In this document: one piece after another, positions 1 through 64,000 of the stretch
Position numbering within the stretch: the first letter of the stretch is position 1
How the letters are laid out: every line of letters begins with the position of its first letter
Assembly: GCA_002269645.1 (NCBI GenBank)
Contig: NIVC01000275.1
Location: 362,327 to 426,326 of the forward strand
Origin: Macrostomum lignano
Lineage: Eukaryota
Length of the DNA: 64,000 nt
Direction: 5' to 3'
Notes under the pieces: model-generated
The model's input: only the letters and a program-made list of their open reading frames with translations
What the model was told of the DNA's origin: nothing
Database searches by the model: none
Program-made: the position numbers and the translations under genes

Positions 1-250
1 CCTCTCACCCTGTCTCCCTCTCACCCTGTCTCCCTCTCACCCTGTCTCCCTCTCACCCTGTCTCCCTCTCATCCCGTCTCCCTCTCATCCCGTCTCCCTC
101 TCATCCCGTCTCCCTCTCACCCTGTCTCCCTCTCATCCCGTCTCCCTCTCACCCTGTCTCCGTCTCATCCCGTCTCCCTCTCATCCCGTCCCCTCTCACC
201 CTGTCTCCCTATCACCCTGTCTTCCTCTCACCGTGTCTCCCTCTCAGCTC
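1..250. repeat. 16-bp minisatellite (CCTCTCACCCTGTCTC / CCTCTCATCCCGTCTC), about 15 copies, runs off the window start
   Basis: Unit read directly from the sequence, with two alternating variants. Confidence 0.95.
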
Positions 251-755
251 TGTCTCTTAAGCGCCATTGCACCAAAAAGCCATCAGCTTGAATAGAATCA
301 GTTCAACCGAATTCGTTATGAGCTCTGCAAAAGCAGAAAAGCTGCAGGTTGGCAATTTCTATCTTTAGGCCTTTTCCGCATGGCTAATTGAGATTGCCAT
401 TGGAAATGATTTATGCTATTCGGATATATTTAGCAAAAATATCGCAGAGCTAGTTTAAAATCAATGATGAGCCTGGATCGCTTGCTTTTTTATTGCAGAT
501 AAAATTGATGATATTTTTAATGAAAACGGCTCTGGGAAGAGAGATTAGAGAGAGATCAATATACTGGCATGTATTGCACAGTATGAAAAAGTGAAAGGAT
601 TGCTAGTCTAACCAATAGGTTAATAGCGATCAGTGGATAATTTATCATTAGATGCCGTCAAGTATGACGTCATTTTCATAGGCAATCAAACAAGATTTGC
701 GCTGCAGAACTCATATGGGTCTTTGGTGGGGTTGGCGTCACCACAAAGATTGCAC

Positions 756-1736
756 ATGCCTGGCGATGGAAAGTCAGACCCGCTGTACACCCTGTGTGCG
801 TGTCGACTATCGCCTTGCTTTCCGGCAGTGGCTAAGCTGCCCCCACTGCGAGCTCATCAAGTCCCAGAGCAGATTGATCAAAGCAATTTTGCCTCCTCCT
901 TTCCGAAACACCCAGCGGTCCTCCCGGATCCGGTCAGCCAGCTGAGCTCTCGGCGCCGCCTGCAGCAGCGGCCGCTGTCGCCCAGCAGCCACCGGCTGGC
1001 GCAGATCGCTCGCGATGTCGATATCCTGCGCCGGCGCCGAGGCCGCAGCCCGCCAGCCGTCGGCTGCGTTCGCGGCCGTGGCCTCGCCTCCGCGCCCGCC
1101 GCCGCGCCCTCAGCAGCCGGGCCGAGCCGCTGCGCTGCGCCGGTTCGCTCGGCGAACTCCAACCCGACAGTCGCACGCGAATCGTCAAGCGGTGCCGAAC
1201 TCGCGCCCCAATCGACGGCGCTGATCTTCGCTGACGGCTTCGCCGGTCCTGCCGATGTCGATCGGTTGCGCGAGCGGGGGTCTCGACGGCAGGCGCCTCA
1301 GAGACCGCTGCGGAAGTCGCCTCTCCCGCCGCCACAGCCGCTGCCTCTGGTGGTCCCGGAGCTGCTGGTTGAGTCCGCGGCTTCCAGCAGTGGCTACAGC
1401 CATCGCCGGACGGTTTCGGCTGTCGCCTTCGAGGCCCCCAGCTCTGCCGCCTTCATTCGCCGGGAGCCGCTGCTCGGCGTCAGGAGGAGTCGAACTGCTT
1501 TCAGTTGCCGACGAGGCGCTGCCGCCGCTCCGGCTACGACGACACCGCCAGCCTGGCCGACTTCGCCGCAAGGCACCTCAGCCGGCGACTGCCTGCGAGT
1601 GTCCGCCGCGCTGCCGCCGCGTTATCGACGCTGCGCATCGCAGCCATCGACGGCGGCGGCGCTGTGCGAGCTGGCCGAGGACACCTGGGCGCAGCCGAGA
1701 AATCCCGTGAATTCGCCTGAGCCTCCAGCCTACTGA
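756..1736 (+). CDS. Unidentified Ser/Pro/Arg/Ala-rich protein (about 326 aa from ATG 756); may be a terminal exon
   Basis: Long GC-rich ORF (633-1736) flanked by AT-rich DNA. An acceptor-like TTTTCATAG lies at about 680. No recognisable domain. Confidence 0.4.
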   Translation: MPGDGKSDPLYTLCACRLSPCFPAVAKLPPLRAHQVPEQIDQSNFASSFPKHPAVLPDPVSQLSSRRRLQQRPLSPSSHRLAQIARDVDILRRRRGRSPPAVGCVRGRGLASAPAAAPSAAGPSRCAAPVRSANSNPTVARESSSGAELAPQSTALIFADGFAGPADVDRLRERGSRRQAPQRPLRKSPLPPPQPLPLVVPELLVESAASSSGYSHRRTVSAVAFEAPSSAAFIRREPLLGVRRSRTAFSCRRGAAAAPATTTPPAWPTSPQGTSAGDCLRVSAALPPRYRRCASQPSTAAALCELAEDTWAQPRNPVNSPEPPAY

Positions 1737-3051
1737 AACGCTTTTCATGCTACTTATAAAGCATAAGTAGTGTGTAAGGAGTTTTTTGATACTTAAATTT
1801 AACGAAGAAATGCATATAAACCTAAACCTAAACATGCGTACATATGTGAAATATTAAAATAAGCTTTATTTAATATGTATTATAATTACTAATTAATAGT
1901 CACTAATTACTGTAAGAAAAAAATCTTTGGCAATATATTTCACAGACGTAGCTCAAATTGTGTATTTTTAATTGTACATAAAAAGGAACTTTTAAGTCTT
2001 CAAATATTTGTTTTTTTTAAACTCGAGAGAAGATTCGTTTTATTCGTATTGAACTTATTTCAAAATCATAGATTTCAAAGAAAACTTGTTTACATCTATT
2101 TTTTATCAGTCCATTATGAAACGTTGTATTTTTTCGATGACAGCTCAAGTGAGCACACTGCACCCAATAACTCTCTCCAGCCATTTCTGGCGGCCCCGCA
2201 ACTGTTCGAGGCATTCTTTCTCGGATTAAACAGGATTAGAAGTTACAAGCTATTCAAGAGACCACAGCTGGGCTCGCGGGGCCACTCAACCGAGACGGGG
2301 CCATCAAAAGTGGCTTTGTGAGGCTGGGCTGCATTGGTCTGGCGACTTTTGTGTCTGTATTATGCAAAATTTCTATTCAATATGACAGTTGAGCTGGCTG
2401 CTCCGCCATTGGCCCGGCAGGGCTGGGCTGGCACAGAATATGAGAAGGTGGGAGCGCCGGCGTCTCAGCCCAGCGGGGGGTTTAAATTCAAGCAAGGCGC
2501 CCCAAAGCTCATTAGCGGCCAACTTGCAGCAAAGCATTCGAGAGACAGAGAGGCTCTTTCCCTCTCGTACCCAGCTGAAGTGCCGTGCGCTTTAATTGAC
2601 TCAACAGAGCTGCTCAGCTTAATCCCTTGACAACCTACTTCACACTGTGGTACAGCCTGGGCCTCATTCGGTACTGCCGGAACTCCAGCAAGCGTTGGCT
2701 TAACCAGCTCAGACGGATAAGAAGAAACAACGAAGGGATCCAACAGCTTTACGAAGGCAGGTAGGAAACTTCCGGTTCTGTGCACCCCGAGTCCTTTCCG
2801 AAGTATTCTCTCTCGAAGACATTCCAAATTTGCATCAGGCGGCTGGCCGGTTTCGCAATGGCAGCCTCAAACTGGCCAATTCTCATTTTCCCAGCTCTCA
2901 ATGGAGCAGCCAAACAACACGCACAGGTAGAGGCTGTGAGTAAATGAGAGGCGCTGGAATTTCTGCCAGGCAGCCGCCCCACCCCAAGTTTGCCAACTGA
3001 GTCCGCACTGTTTGTTTGGCCTGCTTGCCAAATGGAAGAAGTTGAAGAGGC

Positions 3052-3052
<1 letters not shown>

Positions 3053-3102
<50 letters not shown>
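3053..3102. repeat. (CA)n microsatellite
   Basis: Direct observation. Confidence 0.98.
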
Positions 3103-3104
<2 letters not shown>

Positions 3105-3506
3105 TGGGTGGGGACGGAGCAGAAGAGAAAAGCTCAAACTGTCACGGTCCAGTCCGCTCAGGTTGCGAGACTCCGACCCCAGCCCACCCCACCTGCACAC
3201 AGCGGAGAGCGGAGGCCCGGTGTGTGCGGATTCCTGCAGCCTCTGAGCGATACCCAAACTCACAAGGCAAGCACGTAGCCGCCATCAATCAGGGAGCGGC
3301 AGCCGGTGCGCACCACCGTCTACTGCCAAAGAGCCCAATGCATTTTATTTCTTCTTTCCTCTGCTGCTCCGCTGCTTTCGGTGCGGACCTGAGGCAGTAA
3401 TTTTTTATTGAATTCTCCTACGCCCTCAGTAGTGAGCGGCTAGCTGAAAATACAGATGGATTTAGAAATTCTCCATTTTGTCGGAAATGCTCATCCTGCA
3501 GCTTCC

Positions 3507-4847
3507 ATGGCGTCGCGGCAGGCGCACTGGGAGGCGGCACCGGCCCGACGCGCCGTCCCTTCCTCCAGTTGGCAACAGCCAGCGATGTCGGCCTCCGAGC
3601 AGCTGCAGAGCTACATCGACAGGTTCGAGAAGTCGCAAGCAGCAGAGTCGGCTCCGCCAGTTCATAACGGCTTCAGTACGCATCAGCAGCAAGGCGCAGC
3701 AAAAAATGACGACAAGGACGCGTGGGACTTGCTGTGCGGCCGGCACGGAGCCAGCGACGGTCACGTGAGCGTCAAGACGCGCTGCATACTGCGAGACGTC
3801 GAACGAAAACTGGGCTACACGGAGCCCTGCTACTCTGCACAGGACAGACGTGAGTGAAACTCCAATGCTCATATGAACTTTCTGAAATCCAGCACGTCCT
3901 CAGCATGACACACCGCAAACAATCCGCTTGCAGTGGACCTGCGCAGCATCTGGCCCAGCATGCACGAGCATCTGGAGCGGCGCTGGCGTCGTCAGCTGCG
4001 CGAACGCTACGAAGATCAGCAGCGCGCCGAGGCTGCAGCTGCGGCAACCGCGGCTGAGGCTTCCGCCCGCGCCGACCTGTACAGGTATAGTCGGAAGATC
4101 TCAGGCGGTACACGGCGCAGCCGCTTGCCGACGTCGCTAACTCCGCAATCAGAGGCGCCACCGGCTCGGGTGCAAGCTTCAGCAGACAGCGACGATGAGG
4201 ACAAGACCGTGGAATGCAGCGACTCGGGGAGGGACGGCGGCGGCGGCGGCTCCTCGCTGGCCGTGGGTGCAACAGACGCCGCTCGGTGCAGCAAAGAGCG
4301 GCTGTGGGGCAGCGACTCCGGCATCGAGCAGTCCTGCAGCGGCGCCGCGGCCGCGACTGCCGCCACCACCGCAGCTGCAGCTGCCACCTGGCAGAGCGAT
4401 AATAAAGTATCCAGCGAGGCCGAGGCGACGGACGACCCAAGCGAAGTCGGCGGCTCCTTCGAAGAGCGGATGCGCTCCTACCGCTGCGTCCTGGAGGCTC
4501 ACGAGTTGAGCTCGCGACTCCGTCAGCACCTGGAGGCCGCGTGCGCCACAACGGGCAACGGCGGCAAGAAAGTGCTCAGCGTAGAGGAGAAGGGCCGCAT
4601 CCGGGACCGGCTGGCTCGGCTGCAAGGGCCGCTGCGAGGCGGCTTCATTCCGTCGGACGATGGCGAGGCAGATCGCGAGCAGCCGCCGCAGCCGGAGCCT
4701 GAGCGAATCACCACCGAGCGGCTGGCTCAGCTGATGAGCTTGGCGCGAGGCCTCTTGCCGAGTCGAGTTGAGGAAGCTGAAGAGGACAGGCGATGGCCTG
4801 TGCTTGATGATGCAGCTGTGGAGGCTGGTCAAGAACCCGGACAGTGA
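3507..4847 (+). CDS. Two-exon unidentified protein (exons 3507-3849 and 3934-4847) with predicted coiled-coil segments
   Basis: A GTGAGT...TTGCAG intron (3850-3933, phase 1) joins ORFs 3456-3857 and 3933-4847 in frame (...AQDR-L-DLRSIWP...). The start could alternatively be ATG 3456. Confidence 0.6.
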
Positions 4848-5692
4848 GGACGTACCAAGCACCTTTTTTAGGAGCTGCGAGATATCCTTCAAGTATTTTT
4901 TGCATTGAACATCCACACATATTACTTGCACCAACGTATAATGCCTCACGCATCAGGTATAATAAATCAAATATAAATGTTGGAAAGGCGAACTGATGCA
5001 GCTAAAAAGTCCAAGATGCTACTGCTAGTAGGCAAGTACAAGTTTATTCTTGTTATTTTAAATCTCCATCGCGTCAAAAAGCTATTAAAAGTATTTTGCT
5101 ACTTTGTTTAAGACGATGAACAGTGTGCGTGAAGTACAGGATTCAATGAGCTACTACTGCTTGTGCACAATGGACTCAACTACGGTGAAATAGATAAGAG
5201 CCATAAACAGGCCCCTCAACTGAAGGCTTGTCGTTGGATTTCATGCCTTATTTTGAATGCGGCCTAGTTCGAAACTTTATCGACATTAAGATAAAAGTAC
5301 AAGCTAAAAAGCTAGGTTTAATAACAAATTATACAGCATACTGCTGGATTGGGGTTTTCAGCCATGTTGTGCCATTTCAAGGACACTGTAAAACATGTAC
5401 AGTGCGGCATCACTTGGACTAGGACTAGTGATGCGTTTCGTTATTGACACAAATAACTGGCAACAAGCAAAAGGGAATCACGTTGTATAGGTGAAGGCCT
5501 GAGTGCGCAGGTTCATGCTACGGTTAGTACAAGTTAATACGAGCATAAATACATGAAGCTAGTGAAAGTGCTGGATTGTATTTACAACGCCCTTGCTTGC
5601 CATGATATGTGGACTACATGATGAGTACCTGATACCAGTGTATTACAAGCGTAAATTAGTCAGCGAGAGCGCGTGAGATCATATTATCGCCG

Positions 5693-6390
5693 GCGTTGTC
5701 AGGGGTGCCATTGTGGGTGTTGTCAGTGGAGCTACACTGGGTGTTGTCAGTGGAGCTACAGTGGGTGTTGTCAGTGGAGCTACAGTGGGTGTTGTCAGTG
5801 GAGCTACAGTGGGTGTTGTCAGTGGAGCTACAGTGGGTGTTGTCAGTGGAGCTACAGTGGGTGTTGTCAGTGGAGCTACAGTGGGTGTTGTCAGTGGAGC
5901 TACAGTGGGTGTTGTCAGTGGAGCTACAATGGGTGTTGTCAGTGGAGCTACAGTGAGTGTTGTCAGTGGAGCTACAGTGGGTGTTGTCGGGGGTGCCACA
6001 GTGGGTGTTGTCAGTGGAGCTACAGGGGGTGTTGTCAGTGGAGCTACAGTGGGTGTTGTCGGGGGTGCCACAGTGGGTGTTGTCAGTGGAGCTACAGGGG
6101 GTGTTGTCAGTGGAGCTACAGTGAGTGTTGTCAGTGGAGCTACAGTGGGTGTTGCTACAGTGGGTTTTGTCGGGGAGCTACAGTGGGTGCTGTCGGGGGT
6201 GTCACAGTGGGTGTTGTCAGGGGTGTCACAGTGGGTGTTGTCGGGGGTGTTACAGTGGGTGTTGTCGGGGGTGTCACAGTGGGTGTTGTCGGGGGTGTCA
6301 CAGTGGGTGTTGTCGGGGGTGTCACAGTGGGTGTTTTCGGGGGTGTCACAGTGGGTGTTGTCGGGGGTGTCACAGTGGGTGTTGTCGGGG
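5693..6390. repeat. 24-bp minisatellite, about 29 copies (CAGTGGGTGTTGTCAGTGGAGCTA grading into CAGTGGGTGTTGTCGGGGGTGTCA)
   Basis: Direct observation; 8-aa periodicity in all translated frames. Confidence 0.95.
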
Positions 6391-6449
6391 GCGCAAAGAT
6401 ATTTATTTGACACTCTGTAAGCCAACAATCGAAGTCCTTCCATTGATTC

Positions 6450-8968
6450 TCACTCAGCCGACGGCTTCCAGGCTCGAGCGAACCGCCTGCCCTGGTCGAT
6501 CTGCTCGCCGAGCTCCTGAGCCGCCTCGCTCAGCAGCTGCGCCTCCGACTCGGACAGCCGGCCGACGCCCAGGTTCTGCTCGACTCCCTCCTGGCCGAGC
6601 AGCAGCGGGTTTGAGCAGAACGCCGGTCCGTCCGTCGCGTCCGACTCAACGTAGGCGGACTCGACAACATTCTGCCTGCCGTCCATGGCACACAGCAGCG
6701 AGTGCAGGAAGCCGTGGGCCGCGGCCGCCACGGACAACGAGGCGGAGCCGGCGCCGGCCTTGGCCTGCAGCACGGTGTCAGCTGCGCCGCGGACAGCCCG
6801 GGTCATGGCAAGCAGCTCGCTGGCTGGCAGGCGGCAGTGCGGCTCCACCTGGCTCAGCACCGGCACCAAAGTCGAGCTGCTGTGGCCGCCGACCACCGGC
6901 ACGCTGACTTGGTCCAACGGTGTGCCTGCGATCGGTGCACAGTGGTGTTGGATCGGTGCACAGGGGTGTTGGATCGGTGCACAGAGGTGTTGGATCGGTG
7001 CACAGGGGTTTTGGATCGGTGCACAGGGGTGTTGGATCGGTGCACAGGGGTGTTGGATCGGTGCACAGAGGTGTTGGATCGGTGCACAGGGGTTTTGGAT
7101 CGGTGCACAGGGGTGTTGGATCTGTGCACAGGGGTATTGGATCGGTGCACAGGGGTGTTGGATCGGTGCAAAGTGGTGTTGGATCTGTGCACAGGAATAT
7201 TGGATCGGTGCACAGGGGTGTTGGATCTGTGCACAGGGGTATTGGATCGGTGCACAGGGGTGTTGGATCTGTGCACAGGGGTGTTGGATCTGTGCACAGG
7301 GGTATTGGATCGGTGCACAGGGGTGTTGGATCTGTGCACAGGGGTATTGGATCGGTGCAAGTGGTGTTGGATCGGTGCACAGGGGTGTTGGATCTGTGCA
7401 CAGGTGTATTGGATCGGTGCACAGGGGTGTTGGATCGGTGCACAGGGGTGTTGGATCTGTGCACAGGGGTATTGGATCGGTGCACAGGGGTGTTGGATCT
7501 GTGCACAGGGGTATTGGATCGGTGCAAGTGGTGTTGGATCGGTGCACAGGGGTGTTGGATCTGTGCACAGGGGTATTGGATCGGTGCACAGGGGTGTTGG
7601 ATCGGTGCAAAGTGGTGTTGGATCTGTGCACAGGGGTATTGGATCGGTGCACAGGGGTGTTGGATCTGTGCACAGGGGTATTGGATCGGTGCACAGGGGT
7701 GTTGGATCTGTGCACAGGGGTATTGGATCGGTGCACAGGGGTGTTGGATCGGTGCAAAGTGGTGTTGGATCGGTGCACAGGGGTATTGGATCGGTGCACA
7801 GGGGTGTTGGATCGGTGCACAGGGGTGTTGGATCGGTGCAAAGTGGTGTTGGATCTGTGCACAGGGGTATTGGATCGGTGCACAGGGGTGTTGGATCGGT
7901 GCACAGGGGTGTTGGATCGGTGCAAAGTGGTGTTGGATCGGTGCACAGGGGTATTGGATCGGTGCACAGGGGTGTTGGATCGGTGCACAGGGGTGTTGGA
8001 TCGGTGCAAAGTGGTGTTGGATCTGTGCACAGGGGTATTGGATCGGTGCACAGGGGTGTTGGATCGGTGCACAGGGGTGTTGGATCGGTGCAAAGTGGTG
8101 TTGGATCGGTGCACAGGGGTATGGGATCGGTGCACAGGGGTGTTGGATCGGTGCACAGGGGTGTTGGATCGGTGCACAGGGGTGTTGGATCGGTGCACAG
8201 GGGTGTTGGATCGTTGCAAAGTGGTGTTGGATCGGTGCACAGGGGTATGGGATCGGTGCACAGGGGTGTTGGATCGGTGCACAGGGGTGTTGGATCGGTG
8301 CACAGGGGTGTTGGATCGGTGCACAGGGGTGTTGGATCGGTGCACAGGGGTTTTGGATCGGTGGACAGTTTGCAATCAGCTGATGCAGACACTGACACGA
8401 CGCAACACTCACCTGTCTTCTGAGCCATGAGAATGTTGGCCCGAACCGAGTTGATGGCCGTGACACCGAACAGCCGGCGCGGATTGTACACCCCGTAGCG
8501 CCGCAGGACCTCAGCAGCCAGAGGCACACTGCTATTCAGCGGGCTGGTGAGCAAGCAGAGCAGCGCCTCCGGGCAGTGCCGGGCCACCGCTGAGGTCAGC
8601 TCGGCCACTGTGCCGGCGTTCTGTTCGAACAGATCGGACAGCTGCATGCCGAGCTGCCTGGGCCGGCCGGCCAGCATCACCACCAGGCTGCAGTGGCGCA
8701 GACAGTCGGCCAGCTGCTGCCGCCCGCCCTGATAGCTGCTGACGCGGGCCTTGGTGGCGATGTGGCCTAGGTCGGCGCACAGGCCTCGGGTGTCCAGCGT
8801 ATCGTAGAGAGCCAGCTCGGACACGAATGCCGACCGCTTCAGCATGAGGGCCAGCGGTTGGCCGACAGCTCCGCAGGCGCCCAGGATGGCCACCCGGTTC
8901 TGCGGCAGGTCCGGCACGCCGTGCAGACGGCGCTGACCGAGAGCGCGGACCAGCTGACTGGAAGCCAT
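6450..8968 (-). CDS. MDH2: Divergent mitochondrial-type malate dehydrogenase (MDH2-like); exons 8968-8413 and 6925-6450
   Basis: RVAILGACGAVGQPL, LYD, ADLGHI, GVYNPRRLFGVT, VPVVGGH and AKAGAGSA match the MDH2 family throughout. A phase-1 GTGAGT...CAG intron (8412-6926) joins KT-G-TPLDQV in frame. Several active-site residues are substituted (see findings). Confidence 0.9.
6930..8362. repeat. 21-bp minisatellite (TTGGATCGGTGCACAGGGGTG), about 68 copies, filling the MDH intron
   Basis: Direct observation; explains the CTDPTPL/VHRSNTP pseudo-ORFs. Confidence 0.97.
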
Positions 8969-9542
8969 GCGGTTTGTCTGACTAGAAATTAATTCAAGCA
9001 TGTGGGGACTCAAGCACTACGGGTATAGCTGCGGTGATATATCGGTACTATACAGTAATGCGCCTGAATTGCTGGACTCGACAGCTGATTGGCTCGCCAC
9101 AAAAGTAGCCTTTCAGCCTGCGTTGCCCCCTGCTGCGCCTCGCCAGTCCCGAACGGTGGATGCTGAATGAATTTCAAAGGGGGGATTTCAAGGTCGCCAC
9201 CTCCCCAGCCTCCTCCTCAGGGCTCAAGAAACCATCGGAGCGGGGAAAAATTTATGAACTAAGCCGACTATGCGAGAGAGGGCTGGCAAAAGTACTTTTA
9301 ATAATGCCTCTGATGCCTCTTCTTCCCCCCCCCCTACTTTCAGCCACTCATCTTTTCATCTTTACTTTAAAGCGGCTTATAATGAAAAATTGAAGACCTG
9401 AGAAGGAAAGATTTAAGTAAGGAAATCAAGTTTATTGCTGGAATTTACGGCTTACAATGCAGTTGCCAGCTGCCCACTGGAAGGGCGAACTTCAACCGTG
9501 TGTGGCGCACGTTTGTTATGTAACAGGGACTTTAGCACTGCC

Positions 9543-10180
9543 GCACCAAGGGGCTTTAGCACCAAGGGGCTTTAGCACCAAGGGGCTTTAGCACCAAGGG
9601 GCTTTAGCACCAAGGGGCTTTAGCACCAAGGGGCTTTAGCACCAAGGGGCTTTAGCACCAAGGGGCTTTAGCACCAAGGGGCTTTAGCACCAAGGGGCTT
9701 TAGCACCAAGGGGCTTTAGCACCAAGGGGCTTTAGCACCAAGGGGCTTTAGCACCAAGGGGCTTTAGCACCAAGGGCTTTAGCACCAAGGGGCTTTAGCA
9801 CCAAGGGGCTTTAGCACCAAGGGGCTTTAGCACCAAGGGGCTTTAGCACCAAGGGGCTTTAGCACCAAGGGGCTTTAGCACCAAGGGGCTTTAGCACCAA
9901 GGGGCTTTAGCACCAAGGGGCTTTAGCACCAAGGGGCTTTAGCACCAAGGGGCTTTAGCACCAAGGGGCTTTAGCACCAAGGGGCTTTAGCACCAAGGGG
10001 CTTTAGCACCAAGGGGCTTTAGCACCAAGGGGCTTTAGCACCAAGGGGCTTTAGCACCAAGGGGCTTTAGCACCAAGGGGCTTTAGCACCAAGGGGCTTT
10101 AGCACCAAGGGGCTTTAGCACCAAGGGGCTTTAGCACCAAGGGGCTTTAGCACCAAGGGGCTTTAGCATCAAGGGGCGCC
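9543..10180. repeat. Nearly invariant 16-bp minisatellite (GCACCAAGGGGCTTTA), about 40 copies
   Basis: Direct observation; one unit near 9770 lacks a G. Confidence 0.97.
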
Positions 10181-10746
10181 AGCATCAAGGGACTAAAGAA
10201 ATCGTCATTAAAACTCATTGGATAGCAACCTCTAGCTTCGTTATCCCCTGTTCCATCATCAAACCTTCTCTTATCTCATCCCTCTCGCAGGCAATCCCTG
10301 TCCTGTCTTGTTTAATCAGATCACTCGCGCGTAACGAGACGCAGGCGGATGCTCGAATAATTCGATTTTCTGTGTCCCAGAAGGAATAGCGGTGCTACAG
10401 TGCAGTCCGCTTCATCATAGCCTATTATGAACTATACGGCAATATGAGCTCTGTGGGCTCCTGCGATTTCTTTATTGATTTCGATTTTTGTCAGACAATG
10501 ACTAATCCCGGGAAGCTAATGGCTAATGGCGATCTCTTCTTATCAGAGGGTACAATACTATTCGTGTTTGGCATTGTAGTTAACTTAGTCTTTAGCCTAG
10601 CATTGGCGAGGCTCCATAGCAACTCCTTGTCCATTGTGGTGCTATCTTAGCTTCATCGGAAAGTGGACAGACACTGGAGAAGGTTCCGCTGTTCAAGGTT
10701 CACTTTCGAATAGCCAATGATATCGCTTTGGATAGCGGTGAATGGC

Positions 10747-12528
10747 GATGCTCAAGAGGAATAGCTCAGATGCCAATGCTCAAGAGGAATAGCTCAGATG
10801 CCAATGCTCAAGAGGAATAGCTCAGATGCCAATGCTCAAGGGGAATTGCTCCGATGCCAATGCTCAAAGGGAATCGCCCAGATCCCAATGCTCAAAGGGA
10901 ATTGCTCAGATGCCAATGCTCAAGGGGAATTGCTCCGATGCCAATGCTCAAAGGGAATCGCCCAGATCCCAATGCTCAAAGGGAATTGCTCAGATGCCAA
11001 TGCTCAAGGGGAATTGCTCCGATGCCAATGCTCAAAGGGAATCGCCCAGATCCCAATGCTCAAGGGGAATTGCTCCGATGCCAATGCTCAAAGGGAATCG
11101 CCCAGATCCCAATGCTCAAGGGGAATTGCTCAGATGCCAATGCTCAAATGGAATTGCTCAGATGCCAATGCTCAAATGGAATTGCTCAGATGCCAATGCT
11201 CAAAGGGAACTGCTCAGATGCCAATGCTCAAAGGGAACTGCTCAGATGCCAATGCTCAGGGGGAATTGCTCAGATGCCAATGCTCAAAGAGAATTGTTCA
11301 GATGCCAATGCTCAAAGGGAATTGCCCAGATTCCAATGCTCAAAGGGAATTGCTCAGATGCCAATGCTCAAGGGGAATTGCCCAGATGCCAATGCTCAAG
11401 GGGAATTGCCCAGATGCCAATGCTCAAGGGGAATTGCTCAGATGCCAATGCTCAAGAGGAATAGCTCAGATGCCAATGCTCAAGGGGAATTGCTCCGATG
11501 CCAATGCTCAAAGAGAATCGCCCAGATCCCAATGCTCAAGGGGAATTGCTCCGATGCCAATGCTCAAAGGGAATCGCCCAGATCCCAATGCTCAAAGGGA
11601 ATTGCTCAGATGCCAATGCTCAAATGGAATTGCTCAGATGCCAATGCTCAAAGGGAATTGCCCAGATTCCAATGCTCAAAGGGAATTGCTCAGATGCCAA
11701 TGCTCAAGGGGAATTGCCCAGATGCCAATGCTCAAGGGGAATTGCCCAGATGCCAATGCTCAAGGGGAATTGCTCAGATGCCAATGCTCAAGAGGAATAG
11801 CTCAGATGCCAATGCTCAAGGGGAATTGCTCCGATGCCAATGCTCAAAGGGAATCGCCCAGATCCCAATGCTCAAGGGAAATTGCTCAGATGCCAATGCT
11901 CAAATGGAATTGCTCAGATGCCAATGCTCAAATGGAATTGCTCAGATGCCAATTCTCAAGGGGAATTGCTCCGATGCCAATGCTCAAAGGGAATCGCCCA
12001 GATCCCAATATTCAAAGGGAATTGCTCAGATGCCAATGCTCAAAGGGAACTGCTCAGATGCCAATGCTCAGGGGGAATTGCTCAGGTGCCAATGCTCAAA
12101 GAGAATTGTTCAGATGCCAATGCTCAAAGGGAATCGCCCAGATTCCAATGCTCAAAGGGAATTTCCCAGATTCCAATGCTCAAAGGGAATTGCTCAGATG
12201 CCAATGCTCAAGGGGAATTGCTCAGATGCCAATGCTCAAGGGGAATTGCCCAGATGCCAATGCTCAAGGGGAATTGCCCAGATGCCAATGCTCAAGGGGA
12301 ATTGCCCAGATGCCAATGCTCAAGGGGAATTGCCCAGATGCCAATGCTCAAGGGGAATAGCTCAGATGCCAATGCTCAAGGGGAATTGCTCAGATGCCAA
12401 TGCTCAAGGGGAATAGCTCAGATGCCAATGCTCAAGGGGAATAGCTCAGATGCCAATGCTCAAGGGGAATAGCTCAGATGCCAATGCTCAAAGGGAATTG
12501 CCCAGATCCCAATGCTCAGGGGGAATTG
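10747..12528. repeat. 28-bp minisatellite (GATGCCAATGCTCAAGGGGAATTGCTCA), about 63 copies; the unit is a diverged dimer of 14-mers
   Basis: Direct observation. Both halves end in TGCTCA. Confidence 0.97.
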
Positions 12529-13099
12529 ACAACTCTCATGGATAATATGCATGAAAAATTGATGACACTAAGAAATCAATCGAACTCAGTGATATAACAG
12601 ACGTGGAAAGTTAGAATCGAAATAAGAATTTAGCCCAGCACTACAAAAAAGGCATGAAAACTCAATTAGTGTCCCCGAAATGAGTTGGATTATTAATTAT
12701 TCAAATTCAAAAAGGTCAACAAAACAATACTTTGGAGAAGTCTTCAAAAATGAGTTTATGTCCCATTACTCAGTTACTCAGTTTGGGTCGTTGTGGGCAC
12801 AAGGATGCAAGAATGAATGGCTGCTTCAATGCTTCAATTATACTAGTACTCGTAGTTGATGAAGCAGCGCTCTCGGGCTGCTGGACTTGCTCTGCCTTAA
12901 TTAGCTTGATGAATGAAGGCTTGTGACTCGATAGCCTCGTACTTTGACTTTGAACAAAACAAGCTGGGAATAAAGGAGCTGACCTGGCAGGAAGGTATCT
13001 CCTGTTACTCGGTGGAGGAGGTACTTGAGATTCCGGGGCAGATTCGGACTCGTCCTACTTACTGCCATGCTCATCTATCAAGCAAAATGCCTTGCGGCT

Positions 13100-13406
13100 A
13101 AAATGTCTCAGGCTTGTAGAAGCTTTCGTCGATTTTGTTTATCGAGGTAGGAGCCTGTGTGCACCCTGGCGCACTTTAAGCGACATTGTCACAGCCGGCG
13201 AGAGGTATTACTGCCCATTCCGCCGACTCCCCTGAGTAGGCACACAAGCGCGCGGATGTACAAGAGGGTACAGCGGCCCTAACTTTACGACGTACTTATC
13301 GTTAAACATGTACACTTCACTGTGACTTGGGTTGACTGCACGTAGAATCGAGCCTGGGCCGCTGGCACATCGAGCGCCAAGCGCCAGACCACTGGGCTAC
13401 GGCCAC
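13100..13406 (-). mobile_element. Candidate tRNA-derived SINE (Pol III A and B boxes in the head); 3' boundary uncertain
   Basis: The minus strand from 13406 reads GTGGCCG-TAGCCCAGTGG (A-box-like) ... GGCTCGATTC (B-box-like) at tRNA-like spacing. No clean cloverleaf is visible. Confidence 0.45.
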
Positions 13407-14512
13407 TCAGCCTTCATCAATGTCTTGCATGGAAGCTGGGAGACAGTCTCAGGGCAAAATCATTCTAAAAAAACAAAAATTTATGAAATGCGTCACATGG
13501 TGCCTCCGGGCTAGGGCGGGAGCACTTAGCGTCAGCGGCAGCACCTCCTGCACCGACTGTGTGCAGTACGATTCGGAGCGGATGCTGTGCGACCTGCCAG
13601 CTGGGAATAAATACTTAAAGCGCCTCTAAATCTCGACGGGGTTGCAGAATAAAAACTTTTAGTGATCCATGTCAGTAATTTAGCAATAACAACATGTTAT
13701 CGAAATTATTTCCCAAAACTTCCATCATAAAAAATTTGTACAGTTCCTTTCAGAAGCAGGCTTCCCTAATCTTCGCAAAGCTGAGGACTAGAACTCTCTA
13801 GGGCTTTTGCTCTCCTGCATTTCCCGCGAAGCCCCGAAAGCAGCGGCTTCATCAAGCCCAGGGGCCAGCGCTTAATCCTTTGTATCTGAGAATTATCGCA
13901 GCGGGAAGCTCGCACATAAAACTAAGTTTGTTTGTTTCTCTTCCCGAGCTCTCTGCTCAAGTTAGAATAATATTGAGATTGCTTGGAGCAGCGATTTTCT
14001 GCCGCAGACTTCGTTTTCGGCCGGCAAATTAGTTTTTATTCTAATTAATTCTGGTATATTTCTTGCCTATATTGTGTTTTTTGTATCTAAATTGCCTACT
14101 ATTGAGTAGAAATTGCGGCTTATGGTAGTTCTAAACTGTGTTAGAAACTCAGCCGGCCGATTGCAGAAGCAAATGTCACAATCATGCAGCAAATAAAGTG
14201 TGAGTTTAACTTGGCAATGAAATTCTCAAGATGCCCTCTATGCAGTCAGCCTGGCGGTTCGCCCGTCCCGACCTTGCTCTGGCCGCGGGCTGACGCAGAA
14301 CTGCCACGTCAGCTGCAAAGTAAGTAAAAAGCCGGAAAGCTTATCAGCTGGTAGTAACTTTGATACCCCGCTGCGCGGCCTTAACTTTGGCCAGCCAGGT
14401 AGATAAGTCATAAGCGTTCTGTGACACGCACTCACATAACAACTGAAACAAGCTGCTTCAGCCAAGAACGTTGCGAGCTGTGTTAGTTTCTATTTTGTCA
14501 TTTCTGGTCGGA

Positions 14513-15673
14513 ATGTCCGAGACACGCAAGGTGACGATCTTCGGAAGCGGCCTGGTGGGCTGCCAGTGGGCCATGCTGTTCGCGGCTGCCGGCTTCCAAG
14601 TTGCACTGCATGACGCCAAGGAGGGCCAGGCGGCGCGGGCTCTCCAGCAGATCGACAGCCAGTTGAGAGACCTGTCAGCCAAAGGTCATCTGCGCGGCTG
14701 CCTGTCTGCTGAGCAGCAGCAGCAGCTGATCTCGGCGCCTGGTTCCCTCGATGAGGCTCTGGATGGTGCCTTCCTCGTGCAGGAGTGCGTCTTCGAGGAC
14801 GTCCAGGTGAAACGCGACGTCTTCAGGCTGCTTGACGCCAAAGCTCCGGCCGAGGCTTTCCTGTGCTCGTCCACCAGCTGCATCATGCCCTCTGAGTTCA
14901 CCAGTGAACTGCCGGGTCGGGCCCGGTGCCTGGTGGCACACCCGGTGAATCCGCCCTACTTCCTGTCACTGGTGGAGCTCGTGCCGTCGCCCTTCACCGA
15001 CCCGGCGACTGTGCAAACCGTGAAGGAGACGCTTGTAAAGCTGGGCCAGGAGCCGATCGTTAAGCTTCGAAGACAAATGCAGAATGTTGAGCCCAAAGAT
15101 TCCAGCAGGGAATCACTCCTTGTAAGACGAATTATATTTAGCATTGGGAGATGGTTAAAAGTGACAAAATCCAATAAAGGAACAACGAGAATTCGAATAC
15201 CGAGCAACTGAGCGACACCGACTAAAAGCGCAAAAGTTGGGTGTTTAAAAGCCACAACGCGACAACCGAACTCAGACATCGACCATGCCACCCCTACCAC
15301 ACTTACAGCTGCCCACAAAGCACACTTGTATTCCAAGCGTCCCCCTGCCAACATCCGATCATAGGTGATGACCTGCGGCCTGGCCCCTCGCTACTGCTTC
15401 CTCGGCCCCCTCGCCGTGATGCAGACCAACGCTAGCGGCATCCGGGACTACTGCCAGCGCTTCGGCTCCGGAGTCGCCCGCGTCTCGGCCACGTTCGGCC
15501 CGACGCCGACCTACCAGGGCGAGGAGGTGGACCGGGTGGCGGCCCAGATGAACACTCTCATGCCGCCAGAGTCACTGGCCGGTGTCTGCGCCAGGCGAAA
15601 CCAGTTTCTCGCCGCTCTGGCCAGAATGAAGCGCGACTTTTCTCAAAGTCGTGGGTCGCAAGACAACATCTGA
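14513..15673 (+). CDS. CRYL1: Lambda-crystallin / L-gulonate 3-dehydrogenase homolog; segments 14513-15058 and 15365-15673, apparently lacking about 38 conserved residues
   Basis: VTIFGSGLVG, VQECVFE, SSTSC and VAHPVNPPY, plus the C-terminal GLAPRYCFLGPL...YCQRF, match CRYL1. The intervening 306 nt is bounded by GT (15059) and AG (15364) in phase 0. Confidence 0.85.
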
Positions 15674-16885
15674 CTGAACAGCGGCCTAGACCATTTTTCA
15701 GTTCATTTTTAATTGATTTTTCAAACGAGCTAAGACCCAAAGATCTTCGTTACTTCTTTAAAAAACATGCCTCATTTTGGTACCTATGGCCGGGAATGAT
15801 GGGAGCTCGGGAGTTTTATCAGACGGACGGTGCCTATAATCAGTACAGCTGGCATTTCGTGAGCTTGGTTAATCGCACTATACAAGTATATTACTGCTGC
15901 ACTAAGTATGACGCACGCTTGTTCATACAAAAGACGCCATGTGCCGTATGAAGCCTGCGTGCTTCGCAAGCCTCGGGGTTGTTTATGCTATCCGCAAAAA
16001 TCCTCGACTCCAGCAGACAGACCGGCGGGTCGGGTGTAAGCAAAGGCAGTAGCGACTTCATCTGCAGCGACTGGCGATTAATTACGGTAGAAGTGCACCG
16101 CTGGGGATGAGGCAATAAAGCTAGGGGAGGTCGCAGCTCTGTGGGGTCTTTTGTGCAACACGGCAATCGAACCGGCCACAATTGCTGAAGTGGGAATAAA
16201 ATAGCTGACCGATCTGACAAAATGCTACAAGGCGCTTCTGTCTTCGGTTCGATGGCTGCACTATTGGAGCGAAGTGTGTAGCAAAGCTGTCTGAGTAATG
16301 GCTGTGTAAGGGGAGTCAGCCTCCTCCCGCGTGTCTCCCTGTCTCTCGGGTTTAGTAGTTACTTGGATGAGGTCCCAGTAAGCCAAAAACTTGGAAGAGG
16401 GTAAAATGCTTTTAGCTGGACGAGCGCGTGGTAAGCATAATAGCGAACTCTGCCCCCCCCCCCGCGACGGCTAAAAATAGGCCTGTCGGAGCACTGCAAA
16501 CTAATTTCGCAGAATGCTTCAGCCGGTGTCCGGAGTGGCGTTCCGGACACATTCTGTCTGGCCCCTCTATCAGTCACTTGGCTGCATGAAAGCGAAACTT
16601 TTATCTGCGCCGGCACGAACTGCTGCGAAAAGGAAAGTCATCGCCAGCAACAGACCGAGACAAAAATGCTTGCGCACTTAACAGGAGACGGTTTAGAACA
16701 GGAATTTCTGCCGACTGACGCAAAAGCAGAAAGTTTGTGACAACAGGAACTGGATACCCTTTGTGCTCTCAAAGTCGGCATCGAAGCCTGTGGCAAGTTT
16801 TGAAACAAATTTGGCATCGAAAGCTTTTAAACTTCCCATTTGTTTCTACTACAGCTCTACTCGTATAAGTGCGTTGAGTCGGTGG

Positions 16886-17586
16886 CACTGCAAGCCATGG
16901 CACCTCAGCTACCTGTAAAGCACTGCAAGCCATGGCACCTCAGCTACCTGTAAAGCACTGCAAGCCATGGCACCTCAGCTACATGTAAAGCACTGTAAGC
17001 CATGGCATCTCAGCTACATGTAAAGCACTGTAAGCCATGGCATCTCAGCTACATGTAAAGCACTGTAAGCCATGGCATCTCAGCTACATGTAAAGCACTG
17101 TAAGCCATGGCACCTCAGCTACATGTAAAGCACTGTAAGCCATGGCATCTCAGCTCTACATGTAAAGCATTGTAAGCCATGGCATCTCAGCTCTACATAA
17201 GCATTGTAAGCCATGGCACCTCAGCTACATGTAAAGCACTGCAAGCCATAGCACCTCAGTTCTACATGTAAAGCACTGTAAGCCATAACACCTCAGTTCT
17301 ACATGTAAAGCACTGTAAGCCATGGCATCTCAGCTCTACATATAAAGCATTGTAAGCCATAGCACCTCAGTTCTACATATAAAGCACTGTAAGCCATAGC
17401 ACCTCAGCTACATGTAAAGCACTGTAAGCCATAGCACCTCAGATCTACATGTAAAGCACTGTAAGCCATAGCACCTCAGATCTACATGTAAAGCACTGTA
17501 AGCCATGGCACCTCAGCTCTACAGCAGTGTAAGCCATAGCACCTCAGCTCTACAGCAGTGTAAGCCATAGCACCTCAGCTCTATAG
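16886..17586. repeat. About 35-bp minisatellite (GCACTGTAAGCCATGGCACCTCAGCTACATGTAAA), about 20 copies
   Basis: Direct observation; units vary by +2 nt (CTCTAC). Confidence 0.95.
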
Positions 17587-20361
17587 GACCACCTTTATAA
17601 TGTATTGTGCTATTCAGTCTAATTTCTGCACTACAGTGCAAGTGTATGATGCCCGTTTTCGGATGCATTAAGATATGCAGAGCCACGAAAGAATGAGCCT
17701 TAACATCCTTGGTAACGCGGCATTCATAGTAGTAGTCGCTGGAATCGCATAGGTTAGCACACATAAAATGGGCGGCAACTTTCCCTCCTGCAGACTCCCC
17801 AGACCACGATAAAACACATCAATCATAAAACTTGTGAAGCTTTCTGCTGCCGCGGCGATTCTTTTTTGAAAAAAATTACTCTCGACACACAACTGCATCT
17901 CTATGATCCCCATTCTTCCTTATTTCTTACCGACCATCGCCGTCCCTAACCACTCCATTCTTCTAGCCGGCTCCCTGGCTTATTTTGATCCCATTGCTCC
18001 CGTGGGATGTTCCGTGTGCGTGGAAGCGCGCTGGCCGAGAGAGGCAGGCGTTGGATTGGCCGGCCAAGAATGCGCGCAACTCGTCAAACCCGCAAGCGCC
18101 CTTGGTTCGGGCTCGACCGTAATCCCACTGGCTCTGGCTGGCTGGCCGCCCCGGCTAAATTTAGTCCCTCGCTGAGCTGATTCTTCGGCCGCTGCAGCAG
18201 CAGGCTGTGAAAGTCGCCCAACTTTGACTCGGAGCGTGACGAGGTTGAGTAGGTCTCAGCTGATTTTAACAAAAGAAGTAGACTGTGAACTTTATTAGTG
18301 ACTTTTATTAACATTATCGGGCGAACCGGCGACTTCAACTTTCAATCAGGTGAGAAGATATCTTGGCCCAAAATGAATAGAATGGATTGCTAATCTAGCC
18401 AACATGAATATAGTGCAAGTCTTTGATTCCTCCAGCAAGATTTCTCATTAGTTCCGTCGTCCGTAAGGTACTGTCAGATTAGCTAAAAGTACACGCTGAT
18501 AAGGACTGTCACAGTCAAGGATTTTCTGAGCAGTCTAAAGCCAGTGGGTCAGGTAACCCCAGATCCAGTGCTGCACTCCCCCTAGTCTCCTCTTTTGGCA
18601 CCGCTGGCAGGGCTTGCAGCCGGCACATCCGGCTGGGTTTCCCGGTGTTGAAAATGTGGGCCAAAACTACACGAAAATATCCGGAGTTCTTGAGTGCGAG
18701 CGACAGGGACAATGCCCTGCAGACGTTTCCTCGGGTTTAATTAAAAAATCTTATAAGCATTCTGAATTTGCCTCATCAAAAAAGCGACCTGTACAGCATT
18801 GGACTGATTTGGCATTGGGAGACATAAGCAGAAAGCTAATGTAAAAACTATGCTAACAAATTCAGGCATTTGATCTTCATAGTATAGCATTTCATAACTC
18901 TTTCCGACTCCAGCACTGGAGAACAGATTTCGGTTAAAATGTTCTGAAATCAAACCTTCCCCATTCCATGTTCTATAGGCTCTTACGTAGGCTATCAAAG
19001 CCGGGAGACCAGTTTTTGTTCTACCGAAGATCCGGGTTAATCTCTCGCTCAGAGTCCGCGATTCGTGTGTGTGTGCATACCGGAGCATAGGACAGTGCAA
19101 ACAATAGAGCAGAGCTCAAGCACTGTGCTAGCTATAGGTCACTTTCTCTTGATATACAACCAGCTCGGGGCTGGCTCGGCTCTGGCAAAGTGCAAACTGG
19201 CCCGACTTGCCGAGCGATATCGCCCACTGCTAGGCCAGCAATTATGCATCGCGGGGGATTAAGGGGGGAGGGGTACGGGTGGCAGAGAGGGGACCGGAGA
19301 GGTTTTTTGGGCCAGGAGCTCAGCTCCCTCCCCCCACAAGCAAGTTCTAGCAAGCCCCCCATATTTTGGAGCTCTCAGAGCTACCCTTCTGCCCAGCTCT
19401 CCAAGCGCACCCAGCCTGCCCGCATCGCGTCAGCGGAGTCTCAGTAGATCCGACCTGAAGAAAAAATGAGAGAAGAAAGATCTTCCGAGATCACTCAGAA
19501 AACTGCATCGGCTCAAGGGTTTCAAAGAATCCGATATGGTTGCTAAGGCTTCGGCAATGTCCGTGCTTTTTTTATCCGCATTGACATTAGAACAAGTCAG
19601 TGGCTCATGTTAGTTAGTTATGCTACACGAGCTATAGATAAAATTTCCAAGATAGTTTACTTCTCAGCGGGAAAAGATTTTTTTTCGATGACTGCGACTG
19701 GACGCCAAAGACCAAATATTTTCCCTTAAATAATCAAACACATTCTTTGACCTCTTAAAAAGCTTGCTTTCGGTTACGCCCCCCTCCCCGGGCGCTGTTT
19801 CGCTGAAAGAGTTACTGACGGACAGAAAACATCTAGCCGCGGGCAATAGAGACAAACTCGTCGCTTCATCTTTGCGCGCCTCCTCCCGAATTTCCTCTCA
19901 CTTGCTGTTCTGCGCGGCCCGCGGTTCAGCCGGCAGCAGGAATTCATTGGCGTCACCCCCCCCCCGGGGGCTGGCACCCCTGTGCAACAGGCGGGGCAGG
20001 GGGCTGCGCACCAGATCGAGTTTGCCGGGCGGACTGCGCCACGATGGACGACTGGCCCAACCCCGGATCCCAATGCTGCACGCTTCAGCCCCGGCATCCC
20101 TACTGGACTTGCGAGAACAAAGCAGTGTAGAAAAGCTGCGGGAATCGGGGGGGGGGGCAGAACCAGACGCTAAATCCCAGCAAAGACGCGCTGCCAGACG
20201 CCAGAGAGCAAGCAGCTCGCCAGGGCTTCTGGAGCGGAGCCTTAGCGCCACTCCTGCCCAGGCCAAGATTGCTAGCAAAATCGATTCCTAGCCTCCTACT
20301 CGCTTCCTTTCTGGCGGCAAAGATGATGAAGCGCAGAGGCTGGGCTGGAAGGGCTCAGGAT

Positions 20362-20370
<9 letters not shown>

Positions 20371-20424
<54 letters not shown>
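20371..20424. repeat. (CT)n microsatellite
   Basis: Direct observation. Confidence 0.98.
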
Positions 20425-20427
<3 letters not shown>

Positions 20428-20705
20428 AACTTTGCGCTGACAGGCGCATGGGAGGCAAACTCCCGAGCAGCAGACTCTGACAGTTGATTAGGGCTCCTTA
20501 TCTGAGCTCGTAAAGGAGTGGCGAAGGCTTTACCTACTCCATGCGAGAAGTTTCAACAAAGATTGCGAGAGGGATTTGCCTGTGTGCGCCGCCCCTCCCC
20601 CCACGATGCGAGTGGGTTTTAAGTCCCGTATTTGCTCTCCTGTCACGCTCATTCTCTCTATTCATGACCCAACCGCTCCAGCCTTCCCTCGAGAGCGCAG
20701 CCGGC

Positions 20706-21487
20706 ATGAAGCAGCCGCCGCGGCCGCAACCGCTGCTCATTCTTCTGCTCGCAGAGCTCCACTTGGCGAGCCGCTGCGCCGCCAGCTGCTGCAGGGCCAC
20801 GGCCCCGAGGAGGCCGAAATCCGCCTCTGCAATGCGTCAGCTAACATCACTACGAACTGCGTGACCCCGAACCACGGACTGCTGACCGCCCTAGTCGTGA
20901 TGCTGTCCTGCCTGTTGCTGCTCATGATAGGCAGCATGGCGCTGCCTCTGACCGTCCAGAACCGCCTGCTCCGCCTGCTGCTCTGCTCAGCGTGTCGCGG
21001 TAAGCCACAGCCTGGCCAGAATTTCAGCTACATCAACGTCGGCTTGTACAAGACGCGCAACGCAGTCTGCCGACGCGAAGTTTATCAGCAGCACGTGTGG
21101 GGCAATGGCGGCGGAGCGGGGGCTGGGGGGCAGCAACAGCCGCAAGAGGAGCAGCGACCAGCTGACCCAGAGAGGCACGTCGACTGCTGCATCATCGAGG
21201 CGTCGCCGGCCGTGTCCACTGCGTCATCCGCATTCTGTGCGGTGCCAATCTGCATCGAGTCGGCGCAGAAGGATGCCACGATGGCCACAACAGAGGCATC
21301 GACAGCCGCCGATCTCCACACCGGCCACTGCTGGCCGGAGCTGCAGTGCCAGCACCCTGCTGTGGTCTGCGACGCGATGTTCTGCTACCGGTCCGATCCC
21401 AATATTCGGCAGTCGGCCGCGGCTGCTCACAACCACTGGCCTGTTAGCTCTGATGAGGCTCAGCAGCTGCTGCAGCAGCATCAATGA
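20706..21487 (+). CDS. Putative small type I membrane protein (signal peptide, Cys-rich ectodomain, one TM helix, Q/A-rich tail) with one frameshift near 20792
   Basis: MKQPPRPQPLLILLLAELHLASRCAASCC lies in one frame. GHGPEEAEIRLCNASANITTNC...LLTALVVMLSCLLLLMIG lies in the next. Adding one G in CAGGGCC joins them. Confidence 0.45.
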
Positions 21488-24400
21488 AACTGAAGTGGGG
21501 GTAGTTGCTGGGGCGGCTCGGAATTCCACTAGCAATGTTCGGTGCGTTCAAATTCGTGTTTAATAAGACTGAGACAGTTGGGACATTTTAGTAATTCCTT
21601 GAGCACCGGTAGATCATCGTAGCAGACACAGCCTTTACCAACGTTTTGCATGACAACCAACTGAATCATCTTCCTTTCCTTTCTGTGCATAGTTCATTCA
21701 TTCTCTTGTTTATAAGTTCCTAGAAATCCCTTTTATCTACTTTGATGCAGCGTCAGAGTTTATTTTTTTTTACTTAAAAAATACACGCCACTTTATTGTC
21801 CTGGCCTTAGAATGTAAAAATCAACTTTCGAAAATATCAATGCTAAAAAAATTTCATTACTGAGTTTTTCAGAGGCTTTTTTGTTGATTTGAGTTATTCG
21901 TAAATTTGGTGCATTTGTAGACTCTGATCCGGTCCAAAAAGACACATCTTTTCTGCAGGCCCAGTGTGCACCTGTGCTCACCTACCAACAGCTACAGCAG
22001 TTCGAGTTGGTGAGCAGATGTGGCCTGCCAGCTCGACCGAGCAAGGGTAGCCTAATCGAGTAATTAGCGACATCCTCGCGAACTTCGGGGACCAGACAGA
22101 CCACCGATGCTGTTCCAGTAAACTTATGTTCTACGCTCCACTTACGTTACTTTCTGAGTGGGCGTAGAATGTTTTCTAAAAGCTCCGCAGGCAGAATAGA
22201 CTTTGCAGGCAGAAATTCAGAAACATGTACTTCTCCCTAGACTCTTTCCCAAGCCCAAACGGACTCTCATCGAGGGCTCAGCCCCACTGATGGAGCCCCA
22301 AACGGAGAGAGGAGAGAGAGGGGTCGGTAATCCTGCCAACGACGGAGCAATGAGGGGCCATTTTCAGTCCTCGCTGAGCCGGTGGCCGGAGCGGGGGCGA
22401 CTTGTTCTGACTTATCCCCGCCAATTTCCCCTCCGCAACGGTCCAGCCGGCAAGATGCGCGAAAGCTAAGAACGACTAAACGGCCCAAAATCCAGACGGG
22501 ATTTTGACCGGCCCAGTTTCTTTGACACTCGGGTTTGCAAATTTCCTGAGCCAGTTCGCTTCTCCCCATTCCCCATGGCCGGCCCTCTTCGATTATTGCG
22601 ACGAGTCCCATTCTCACTCGATGATCCACTCCGAAATTCGCGGATCCGAATCTCAGCTGCGGACTTTTATGTCTCTAGACCCGTAGCCAGTCTAAAAGCA
22701 GTGACCAATGCTGGAAGAATACAGAGCCTGATGATTATCATAGTGTGGAATTCAACTACTCTGAGTCTCAGTTATTTGACAATTTTGCATTCTGAAATAA
22801 AGTCAGAACTTTATTGAGACAAAAAGGTGTAACAACTTTATATCGAAACCAAGTATTGTCAATCGCTCTGACTTAGTCTTACCTGCACCTCGCTAGAAGT
22901 ACATCCAGAGAGAGAGAGAACACAGCAATGCAATTCAATCCAGCACCCCCAGCCTCATGCTGGCCAAGTTACCACACTTTATTACACCTTCCGTGTACAG
23001 AGTGTTTGTAACTTCTACTCTCTCTTAACTCGCACCTCTTGACTCTTACCATGAGACTCTCACTACAATGACTCAGCCTCTGCTTCAGAATGTCTGTCTA
23101 TCAGCCTGTCGACCCTCTGTCGCGCTCTCCTATCTGACTCCCAACTATGATCCTCTTATCTGCATCTTCAATAGTTCGTTTAAATCCCCAATATTGATAT
23201 TTGCATTAAACCCCTGCGTAACTTTTCTAGCGGGATTCGAATCTGCACTCGGGTAAACCCATGTGCGCAGATTTGATATATCTGACAGCTTTATTGCATG
23301 CCTGCAGGGTAGAAGGCGGAATTGCCGGAGCGATAGTCTTAAATGTTATGTGGTGCCCGCAGGTTCTAGCTCGTACAGGAAATCACAGACTGTCTGCCCT
23401 CTGCTTTACCGAGCTGCTCTTTTGCCATGCAGACATCGCTTCAATAGCATGGACAAAAGCTATTTGACGTTCGGTCAGCTGTAGGGACAAACTTTATTTG
23501 GGAATTTTTTTCATTTTTAAAATGATCCAAACGGAAACTGAAGCACCAGTATTGCATTAGATTGCATTCGGTTAAAGGCAGTCTTAAATACAACAAAGTT
23601 CAGCTCCAACTCTGTATATCTGGCACCCAAGCTTAAAGATAATTGTTGGACAGACAATGAAAGATGTGCAGAGTATAAAACAGGCGCACGCAGAACTGTA
23701 CACTGCATCACAAAATGTACACTGACTCACTCACCTATTAGCAGTCATGGAGTGGAATTGGTTCTCCTAATCTAGAACCAAGTCTACGTGCCAAAAAGTC
23801 ACTCTTGACGGGCTTTGTCAATTAAAATAGAATAGATCACCAAAGATGGAGCCTCTTGACCTCAAGACCCTCTTAACGTAGCTCTCTCTTCCTTTGCTAT
23901 CCTTTTGACTGGCTGCTCAGATTTTTAATTGAATCTCCATTTTATTTCGTTGCCAACTGGCTCATTTGTATTCTCATTAGATCGCCTCGGTTCCGCTCTC
24001 AATTAATCCTTGATCCCTTTCTTTTAAGTATCGCGATCACCATATCAATCTGACACTGGGACACTTAGTATGGCCACTTTCACTGTTTTTTTATCAAGGC
24101 AGAATTTTTGTTGCAGAAATGCTGCCTGTGTCCGAGCCCATTGGTTTCTGCTCGTACGAAGTTAAAAACTTGTCTTTAATTAGGAGTTCTGTGCCTTTTT
24201 GCTGAATCATGTTGCAGAGAGTGAGCGCAGGCAAAGTATGCATTAAAAAGATGACTTTTAGCTTAAAGTTTCAGGCTAATGAGGCCTACTCAGTTAAAAA
24301 AAAACAAGGCAAAGTACTTTTAGCTATCCACATAATTTCAGTGAACAGCTAGACTATGAAGGGACGCCCAGTGACTGCCGCTCCGCGTTGACAAGCTGAT

Positions 24401-24896
24401 TGCATTGCATGCAACAACATGCAACAACAGCGCCGCCACGCAAGCTTGGAACCTGGCCGGCTAAATTACCTACAGAGGCAGTTTCGATGGCTATTTCATT
24501 TATCGCATCGAGCTGGCGGCTGACGGCCAGAAGTTGCGTGCCACAGCAGGCCTGGCTGAGGTGGCACGCGCGTTGTGCACTGTGCATTGTGCTTTCTATT
24601 CTCTCCTTGCCTGCCTCTTCTATCCGCCTCACTGTGTTTACTCGCTACGCCTGAATGAAGAGAGACAGTTGACTCAGCGCACAGCTCAAACCCGCACTCG
24701 CTCTACTCAACCCTGAGCACGTGTTGACTATGCATCAGTAGGATGACGTGGCACAGGCCCGCCGGTTGGACGTTGGCGCTTCGGAGGTGGGGTTCGATGC
24801 TTTTCAAAAACAGTTTTTAATTCGGTGCTGGATGGCTTTCTGTTTGTGAGACAACAAGGCAAGCAGTTGAATTTCTGGAAATTACCGCTGACAAAG

Positions 24897-26153
24897 ATGG
24901 GTCTAAGGAAGCAACCTCTGCTCTCTGGCTCTGCTGCTGTGCTGGGCGTTTCTACCGCCGCTGCGACAGAGGGCAGCAGTCACTATCACGACCACGACGG
25001 CGATGCAAGGCTGAGCACGACTCGGCCTACGACCAGGAGCAGTTCCTGGGCAAAGACATGGCAAGCAGTTCTCACAGTTGGACTCCAGCGTCTCTGAGGA
25101 GAAGCTGCAGCAGCTGATTAAGGAAGAAGTGGACGCAGACAAAGATGGCTTTGTCAGCGAAGACGAACTGCTGAAGCACCTGGAGAAGGTAAGATTCTCT
25201 TGTGGTATGCGATCTGAGTTTGATTTAACATAAAAATACTTTTTCTTGACCTTTTTTCTTGGCCGCAGGTTCACAAGGAGCAGCAGACAGAAGAGCTGGA
25301 CACCCAGTGGAAGGAGATGAACCCAAAGAATGGCAAGATGGACTGGGAGACGCACGTTAAAACGCTGCAGCCGGGCTTTTTGGACGAGGAGCGCGACGAC
25401 GAGATGTCACAGGCCGCCAAGAAGGCAATGGAAGAGGCGAAGACCGGCGTTGAGGCAGTCTCGGTGCAGGTGCCCGAGAAGGGCACGGAGGATGAGCGCG
25501 AGTCACTGCGGGAGTTCTTCAAAGAAATCATTAGGTAAGTTAAAACTCCTACCGTTTCTGGTTACTGTACCGAAAAGGGGATTCCTGCCTGCTTACTCTA
25601 AGTAGTGCAGCTCGGCACGATTAGATAAAAAAAATGGTCCTTGAATTTACAGGCAGCGCAAGCGATGGAACGCGGCGACGCTGACAAGGACGGCTTCATA
25701 AATCAGGAGGAGTACCGGTCGCTCCTGTTTCCCGAGGACTCGCCCAGCATGCGCGAAATTGTGGCCGATGAGACTATAAGCCAGCTGGACACAGACCGCG
25801 ACGGCCGCATCAACCAGGATGAGTATCTGGCCGGCCAGTGGACTCCAGCAAGCCGGGCGAGAAGGAGCCGCATTGGCTTCAAGAGGAGCGGTGGCTTTGC
25901 GAAGAAGGACACCAATAGCGACGGCTTTCTCGACAAGGAGGAGGTGCAGAACTGGCTGCAGCCGCCAGGCGCAGTGGGCGGCCACTCGCTGCAGGAGGAG
26001 GCGCGGCACCTGATGCGCGAGGCCGATGAAAACCGAGACGGCCGGCTGAGCCCGGAGGAGATTTCCAAGCACCGGGACCTGTTCGCTGGCTCGAGGGCTA
26101 CTCGCTACGGCGAAGATGTGTTCGATGGCGAGGGCGGACACGACGAGCTGTGA
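24897..26153 (+). CDS. CALU: CREC-family multi-EF-hand ER protein (calumenin/reticulocalbin-like); exons 24897-25188, 25269-25534 and 25653-26153, with several frameshifts
   Basis: YDQEQFLG, and EF loops DADKDGFVSEDE, DADKDGFINQEE, DTDRDGRINQDE, DTNSDGFLDKEE and DENRDGRLSPEE. C-terminal HDEL-stop and GT-AG introns. CALU versus RCN orthology is not resolved. Confidence 0.85.
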
Positions 26154-27333
26154 TGCTGTGACTCTTCAATACAGCAGCGCAAAGTGACATTCTGCCGTAA
26201 CAGTTTGAAGTGCTTGACTTGACTTGAAGTGCTATGCCAACTGATATTCTCACTACAGCTTATGATATTATGAGTATAATGACTGCTGCTAATGCTTAAT
26301 ACTGGCTTGTTTATTGACTATCTTGCTTGCTTGTTAAAAGCCAGCGCAGAAAACATTTACCATAAACTACTGCTGCAATTCGTTCGTAGCCAGTTTAGCC
26401 GGTTTGTCAACTTTGTGCGCAAACCAAACTGATATTTATTGAATAGTGTGCCAAATTTGAGCAAAATAAAACCTTAAATGTGTGCGAAACTTTTGTTGAA
26501 TCTGGTTTTCAGGAAACTTAAATTTGAAATTTTCCCTGTTAATAAAATCATCTGCGTACTCGTCTTAAAAATCTGAAATATTCCGGGATTTTTCGATGGG
26601 CCAACGTAGTTTCAGAAGCGTAGCTAATGCAATATCGGCAGCATTGCCTCTTAACTGTTATTAAAACATGCGAATTGAAAGTCTAAGAATGAAAAATTGA
26701 ACTGATTTGCAAGTGAACTAGAAGAGCAGCTGAGGCTCTGAATAGCTAATCTGTAAAGCCGATCACGCGCTAATCTACTTGGTTGACGAAGCGAAGTAAA
26801 ACAAAAATATGCAACAAAAAAAATAAAAATACTTTTGAGAGCACAAAAGACAAGCAGTATTGTATCGAAATTAAAGAAACGAATAAAATTTCGGACAAGG
26901 CTGCAAGCCTTGCGTCGAGCTCAGGTGCTAAAATACCTGGAGATTAGTCAGTGTCCTAGACAGTAAGTAGTCAAAATAGCGTCTGGCTAGAAAAAAAACG
27001 AAAATTGCATCGAAAAAAGTATAAGGTTGCAAGTTAGGCTATCTAAATGGGTTGACCTTGACAGATTTTATACTGTTCTTGACTCTAAAAATCCAAACAA
27101 GATGTAAGCAGATAGAGAAGATTTACATGTGTGACATTTATAGCAGAAAATTAGCGAAAAAAACTTCTAAATACACAAAGCATTGATGGGGTTTCCAAGA
27201 AAACAGCAAAAGAAGTTAAACATTTTTATGACAGCGAATTCGATGACTGAGGGAGACTGCAAGCAGGTAGGCAACGACCGAAATGTGATCTTTCGTGTCA
27301 TCTTCAGTTGTTTTAAGGCAGAAAATTCCGTCA

Positions 27334-28405
27334 TCACTGGTTGGAAACCAGCTTGTCGAAGCACTCGCTGCAGTAGGGCTTGTTTTCCCTTTCCTGTTTG
27401 AATAAAGCAGAAAAATTTGGACATTAATGTTCTTTAAAAGCACAATAACACTGACTGAATTTTTGTGCGATTGCTGACAGGAATTACTGCACCAACCTTG
27501 AACGTGCCCTTGGACAGTTCGTTCTTGCAGAATGTGCACTCGAAGCACTGCGGATGGAACTTACGCCCCATGGCGGTGATGCACTTGCTGGTGATCGGCT
27601 TCTCACAGGCCATGCACAGGGAGCCGCGGTGGGCATGGTAGTGCAGCTCGCAGTACGGCTGGCCCTCGTGCTCGTAGAAGCTCCCGGTAGAGAAGTCGCT
27701 GCCGCAGTCCTGCCAAATGGCGTTGGGATGCTAGTTTACATAGTTTGTAATTACTACAAAGTAGCGAGTCAGATATCTCGTAAACTGCCTAGCTGACCCA
27801 CTCACCCTGCATACAAAGCACTCAGTGTGCCACATCTTCTCCAGCGCGGTCAGGTAGTTTGAAGTGATCGCCTTGGAGCAGGCGGCGCATTTCGGCGCGA
27901 AAGCATCATTGTAGCAGTCGGCGCAGTACGGTTTCCCGTCGCGCTCGTGGAAGCCGGAGCTCTCCGTGAATGGCGCGGTGCACTGCTGACAGAAGAAGTG
28001 CTCCGGGTGCCAGGACTTGTCCAGAGCGGTCACGCATCTGTCCAGGATGGCCTCCTGGCAGTAGGCGCATTTCGGCGAGAACTCGTTCTGGTAACATGGC
28101 TCGCAGAACGGCTGGCTGTCTTTCTCGTAGAAGTTCTGCTTGCCCAGCTCGGCGCGGCACTTGGAGCAGACAAAGTGCTCGTAGTGCCAGGCCCGACCGA
28201 GAGCCTTCACCAGCTGGCCCTGAATCGACTCTTTGCAGGCGGCGCACTTTGTCATGTCCACTGCCGGTGCTGCTGCTGGGGCCCCCCCGCCGCCGACACG
28301 GCTTCCACCGCCGCGGCCGCCAGGACCGCTGCCGCCTCCGCCAAACCGATTGTTCCCCACCTGTGGACCGAAGTTACGTCGCATTTTGGCCTTCTTCTTT
28401 TTTTC
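27334..28405 (-). CDS. PXN: Paxillin/leupaxin-family four-LIM-domain protein; exons 28405(ATG 28384)-27806, 27709-27497 and 27393-27334
   Basis: Four LIM domains ([72 protein letters not shown]). Phase-0 GT-AG introns restore one frame ending LVSNQ-stop. Confidence 0.9.
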
Positions 28406-30261
28406 CTGATGGGCGAAAGAGAGATGCGAGACTGTTGGATCTCAGTGAAAGCAGTCAATACTTTCCAAGCCTCAACTTTGTGAATCTTCCGCTTCAGTTC
28501 ATTGCTACCGAGCTATGAAAAATACATCGAATTAAAAACAAATCGAGACTTCTACTTCTACTTCGAAGTAGATGAGAACAGGAAAACAAGGTACCTACTA
28601 GCAGTAGTAGTGAGTCAAACTGTTTGAATAGCACCAAAACGTTTGTTATTGTAAAACATGTATAGCCTTTAGCTTTCTACTGTAAGAATGAAGGCTTTTT
28701 GGAAGCTTCATAACGTCCAGACTCTGACAGACTGGAGAGAAACATTTTATACAGAAATAGTTGCATCCGTTGCTCGTAGTATTAAAATTCTAATCTTGCT
28801 ATAGAAATTTGAAGAAAAATCCATCAGGAATGCTTTGTGCAACTTGCTTTTCTGTTCAACTTGGAGAGTATAGGAGGGTAAAAGTTCCCTTTCGATACAA
28901 TTTTGTCCGATGCCTCACCAATTCACTTTTGAAGTGCGAGTCGTAGTTTAAAAGTACTTGTGCAGTTAATATATGTGAAGAATTTTCTCAATCACAGAAA
29001 TCTTCAAGTGCTGCTTTACCAAGCCGAGCTGCTGTTGTTTTAAGGTGGCGGTTTTGTTCCTGCCCTGAATCTGCTTCCCCTTTCCATCCTATGCGCGGAG
29101 GCTGACCGCCTTGCCACCCCATTCCGTCCACGCCCTGATCCCCGATCCCCACCTCTGCATGCATTTCCAAAGCAACCAACCAGCCAATGGAACGGTAGAG
29201 GAATCGATTCCACAGCCCCCTTGTTTCCTCGCCTTGCCCTATCTTCCGCAGTAGGCAGCTGCGTTCTGATCAATAAGCCGCTCAGGGCCATATAGCCGGC
29301 GGACGGTCGGGCGCCTGAGGCAATTACGATAGGCTCCAGACGAGGCGCTTTTCCGGGATTTCTAGAAGGTGACAGCAGTCGGAATGGCAGAAAATCAGAG
29401 GGAGTTAGGCAGGGAGGAAGGGAAGGCAGCAGACTGAACCTGCATGGCCCCCTGGCCTGATTGAGATCTGGTGCGGCAGCCCCTCTGGCCCTGCATAGGC
29501 AGGATGGGTGCCAATTTAAAGTGAAAGTGACGTGCGCTCGAGCGGCACCAAAGCACCGCTGCAGCCCCCAAGCTTTACTCCAGCCCTTTCTGCAACCAAC
29601 TGCAGTTCGACTGGACTAGAAATGGGGGGATGCGGAAGACTTTTGGGAACTTCCCGTGATTCTAGTGCAGCATCTTCATAGGTGCGGTCGCTAATGCTTT
29701 GGGAATCTGAGAGGCGTCTGTCGGTATCGTCACACATCAGAAGAGCAGAAGCGCTAAATCCAACTGTTGGGTTTTAACCTATTAATAGAAGCTGCCTCGA
29801 AATGCGACAAAATTCTCATTGTAACAGACATATAATAAACCCTGTTTACTTTTAACTTTTTTGGTCTTCGCTCAGAATTGCCAAGGGAAAAGCTCAATGG
29901 GAAACTCTGAGATGCAATATCAAGGTACAAGAGTGAATGCTTAGATGACAAGGTTTCAGGGGAACGAACGATTAAATGCTACGGCTTAGAAGAGAGAATA
30001 TTGAGTGCCGAAGCCTTAGCAACAAAGGAAGAAATAAAAATTGTTGAAAAAAACTCCACATTTAAAGTGCCTCGTGCAGACACTACAGACGCTTGTTGGT
30101 TTCTTACACGAGCTAGATTAAGATGTTCAAAGCAGAAGCATTACTTTTGATTTCAAGCTTTCTAACCTATAAGATATCAGAAAGATGCCAGCATACAGAC
30201 TTGGAATCTCAGCATTCCTGCACCTTGATCATTGACATACTCGTAGTAACAATGCCACCCG

Positions 30262-32688
30262 TCAGCAACTCCCCTTGAAGCTTGGCATCTCAGCAACTCC
30301 CCTTGTAGCTTGGCATCTCAGCAACTCCCCTTGAAGCTTGGCATCTCAGCAACTCCCCTTGAAGCTTGGCATCTCAGCAACTCCCCTTGAAGCTTGGCAT
30401 CTCAGCAACTCCCCTTGTAGCTTGGCATCTCAGCAACTCCCCTTGAAGCTTGGCATCTCAGCAACTCCCCTTAAAGCTTGGCATCTCAGCAACTCCCCTT
30501 GTAGCTTGGCATCTCAGCAACTCCCCTTGAAGCTTGGCATCTCAGCAACTCCCCTTGAAGCTTGGCATCTCAGCAACTCCCCTTGAAGCTTGGCATCTCA
30601 GCAACTCCACTTGAAGCTTGCCATCTCAGCAACTCTCCTTGAAGCTTGGCATCTCAGCAACTCCACTTGAAGCTTGGCATCTCAGCAACTCCACTTGAAG
30701 CTTGGCATCTCAGCAACTCCCCTTGAAGCTTGGCATCTCAGCAACTCTCCTTGAAGCTTGGCATCTCAGCAACTCTCCTTGAAGCTTGGCATCTCAGCAA
30801 TTCCCCTTGAAGCTTGGCATCTCAGCAACTCCCCTTGAAGCTTGGCATCTCAGCAACTCCCCTTGTAGCTTGGCATCTCAGCAACTCCACTTGAAGCTTG
30901 CCATCTCAGCAATTCCCCTTGAAGCTTGCCATCTCAGCAACTCCCCTTGAAGCTTGGCATCTCAGCAACTCCCCTTGTAGCTTGGCATCTCAGCAACTCC
31001 ACTTGAAGCTTGGCATCTCAGCAACTCCCCTTGAAGCTTGGCATCTCAGCAACTCCCCTTGAAGCTTGGCATCTCAGCAACTCCCCTTGTAGCTTGGCAT
31101 CTCAGCAACTCCACTTGAAGCTTGGCATCTCAGCAACTCCCCTTGAAGCTTGGCATCTCAGCAACTCCCCTTGAAGCTTGGCATCTCAGCAACTCCCCTT
31201 GAAGCTTGGCATCTCAGCAACTCCCCTTGTAGCTTGGCATCTCAGCAACTCCCCTTGAAGCTTGGCATCTCAGCAACTCCCCTTAAAGCTTGGCATCTCA
31301 GCAACTCCCCTTGTAGCTTGGCATCTCAGCAACTCCCCTTGAAGCTTGGCATCTCAGCAACTCCCCTTGAAGCTTGGCATCTCAGCAACTCCCCTTGAAG
31401 CTTGGCATCTCAGCAACTCCACTTGAAGCTTGCCATCTCAGCAACTCTCCTTGAAGCTTGGCATCTCAGCAACTCCACTTGAAGCTTGGCATCTCAGCAA
31501 CTCCACTTGAAGCTTGGCATCTCAGCAACTCCCCTTGAAGCTTGGCATCTCAGCAACTCTCCTTGAAGCTTGGCATCTCAGCAACTCTCCTTGAAGCTTG
31601 GCATCTCAGCAATTCCCCTTGAAGCTTGGCATCTCAGCAACTCCCCTTGAAGCTTGGCATCTCAGCAACTCCCCTTGTAGCTTGGCATCTCAGCAACTCC
31701 ACTTGAAGCTTGCCATCTCAGCAATTCCCCTTGAAGCTTGCCATCTCAGCAACTCCCCTTGAAGCTTGGCATCTCAGCAACTCCCCTTGTAGCTTGGCAT
31801 CTCAGCAACTCCACTTGAAGCTTGGCATCTCAGCAACTCCCCTTGAAGCTTGGCATCTCAGCAACTCCCCTTGAAGCTTGGCATCTCAGCAACTCCCCTT
31901 GAAGCTTGGCATCTCAGCAACTCCCCTTGAAGCTTGGCATCTCAGCAACTCCCCTTGAAGCTTGGCATCTCAGCAACTCCCCTTGAAGCTTGCCATCTCA
32001 GCAATTCCCCTTGAAGCTTGGCATCTCACCAACTCCCCTTGAAGCTTGGCATCTCAGCAACTCCCCTTGAAGCTTGGCATCTCAGCAACTCCCCTTGTAG
32101 CTTGGCATCTCAGCAACTCCACTTGAAGCTTGGCATCTCAGCAACTCCCCTTGAAGCTTGGCATCTCAGCAACTCCCCTTGAAGCTTGGCATCTCAGCAA
32201 CTCCCCTTGAAGCTTGCCATCTCAGCAACTCCCCTTGAAGCTTGGCATCTCAGCAACTCCCCTTGAAGCTTGGCATCTCAGCAACTCCCCTTGAAGCTTG
32301 GCATCTCAGCAACTCCCCTTGAAGCTTGGCATCTCAGCAACTCCCCTTGAAGCTTGGCATCTCAGCAACTCCCCTTGAAGCTTGGCATCTCAGCAACTCC
32401 CCTTGAAGCTTGGCATCTCAGCAACTCCCCTTGAAGCTTGGCATCTCAGCAACTCCCCTTGAAGCTTGCCATCTCAGCAACTCCCCTTGAAGCTTGCCAT
32501 CTCAGCAACTCCCCTTGAAGCTTGCCATCTCAGCAACTCCCCTTGTAGCTTTCCATCTCAGCAACTCCCCTTGAAGCTTGGCATCTCAGCAACTCCCCTT
32601 GAAGCTTGCCATCTCAGCAACTCCCCTTGAAGCTTGCCATCGCAGCAACTCCCATTGAAGTTTGCATCGCAGCAACTCCCCTTGAAGC
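30262..32688. repeat. 28-bp minisatellite (TCAGCAACTCCCCTTGAAGCTTGGCATC), about 86 copies, with an 812-bp higher-order duplication
   Basis: Direct observation. Identical ORFs at 30338 and 31150 are 812 bp (29 units) apart. Confidence 0.97.
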
Positions 32689-35203
32689 ATAGAGGATGGC
32701 TCTGAAATCCAATCCGGATAGAGGATACCTACGTGGCAAATACACTGTATACCTGCCGTGCCCACTGGTGATAAAGACTTCACTGCATAAAACAGAAAAC
32801 CGTTAGTTGCACGCCCGGACGCCATCTGGGTAAGCCTAAAATTTTACGCCACGGCAATGCGTCGTCTGATGGGCCTGCATTCCCGAGATTTCATTTCAAA
32901 GGGTCTTCCATTGCAAATTTGAGGCCGATTCTCTCCGCCGTGCCCCTCATACAAAACTGCAACTGGGGTTCAGAATGGGTCGGCAGAATGGATGCATCCC
33001 GATAAAGAAATCCTGCCTTCCAGGCGCGGCACTGGTCAGCAAGTGCTTTTTCTCTCTGAACTGCATCGCTCACAAGCATACAAGCACATTTTCAGCGGCT
33101 TGCTGGAATTTCTCGATCTTGTTATGGGATGCTGAACGGTAGGGAAAAATTGCACCCAACTTTTTCCTTCATCATCATGCCCTTGTTCCTACCGAAGCGC
33201 ACAAACAATTAAAACAGAGAAGCACTTTTTATTGCACTTGCTGCTTGCTGCGGTTCGAACGGTTTCCCGTCCGTTCTGCCTCATTATCCGACATCCACAA
33301 CTTGTTATCGCAGAACCTTGGTATGTACAAGCGCAAAGCATGCACAAAGGCTTGCATTAGCGTTTTATTTTCCCAGGCAAAGACGATGATTGCATGCGTC
33401 TAGAGAACTTTTTTTACATGTAGTCCTATGAATTTCGGCTGACTGGCAATGTCTTTAGCATTTGCAGACAGAGAATCGATAAAATATTTCGTCCGTAATC
33501 TAAAAGAATTAGCAAGGCAGCTGTTGGATAGCCAGCACGCTTTTCACGCTTAAATACAAATCATTCGAGATCTTAACCGGAATTAGTCTAGAACTCTATG
33601 CTATTACTGTTCTGCATGCATTGGAATCAGTTGCTTTGGTGCCAATAATTTTCATTCGATTCATTCAGGATGCTCGCTCCCACTGCAGAATAGTTCCGTA
33701 TGGAAGCAAGGTGGTGGGCAGAATGGAAGAAACGGCTTTGGGTGCGCCGGGTGCAGTTCATGGAGGGAAAAAGATTTCGGACTAAATGGTCGTAGCTCTG
33801 GTAAACAAAATGGCCGAGACTTTGCTTGTCGACTGTGTATGTTGGCCAGTGTGGTTTTGCAGTGGGGACAGAGTGCGTAGCTGGGGCTTGGCCCCTCGGT
33901 GCGTGCACATCTCTATCCGCCACGAAGGCCGATCAGGATCAAGCAGCCTCCCGATGAAGCCCACACGACTTACTATATTTAACCGCAAGCCGCAAAACTT
34001 CTGATCTTCAAAGTTCCACGCCCAAAGCAAAAGTTTTAGGGGAACGCAATTCGATTCCATTTCCTCATACCATTTTCTAGTCTTTGCGGGGGTAACTTAT
34101 GATAGTAAAAGGTCACACTCTGCCAATCTTTTAGCCACTTGCATACTGCAGCTACCGCAGCAACCGGGAATTTATTTAGCGGATACCATTTTGTACAATT
34201 GAAGTCAGTTAGAAAAGTACAAATGTTGCGAGCCCTGATGATCTGAAGGCGAAGCGTAAATGCAAAGCTCGTAGTGCATTAAGTATGCGAACGTGTTGAA
34301 AACTGCATCAAGTTCTATTCGAGAAGTTGGTGGAAAAATAATTGGACACGTGATCAGCGCTAGAGTGTAGGTTTGGAGAGAGCGTAAGTTTTACGCACTA
34401 AATCAAGCATAAAACATAAAACTGGAGCTAGCATTCAAGTGATTTCCAACGTATAGCTGACGCAATAAAGCGTCCAAAAGGCTAGAGCTGGTTCTTTTTT
34501 ATTTCGTTGGTCCTGCGTGGAAGGAAATCGAAACAATTCAGTTTTACTTCTGTCTTTGCTTGCTTTGCTTGCTTCCCCTCTAAATCGAGTTCAACGAAAC
34601 TATATCTTAACATTAATAAAAAATAAATTGTGAAACATGCGTAACTTCTATATTAACTTTAATTTTGTAAATTTTTTTGTTTGCAACCTCAACAGAACAT
34701 ATAAAGGTTGAATATTTTCTAAACCAATTTGTCATGTAGAGGTGGGGAAAAATCTCGACATAAAGATTGCAGGCTCCGAAAGTCAAGCCTATATTTTCTG
34801 AGACGGCTTACGTCACCCGTGCACTCATGTATGTAGAAAATTCTGTAATTTCGAAACTTCATTGCGGGTGATGTGACAGAACCATATCAGCTGTTGTAAA
34901 AAGGACAGTTTTTAAATTAGAAAATCGCGATGAACAATTATAACAAAAAGAGTCAAATTAAAGTGCTTTTTTGGCCCAAGACAGGTTTAGGAACCAGAGA
35001 GATTATTTTTAAAACGTGAAGTTTTTTCATACGCAACAATTTTCTGATTAGGCATTGTTTTTACTAATCAGCTGATCAGCCTTGACAAATCATATGATTC
35101 GCTGAGGCAACTACTAAATTCTAACTCAGTAATCGTTACTAAAGGTCAAGCAGTTTTTGTGACGCAGCACAGCGATTGATTTTAGAAGCGTTGCTTACTA
35201 AAG

Positions 35204-37808
35204 ATGTCTTCGCCTAGCCCAGGAAAACGCAGAATGGACACGGATGTTGTCAAACTGTATCCTTTGCTTTGGTTATTTCACTTTTTAAGACTTAACTGAA
35301 GAGTCAAGGGGCCTAATAAATAGTATGAAATTAATTACATTGTAAAATCAAGACAAAATAGGGCCTACTAGTTTTGAATGAGCATATATGGGCAATATAT
35401 ATATAATACCCTGCAACCTTCCTGCAAGGAATTATTCTTGTGTACCATATCAAAATTTGTTTGAAAATTTACCTAAAAATTAACAAGAAATTAAATTGCT
35501 AATAGGTCTGTGTTTCCTAATCAAATATGCTGAAACTGGTTTGAACAAAAACAGTAAGAAAATAATTGGTAATAATTTATAAGAGATAAGAAGTGTTGTG
35601 GATATAAGAGCTTATTATAAGTCTAAAAATATTTTTAGATATTTGAGTCAGTTTCAAATAAAGTAGTAAGTAGGCTATTCTTGATAAACATTAGTTATCA
35701 ATCAATCAATAAGGAAAGTTCTATCTCTTTTAAAGTATAGCAAATCTATCAAATCTATAACAAATCTTAGGCTCTTATCTATTTTATTAAAAAATCATTT
35801 AATTTATATAAAAAGATAGGCCTACTATACTAAACATATATGTAGTTATGCAGTTTTAATACTTATAGTTATAAACCATTTTTAATGGATATAAAGTATA
35901 TAATAGCCTTGTAACTTTCTATTTTTATACTTTATACTTTAGGAATTGGTCCTTATAAATATAAATAATAAAATATTGGTTAAATTGGTTTTAGTTTAAT
36001 ACAAAGTTGGCTAATGTCTATTGTAAGATTTATGTATACTGACATTTTTTATTTCTATATTACTTATTAAAATATATTTTCTTGTTTATAGTTATAATTT
36101 TTATAATGTCCTTAACTTGGCATAATTTAACTATGCTAAAAATAGCATTGAAAGTAAGCATGAAGTCACTATACTTGGAGGACTAAATGAGTTCACTGTG
36201 AAATTCTATGGTCCTACAGACTGTAAGTAATTGTTTTGATAAATCTAAATCCTATATTTTAGTCTCTATTTATTCAATTTATTTATGAATATAACTCCAA
36301 TTTTAGCTCCATATGAAGGAGGTGTATGGAAAGTCAGGGTAGACTTGCCTGATCGCTATCCATTCAAATCACCATCAATTGGTAAGCTTCAATTGGCAAA
36401 ATTTTTTACTTCAAAGGCCAGATAAAGAACCTAACTAATGGCTTCAGCCTAGAGAAGAGATAATAGAAGAGAAATAGAAGAAGAAAGATAAATGGATAGA
36501 TGAAAGAAGAGAGGAAAGGCAAGAGAGGAGATATAAGATAAGATATGGAATGAAAGAAAAGATAGGAGAGAAGATAAGAAGAGAAGAGGGTAGAGGGGTG
36601 CAGCAACTTTTTAGTCATTTCTTCACTTTATCTGCACTTGTCTCTGTTTTCTTGTCTTATCTATGCTCAACCCCCCCCCCACTATTTTAATGACTTAAAT
36701 AGAGCAAGGGTTGTTGAGTAAGAAAAGGAGGGGTGGAGTGCGCGACAAAAGAAAGAGGCGAGATTGAAGAACCAATCAGAAGGCAGCAAGGGGGAGAGAT
36801 AAGAATTACAAGCTAAAAGATTGAAGAACCAATCAGAAGGCAGCGAGCGGGAGAGATAAGAATAACAAGCTGAACTAGGCAGAGAGGGAGAGAAAACATA
36901 GTAAACAGAGACGAGTGCAGATAAACTGAAGAAATGACTAAGAAGTTGCGACAAGAGCTGAGTAGAGACCTTGAGCGGGCTGGAATTTGTCGACCCTTGG
37001 TCGAGATTGAAATATTTTTTTGATTTTCCATTTTTTGCTATCCTTTGATAATCTGCACAAAACTTGGTAATTTCAATTGCAGGCTTTTTAAACAAGATAT
37101 TTCATCCCAACATTGACGAAGCGTGAGTTTATAGAGCAGATTTTATTTTAGTTTCTATGAATAGACTGGTTTCTAGAAAACCAATTGTTGTTTGGCTATT
37201 TTAACATTAACATGCAAAGTGGCTCAATAATCTTTACATATTTAGATCTGGCACCGTGTGCTTGGATGTCATTAACCAGACTTGGTCTGCACTTTATGGT
37301 GAGTCGAAACTATCAATTACAACACGGGTGCCAGGTATCCAGATGAGAGTCGGCCTATGAGAATCAGGAGAGAGTCGCGCTATGAGATTCGAAATGATAT
37401 CGAGATGGTGTCAAGATTGAGTGGGATGCCAGGTTTTCAGTTTAGAATGCAAAAATCTGGCAATATGAATGTTCTTATTCTTTTGGAATCTTGCTGCTAA
37501 CCGTACTAAATCTTGCCCTCTGCCCAGACCTCACCAATATATTCGAGTCGTTCCTGCCGCAACTGCTGACCTACCCGAACCCCATGGACCCGCTGAACGG
37601 GGACGCAGCCTCGCTCTATCTACACAGGCCGGACGATTTCAAGCAAAAGGTGCGCGATTATGTCCAGCGCTTCGCCACGGAGTCGGCCATCCGATCGCAG
37701 GACTTGCCTGGCGCGATGTCCTCGGAGGAGGAAGACGGCGAGAGCTCGATGTCGGAGTTCAGCGACGAGGAGCGGCCAGACGGAGGCGCTGAGGATATGG
37801 AGCTCTGA
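35204..37808 (+). CDS. UBE2H: Ubiquitin-conjugating enzyme E2 H; exons 35204-35256, 36146-36222, 36307-36381, 37083-37122, 37246-37298 and 37528-37808
   Basis: The spliced product [34 protein letters not shown]...[20 protein letters not shown]...AEDMEL closely matches UBE2H. The catalytic Cys is intact and all junctions keep frame. Confidence 0.97.
35257..36145 (+). other. U12-type (minor spliceosome) GT-AG intron 1 of UBE2H
   Basis: 5' splice site GTATCCTTT; branch point TCCTTAAC at about 36109-36116, about 30 nt upstream of the AG. Confidence 0.9.
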
Positions 37809-37904
37809 TCCAGACTGGAATGAGGAGGCGCTTTGGTGGGCTTGGCTGCTCCCGTTGCTGGCTCATTAGATTGTGCTGTTTCTCTTGGTGTTAGTATACT
37901 ACCC

Positions 37905-38822
37905 ACGGTCCTCACCCTCCTCAAATCTGATTGGCTGCCAAATCAGTCAAACCAACCACCCCATTCTCAACCCCTCACCCACCTGCAATCTAATTAGCTG
38001 TCAGATCAGTCAAACCAACCACCCCATTCTCAACCCCTCACCCACCTGCAATCTAATTAGCTGTCAGATCAGTCAAACCAACCACCCCATTCTCAACCCC
38101 TCACCCACCTGCAATCTAATTGGCTGTCAGATCAGTCAAACCAACCACCCCATTCTCAACCCCTCACCCACCTGCAATCTAATTAGCTGTCAGATCAGTC
38201 AAACCAACCACCCCATTCTCAGTCCCTCACCCACCTCCAATCTGATTGGCTGTCAGATCAGTCAAACCAACCACCACCCCATTCTCAACTCCTCACCCAC
38301 CTGCAATCTAATTGGCTGTCAGATCAGTCAAACCAACCACCCCATTCTCAGTCCCTCACCACCTCCAACCTGATTGGCTGTCAGATCAGTCAAACCAACC
38401 ACCACCCCATTCTCAACCCCTCACCCACCTGCAATCTAATTGGCTGTCAGATCAGTCAAACCAACCACCCCATTCTCAGTCCCTCACCACCTCCAATCTG
38501 ATTGGCTGTCAGATCAGTCAAACCAACCACCACCCCATTCTCAACCCCTCACCCACCTGCAATCTAATTGGCTGTCAGATCAGTCAAACCAACCACCCCA
38601 TTCTCAGTCCCTCACCACCTCCAACCTGATTGGCTGTCAGATCAGTCAAACCAACCACCACCCCATTCTCAACCCTCACCCACCTGCAATCTAATTGGCT
38701 GTCAGATCAGTCAAACCAACCACCCCATTCTCAGTCCCTCACCACCTCCAATCTGATTGGCTGTCAGATCAGTCAAAACAACCACCCCATTCTCAGTCCC
38801 TCATCCACCTCCAATCTGATTG
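37905..38822. repeat. About 63-bp minisatellite just 3' of UBE2H, about 14 copies
   Basis: Unit ACCTGCAATCTAATTGGCTGTCAGATCAGTCAAACCAACCACCCCATTCTCAACCCCTCACCC, with 62-66 bp variants. Confidence 0.95.
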
Positions 38823-39447
38823 TCCGAATTCGTCAATGCAGCCTCACAGTCCGAGCAATGAGCAGTAATGATGTCACAGGCCTTCCAGTGCAGTGCGTTT
38901 TCCCCCAGTTCCCTTAATCAGCGCATGATCAGTTTTTTGTTTTCATTTTGTACAAAGTATTCGCGATACCATTTATTAAAATGCTCCGCTACTTTCCCTA
39001 AATCTCTCTGGTACTTTTTTGGTAGATTAATTGAGCGAATGTGTGCGATAGCGTGCTTATAGTAGCAGCACTGTTCCCTATGCATGCAATGTGTCAATGA
39101 ACATGCCTATATAATAATACCTATATACTTTTTCTGCTCACTACTAAATTATATATTTTTTATTGTTTAACTTTTCCTGCCATAAGCTTTTCATTATTCT
39201 CTCTTTCACCTCTCTTTACCTTACTGTGTCCCAGATTTTGCTTAAAATCTTTTTTTCAAATATGCTGCAGTGAAGTCGACCGACTCTTGCTTGATTACAG
39301 TAGATTCCGCACCACACTGCACTGTTAGAAGCACCAAACCCACTTATCTCATTAGTATCTCGTTTTTCTTTCTGTTATCAAGTTTGATTTTCAAAGTATT
39401 GGCTGGTTAGGTTGCTCGCTTGCTTCTTTTGTGCCTTCGAAATCGCT

Positions 39448-39551
39448 TCTGTCTGTCCATCTGTCTGTAAGTGTGCCTGCCTGCGTCTGTCTGTGTGTCT
39501 GTTTATCTGTCTTAGTGTCTGTCTGTCTGTCTTAGTGTCTGTCTGTCTTAG

Positions 39552-39586
<35 letters not shown>

Positions 39587-39671
39587 GTGTCTGTCTGTGT
39601 GTCTGTCTTAGTGTCTTAGTGTCTGTCTGTCTGTCTGTCTGTCTGTGTGTCTGTCTGTCTGTCTGTCTTAG

Positions 39672-39730
<59 letters not shown>

Positions 39731-39739
39731 GTGTCTTAG

Positions 39740-39802
<63 letters not shown>

Positions 39803-39848
39803 GTGTCTGTCTGTCTGTCTGTCTTAGTGTCTGTCTGTCTGTGTCTGT
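39448..39848. repeat. Interrupted (GTCT)n microsatellite
   Basis: Direct observation. Confidence 0.95.
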
Positions 39849-40722
39849 CCTATCATTATTTGTCCTGCTTGCCTGCCTTCACCCCCTTCAACCCAGGCCT
39901 GTGTCTTAATGCCTGATATCACCCGTGGACCAGTGCCTTCTCAGACCCAACAGCCCACACTTCCTAGGCTTCCTCGAGTGAGTCTGCTTGGTCAGAGAGC
40001 GAAGGAAAATAGCAGCAGCGCCACTTAATCCGTTTAGTAGTAGCGAACTTTGATTCTGTAAAAAAATTCTTGACTACAATAAAACTTCTGATTACATGAA
40101 ACTATTAATTTATAAATTTCTGATTCAGAATATCTTGCACTGTTTTGTTAACAGTCTTTCTGACTGTTTTCAGATTTTCATTTTTTGCAGCACCAATTAT
40201 CAATATTGTTTATTGAGCGCATCTTTCATTAAAAAAAATTTATTTTATCTGGAAATTGCAAGCCGATTCCAGACTTTACTACTCAAAGTAGACTGTTTGG
40301 CTATTATTTTAAACTCCCTGCGAAATTGGTTTGTTTTGTTTTTTTCTGAATAAATTTTATTAAAAATCCGCGCGTTCAGCTAAACTGCCTTGCCCGCCTA
40401 GCCATTAGCTTCTGTTCTTATTTTTTGAATAAAAATATTCATTTATTCACAAGCTCGCGTATGAACTTGCTCGTTCCACTGCCCAGTAACCGTTATATTA
40501 TATACTTGTGTTTATATGTATTCTAAGAAAAATTTTATTCCCCCAAGAAATGCGCGCAAACATGCCTTATCTCTGTGTAGTGTCGTGCAAAGCCTACAAT
40601 TCGTTACTAATAGTGCTCGAATGTCGGAGATTTTTATTTCATTAATTTAATTATCGTATCGATTTTCGCCTAAATTAGTGTCTATCAAATATTTCTTCGA
40701 TTTGGTGTAAGTGTTGCGGGTA

Positions 40723-41049
40723 AGGGTACCTCTTATTTCGCCGATTCTCGTTTCGCCGAAATTAATTTAATAACCATCTGGACATTAGACCATAGACAAC
40801 TACACTAATGCAAATATGATTTAGATGGAATTCTAATTCTAAGAATTCTTCCTTCTGCATAGTCTATGGTAAAAAGTCCATAGCCAGTGGTGTATATGTA
40901 TGGTAGGAGGTTGTGAAATACAAAAATGCCGATTGAAATCGTTTCTGGTGGTTTGAAATTGAAATTAGTGTAGTTGTCAATGTCTAATGTCCAGATGGTT
41001 GTGAAATTAATTTCGGCGAAACGAGAGTCGGCGAAATGAGAGGTACCCT
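40723..41049. mobile_element. MITE with about 90-bp terminal inverted repeats and an 8-bp target-site duplication
   Basis: Left end AGGGTACCTCTTATTTCGCCGATTCTCGTTTCGCCGAAATTAATT...; the right end is its reverse complement. TGCGGGTA flanks both sides (40715-40722 and 41050-41057). Confidence 0.9.
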
Positions 41050-42074
41050 TGCGGGTATAATCTGAAGCGCAGTGGTTGCGACTTGTTTATTGGGGGGGGG
41101 GCAATCTGTCTGTTACCGGGCCCAGCTACTCACTACTCAATTTATCATTAAATTAGGTTTTCCCATTTGGCTACTCTACTCTGGAAACCGTTAATCGTCA
41201 ATAATTAAAGGAATCACTTCTTCAAGCGTGCTGCATTTTTACGGCAATGTTTTTCCTTTGTGTTTACTATTTTGGATTCTGTCTTTATTTATTGTAGCCG
41301 TCTGCGTAGATTCAACTGGTGTTTCCTATAAATTACAAAAATATAAAAATAAAACAAAATTTTAGAAACTAAATAACCAAATATTCTATTATTATAAAAA
41401 ACTAAATTTACTGTGATAAGAGACTTCAACTATATTTTTACCGCTGTGTTGCCACCGCGTTTATTTGTTCTTTTCTTTACTGTTTTATTGACACGGGTAA
41501 TCACTAGATTCAATCCCCGGTGATCAGGGAGATAAACTTAAAGTAGACTTTTTGAATCTCTTTACCGCAAGGGGGTCAGCCGACCCCTCTTACCGCCTCT
41601 GGGACAGCCAGTGTTTCTCGTATTTAGTTTTGCAACATTATTTTCCGTTTTAAAATGACTAACTCCAAAACAATATTTAGTGTAAACATTTTCCTGCTCT
41701 TGGTAAAAATAAGTTGCAACTTTACAGTATAAAAAATTAATATTACGAGCTTGTAATGTATTTAGTTATATTCACGAGAAATCCCGTAAAATCCAGGGGA
41801 TGGGAGATATTGGCTCGATCCCTACTCACGGATGAGGTTTTGCTTACTCAAAATATTTCAGTAATATACCTCAGTTCAGTTTAATCAAGCATTAAAGAGC
41901 AAATATCTCCAGAAAAATCGTCATTTGCTTTTGAACTGGTATTGCTGAGCTTTTGTCTCTTTAACTGAATAAATTCTTCACTGAAATTGGCATGGATTTG
42001 TGAAACTCAAAGGTCTACCTACAATCAGGGGCCCATGAACGATATCAAAGTGCCATTAATTGACTCGACCCCAC

Positions 42075-42365
42075 CAAACTCTATAATCTATACCCTAGTC
42101 TAAATCCTATCCCTTAATTTAAGCCCTCTAACCTAAGCTAATCCTAACCTAACCTTAACCTAATTCCTAAAGCTCCGCCCCCACCCCGTAACCTATGCCT
42201 CAGCCTAAATCCTAACCATTACATATGACCTAACCCTAACCTATAACTCCAGCCTAAATCCTAACCCTAAACTATATCCTAGCCTAAAACCGAACTCATA
42301 CCCTAATGACCCTAATCTAAACCCTAAATCCTAAACCCTAAACCATATCCTACACTTTAATCCTC
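42075..42365. repeat. Degenerate CCCTAA/CCTAAC telomere-like tract
   Basis: Many CCTAA(A/C)CC words, with no perfect long (CCCTAA)n run. Confidence 0.6.
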
Positions 42366-43089
42366 ACCAAAACGGTAACAAATATACAGACGACAGTCAA
42401 ATAGTGGCAGTCAGGTTGTGTGTGGTGTGGGGCCTAGGCTAAATCGCGGGCTCCCGTGCAAAATGTCTAAGACTACAACGTCTAGCAGTACAAGCCTAAT
42501 TCACTTTATTTACAGTTCTATGGCTAAACTCGCTGCAGAGCAGATCATTCGCTTGAAATATTGGTTTCCTTGGTTTGTTTTGCATTAGCAGTAGTTATTC
42601 ATAGCCATTTAGTTGGTTTTGCTGGCTGGGCTCGACTGAAAAAACAAGGGCTAAAAAACAGACACCCCCTCTGCACGATCATATCGTTCGATCGATAAAA
42701 TTCAACCCCTACCCCCTCTATACAGCCAAACTGTCTAGGGCCCTGCTGGGCTTGGCTTTCGCCTATCCTCTCAAGTCTGCTAAAAACCTTACCCATCTCC
42801 ACTGTCTGTGATTGGCTGAGAGGCCGGGGGAGGCCGGGAGGGGTTTAAAAGAAGTTAATAAAACCAACGCCCCCAGCAAGCAGCAGTTGAGCGGCGGGGC
42901 GGCTTTAGCATTCCGCATTTGTTTTAGCTCGTGCTGCAAGTCTGCAACCAAAGCCTATGGCTATAAGCGCGCTTCCTGTCAAGTATAATGTAAATCCTTG
43001 TTAGAATTAAAACAATGCCTATTTAAATTATGATAGCTGGATTTTTGCGGTCGGTAAGTATCTCTGTGCCCCATATTGTTAGTTTTTTT

Positions 43090-45212
43090 GACCATCCTGC
43101 AGAATCGTTCGTTAAATTCACTGTACGCACATTTTTTAGCTATTGACATGAAACTTTCCGAAAATGAATATTTTCATTATGCTAACATTTTAGAAGTGTT
43201 TCAGAAGTGCCATATTTGTTAGTTCAAGGGCTGGGCGGTCTCTTGAGGTTGCACAATCCATGTTGGGGCAGGTCTTGAGCCAGCCATTTTTAATTTTAAG
43301 TGGAAAGCATCTAATTCGCAGTATTTACCACAGAATATACACAGAATGGCGAATCGGCAGTTCTCTATGAAAGCGAAAATAAATGCGATTGCACTACTAA
43401 CGTTGTGAAGCTGATAAGTAGCTGCGATTTTTTAAACGCAAAGTTGAATGTAAAAGTTGAGCTCAAGACAGCCTTTGAAAGCTCTGAATCATCGTTTTGA
43501 CGCTGCAGATGAATGCTGCGCCATCATTGTAATTAATTTGTTCATAACGGTGCGTCCGCAAAGTCATGAGCAGAAGTAACAACTGTTATAACCTCATTGC
43601 CATGTACATGTAAGCTAAAAAACAAAAGTAACAAACATTTAACAACAGGTTAAGTTTTAGCGCTGCACGCAAGGCAGGAAATGCCAGACGCAACAGAAAT
43701 AACAAATCTCATGCAATCACACTCATCTTCTTGAACTTCCTCGATTGCTCATTGCAAAATGCTCGCCCGCGCTTTCTCTCCTGAGCCGCAATCCTGCGCC
43801 CATTGCACCAATGGTGCAAGCGCAGCTTCGAGAACAGCCTCGCAATGCCCATCACGCATCTCTCTGAGTGCTCAGCGCAATGAGTCGCAATATGTTGCAA
43901 TCGGCCAATAATTTGCTGATTCTGTGTGACACACCAGCATGCATGAACTCTGTCACTTCCAGCAATTTGAATTGGCGTTCCATCTCAGTGACAGCTCTGA
44001 TAACTGCTCTGCTTGGGGTGACTAAGCTGTCATCCCGCTTGCACTTCAGTCGCAGGAAGCGTGTCCGAATTGCTTTCCTTTCAGTTCCTGCTGGAACACC
44101 TCACACTTGCACTCGGTTTTAATGAAGCGGAACAGCAACCAACCGCCGACATATGCGCATTTCTCGTGATCTAAGTCATCCGATGTAGCAAAGAGCTCAT
44201 CACCTGCTTCCGTGAGATCTGAGTCACAAGTGTTGCCCTGCAGGTGGACTGGATCTGGAGCTTCTTGGCTCACTGCAGCCTTGGATGCTCTCTGGCTGCT
44301 GAAAACCGGTGAAATCTAGTGCCCGGCGGACACTTGCCGGCGTAGTTGGGGCATCCGTACGCAGCGCACTGAAGCCTCAAAGCAGACGCAGTCATGCGAA
44401 AACAGTATCACAATAAGCTGCGTATTAAAACTCTAGCAGATATGCCTTCGGTATTACATGTAGCACTTTTGAAGCCAGACCTAGCTTCAGCAGCACCAGC
44501 TTGGGCCATAGAGAATGCAATATAGCAAAGACAGGCTAGCGCGATCAATAATGCATTTGACCTGCATGCTTTCACGCCACGAGCTCGTGCTTGAACGCCC
44601 AAGGCATGCTGTCTATGGCACTAACTTAAAGCGCAGCAGAAGGCAGGGCCAGCCTTAAGGTAGTTTCTAAAAATAGCACAGTTTAGAAGGGGGTGGGTTG
44701 GTTCATCAAGCCTTCTTCCTATATTCTGTGGGACAAACCCGCAATAAATGGCAAAGAATTGGTAAAGTGCCATTCAGCCTACTTAGTTTCTCTTCACAAC
44801 AAGAGTAGCCAGTATAGAATATCATTCTTGTGCAAGAAATTTTCTCAAAATGCGGGATTCGCCATTCTGTGTATATTCTGTGGTATTTGCAGCTTAGCAG
44901 TGCCCCTATCCTTAAAGCCCCAGAGTTTGTAGCTAATTTTGGTCATAGACACATTTTTTACCAGTGACATCAGCAGCGCACAAATTCAAAATTGCATAAT
45001 CGTTAATAGTCGTTTAAATTCGGAAAAACACGGAAAACCCCGGAAATTGCAATAAAAGTTAAGTTGCAACCCCCCACAAATGGAATTTTAATGTCAAAAC
45101 ACTTCTAAAATGTTGGCATGATAAAAATATAATTCATTTTTGGAAATTTTCATGTCAATAGCTAAAAAAATGTGCGTACAGTGAATTTAACGAACGATTC
45201 TGCACGATAGCC
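43090..45212. mobile_element. Mutator-like MITE (about 110-bp TIRs, 9-bp TSD) hosting a nested P-like element
   Basis: 43094-43200 is an inverted copy of 45101-45208. Flanks are AGTTTTTTT (43081-43089) and AGTTTTTTA (45213-45221). Confidence 0.7.
43329..44882 (-). mobile_element. Internally deleted, non-autonomous THAP/P-element-like transposon
   Basis: Perfect TIR CACAGAATATACACAGAATGGCGAATC at both ends and an 8-bp TSD GTATTTAC/GTATTTGC. A THAP start (MTASALRLQCAAYGCPN...FHRF, ATG 44395) is followed by the P-transposase C-terminal region (CAYVGGWLL...RFLRLK...FSKLRLHHWC). No DDE core is visible. Confidence 0.8.
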
Positions 45213-45450
45213 AGTTTTTTATTCGAACTGCAGAAATTAGTCATAATTTCAGCGTCTGATCTAATTTAAATAAATCAATGCCAATCAATAGGCAATATTT
45301 ACTATGCTTTTACTGGGGTAGTTTTAAATTGCTCAAAAATTTGAGGAAAGCTTTAAAATTTATAGTCATGAGCTAGTTTTTTATACAAACAATATCTTTT
45401 ATACAATAACGGGTTTATTAGACTATTTATTATTTATTGTTTATTGTTTA

Positions 45451-46790
45451 TTAGCTAATCAAATGGTTGCTGCCGTCAATGCTAAGACGCATCTTCTTGG
45501 TCGAACAGGCCTCGATGTAAGCTGGCCGAGAAACCGGCTCATCAATCGATACTCGGGTGGCATTGCAACTGCTGATCGTCATCACTTGCGTGCAGGCAGT
45601 AGAAAAACTGATAAAGTCGCTCGCATTAGCAGAGAAAGACGCCTCATCATTGGAAGGCATTGTGCTTATGCTTGGAATGTGCCGGGTTAAGGAACAGTTC
45701 GCTGCCTTGGAACTCCTGAATAGACTGCGGTCCTGGCGCCTAGTTAAATACATTTTGACCGTCTCGCATTTCTGGCTGGTAATAAGCATTATGTCTTGTA
45801 GCGAATGGCCAGCGGCCTCTAGGTCGCACACTCTAGTGACTCTGTGGGAGAATTAAAGGAAAGTAATTTTATGTGAACTAGTTGGAACTATTTATACACT
45901 ATATCGGAAAACGAAGTTTACTTACAGTACCTAATACAGTGATTAGTGTAGACCGGCCTTTGCACTCAGATTCTTCATATTCGAATACATTCTTGAAGGA
46001 ATCGATATCCTCGAGCGATCTTCTCGCGGAACGCTTTTCCAGGTTGTCCTTGAAGAGGCTTTGGAAAAAAAGATTTAGCAGCTTGTGGTAGATGACTGAT
46101 GTATGTATCCATAAGCTCAGTTTCGTAAATTCTGGCGTGCTTTCCGTTGACGTATTTCTCCGGCTGATCAACATCAGCTGACCGATTCTTCGATGGTTAG
46201 GAGGGCAAGGCCATATACTTGCGACCACCAGCATCTACAACGCGTTGCAAACGATCAGGCCTCGTCAGGGCACGTAAGTGCTCCTGTCCACCTTCGCCCA
46301 GCTCGTAGTGAATAGTATATGGCCAAAGACTACTCCCCACCCGAGCTTTTCTACTGAGCCTGCGTGTTGTTGTCTTTCTAGACCATATATACTGTAACTA
46401 GCATATATGGAAACACTAGTCGGACAGTTAACATACCAGCTGCAAGCACGACAGTGTGCATCTGTTCAGCCGTCTCAACCGCCTCAGCTGGAGACTCCGT
46501 CGCAGCAGTTACAGCCGCCCTCGCAGCAGTCGAAGGAGTTTTCGAAAAAGAAACGAATCCATTTAGCTGAATCCTCTACCGTGGTGGCCGGGAAGTCCAG
46601 ACGCACATTACAGCCCTCCGCCTAGTCAGCCAGACGCTTGATGACAGCCCTTTCCTTAGCGATAGTGGAATGCCACTGGTTCTCTAGCTCTACTTACTTT
46701 GCCAGTTCTTCCAACTCGTCCAGAATTGACAAGGAGTCTGGATGTACTGACTGACGTTAAATTCTTGAACTCCTGGTCCATTGGGCAGTA
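45451..46790 (-). pseudogene. Degenerate Crypton (DUF3504-type) tyrosine recombinase, copy 1
   Basis: Across frameshifts: GGQEHLRAL...DAGGRKY...SKN...ARIY...LP...FFPKPL...MKNLSAKAGL...YTNHCIR|VTRVCDLEAAG...IMLITSQK...MY. An 89-bp GT-AG intron (45930-45842) splits the Arg codon of HxxR. Confidence 0.75.
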
Positions 46791-47683
46791 AACGACTAAC
46801 GCTGCCAGTTCGTCACCCTCTCTAGCTTACCTACGCAAGCAGCGATGGCTAGTTCGACCTCAATGTAGTGCAGACCAGGAAAAGGCGGTATGCGGTTATT
46901 CGAAATTAGAGTCGCCATACTCTGAACTCTAAAATATCTCGTGTCACTTAAATTTATTGTGGAAGCAAAAACTTTCTTTCCTCTCCTGTGAATTGAATTG
47001 GTCAATGGCCAATCCTTCTAGTCGATAGTAGCCTCGACAATGATGTTCTTGCGCAGGAATATACCAACCAATAAGCGTGTTTATTTTACGGTAAGGACAG
47101 GGACAACTAGAAACGGGGGCAGGAAGCGCCTTAATTCATGCAGAAAAAACTTGAAGGCTTTTAGTGCTTTTCTTATGGGCTATTAAATTCATGATCGCGA
47201 ATGCAAAAGTGTTGTTTCGGAAAATGGAAACACTTGGAGACTGACGATCGGAGGGAACAGATATCTTCCTATAGAGTCAGATTCAAAGGAACATCTGTAT
47301 TTTTTGAACAGAAGATACAATACAAATACCGTAAAGTTATTACAACACGTGACGCAAAAATGATACAACAGTATGTTTTAGGCAAGAAAGGTAAACGACT
47401 AGGATTAGTAAAATTTTATACCGATCGCTGACAACTTGTATCGTCAACAGTCGGATGCCGAATCTATTCTTGATGATTCTTTCACTATTTTTGCTGAGTA
47501 AATTCTTGCCTCAACAGCGCCATTATAGTGAGATGAATAAACTAACTTGTATTTGGTACGCAAGTACAAGCAGCAAAACTGGGTTAAAGTAGTACTTAAC
47601 GCGACAGCAAAGAAATAACATGTTGATGGACCTACGACGTATAGTCGACAAAAATACGCTTGTAAATTAAAGCAGTTTTACTA

Positions 47684-49030
47684 CGAGGGTTGTCCCAGAA
47701 ATAGCGGGAAAAATCGGTGGAGAGGCTAACTGTGATATTCGAATTTGATGCAACTTGCGTCATAAGTATTATAGAAAAATATCCAACGGTTGTTTAGCTT
47801 TTTAAATGGGGTAAAAATGTCAATTCATTCAAAAGTTGTGCCTATAATTAGAACAAGGGGTAAGTGGGTAGAGTTACACCAAGTCGAGGAAAAATCGTTA
47901 GAGTTTGTCTGCAAAGTTGGTCAGGCAGCATCGCCATCGCCCTTGACTGATGACTTTTCGACGAAGTTACCCATCAGCCTGCAGCCCTTAGTCCATCGTG
48001 TAAAGAGCGCATTGATGGCATCTGCATAGGCCCGGCGCGGGATCTCATAGAGCAGAACTCGCCTGACTTCCCGTTCCAAAGATGTTGGTCAAAGATGCGC
48101 CCACGCAGGTGCTTGTTCAGAAAAGGGAAAATGGCATAGTCGCACGGAGCCAAGTCTGGTGAGTAGGGCGGGTGGGCCAGCCGATCAAAGTTAAGGTTTT
48201 TGATATGATCGATTGTTTTCTTTGCCGTGTGAGGTTGAGCATTGTCGTGCAACAGAAGGTGAGGCTTCATCGCAGTCCTGCGCTTGTTGCAAATGTCAGA
48301 TTTCAGCTTGGTCAGCGTCTCAGCGTAGCGATCCGAGTTAATCGTGCCGTTCGGCTCGAGAAAGTCGATGGTCAGCGGACCTTCTTGATCGAAGAAGAAG
48401 GTCAGCATGATCTTCTTGCAGTACTGGTCTCGTTTTGCCTTCACAGATGAATCTGAACCCTTCAACGCCCATACCTTGCTCTCCTGCTTTGTCTCCGGGT
48501 CAAAGTGTGGAATCCAGGTCTCGTCGCTGGTCACCACATACGGTCGGAAACTCTCCCACCCACCGGCATCCTGAGCCAGCTCAAGATTCTCCCTGCAGGA
48601 TTTCATTCTTGCAGCTTTAATTTCTTTCATCAACAAACGGGGCACCAATCTTGCCGATAACTTCACCATGCCAAGATTCTCTGCCAAAATTCGGTGAATT
48701 GACGTTTTTTGGGCTCCCCAGCCCATTTGCCATCTTTTTTTTAGCGGTGGAACGGGGATTTTCTTGAATGAAATCCTTTTTCAATTCAACTAGGGCCTTG
48801 GTTGATGAGGAAATCGGACAGCCACGGCTGGCTGTGTCATCAGCAACGTCCGTTCGCCCTTGGCTGAACTCTTCGATCCACCGGTAGGCTGCACTCTTCG
48901 AAATCGCGCCTGCTCCGTGGATGTCAGTCAGCTTGCTGACAATTTCGCTGCCTCGCTTCCCAAATCTCCACTGGGAATACACAAACTGGCGTTGACCTTC
49001 TTTAGATGAAACGCTAAACATTTAACAATT
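47684..49030 (-). mobile_element. Mariner (DD34D) transposon, frameshifted, 5' TIR not found
   Basis: TSDETW, HDNA and YSPDLAPCD with 34 residues between the last two Asp; LVPRLL motif; HTH region at 48617-49021. The 3' end reads TA|CGAGGGTTGTCCCAG at 47682-47698. Confidence 0.92.
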
Positions 49031-49333
49031 GAACGAGGGAGAACAGAAAAGATAAAATCAACAATGCTGTCTTGTCGCGATCGAAGATCAGTACCGTGAT
49101 TCCAAATCCTTCTTGCAGCTTTACGCCGGTGCCACTGATGTTTCTTGTGCTGTTCTGCTTCTGCATTTGTTTTAGATTAGCTTCTGCTTTTTCGAGGGCT
49201 TATGTGTGCTTTTGTTTCTCTTCAGCTTCTTCGTTTGCTTTTGTTTTCGGATCGATGGTTCTGACTAAACATCAAAAGTTTAGTCTATGGTCTAGCATAG
49301 TAGGCTCGACTTGGTGTAACTCTATCCTCTACC

Positions 49334-50345
49334 CACAGAATATACACAGAATGCCAAATCAAGCGATTCCTATGAAGCCGAATTAAAATTCGTGTGCACT
49401 ACTCTTGTTGTGAAGTCTATGGCCAGTAGTATAAATTAGCGAAGAATAATTTAGCAAAGTCCCACAGGCAGTCAGAGATCCTACCTGGAGGACCAAATAT
49501 AAAATTTTATAATTTTTTCGTATTTATCATCTAAACAAACCAACCACTCTGAAGAACTCCAGTTAAGCAAAATTCATTCGCATCATCAACAAACAACAGC
49601 TAAGCAGAATTCATTCGCATCACAGTTAAACTACAGTTAAACAGCATTTAATCGCATCAGCTTCTTCCTCTCTTCAGCTCTCTTTATTCCTGTCGTACGC
49701 CCCCGCTTTCTCTGCTGAGCGAGCGTCCTCTGACTGTTGCACCAGTGATGCAGGCGAAGTCTGGCAAACAACTTGGCCATTGCCTTAGCACACTGTTCGC
49801 CGTGATCCGAGCTGTGCGTCTGAATATTTGCAAGAACCATGGGAAAGAACTTTTCCTGAAGCCGTTTGCTCACGTCCTTCAGAACGAACAGCTCTTTGTC
49901 CGTTGTCGTGAAGGAGCGCTCCATCTGACAGACTGCAGATATGACTGCCTTGTTGGGAATGATTAGATTTCCAGTCCCGCCCTGTCCGTTCTTGAGCTGC
50001 AGGAAGCGCATCTCTCCCGAGCCATCGCCTTTTAACGACTGCTGGCACTCCTCGCATTTTTCCTCAGATTTGAATAGCTTGAAAAGCAACCAGCCTCCAA
50101 TGTAGGCGCACTTCTCATTCTCAATGCTGCCGACTGTGCCAGCAGGCAGGTCTTGAGCTTCCTCAGTGGAGTCTGCTGAAATCAGACCATCGCCCTGCGG
50201 ACCAGGACTGGGCGCACTTGCACTTGCTGTTACTTTGGCCTGAAACTCGGTCAGCAAGGTGCTGCCATCGTTCTCGCAGTTGCTGTTGGTCTGCGATAGA
50301 CAGCCCAACCAGTGGTTGACAGTGGATTTTCCAGCCATGCTGCAC
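49334..50345 (-). mobile_element. 3' portion of a second P-like element: terminal TIR plus an intact last exon of the transposase (49637-50338)
   Basis: TIR CACAGAATATACACAGAATG at 49334. The ORF carries NCEND, CAYIGGWLL, CEECQQSL, LIIPNKAV and FARLRLHHWC, homologous to the 43.7-44.3 kb piece. An acceptor-like site lies at about 50340. Confidence 0.75.
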
Positions 50346-51229
50346 GTAAAAGTCTAAGAAGCTTTGTTTATAAAGAGTGCCGCGGTTCACGGCTTATATT
50401 TGGCACGCAGAAATAACTTGCTCTTTGCGCTACTGTATTGTTTGGCTCTAAAGGAAATAAAAGTTTCTACCCTAGACAATAGACATGCAGAGAAAGTCCG
50501 TTTAGTCTTTTGTCTATACACAACAGTCTGTCAAGTCGGACAGCGGCGCGACCCCGAGACTGCGGGTGGCTATGTTGAGCAGTTCGTCTCGCCCAAGGCC
50601 AATCAGTCGCCGCACCGCACGTACGAGCGTATACCGCTCTCGGACTTGCGATCGATATACTCAATCAATTTGCTATGTACAGTAAACATTGATTGCGCCC
50701 TTGTAGCCAGCGTGGACTGCTTCCATCCTTTTAAAACGCCGCCGCCGCTGCCATTGCCGTCGCCACTACCGCCATCGCCATGTACATCGCCTCTATCGCC
50801 GTCATCGTCTTCGTCGTTGGAAGCGTCGCTATTCGACGCCCGCTGTTCTGATGGAACTGACGGCAGACCCCGACAGACGCGCTCCATTAAAGGCACCGTC
50901 TTCCCTGGTTCTAAGACCATGTCAGCCTTTCGCAGCCCAGTTGAGTCCTCCAAGAGTTTCAGCACAAGCCGAAGGGTGCGGCAATGCTCGCGAAAACGAT
51001 GAACAAGGCTGGCATTTTTCTGAGTGTGTCTCGGAAGAGCCCACCATATGGTGCCCAGGCTACTAACGCTTTCTTCGATACTCGGCCGGCGTATTGGGAG
51101 CTGCTGCGGCTGCGAAATCGCCGCCTGGTCATGCTCCTTATCCACCGCTGACGCTGTTGCTGCTGTTGCTGCTGCTTTAGGCTGACAAAAATTAGCACCA
51201 TCGGCAGAGGTCGGCTGCTGCTGCTGCTG

Positions 51230-54200
51230 TTGTTGTTGTTGTTGTTAGTGCTGAGACGTTTTCCACCTAGACCGGTACCAGCCCCAGTACGCCAGTGCTG
51301 CGTCCGGGTCTTCATTCAGCCAGCTCAACTCGGACGCTCCGTACTGCCGGAGTGTTCCCTCCGTGGCCGGGCAGGAGCAGATCACGTGCTCAACCGTCTC
51401 GGCCTCCTCTCCACAGCCCGGGCAGGTGTCTTTATCGGTCTTCCCGATCCTATGGCGATAAGCCTCCAGCTCGAGCGAGTGTCCGGTGCGGAGCCTCCGG
51501 AAGCTGACACCTTTCGCCCGACCTTGAGTCCTGGGGTGCCTCGCCGTGCCACTTCTCCCGTACGTGCGGTGCCTCCAGCGTTGGCAGTCGCGCTCCTCCT
51601 CCCTCGCGTGGGCATACAGCCTCCTCCTGACCACACTGGCCAGCAACCCGGCGCCCTCCTGGACAAGGGCGGCAGCAGCGCCCGCAGCCTCGTCCGCAGC
51701 CTCGTTGCCAGTCAGGCCGCAGTGCGCGGGGACCCAGCACAAGGTCACCTCCCTACTCTGGGCACACATGTCTTCCAAGAGCTGCTGTGCCCTAAGCGCC
51801 AGCGGGTTGCGGCCTGTGCCCTTGATGGTCATGAGCCCACTCTTGCTGTCCGACACCAAAAGAGCCAATCTCCACTGATCATGGGCCCGTAGCCACTCCA
51901 ACCCGCGGGTAATCGCCTTGAGCTCCGCTTGCAGTGAAGAGGCCGGCAGGCCAGCCGGTTCCTTGATGATGATGGGGACCGCTCTCTGCTCCCGCGGCTC
52001 ATCTGACTTCCAGATCATCACTCCGCTGCCTCCTCCCAGCTCCTGCACCGATCCGTCCGTGTAGATGGTGACGTCAGGCTTTTGACACGCCTCACTGATG
52101 CGTTCCCTGGCAAGCTGCAGATTCTCCGCATCGCTGGATTTTCTGGTGTCCGCCTCGCATGCCATGATCTTGGCCTTGGCTCGCCAGTCGCTCCAGGGCG
52201 CTCTGCTACTGGCGTCGGGAATGCGGTTGATCGTGTCTAAACTGGCGGCCGCTAGGCGAGCGCCGGCCTTCATGCGCCATCCCTTCCGAGCCAGTCTCTG
52301 CGTTGGTGCTTCCTCCGCCAACAGCCTCCTGGGGGAGCCGGCGGGAAGCCGGAGCCATCGATCAAGGCGGTCCCCCCAGTTAGCCCCGCACATGGCACGG
52401 AGGTCGACAAGCCCGCTCTCGCAGCGCAGCGCTTCGACCAGAGTCGTGGCGACAGCGCCCGTGATGACCCGCTCCGCGCTGCGTTGCAGGACGTCCAGCT
52501 TGCGCCAGACCGCTTCGGCGATCCACTGGGTCCAGGCACAAGTTCCGTACCCAATCTTGCTGCGGATGAGGGCGATTTAGGTGACGCGAAGTAGGTCCGG
52601 GTCCCAGCCCCAGGCGCTTCCGGCCAGCTTGCGGTGCAGGTTGATGCGCCTTCTGCAGTCCTGCACTATACCGTCGGCGTGGGCGGTGAATCGGAGCCTT
52701 TGGTCACAAACTAGGCCCAGGAACTTAGGCTGCGCCTCCCATCGAAGCGCCTGGCCCATCAGCGTCACCTGCACAGTCTGCTGGGCCGCTTGGGTGGTAG
52801 CCGGATCATTCGAGAATAGCGTCAGCGAGCACTTGTCTACCGCTATCGGAAGCAGCCACTCCTCGCTCCAGGTCTGCAAAACATCCGCTGCCGTCTGCTG
52901 GGGCACAGCTGCTTCCTCAGCTCGCTTGCCGCTGGCCCAGGTGGCCAGGTCGTCGGCATATCCGCTGACGTTGAGCCCTGGTATCTCCTCCAGCCGGCGG
53001 AGCAGGTCGTCAATAAATATGATGAATAACAGCGGTGAGAGGACAAAGCCCTACGGCAGGCCCTGCTCAAAGAGCATACGCCGACTGTCGACTCCACCTA
53101 TGTTCACACAGGCCTGCCTGTTAGCGAGCCAACCCTGGATCCAGCGCACCATCTTGTCTCCAATGCCTAATTCCAGCAGCTTAAAGAGGAGGCCGTCCCG
53201 CCACACTCTGTCAAAGGCCCTGGCGAAGTCAAATAAGGCGAGCAAGGTGCGTTTTCTCTCCTGAAAGGCGTCGTCAATGAATTGCGTTAACCTGAGGAGC
53301 TGATCCTCAGTGGATCGACCCGGCCTGAATCCGGCTTGGGCCTCGCTGAGTCCTCCATTCCTCTCCAGGACATGCCTGATCCGGTTCCCCAGCATACGCT
53401 CCATGAGCTTGCTGAGGCTGGAGGTGAGGCTCACCGGTCTGTAGGAGCCGATGACATTGGCCAGCTTTCCCGCTTTCAGGATTGGGATGATCCTAGCCGT
53501 GCGCCAATTCTGGGGGGCAAATCCCTGGTCATAGAGGCGATTGATCAACCGAAGCACCGCCCTCCTAGCCGCAGGCGGAAGGCCCTTAAGCAAACGGGGA
53601 TGCAGTCTGTCCATACCAGCCGCCCTGTTGCCGTCCATACAGTTCAAGGAAGCTCCGCTTCCTTGGCCGTATATAGTGGTTACAGTTCCATTGCAGAATT
53701 TTAATTTGCTTAGTGCTCGGCTTCATCACCGTTTTGGTGGCTTCCTCAGTCCTGCCTTGCTCAGTCATGATCGGCGGCGACAGTTCAGTTCCTTCCGGCG
53801 GGGCCCCCGCTTCCTCCCGGCAGTACTGGCAGGTCCAGCCCCACCGTTTGAGACCGTCTATCTGTTTCCGCATGTGGGTACCAGTGCAGGACCAGTGCAC
53901 CTCGGCTCCGCAGTTCCTGCACTGGGCTCCTTGATCTTTCCTGCGGTGACGCTTACAGATCGTGCATCGACTCGCCTTGCGCGGCTGGCCCGCAGTCCCT
54001 AGCTCCTTTTCGGCCTCCACGTTTCCGCTGGGGGAGCGCCCGCGTCTGCCGTCCGCGGCGGTCGGTCCGCACCCACGGCACACCCAAGCAGCCAGGGCGT
54101 CCCTGCGCCATCTACTGAGACCAGTGCAGGTGTGGTGGCTGGTAGCCAAGCATCTGACGTATTTGATGCCGGCCTGGTTTCTCCGGATCTTTCTTTTACA

Positions 54201-54765
54201 GCCTCGGGGTTTTATGGCCTCGGGGTTCCGCCGGTTGTTTTGTTTTTGGGGTTGGTCGGCGAATTCTCCCTCTCCGTCCCGGTGGCTCCCGCCCCATCGC
54301 TTTGGCTGCTGCATCCCGTGGGTCCCCTTTCGTCCTGTCTGCGTGTTGTCGCCTCTGCAGCTCGGGCACGTCCATTGGCCAATCTTGTCGTCCCGCGCGT
54401 AGTACTCACTGCGCTTGAGCCCGCTGCACTTCAGGTGCACGTGCGTCTCGCAGCCGCCACAGCGAGGGCCCCGGCCAGTCGTGCGCCCTGAACAGACTCC
54501 GCACAGCAAGGGACCCGGGTTCCTCTCGACATCGCCGGCTCGCAGCATCAGCAGTCTTCGGCCGAAAGCCGGAGTCTCCGCCTGCGATGCTGCGTAGGCC
54601 GTCCCGTCCGAGTCAGCTCTCTCTCTTCTGTCGAAGATCGCAGTACTTCTGTCACTATTTCCACTTCTCTCACTACCGAAAAGCGTCTCAGTATGTCTCC
54701 GTTCGTACTCAGTCATGGACTGAGCTCCCCGGCACACCGCTCGGCGGTCTGGAGGCTGTGCACGG
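51230..54765 (-). mobile_element. Ingi-like (I-group) non-LTR retrotransposon: 5' HDV-like ribozyme candidate, 2A-like peptide, PHD fingers, APE mostly deleted, RT, RNase H, C-terminal Cys/His knuckle, (CAA)n tail
   Basis: GDVERNPGP; PHD CGVC...HLKC...WTCPSC; ILQWNC then an abrupt jump; RT SYRPVSLTS, QAGFRPGRST, DFARAFD, QG..LSP and YADD; RNase H YTDGS, AELKAI, SDS and WVPAHCGLTGNEAAD; CPGC...TVEHV..C. Flanked by (CAG)n on both sides. One frameshift (about 53055) and one stop (52577). Confidence 0.9.
54695..54765 (-). ncRNA. Candidate HDV-like (nested double pseudoknot) self-cleaving ribozyme at the LINE 5' end
   Basis: P1 CCG(U)GCAC/GUGCCGG, P3 ACC/GGU, L3 GCCGAGC, P1.1 CC/GG, 8-bp P4 GCUCAGUC/GACUGAGU, J4/2 ACGAA, and P2 CUCC(A)G/CGGAG. 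Folded by eye only. Confidence 0.6.
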
Positions 54766-54926
54766 TGCTGCTGCTGCTGCTGCTGCTGAGATGCTGTGGT
54801 CAATGGGGTGGCAATACGACCAGCTTCATCAGCCGTCAGCCCATCCACTTCGCGCTGCGGTACCTGTGCGTGAGCGCGTATTCAGGCAAAGGGTTTTAGT
54901 AGGGTTCGTGCATGCTTGCGCGTCTT

Positions 54927-54988
54927 GCTCACTCACTCACTCACTCACTCACTCACTAACTCACTCACTCACTCACTCTGTCACTCAC
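54927..54988. repeat. (TCAC)n microsatellite at the intron donor of recombinase gene copy A
   Basis: Direct observation; on the minus strand it is (GAGT)n starting at the GTGAGT donor. Confidence 0.9.
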
Positions 54989-57041
54989 CGGAGAAGTGGG
55001 AGCAGTGTCCACAGGCATTTGCTGCCCGACATTTGAATCAGCGGCGGTAGCGGCGGCGGCCTCTGCAGAGCTGCTCATGACTTGCAACTCAGTCTGCGTG
55101 GCGATAGTATGTATGTCCGGACGTACAGCGATGTGGCTCTGTTGATCGTCTGTTGACGCAGCCGCCGTTGATGCCTTTCTACTGCACACGCCGCGGTGCT
55201 TGCGGATCTGCCGGACAAATGCGTTGCATCCGGCGGTGCACAGAACGAGCCGCTCATCCTCATTATACACGTTCGGCTCCTTGGACAGTCAAAGGACTTC
55301 CAAAGGAGCGAGCGGCGAGCCTCTGTGTTGGCGGCGACCCAGTCGGCGTCTGATGGACACATGCGCTGGAAAGGCCTGCCGAGGATGCCAGTCCGGCAAT
55401 AGCTTGTCAGCGTGATGTCGCGACGGAGATCACGGCGACGGAGACGGAGTATCCGCTTTGGCGACGGAGCACGGAGTAGCCATACTGGCGGACGTTGACG
55501 CACTACACAGACGAATTAGTATTAATAATATTATACTGTACAGACTGAGCTAATATAGATGTATGTACAGATGATGAGTTTTTGTGCAATGAACGATGAT
55601 GATGATTATTTAGTGATTATATTCATAACAAGAAATTATGAGCGAGTTATGATAACTAACTGTTGTGTCCCTCCCGACTGACTCGATATGAAAAGAGAGA
55701 GAGAGAGAGAAGAGAAAAACTTTTCCACTCCGAAGACAACGTACATGCTCATTTTGGCTTAAAATCAATTAAAGCTGCCAGATATAGGGAATGAGGCTTG
55801 ATTCCCTTGACTGCCTGCTCAGTGGGTTAAGCCAGCCAGCATATAGCTAGAGTACGCGAAGCTTGGGGTTTCAGCCACAGACATTACTATACGGAGATGT
55901 GCCTGCCAAACAGATTCCCAACTCAGGACCGATCGATTTAGCCACACAGGACAGACTGCGAATTCGGGGTTTGTACCATAAACTAAAAAAGCAAAGACTG
56001 GTTGCCACGTAAAGTATTACGAGTATAATCTATAATTAAGGTGCATTATGTCTTTTCCTCCAATGCAGCTACCGACTCTATAATCGCCGCATCTATTCTT
56101 GGAAGGAGCAACGTACTCTTCTCAGCTGATAGCTAAAATATATACTTCGGTGAGTGAGTGCAATTTGATAGATTTGATATACTGTTGTTACAGTTGCTTT
56201 AGTATAGTATAGTATAGAGATGGGATAATCTATAAATCAAAGTCCATGTCTGTCTATGTATGGATGGTGTTCACTTTCGGTAGTTCAATAGAAATTGGGG
56301 GCTAGGCCACAGATTAATGAAGTCGAAACAGTGTAAGCAGATGAAATGCGATTACTTACTATAGAACTAATTAGTAAATAGTAGTCTATGTGCAGTATAG
56401 CTTACTATAAACGTATATATATACGCTATATTACCTGTTTTTGTGCATGCATTTACCTGTAACTATTTAAAAAGTAAATATAATTCGATGCCTGCTTGCA
56501 TACATAACCATTTAATAAAGAATTATTGCTTCTTGACTTCTTTGTTCATTGAATTGCTGCTGCTGCTGGCATATACATGCCAAATAAACAGGTTTTAAAG
56601 GCCGAAGCTACTCACTAATGGGCAATCAACATGTCCTAATTACGTAAAAACTCTATAACGAATGAGTTAAATCGTTTTTGCAACGTTTACCTCACCAGAA
56701 TGAATATCTGATTGCATAGACGTATTTTGACGCAAAAAGACCGTAAATGTGCCTCCGAGAAGGCCAAATCTGGCTAAAAAAAATTCTGAATTTGGAAGGT
56801 CGGAGATCGGATTTGGGAAAGTTTATAAACAAAATTTTTTCGGTTTTTGGTGTTTCGGTCTGCTTATAAGTTATGGTCACGGCTCGAATATGTCACATGA
56901 GCACGTAGATAGCTATAGCTGGCAACTAAGGTGCTTGTAGCAAAAAAATCGAATGCTACAAGCATGAGCCAAAATGCAGCCATAGACACTTAAACCCCAG
57001 TGTGGCTCAGTCCAGTGTCTATGGTATGTAACGCATTTTAT

Positions 57042-57479
57042 TTAGTAGCCGGGCCAGGAAATTTTTTCACGGCGAAAAATAAATAACAAGAGAAGAAAAA
57101 TAACAAAGTTAAAAAGCACCTCCAGGACAAACAGCTTCAATAGAAAGTTCTTCACCTCACTTTTTGAAATTTCGTCCACGTCGTTTAAAACCAGTAAAGC
57201 TGGACCACCGCCTGTGGTCCAGAAATGCTTTTTCTCGTCGTGCCATTCTCGTAAGATTTGAATTGCCCATTCTGCCTTCCTTGTTGTCGAGGGCGAGCTC
57301 TCCTCAATCTCTCGCTGAAATTCCGCTTCTGTCAGTGTCTGGAATCGTCCCTTATTTTCACTGGAGCGCGCCAACTGCGACTCATTTTCTGTTTGTATCA
57401 GAAAGTCCAGTAGATCCGGAGAAATCTCCCTATCTGGGGTCTCAAAATCGCCAGGATCGGAAGGTAAACCGTCTTCCAT
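57042..57479 (-). pseudogene. Crypton (DUF3504-type) recombinase N-terminal fragment
   Basis: GRFQTLTEAEF...PSTTRKAEWAIQILREW...KLFVLEV resembles the N-terminal region of Crypton/DUF3504 proteins. Confidence 0.6.
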
Positions 57480-60249
57480 GTCGAATTTAACTTGCCAGAA
57501 AGTACGATTGCGAATTGATTAGCAATAACACTACACAATAACACTCCCCAGATTTGCTGTTTATGGCGTGTTGTAAAGAAACAAATCAGGGGTGGGGGGT
57601 GTTATCTCATAATTACGCTACAATAGACACATAATAGAAATGAATAGGCCTTCAAGTTTTTTTCTGAAGGATTTGAGGCGTTTCCCGTCCCCTTTTCTAG
57701 TTGTTCCTGAGTAAGGATCTACAGTCTACTATACTGTTGTTACACAACATCTAAAAAGCATTTGAAATATTAAAAGTAATGAAAATTATATAAGTCTTTG
57801 TTTTACTATTTCAAAATCATTTAGTTGCGCTTTACGAATTCCTTCATCCAAAAGGTTAACGTTGTTGCACAGTTGGCACTGGCATTGTTCTTTTTTATTG
57901 TCTACCTTTTGGTAAGCACACGGGGCGGCTTGCTCAGCCAATAATTTTTTATTCAAAATCTGCATTCCGTAAAGTAGATTTCGCTTCTGCTTTTTTATTG
58001 CCCCACTGAGCAGTCTCTTTTCTTCCGGTAGTTGCCCGTGAGTTTTGGTCTTCACACAAAAAATCCGAAACAGCCATTCTGTGTATGATTCTGTGGTATT
58101 AAAAAACGTTCACTCTTGGTTGTTTTTCCTTAGTGTCTTTTCGATTTCTTAAAATATATTTCAACCCTGCACCAATGATCCGTTAGACCTAAAGGAGATT
58201 TTGCCATAGACAAAAGTAATTCTGGACGCTTGACCAGCAAGTCTGCACACAGAATCAAATAAGAATGACATCTGCACGAGTGCATGATGTCCTTCACGCA
58301 CGAGTGGACGTGAAGGAACCCCACTGTCGGGTGAATCATCAAGCAGGAAACCGTGCAAGCAAAACCGTGCAGGAATGAATTTCTGCGCCAAATGCTTTTT
58401 TAGGCTTTTTTGACTGCCATAGACAAAGTATTTTTCGTCTCGTTTTCATTTTCGTTCCCCTCTGAAAGGTCTGTCCCAGCATAGTATGAGCTCGCATCAA
58501 AATATATGCTTTCAGCCAATAGGAAGGAACGGGGGGAAAGGGATGTTAAAAGCGAAAATCGAGTGAGATAAAAATAACTGGCTCAGATTAGCACTCCATT
58601 CTATTCTTTCCTCCATGGCTGTAATGCCACATTCCAGTTGCGAAGCATAGAGAAGCGCTCAACCAGATAGGCCTATATCTCCTCGAATTGGAAATTTGGT
58701 CTTGAAATATTCGTCGCAACTTTTGGTCGAGTTAAATTCATTGTAGCGGTGTGCCGAAAAAGTTTTCAACAAACAAACGTACCTCTCTTTATTGCCCGAA
58801 TGGGAACCGATGCAACCGAGTTGTAGACCGACAGTTGCAGTCAAAAATGCGCACTGTCGGCGCGAATCCGTCAGCATGTAGAGATACTTTGAGTGCAACA
58901 CAGCGTAACGTAAAAAATCTGAAAGTAAATGTTTAGATTCAGTCAGAGGCCTACAAAGTAAATTAAAAAAACAAATCTGTCTAATTTCTTGGGCAGCTTT
59001 CTTATACTCAATGTGGAAGGGAATGGCAACTTCCTTAAAAATAGTCTATGGCACAGCTCTTAGAATTTTGACTAGAATTCCCCGCGGCGTTGGCTACATT
59101 GAAAAGGATATAGAAGATGGATGTATGCTACTTAGCTCGTAGTTAACTTCACGCCAAGAGTAGGCTCCATACGTATCTTTTTTGTCCTGCGATTTTCATG
59201 CGGAGAGCACGAATGAGCATTGTGTGTGATATTCTGTGGTTAATACTAGACTTTCACTTGCCATCAGACGCAACTGAAATACAAACTAAATGACATTTGT
59301 CGCCGTCGGCTCGAATCTTCTAATTATTCCGATTTTCGTGCCCGAGGATCGTTGATAACGTCAACTGGGCTACTTGCCTCGGTATCTGCAACTTAAGAGT
59401 CGGCGTTAGTAGCCACCGTTAGTTGATTGCTCACAGCACAGATGGCTTGCTCTCGTTTCTTCCCTCATCGAATGCAGCGCTGGACGGATGCAACTCGCCA
59501 CGCCTCATCTCTATAAACCTTAAGTAGCTCTTCATGCCAACTGATAGCGGAGATTCAAAGACTGTGTCTAGCATAGGCATAAGCCTGGAAGTCTTTCATT
59601 TTGAAAAACTCGCTGTCAAAATAACCTTCGGCAGCTTCAGCAGCTTCGGCAGCTTGGGCAGCTTCGGTAGCGGCAATCAAATAGTCAGCGTCAATATCGA
59701 CGTCTTCACAAAGATTGACCGCAGCTGCAGCATGGTCACTTATATAACTTCACAATTTAACTGCTCCTTCAGAGCTGCCTGCCGCTCGGCTTCCTCGCAG
59801 GCCTCGATGAAGGCATTGGCATCTTCTTTGGTTTCGTAGTCGTTGTCCGTATCGCACCAAATTCAATTTAGTTTTTTAAAAGAAAAGTGCTCTGAAAGAG
59901 CTAAAAAAGAAACAGCAGCGATTATATCGTTGTCTTGGTTTCCTTTCTTCTCCTATATATGACTGGGCACCGCTGTTACTTTTCTGTCTATGGCAAAAAG
60001 ACCCTTTTGCTTCACCAAGCAGAAGAAAGAAAAAAATTTTTAATTAGGGAAAAGTGCTAGGCATTGTACATATACACAAGAGTATTATAATGACACGCAC
60101 CATTTTGTTATTGCTTAACGCTGAAAATACATTTCGACCATCGAAAATTTATTTTCATATTATTTATTGAATAACAAGTGAACTTGAAAACATAAACAAG
60201 CAATAAACAAAAAACTCAGCGTGCCTGATTCGTAGAGAAACGGAACCTA

Positions 60250-60650
60250 CCTTCTGAATCGTTCAAAAGAGGCTTCGGAAAAAAGCAGCCGTTTTTCACC
60301 CATGTAGGTAAAGACCTCTCATACAGAGCAGTCAGTTAACGATGCTCTCCGTAGATGCGCGCCTGCTTCGTTCTGTCGTCTTTGCACTTCGCTGGGTCAC
60401 TTGATTGGTTCTTAGTTGGTAGTGGTGGTAGTTCACAGTACTCTTGTCCGTCGGAGTCGATACCAGCAACCAATGCTCCGTGCTGTTTCAAATGTTTAAG
60501 GTGTTCTTGTCCTCTCTCACGTAGAATATAGAGAATGGTGAATACCACCTCGTCCTGTAAGCGTTTCGGCTGTGGTTCTATCAAAGTACGCCTTGACTTT
60601 TTCCAGATCTCCTTCATCGATCGGTAGAAACTGCTTAGTTGTTGACTAAG
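60250..60650 (-). pseudogene. Crypton (DUF3504-type) recombinase central fragment, copy 2
   Basis: PIDEGDLEKVKAYFD..TAETL/QDEVVF...RERGQEHLKHL...DSDGQEY...PTKNQ...ARIY...LP...FFPKPL, with one frameshift and one stop. Collinear with copy 1 at 46.0-46.3 kb. Confidence 0.75.
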
Positions 60651-61554
60651 TGAAATTGATATTTTGTTGCTGTAAATTTTCTTTCCAGTCTATCGCTTTT
60701 TGTAACATATACTGGAATGGAACTTTTCAGTCGCGTGAAGGCCTAAATATTTGTCTATGGCCCACTGCACCAAGGCCTTTAAATTTGTCTATGGTCGACT
60801 GGGTGCCTAATTTTAGTAGCATTAAGTAATGACCGATCTATTATTGAAATTTCATGTGCCATGTCAACAGGTTGCTTCTTTCTTGCTTGATTGACATATT
60901 CGCACGACTTTAAAGATTTGAAGAAAAAGGACGCAAAAATTCAAATGGCGTGCCAAAGCAGAAAGCTTAGTCTCAATAATAAAATATATACCTATCAATC
61001 ATACAGAAGAAGAAATTAAACGCTGCTGTTAGGGATGGCTTCGTTCAACGACTTTAATCTTCCTTGTCTTTACAGTCCAATACAGTAATAGTTTATGGCT
61101 TTAACTTTGGTTACATCTATAAATAACTGATACATTTACATAATAAATAATAATATATAATAATAACATCGAACAACTGATCGCGCAATATCAAAAGATG
61201 AAAAAAATTATAAACAAGGGCTGGCTAACTAACGCATGTCCATCGTACAGTTCATAGTGCGCGCATAATTCCCTAAAATAATACGAATAGCTAAATGGAT
61301 CAAATCCCTTATAATTTTATAGAGTTTATTGCGCGCACTATCAACTGTTCCTTGTTCAACATATAAGATTATTCAATAAGCATGCATAGATTTATGAATA
61401 ATAAAAATACTTTAACAATTGTACGCACGAACTATAATAATATAAACTCAAAGTTAATAAGTAATATAAGTAAAAGCGAATAAAGCACGCACCTACGTGC
61501 GCGCTTTATACGCTATCGTACTAATAGTAATTAAACACACTGGCGGCGGATCTT

Positions 61555-61738
61555 TTAACTCAGCCGCTGAACCTTGGCGACAGGCTGCGAAACAACTCCC
61601 AAGCCTCCATCCTGGCCGCCGTCACAACTTGCTGAGTTTTGCCTCCGCCTCCGCCGCTGCTTGCTTCTGCCGCCGCCGCCGCCGCCGCCGCCGCTGTGCA
61701 CTGCAGCATCAGCGCGCTGCGTCGGCCGAATCTCGCCG

Positions 61739-61775
<37 letters not shown>

Positions 61776-63400
61776 TGTCTTCGGCACCACCGCTGTCGGC
61801 CAGTAATGCCGATCGGACAGCCAGCGCCGAGGAAATTGCGGCAGAAGCAGAAGCAGAAGAATTCGCCAACTCAGACGCTGCTGCTGCTGCTGCTGCTGTT
61901 GCTGGTTTAGTAGGCTGGCCGTTGCCAACTGCCTGGCGCGAGCGGATGACAACACCCATTTGCAGCGCCCTGTGCGCGTTATAGCTGTAGTTTTGGCATA
62001 TAACCGCCGGCGAGGTGCCATGGGCGCGGGCAAATGCGTGCAGCTGCGCCGGCTCCATCGCCAGGACGACGCTGCATAGGGTGCGGCGCCAGTCAGTCGC
62101 AACATAATGCCGGCCGAGCAGCCTATCGCCTCCAGTGCTGATCATGCGGCTGAATGCGCTCTGACTGTAGCCGAGGCCATAAATATCCAAAAAAATTGTG
62201 GACACCTCGGGCGGAGGAACAGACTCCGCGCGCAACGAGGCTCGGCCGGATGTAGGCGTCGTGCAGGCGCAGCAGGGCGTCGCAGAAGAGGTCGGGCAGC
62301 ACCATTGTGGCTGGCTGGCCATTTTGCCCGGCCTTGTGCGGAACTTCGGTCGGCGGCAGCACCAGGTGCGAGTGCCCAACGAGATCTTCTTCAGTGGCAC
62401 TGATGCTGGTGTCGCGAAACAGCTGGTCCCGGTCGTCCGCCGCCCTGTGTCGCACTGCACGGTTAAGCAGATGCTGCCGCCGCAGATAAATCCACGGCAA
62501 TAGTCTAATTGGCTGTTCCACGCTGCAAAAGAAAACGAACTCCTGCACAATGCGCCGGACACATACCATCTTGGCGCACAGCTGATTGTCGTCGTCGCTG
62601 CGAGACGAGCTGTTGCTGCTACTGCTGCTGCTGCTGCTGCTGCTCCAGTCTCCAGTTTGCGGCAGCGCCTCCCAACTGTTCTCAAGCAGCATATTAAAAA
62701 CCGGTCGCGCCGGTCAAAAATGTTGCACACTTTGCTACGTTTAATATAGCTGGCCATATAGCTCATCTGCGACCATGGTGGCCAGCTTATGGAGCTGCTC
62801 CTGGAGTGAGCGTACAGCGGCGAACTCACCTTCTGCTTCGCCGATCAGCGAAGACATGCGCGCAACTGCAAGCTGCCTAGCAGCGAGTGGGTTGTCGCTC
62901 ATCAGCTGCTGCTGAGCTCGCCAGCCGGCCTGCTCGGCATCCCCTCTGTCGTCGGCATCGGCGGTGGTAGCGGCGCGGCGGCGGCGGCGGCGCGGCACAA
63001 AAAACTTTGATTGGCGCAGTCTGATCGCGTCGAGCACCTGCTCAAGACAGCGATTGCCGCGCACTGTGAGCCAACCCAGGATGGTAACTATCTCCTAGCA
63101 CTTGCGGCCCGCCGTTGAAGGCGCCAGCTTCAACTGATTGGTGACCACCTCCAAGCCAAAGACGCCAGCGATGAGGTCAGGCCGCAGCACTAGGTCGGCC
63201 AGAGTGAGCTGCTTGCGCTGCCACAGCCGCTCCTGTGTTGCCTCAACGGAATCGCGGATCTTTCCCCAGCGGCGTTTGTGGCTTTGGTTGGCGGAGATGC
63301 TTGAGGTAAGTTTTCAGTACTGCTTTGACTATATTCTTCTTACGGTTGCCGTTATTAGTAATAAGCGTTATTAGTTGAATTATTTGAGTAGCTATTATCT
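61555..63400 (-). pseudogene. Tyrosine recombinase, copy B (non-DUF3504 type), with stops/frameshifts
   Basis: Ordered catalytic-type motifs QPIRLLPWIYL (R, 62504), PHKAG (K, 62333), ATDWRR (62083), ARAHGTS and ICQNYS (Y, 61987). An upstream helical region fits a core-binding domain. Frame switches near 63.26, 62.74 and 62.2 kb. Confidence 0.6.
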
Positions 63401-63886
63401 ATCTATCTCTTATATTTGATCGCAGGCCCCTTCCATACTGCATGCAATTATAGTTGGAGCAGCACCTAAGCGCACAATTGAAATTAAAATTAGTTGAATA
63501 TCTCTCCTCTTTCCTCGCAGGCCCCTTTTTATGCTGCATGCAATCAAGGACTACTTAACAACTCAGGACGCTACACTCGCGAATGGTAGAAATTCTAGAA
63601 AAGGCCGCTTGCTTTAGCTGTGTCTATGGTTTTTAAATAAGCCTTTTGGATAAAGAAGCAAGTACTAAGTGATAGATAATTATAAAAGTTTTGCGCTATA
63701 ATAATTATTTTTTACAGTTATACAAACAATAAAAAATATGCAAATGTTCCCAGCATAAGAATTGTAAATGACAATTGAAAAGTACGATATGCAACGAATC
63801 GGAAAACTCCGTACATAACTGTATAAGGAAAACATAGATGGCTATAACAAAGTTTGAAAATATGCACGTCCTACTTACTCGTACAC

Positions 63887-64000
63887 ACTCACTCATTCAC
63901 TCACTCACTCACTCACTCACTCACCGGTGAAGTGGGAGCAGCGTTCACAGCATTTGCTGCCCGACATTTGAATCAGCGCGGCGGGGCAGCGGTCTCCGTC
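63887..64000 (-). other. Paralogous copy of the exon end, donor and (GAGT)n tract found at 54927-55050; runs off the window end
   Basis: About 90% identity over the first ~55 nt with 54989-55045, including the same CCG|GTGAGT donor. Confidence 0.85.

Follow-up and report, generated by a model that had tools for sequence, protein, structure and literature searches.

Two broken, non-identical members of one repeated gene family, here called copies A and B, lie about 9 kb apart on the minus strand of the window, the 64,000-nt stretch of Macrostomum lignano DNA that was analyzed. The chances are roughly even that this region holds dead copies of a deep-branching, Crypton-style element from a rare eukaryotic repeat family. 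A broader reading is put forward more tentatively, at somewhat short of an even chance: the family would be an uncatalogued deep-branching group of eukaryotic tyrosine recombinase (YR) DNA elements, Crypton-style, with N-terminal C2H2/CCHC fingers and Ser/Thr for the first catalytic His, with members in a flatworm and in no fewer than three further sources, and its distance from CryptonA/I/F/S and DIRS would equal the distance that separates those groups from prokaryotic recombinases. In a Crypton-style DNA element of this kind, a single protein would bind DNA via its fingers, and the same protein would cut and rejoin the DNA through its Tyr. In the window itself, copy A retains only the finger exon and the N-terminal region, without the catalytic-like domain, and a degenerate LINE occupies its apparent first intron. 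Copy B retains the N-terminal region and the catalytic-like domain, interrupted by four stops and a frameshift. No functional copy is present in the window; A and B are both dead.

Copies A and B

Features identified in the window are listed in Table 1.

Table 1. Features of copies A and B and of the nested retrotransposon (positions in the window)
Feature	Position	Strand	Content or basis
Copy A body	50603..51186	-	N-terminal conserved region only; frame then closes
Nested degenerate non-LTR (LINE) retrotransposon	~51215-54881 (bounds approximate)	-	Pfam, frame map, sequence
LINE zf-RVT	51359-51457	-	2e-3, below Pfam cut-off
LINE RNase_H	51671-52075	-	Pfam 6e-12
LINE RVT_1	53111-53476	-	Pfam 3e-18
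LINE ORF1-like part, PHD finger	54357-54503	-	Pfam 3e-8
LINE ORF1-like part, 2A-like GDVERNPGP	54510-54536	-	sequence
Donor-like GTGAGT into (GAGT)n microsatellite, end of A first exon	54928..54990	-	sequence; TRF period 4, 15 copies
Copy A first-exon-like region	54991..55483	-	single CCHC-type knuckle; three-frame reading
Copy B body	61555..63313	-	N-terminal conserved region, catalytic-like domain, low-complexity Ala/Gly tail
B C-terminal Tyr	61981-61998	-	
B motif AHGTS	62011-62025	-	
B motif TDWRR	62083-62097	-	
B motif EVPHK	62333-62347	-	
B motif IRLLPW	62492-62509	-	
AT-rich spacer between window-end exon-like piece and B body	63314..63872	-	96-bp duplication, one CCATAGACA
Second first-exon end, donor and (GAGT)n, cut by window edge	63873..64000	-	blastn, frames

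An HMM built without any window sequence and run against 1,979 six-frame segments matched copy B (E values of 1e-24, 2e-9 and 2e-3) and copy A (E value of 1e-4), and found no window match besides these two. Copy A spanned profile positions 10-116 (E value of 1e-4) and copy B positions 72-138 (E value of 2e-3) and beyond, so that the two overlap; by this profile, A and B are members of one protein family. The earlier note had described three collinear motifs shared by A and B; direct comparison of the two proteins gave no significant similarity, and what stood of this description is that both match the outside-only profile at overlapping positions. At the DNA level, blastn found no similarity between the A body and the B body, and only about 125 bp of exon end and (GAGT)n were alike (54939-55063 versus 63873-63996, 86% over 127 nt, including a 29-nt exact block). 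By this comparison the two bodies are of different family lineages and are not recent duplicates of each other. The GTGAGT/(GAGT)n junction of A recurs at 63886-63950; both the reported recurrence of exon end, donor and tract at 63.9-64.0 kb and its spacing of about 9 kb, measured here as 8,935 bp, were thus reproduced. The site CCATAGAC, also reported as repeated in this region, occurs 14 times against 1.2 expected.

The first exon of copy A contains the knuckle previously reported (C-x3-C-x9-H-x3-C, 55184-55240) and is broken by two in-frame stops between the first ATG and the knuckle. The best local alignment of this finger is with the second zinc finger of P0009, a 1084-aa M. lignano protein, at a score of 50 versus a shuffle mean of 29.5 +/- 5.4; this score was reached by 9/2000 shuffles when only the finger region was considered and by 124/2000 for the whole protein. 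The body of copy A, which does not include the catalytic-like domain, carries the motifs IWW..KNASLVHR (50996-51049) and ST..R (50699-50716), and its WW..NAS motif is also found in L001 and L002. This body matches residues 506-553 of P0009 (blastp E value of 3e-4), with a Smith-Waterman score equalled by 0/2000 shuffles. Continuation of copy A into a decayed catalytic domain at 50.4-49.3 kb was considered and rejected, as the weak matches there failed a profile search (E value of 3), and the 233-aa ORF immediately downstream of A had no match in Pfam or the PDB.

Copy B is a single broken gene: it is interrupted by four in-frame stops and one frameshift, and compared to its relatives it has undergone at least one short internal deletion. 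Its R..K..RR..H..Y catalytic-like domain lies at about 61980-62560, and all motifs of the reported order R...HK...TDWRR...AHGTS...Y were found there, in order and on the minus strand, distributed over two reading frames. Copy B aligned collinearly with P0009 (blastp E values of 4e-14 and 4e-8) and, in an exhaustive HMMER search, matched P0002-P0005. The exon piece at the window end has one frameshift relative to the copy in A, and the spacer that separates it from the B body, which is not similar to the equivalent part of A, could represent either an intron or an insertion of unrelated DNA.

Both copies of the first exon end in ..CCG directly followed by GTGAGT, and the body of copy A follows an acceptor-like tttttgtcag in the phase matching its first exon, with the LINE in between. 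Only one intron looks plausible, that of copy A, and the degenerate LINE looks to be sitting in this apparent first intron. The earlier reading of tandem, intron-containing genes has to be given up in other respects, since A represents the N-terminal part only, and the supposed introns of B are mostly the in-frame stops and the frameshift, located within sequence that can still be aligned to relatives. Judged from their sequences, A and B are pseudogenized fragments rather than intact spliced genes. No terminal direct or inverted repeats beyond simple-sequence matches flank A or B, and no element termini, target duplications or intact copy were seen in the window.

A rare, unannotated gene family

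Searches outside the window indicate a real family of repeated genes that is rare and has no annotation. When the largest stop-free stretch of B was used as query, exhaustive HMMER found relatives that are 35-40% identical (E values of 6e-6 to 8e-4). The outside relatives consist of seven near-identical M. lignano UniRef entries, one JGI contig and one Logan contig, both contigs being short and of environmental or SRA origin. The top match of the exhaustive search, P0001, was discarded as repeat-inflated; it is a 78-aa tandem-repeat protein that was matched 14 times over 27 residues. A protein homologue search with the two largest stop-free B stretches returned nothing, and a homologue search with the family alignment returned only the flatworm clusters already found. 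The family is absent from Pfam, NCBIfam and PHROGs (E<=10) and from the PDB, and it joins a zinc-finger N-terminus to a C-terminal YR-like motif order, in agreement with the earlier proposal of an undescribed family. In UniProt, members are named "C2H2-type domain-containing" or, mistakenly, "Ras-GEF domain-containing".

P0009 encompasses, in one ORF, N-terminal C2H2/CCHC zinc fingers, a long acidic linker, a conserved region (WW..NAS..R, ST...K/R) and, at the C-terminus, a domain about 200 aa long in which Arg, Lys, Arg-Arg and Tyr are conserved. Taking P0009 alone as the guide, an intact family protein would have these four parts. Pfam identified no reverse transcriptase (RT) in P0009 and no DUF3504 at E<=1. 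L001 and L002, like the window copies, contain stops and frame breaks, and a hint of multiple copies comes from the seven M. lignano protein models, which are near-identical; this supports a family that is multi-copy and decaying, as expected of a mobile element.

Is the C-terminal domain a tyrosine recombinase?

Conserved residues of the C-terminal domain suggest a recombinase identity for the family. Four lineages share the candidate Arg and Lys without variation, and three share the Arg-Arg; the C-terminal Tyr can be compared in two lineages only (P0009 and B), and MAFFT sets these one column apart. The spacing in P0009 is R-38-K-80-xxR-21-x-11-Y. Catalytic spacings in lambda Int, XerD and Cre are about 23-28, 72-88, 22-23 and 9. 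The order and spacing of R, K, RR and Y in the family fit a YR active site with Ser/Thr for the first His, which is not conserved; at the His/Trp position, B has H whereas P0009 has Y.

When the family was compared with 23 YR catalytic domains, hhalign produced a full-length collinear alignment of 145 columns, in which R, R and Y fall on Cre R173, R292 and Y324 and K falls one column off K201. The score of 16.9 exceeded both a column-shuffle null (8.3 +/- 1.4, 0/150 as high) and the reversed alignment (11.6), at a probability of 0.9% and a pairwise P of 0.058 against all YRs and at probabilities of 0.05-0.4% against single YR groups. Known YR groups, compared with each other using equally small alignments, scored 27-100 with one exception of 16.6, and their probabilities were mostly 16-99%, CryptonF/S versus prokaryotic YRs reaching 0.7%. 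An hhalign run against a lambda-Int-family alignment was rejected, as the wrong domains were aligned, out of register and with a probability of 0.1%.

Compared to Cre, XerD and lambda Int (PF00589), the family thus has the same order and approximate spacing of R, K, R and Y, with the best register on Cre, but shows no PF00589 match at E<=10, and His I and His/Trp III are not conserved. More generally, no YR match was obtained for the family in Pfam, NCBIfam and PHROGs at E<=10, and the PDB yielded no match by sequence or by profile. The YR fold expected by the earlier note was not demonstrated by structure or profile checks: AlphaFold2 models from 5-7-row alignments had mean pLDDT values of 42 and 48, too poor for judging the fold either way, a Foldseek search of a low-confidence model against the PDB gave only meaningless matches (best E value of 0.2 and TM <0.2), and hhalign probabilities stayed below 1%.

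These negative searches against known YRs, the two His positions that are not conserved and the pairwise P are what would be expected if the family, though real and repeated, had something other than a YR at its C-terminus, the R..K..RR..Y series being coincidental in a mostly helical domain of unassigned function, e.g., one that binds DNA or acts as a scaffold in an unclassified element. We consider this reading unlikely, though clearly worth weighing. Against it, hhalign aligned the domains collinearly over their full length, with R, R and Y in register and only the catalytic Lys displaced, by one column, and the score of this alignment beats 150/150 column shuffles as well as the reversed control. 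A further argument against coincidence is the box Y-x-A-[ST]-x-x-R-R of the family, which on direct reading resembles box II of CryptonI, CryptonS and DIRS, given as Y-T-G-H-S-F-R-R in the alignment of Kojima and Jurka (PMC3212892).

Relationship to Cryptons and other elements

The Crypton-style reading draws on several shared characteristics, including one large ORF that contains a YR-type motif set but lacks an RT, and a repeated, decaying occurrence with no terminal repeats seen; animal Cryptons are known to be without terminal repeats (Kojima and Jurka 2011, PMC3212892). In contrast to Cryptons, the family has Ser/Thr for the first His, an N-terminal zinc-finger module, a very long linker and no DUF3504. 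The reported absence of DUF3504 signatures is consistent with the Pfam search, in which no piece of A or B had a match at E<=10. By hhalign, the family had no significant similarity to Cryptons, scoring 9.8-12.7 against CryptonA, CryptonI and CryptonF/S, whereas those groups scored 27-79 among themselves. Small Crypton HMMs did not match A or B and hit only weak CryptonA fragments elsewhere in the window; profiles of CryptonA, CryptonI and DIRS were likewise unmatched.

Known eukaryotic YR elements are few (DIRS-like elements, Cryptons and Starship captains), with mutual relationships that are unresolved. If the YR assignment is true, a further group this divergent, combining a zinc-finger DNA-binding module with an altered set of catalytic residues, would extend the range of this enzyme in animals and would provide a new outgroup for the question of a single versus multiple origin of Cryptons. 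Should the domain turn out to be something else, the family would still represent an unannotated repeat, missed by Pfam and NCBIfam and mis-named in UniProt. Because the window copies are dead, local significance is limited to annotation, i.e., of repeat fragments and a nested LINE.

A and B could instead be pseudogenes or paralogues of a lineage-specific host zinc-finger gene family, locally duplicated and not mobile, as might be suggested by two copies in the same orientation 9 kb apart, by termini that are not recognizable and by the ordinary UniProt name "C2H2-type domain-containing". We regard this as improbable. A local duplication is contradicted because the A and B bodies are dissimilar at the DNA level, and the relatives have a scattered occurrence (one flatworm plus two unrelated contigs), with multiple near-identical copies in M. 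lignano and broken ones in the other sources, which is the pattern of a repeat and not of a conserved gene. Endogenization of an integrase from a large DNA virus or polinton-like virus is very improbable; while a YR without RT could also be viral, this origin was suggested by the earlier note only, no relative was found in IMG/VR or the metagenome scans, and there were no PHROG matches and no viral genes nearby.

A nested LINE inside copy A

The 3.7-kb insertion in copy A is a degenerate non-LTR retrotransposon unrelated to the family of A and B. The region 51215-54881 combines RVT_1 and zf-RVT, RNase H, an upstream ORF1-like part and a simple-repeat tail, (CAA)n(CAG)n, a combination that, with or without the RNase H, characterizes non-LTR elements. 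The earlier statement that no RT, RNase H or gag is linked to the copies is thus overturned, as RVT_1 (3e-18), RNase_H (6e-12), zf-RVT and a PHD ORF1-like protein are located inside copy A; the accompanying conclusion, that this is not a DIRS or Ngaro element, still holds because the RT belongs to the unrelated nested LINE.

Like DIRS/Ngaro/PAT elements, the family is a eukaryotic repeat with a candidate YR that carries an RR box, and copy A has an RT and RNase H on its own strand, between its finger exon and its body. Nevertheless, a DIRS/Ngaro-type retroelement whose polymerase would be the RT and RNase H at 51.2-53.7 kb is hardly credible, as the RT unit has LINE hallmarks (PHD/2A ORF1-like protein, APE endonuclease start, zf-RVT, microsatellite tail), full-length P0009 has no RT or RNase H of its own, there is no RT near B, and the DIRS YR profile was unmatched (hhalign score of 11.6, probability of 0.1%).

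APE-type non-LTR retrotransposons with an N-terminal 2A-like peptide are known (Odon et al. 2013, PMC3708506). Unlike these, the nested LINE is degenerate: its RT/RNase H frame is interrupted by two in-frame stops, and its endonuclease is deleted except for the first residues of the APE domain. It resembles them in the order of its parts, as GDVERNPGP precedes the ORF1-like zinc fingers, and RT, RNase H and zf-RVT come after these.

Copies A and B are decayed fragments of one rare repeat family

The earlier note described tandem, intron-containing genes for a zinc finger and a tyrosine recombinase (YR) as an undescribed mobile-element family. This description was borne out in part; copies A and B do belong to one family, but the reverse transcriptase (RT) and RNase H of a LINE lie inside A and the coding sequence of B is broken. 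The family itself is a real, rare and unannotated repeat family; in the window only two decayed fragments of it are present, and the LINE is nested in one of these. The pieces of A and B had no match at E<=10 in Pfam or PHROGs, the pieces of B that were tested had none at this threshold in NCBIfam or PDB, and two word-indexed searches of 5.8 billion proteins were empty. When the longest stop-free part of B was used as query, exhaustive HMMER yielded four credible matches at 35-40% identity (E 6e-6 to 8e-4), while a fifth, repeat-inflated match was set aside. The credible matches comprise seven near-identical Macrostomum lignano UniRef entries, one JGI metagenome contig (L002) and one Logan SRA contig (L001); in both contigs the family frame is also interrupted by stops. 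No viral relatives were found in IMG/VR.

The one full-length Macrostomum lignano entry, P0009 (1084 aa), starts with two fingers, one C2H2 and one CCHC-like; after a long acidic linker come the motifs WW..NKS..HRR and STAG.K. The C-terminal part carries, in order, the motifs ..NRVLPWIYL.., ..LPPSEVPHK.., ..GRNYRASDGRR.. and ..YDTSKPVVTRYY. P0009 has no match in Pfam or PDB. Since it shows both the fingers and the C-terminal domain, the architecture proposed for the two copies (zinc finger plus C-terminal domain) was right. The Macrostomum lignano entries are automatically named 'Ras-GEF' or 'C2H2-type domain-containing'; the name 'Ras-GEF domain-containing protein' among P0002, P0003 and P0006-P0010 is an apparent mis-annotation, and Pfam finds no RasGEF domain in P0009, the one member scanned.

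In pairwise blastp, the main stretch of B matched P0009 residues 707-835 (E 4e-14), and the stretch in the other frame followed directly and collinearly at residues 843-918 (E 4e-8); an upstream stretch of B matched another of the proteins found, P0005 (E 9e-5). The body of A matched P0009 residues 506-553 (E 3e-4) with a score that none of 2000 shuffles reached. A family HMM built from P0009, L001 and L002 alone was run on the six-frame translation of the whole window (1,979 segments) and matched B (1e-24, 2e-9 and 2e-3) and A (1e-4), with no further match below E=1. A covers about positions 10-164 of the profile and is therefore without the catalytic-like domain; B covers 72-509 and therefore lacks the finger region or is separated from it. 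The best alignment of the knuckle ORF of A falls exactly on the second finger of P0009 and is modest (9 of 2000 shuffles for the finger region, 124 of 2000 for the whole protein).

Most of the protein-like sequence of B, read from 63,313 to about 61,900, lies in a single frame, which also contains four stop codons; the last part (TDWRR, AHGTS, Tyr) runs on in another frame. The stretch with three clustered stops is shorter than the coding sequence of the relatives, yet can still be aligned to it; it represents decay instead of an intron. B is thus a single broken gene, with four stop codons, a frameshift and one or more short deletions.

A nested LINE and a plausible intron in copy A

The unit at 51.2-54.9 kb, inside copy A, is a degenerate non-LTR retrotransposon. 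In a frame map, its ORF1-like stretch ends in the first residues of an endonuclease domain, no endonuclease domain was found between this stretch and the RT, and RT, RNase H and zf-RVT are read in one frame, which two in-frame stops interrupt. At its end the unit carries (CAA)n(CAG)n. The order of its 2A-like motif and PHD-type fingers fits the 2A-bearing APE-type non-LTR elements that have been described (PMC3708506). The statement that no RT or RNase H is linked to these genes was therefore wrong, as Pfam finds both inside A; the exclusion of DIRS/Ngaro still holds, since the RT belongs to an inserted LINE.

Features in and around copies A and B
Feature	Position	Strand	Remarks
PHD-finger protein	within ~51.2-54.9 kb	-	Pfam, 2.6e-8
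RVT_1	within ~51.2-54.9 kb	-	Pfam, 2.6e-18
RNase_H	within ~51.2-54.9 kb	-	Pfam, 6e-12
zf-RVT	within ~51.2-54.9 kb	-	2e-3, under Pfam cut-off
2A-like GDVERNPGP, canonical	54,510-54,536	-	in ORF1-like stretch, upstream of PHD-type fingers
CryptonA-type fragment, RGQE..TKN piece	60,339-60,689	-	weak, E 0.008 (5-sequence CryptonA HMM)
CryptonA-type fragment, C-terminal piece	45,454-46,196	-	weak, E 0.08 at 45,454-45,852 (same HMM)
Mariner-type transposase	47,974-49,021	-	HTH_48, Transposase_1, DDE_3; two overlapping ORFs
Uninterrupted 233-aa ATG ORF	49637-50338	-	directly downstream of copy A, same strand
37-bp x3 tandem repeat	49555-49665
37-nt imperfect inverted repeat	61247-61348		downstream of B
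96-bp duplication	63404-63544		spacer upstream of B

DNA likeness between A and B is limited to 54,939-55,063 and 63,873-63,996 (86% over 127 nt, at a spacing of 8,935 bp); the matching stretch includes (GAGT)n and an identical block of 29 nt. Translated comparison of the flanks of A with B gave nothing further significant. The finger-exon copies of A and of the window end, which differ by one frameshift, both finish in ..CCG|GTGAGT, with (GAGT)n beginning at that donor. In A, an acceptor-like tttttgtcag| lies just beyond the LINE tail and ahead of the body, with the phase unchanged, so that one intron, now containing the LINE, is plausible. The 560-bp AT-rich stretch that leads from the exon piece to the body of B has no counterpart in A. 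Because the two bodies have diverged far more from each other than the 125-bp exon ends have, the piece at 63.9 kb could come from an A-like copy or be the outcome of local conversion.

Relationship to tyrosine recombinase elements

The family resembles Cryptons in architecture, with one ORF, no RT and no terminal repeats seen; by sequence, it is a member of none of CryptonA, CryptonI, CryptonF, CryptonS and DIRS, and small CryptonA HMMs did not match A or B. The Cryptons said to neighbour the two copies are fragmentary at best; the CryptonA-type hits are weak, and Pfam was empty for the one scanned (60,339-60,689).

The YR reading of the C-terminal domain, which has a roughly even chance, relies on the order and spacing of the motifs and on a weak alignment that is collinear. 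Four lineages share the candidate Arg and Lys without exception, and three share Arg-Arg; the C-terminal Tyr is comparable in P0009 and B alone. The spacing of these residues in P0009 is compatible with the Arg/Lys/Arg/Tyr spacing of Cre, XerD and lambda Int. With hhalign, 23 YR catalytic domains (Additional file 4, PMC3212892) aligned collinearly with the family over 145 columns, in a register that places R, R and Y on Cre R173, R292 and Y324, and K one column off K201. The score was 16.9, compared to 8.3 ± 1.4 (maximum 14.3) for 150 column-shuffled controls and 11.6 for a reversed control; single YR groups gave 9.8-15.5, whereas known YR groups score 27-100 among themselves, except CryptonF/S against prokaryotic YRs (16.6). 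At conventional thresholds this profile test was negative (probability 0.9%, pairwise P 0.058). A PDB profile search with the family found nothing relevant, AlphaFold2 models were of low confidence (mean pLDDT 42 for a 461-aa region and 48 for a 197-aa core), and Foldseek on these models returned nothing. A lambda-Int-family alignment from phage records aligned with the family out of register. The interpretation in the earlier note is supported in part: the unannotated family is real, and its putative tyrosine recombinase is a possibility that the profile test did not confirm.

Genomic surroundings

Everything relevant within 50,450-64,000 lies on the minus strand. The window is eukaryotic DNA, in which host-like ORFs read from translations (malate-dehydrogenase-like, EF-hand and LIM-domain) and numerous micro- and minisatellites occur. 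The mariner-type transposase is frame-broken, as it spans two ORFs, and the 233-aa ORF next to copy A has no match in Pfam or PDB. The 8-mer CCATAGAC occurs 14 times, compared to 1.2 expected, and is confined to the last 24 kb (40790-63629), with sites including 40790/40862, 56980/57017, 58204, 58417, 59986, 60753/60787 and 63622. It is mostly found in the form CCATAGACA, with some inverted pairs or a 34-bp direct pair and flanks that are otherwise unlike, and could perhaps mark a site or one end of some small repeat. Long minisatellite arrays at 5600-8500 and 10800-12500 can be read through in several frames of both strands, and one of them adjoins the malate-dehydrogenase-like ORF.
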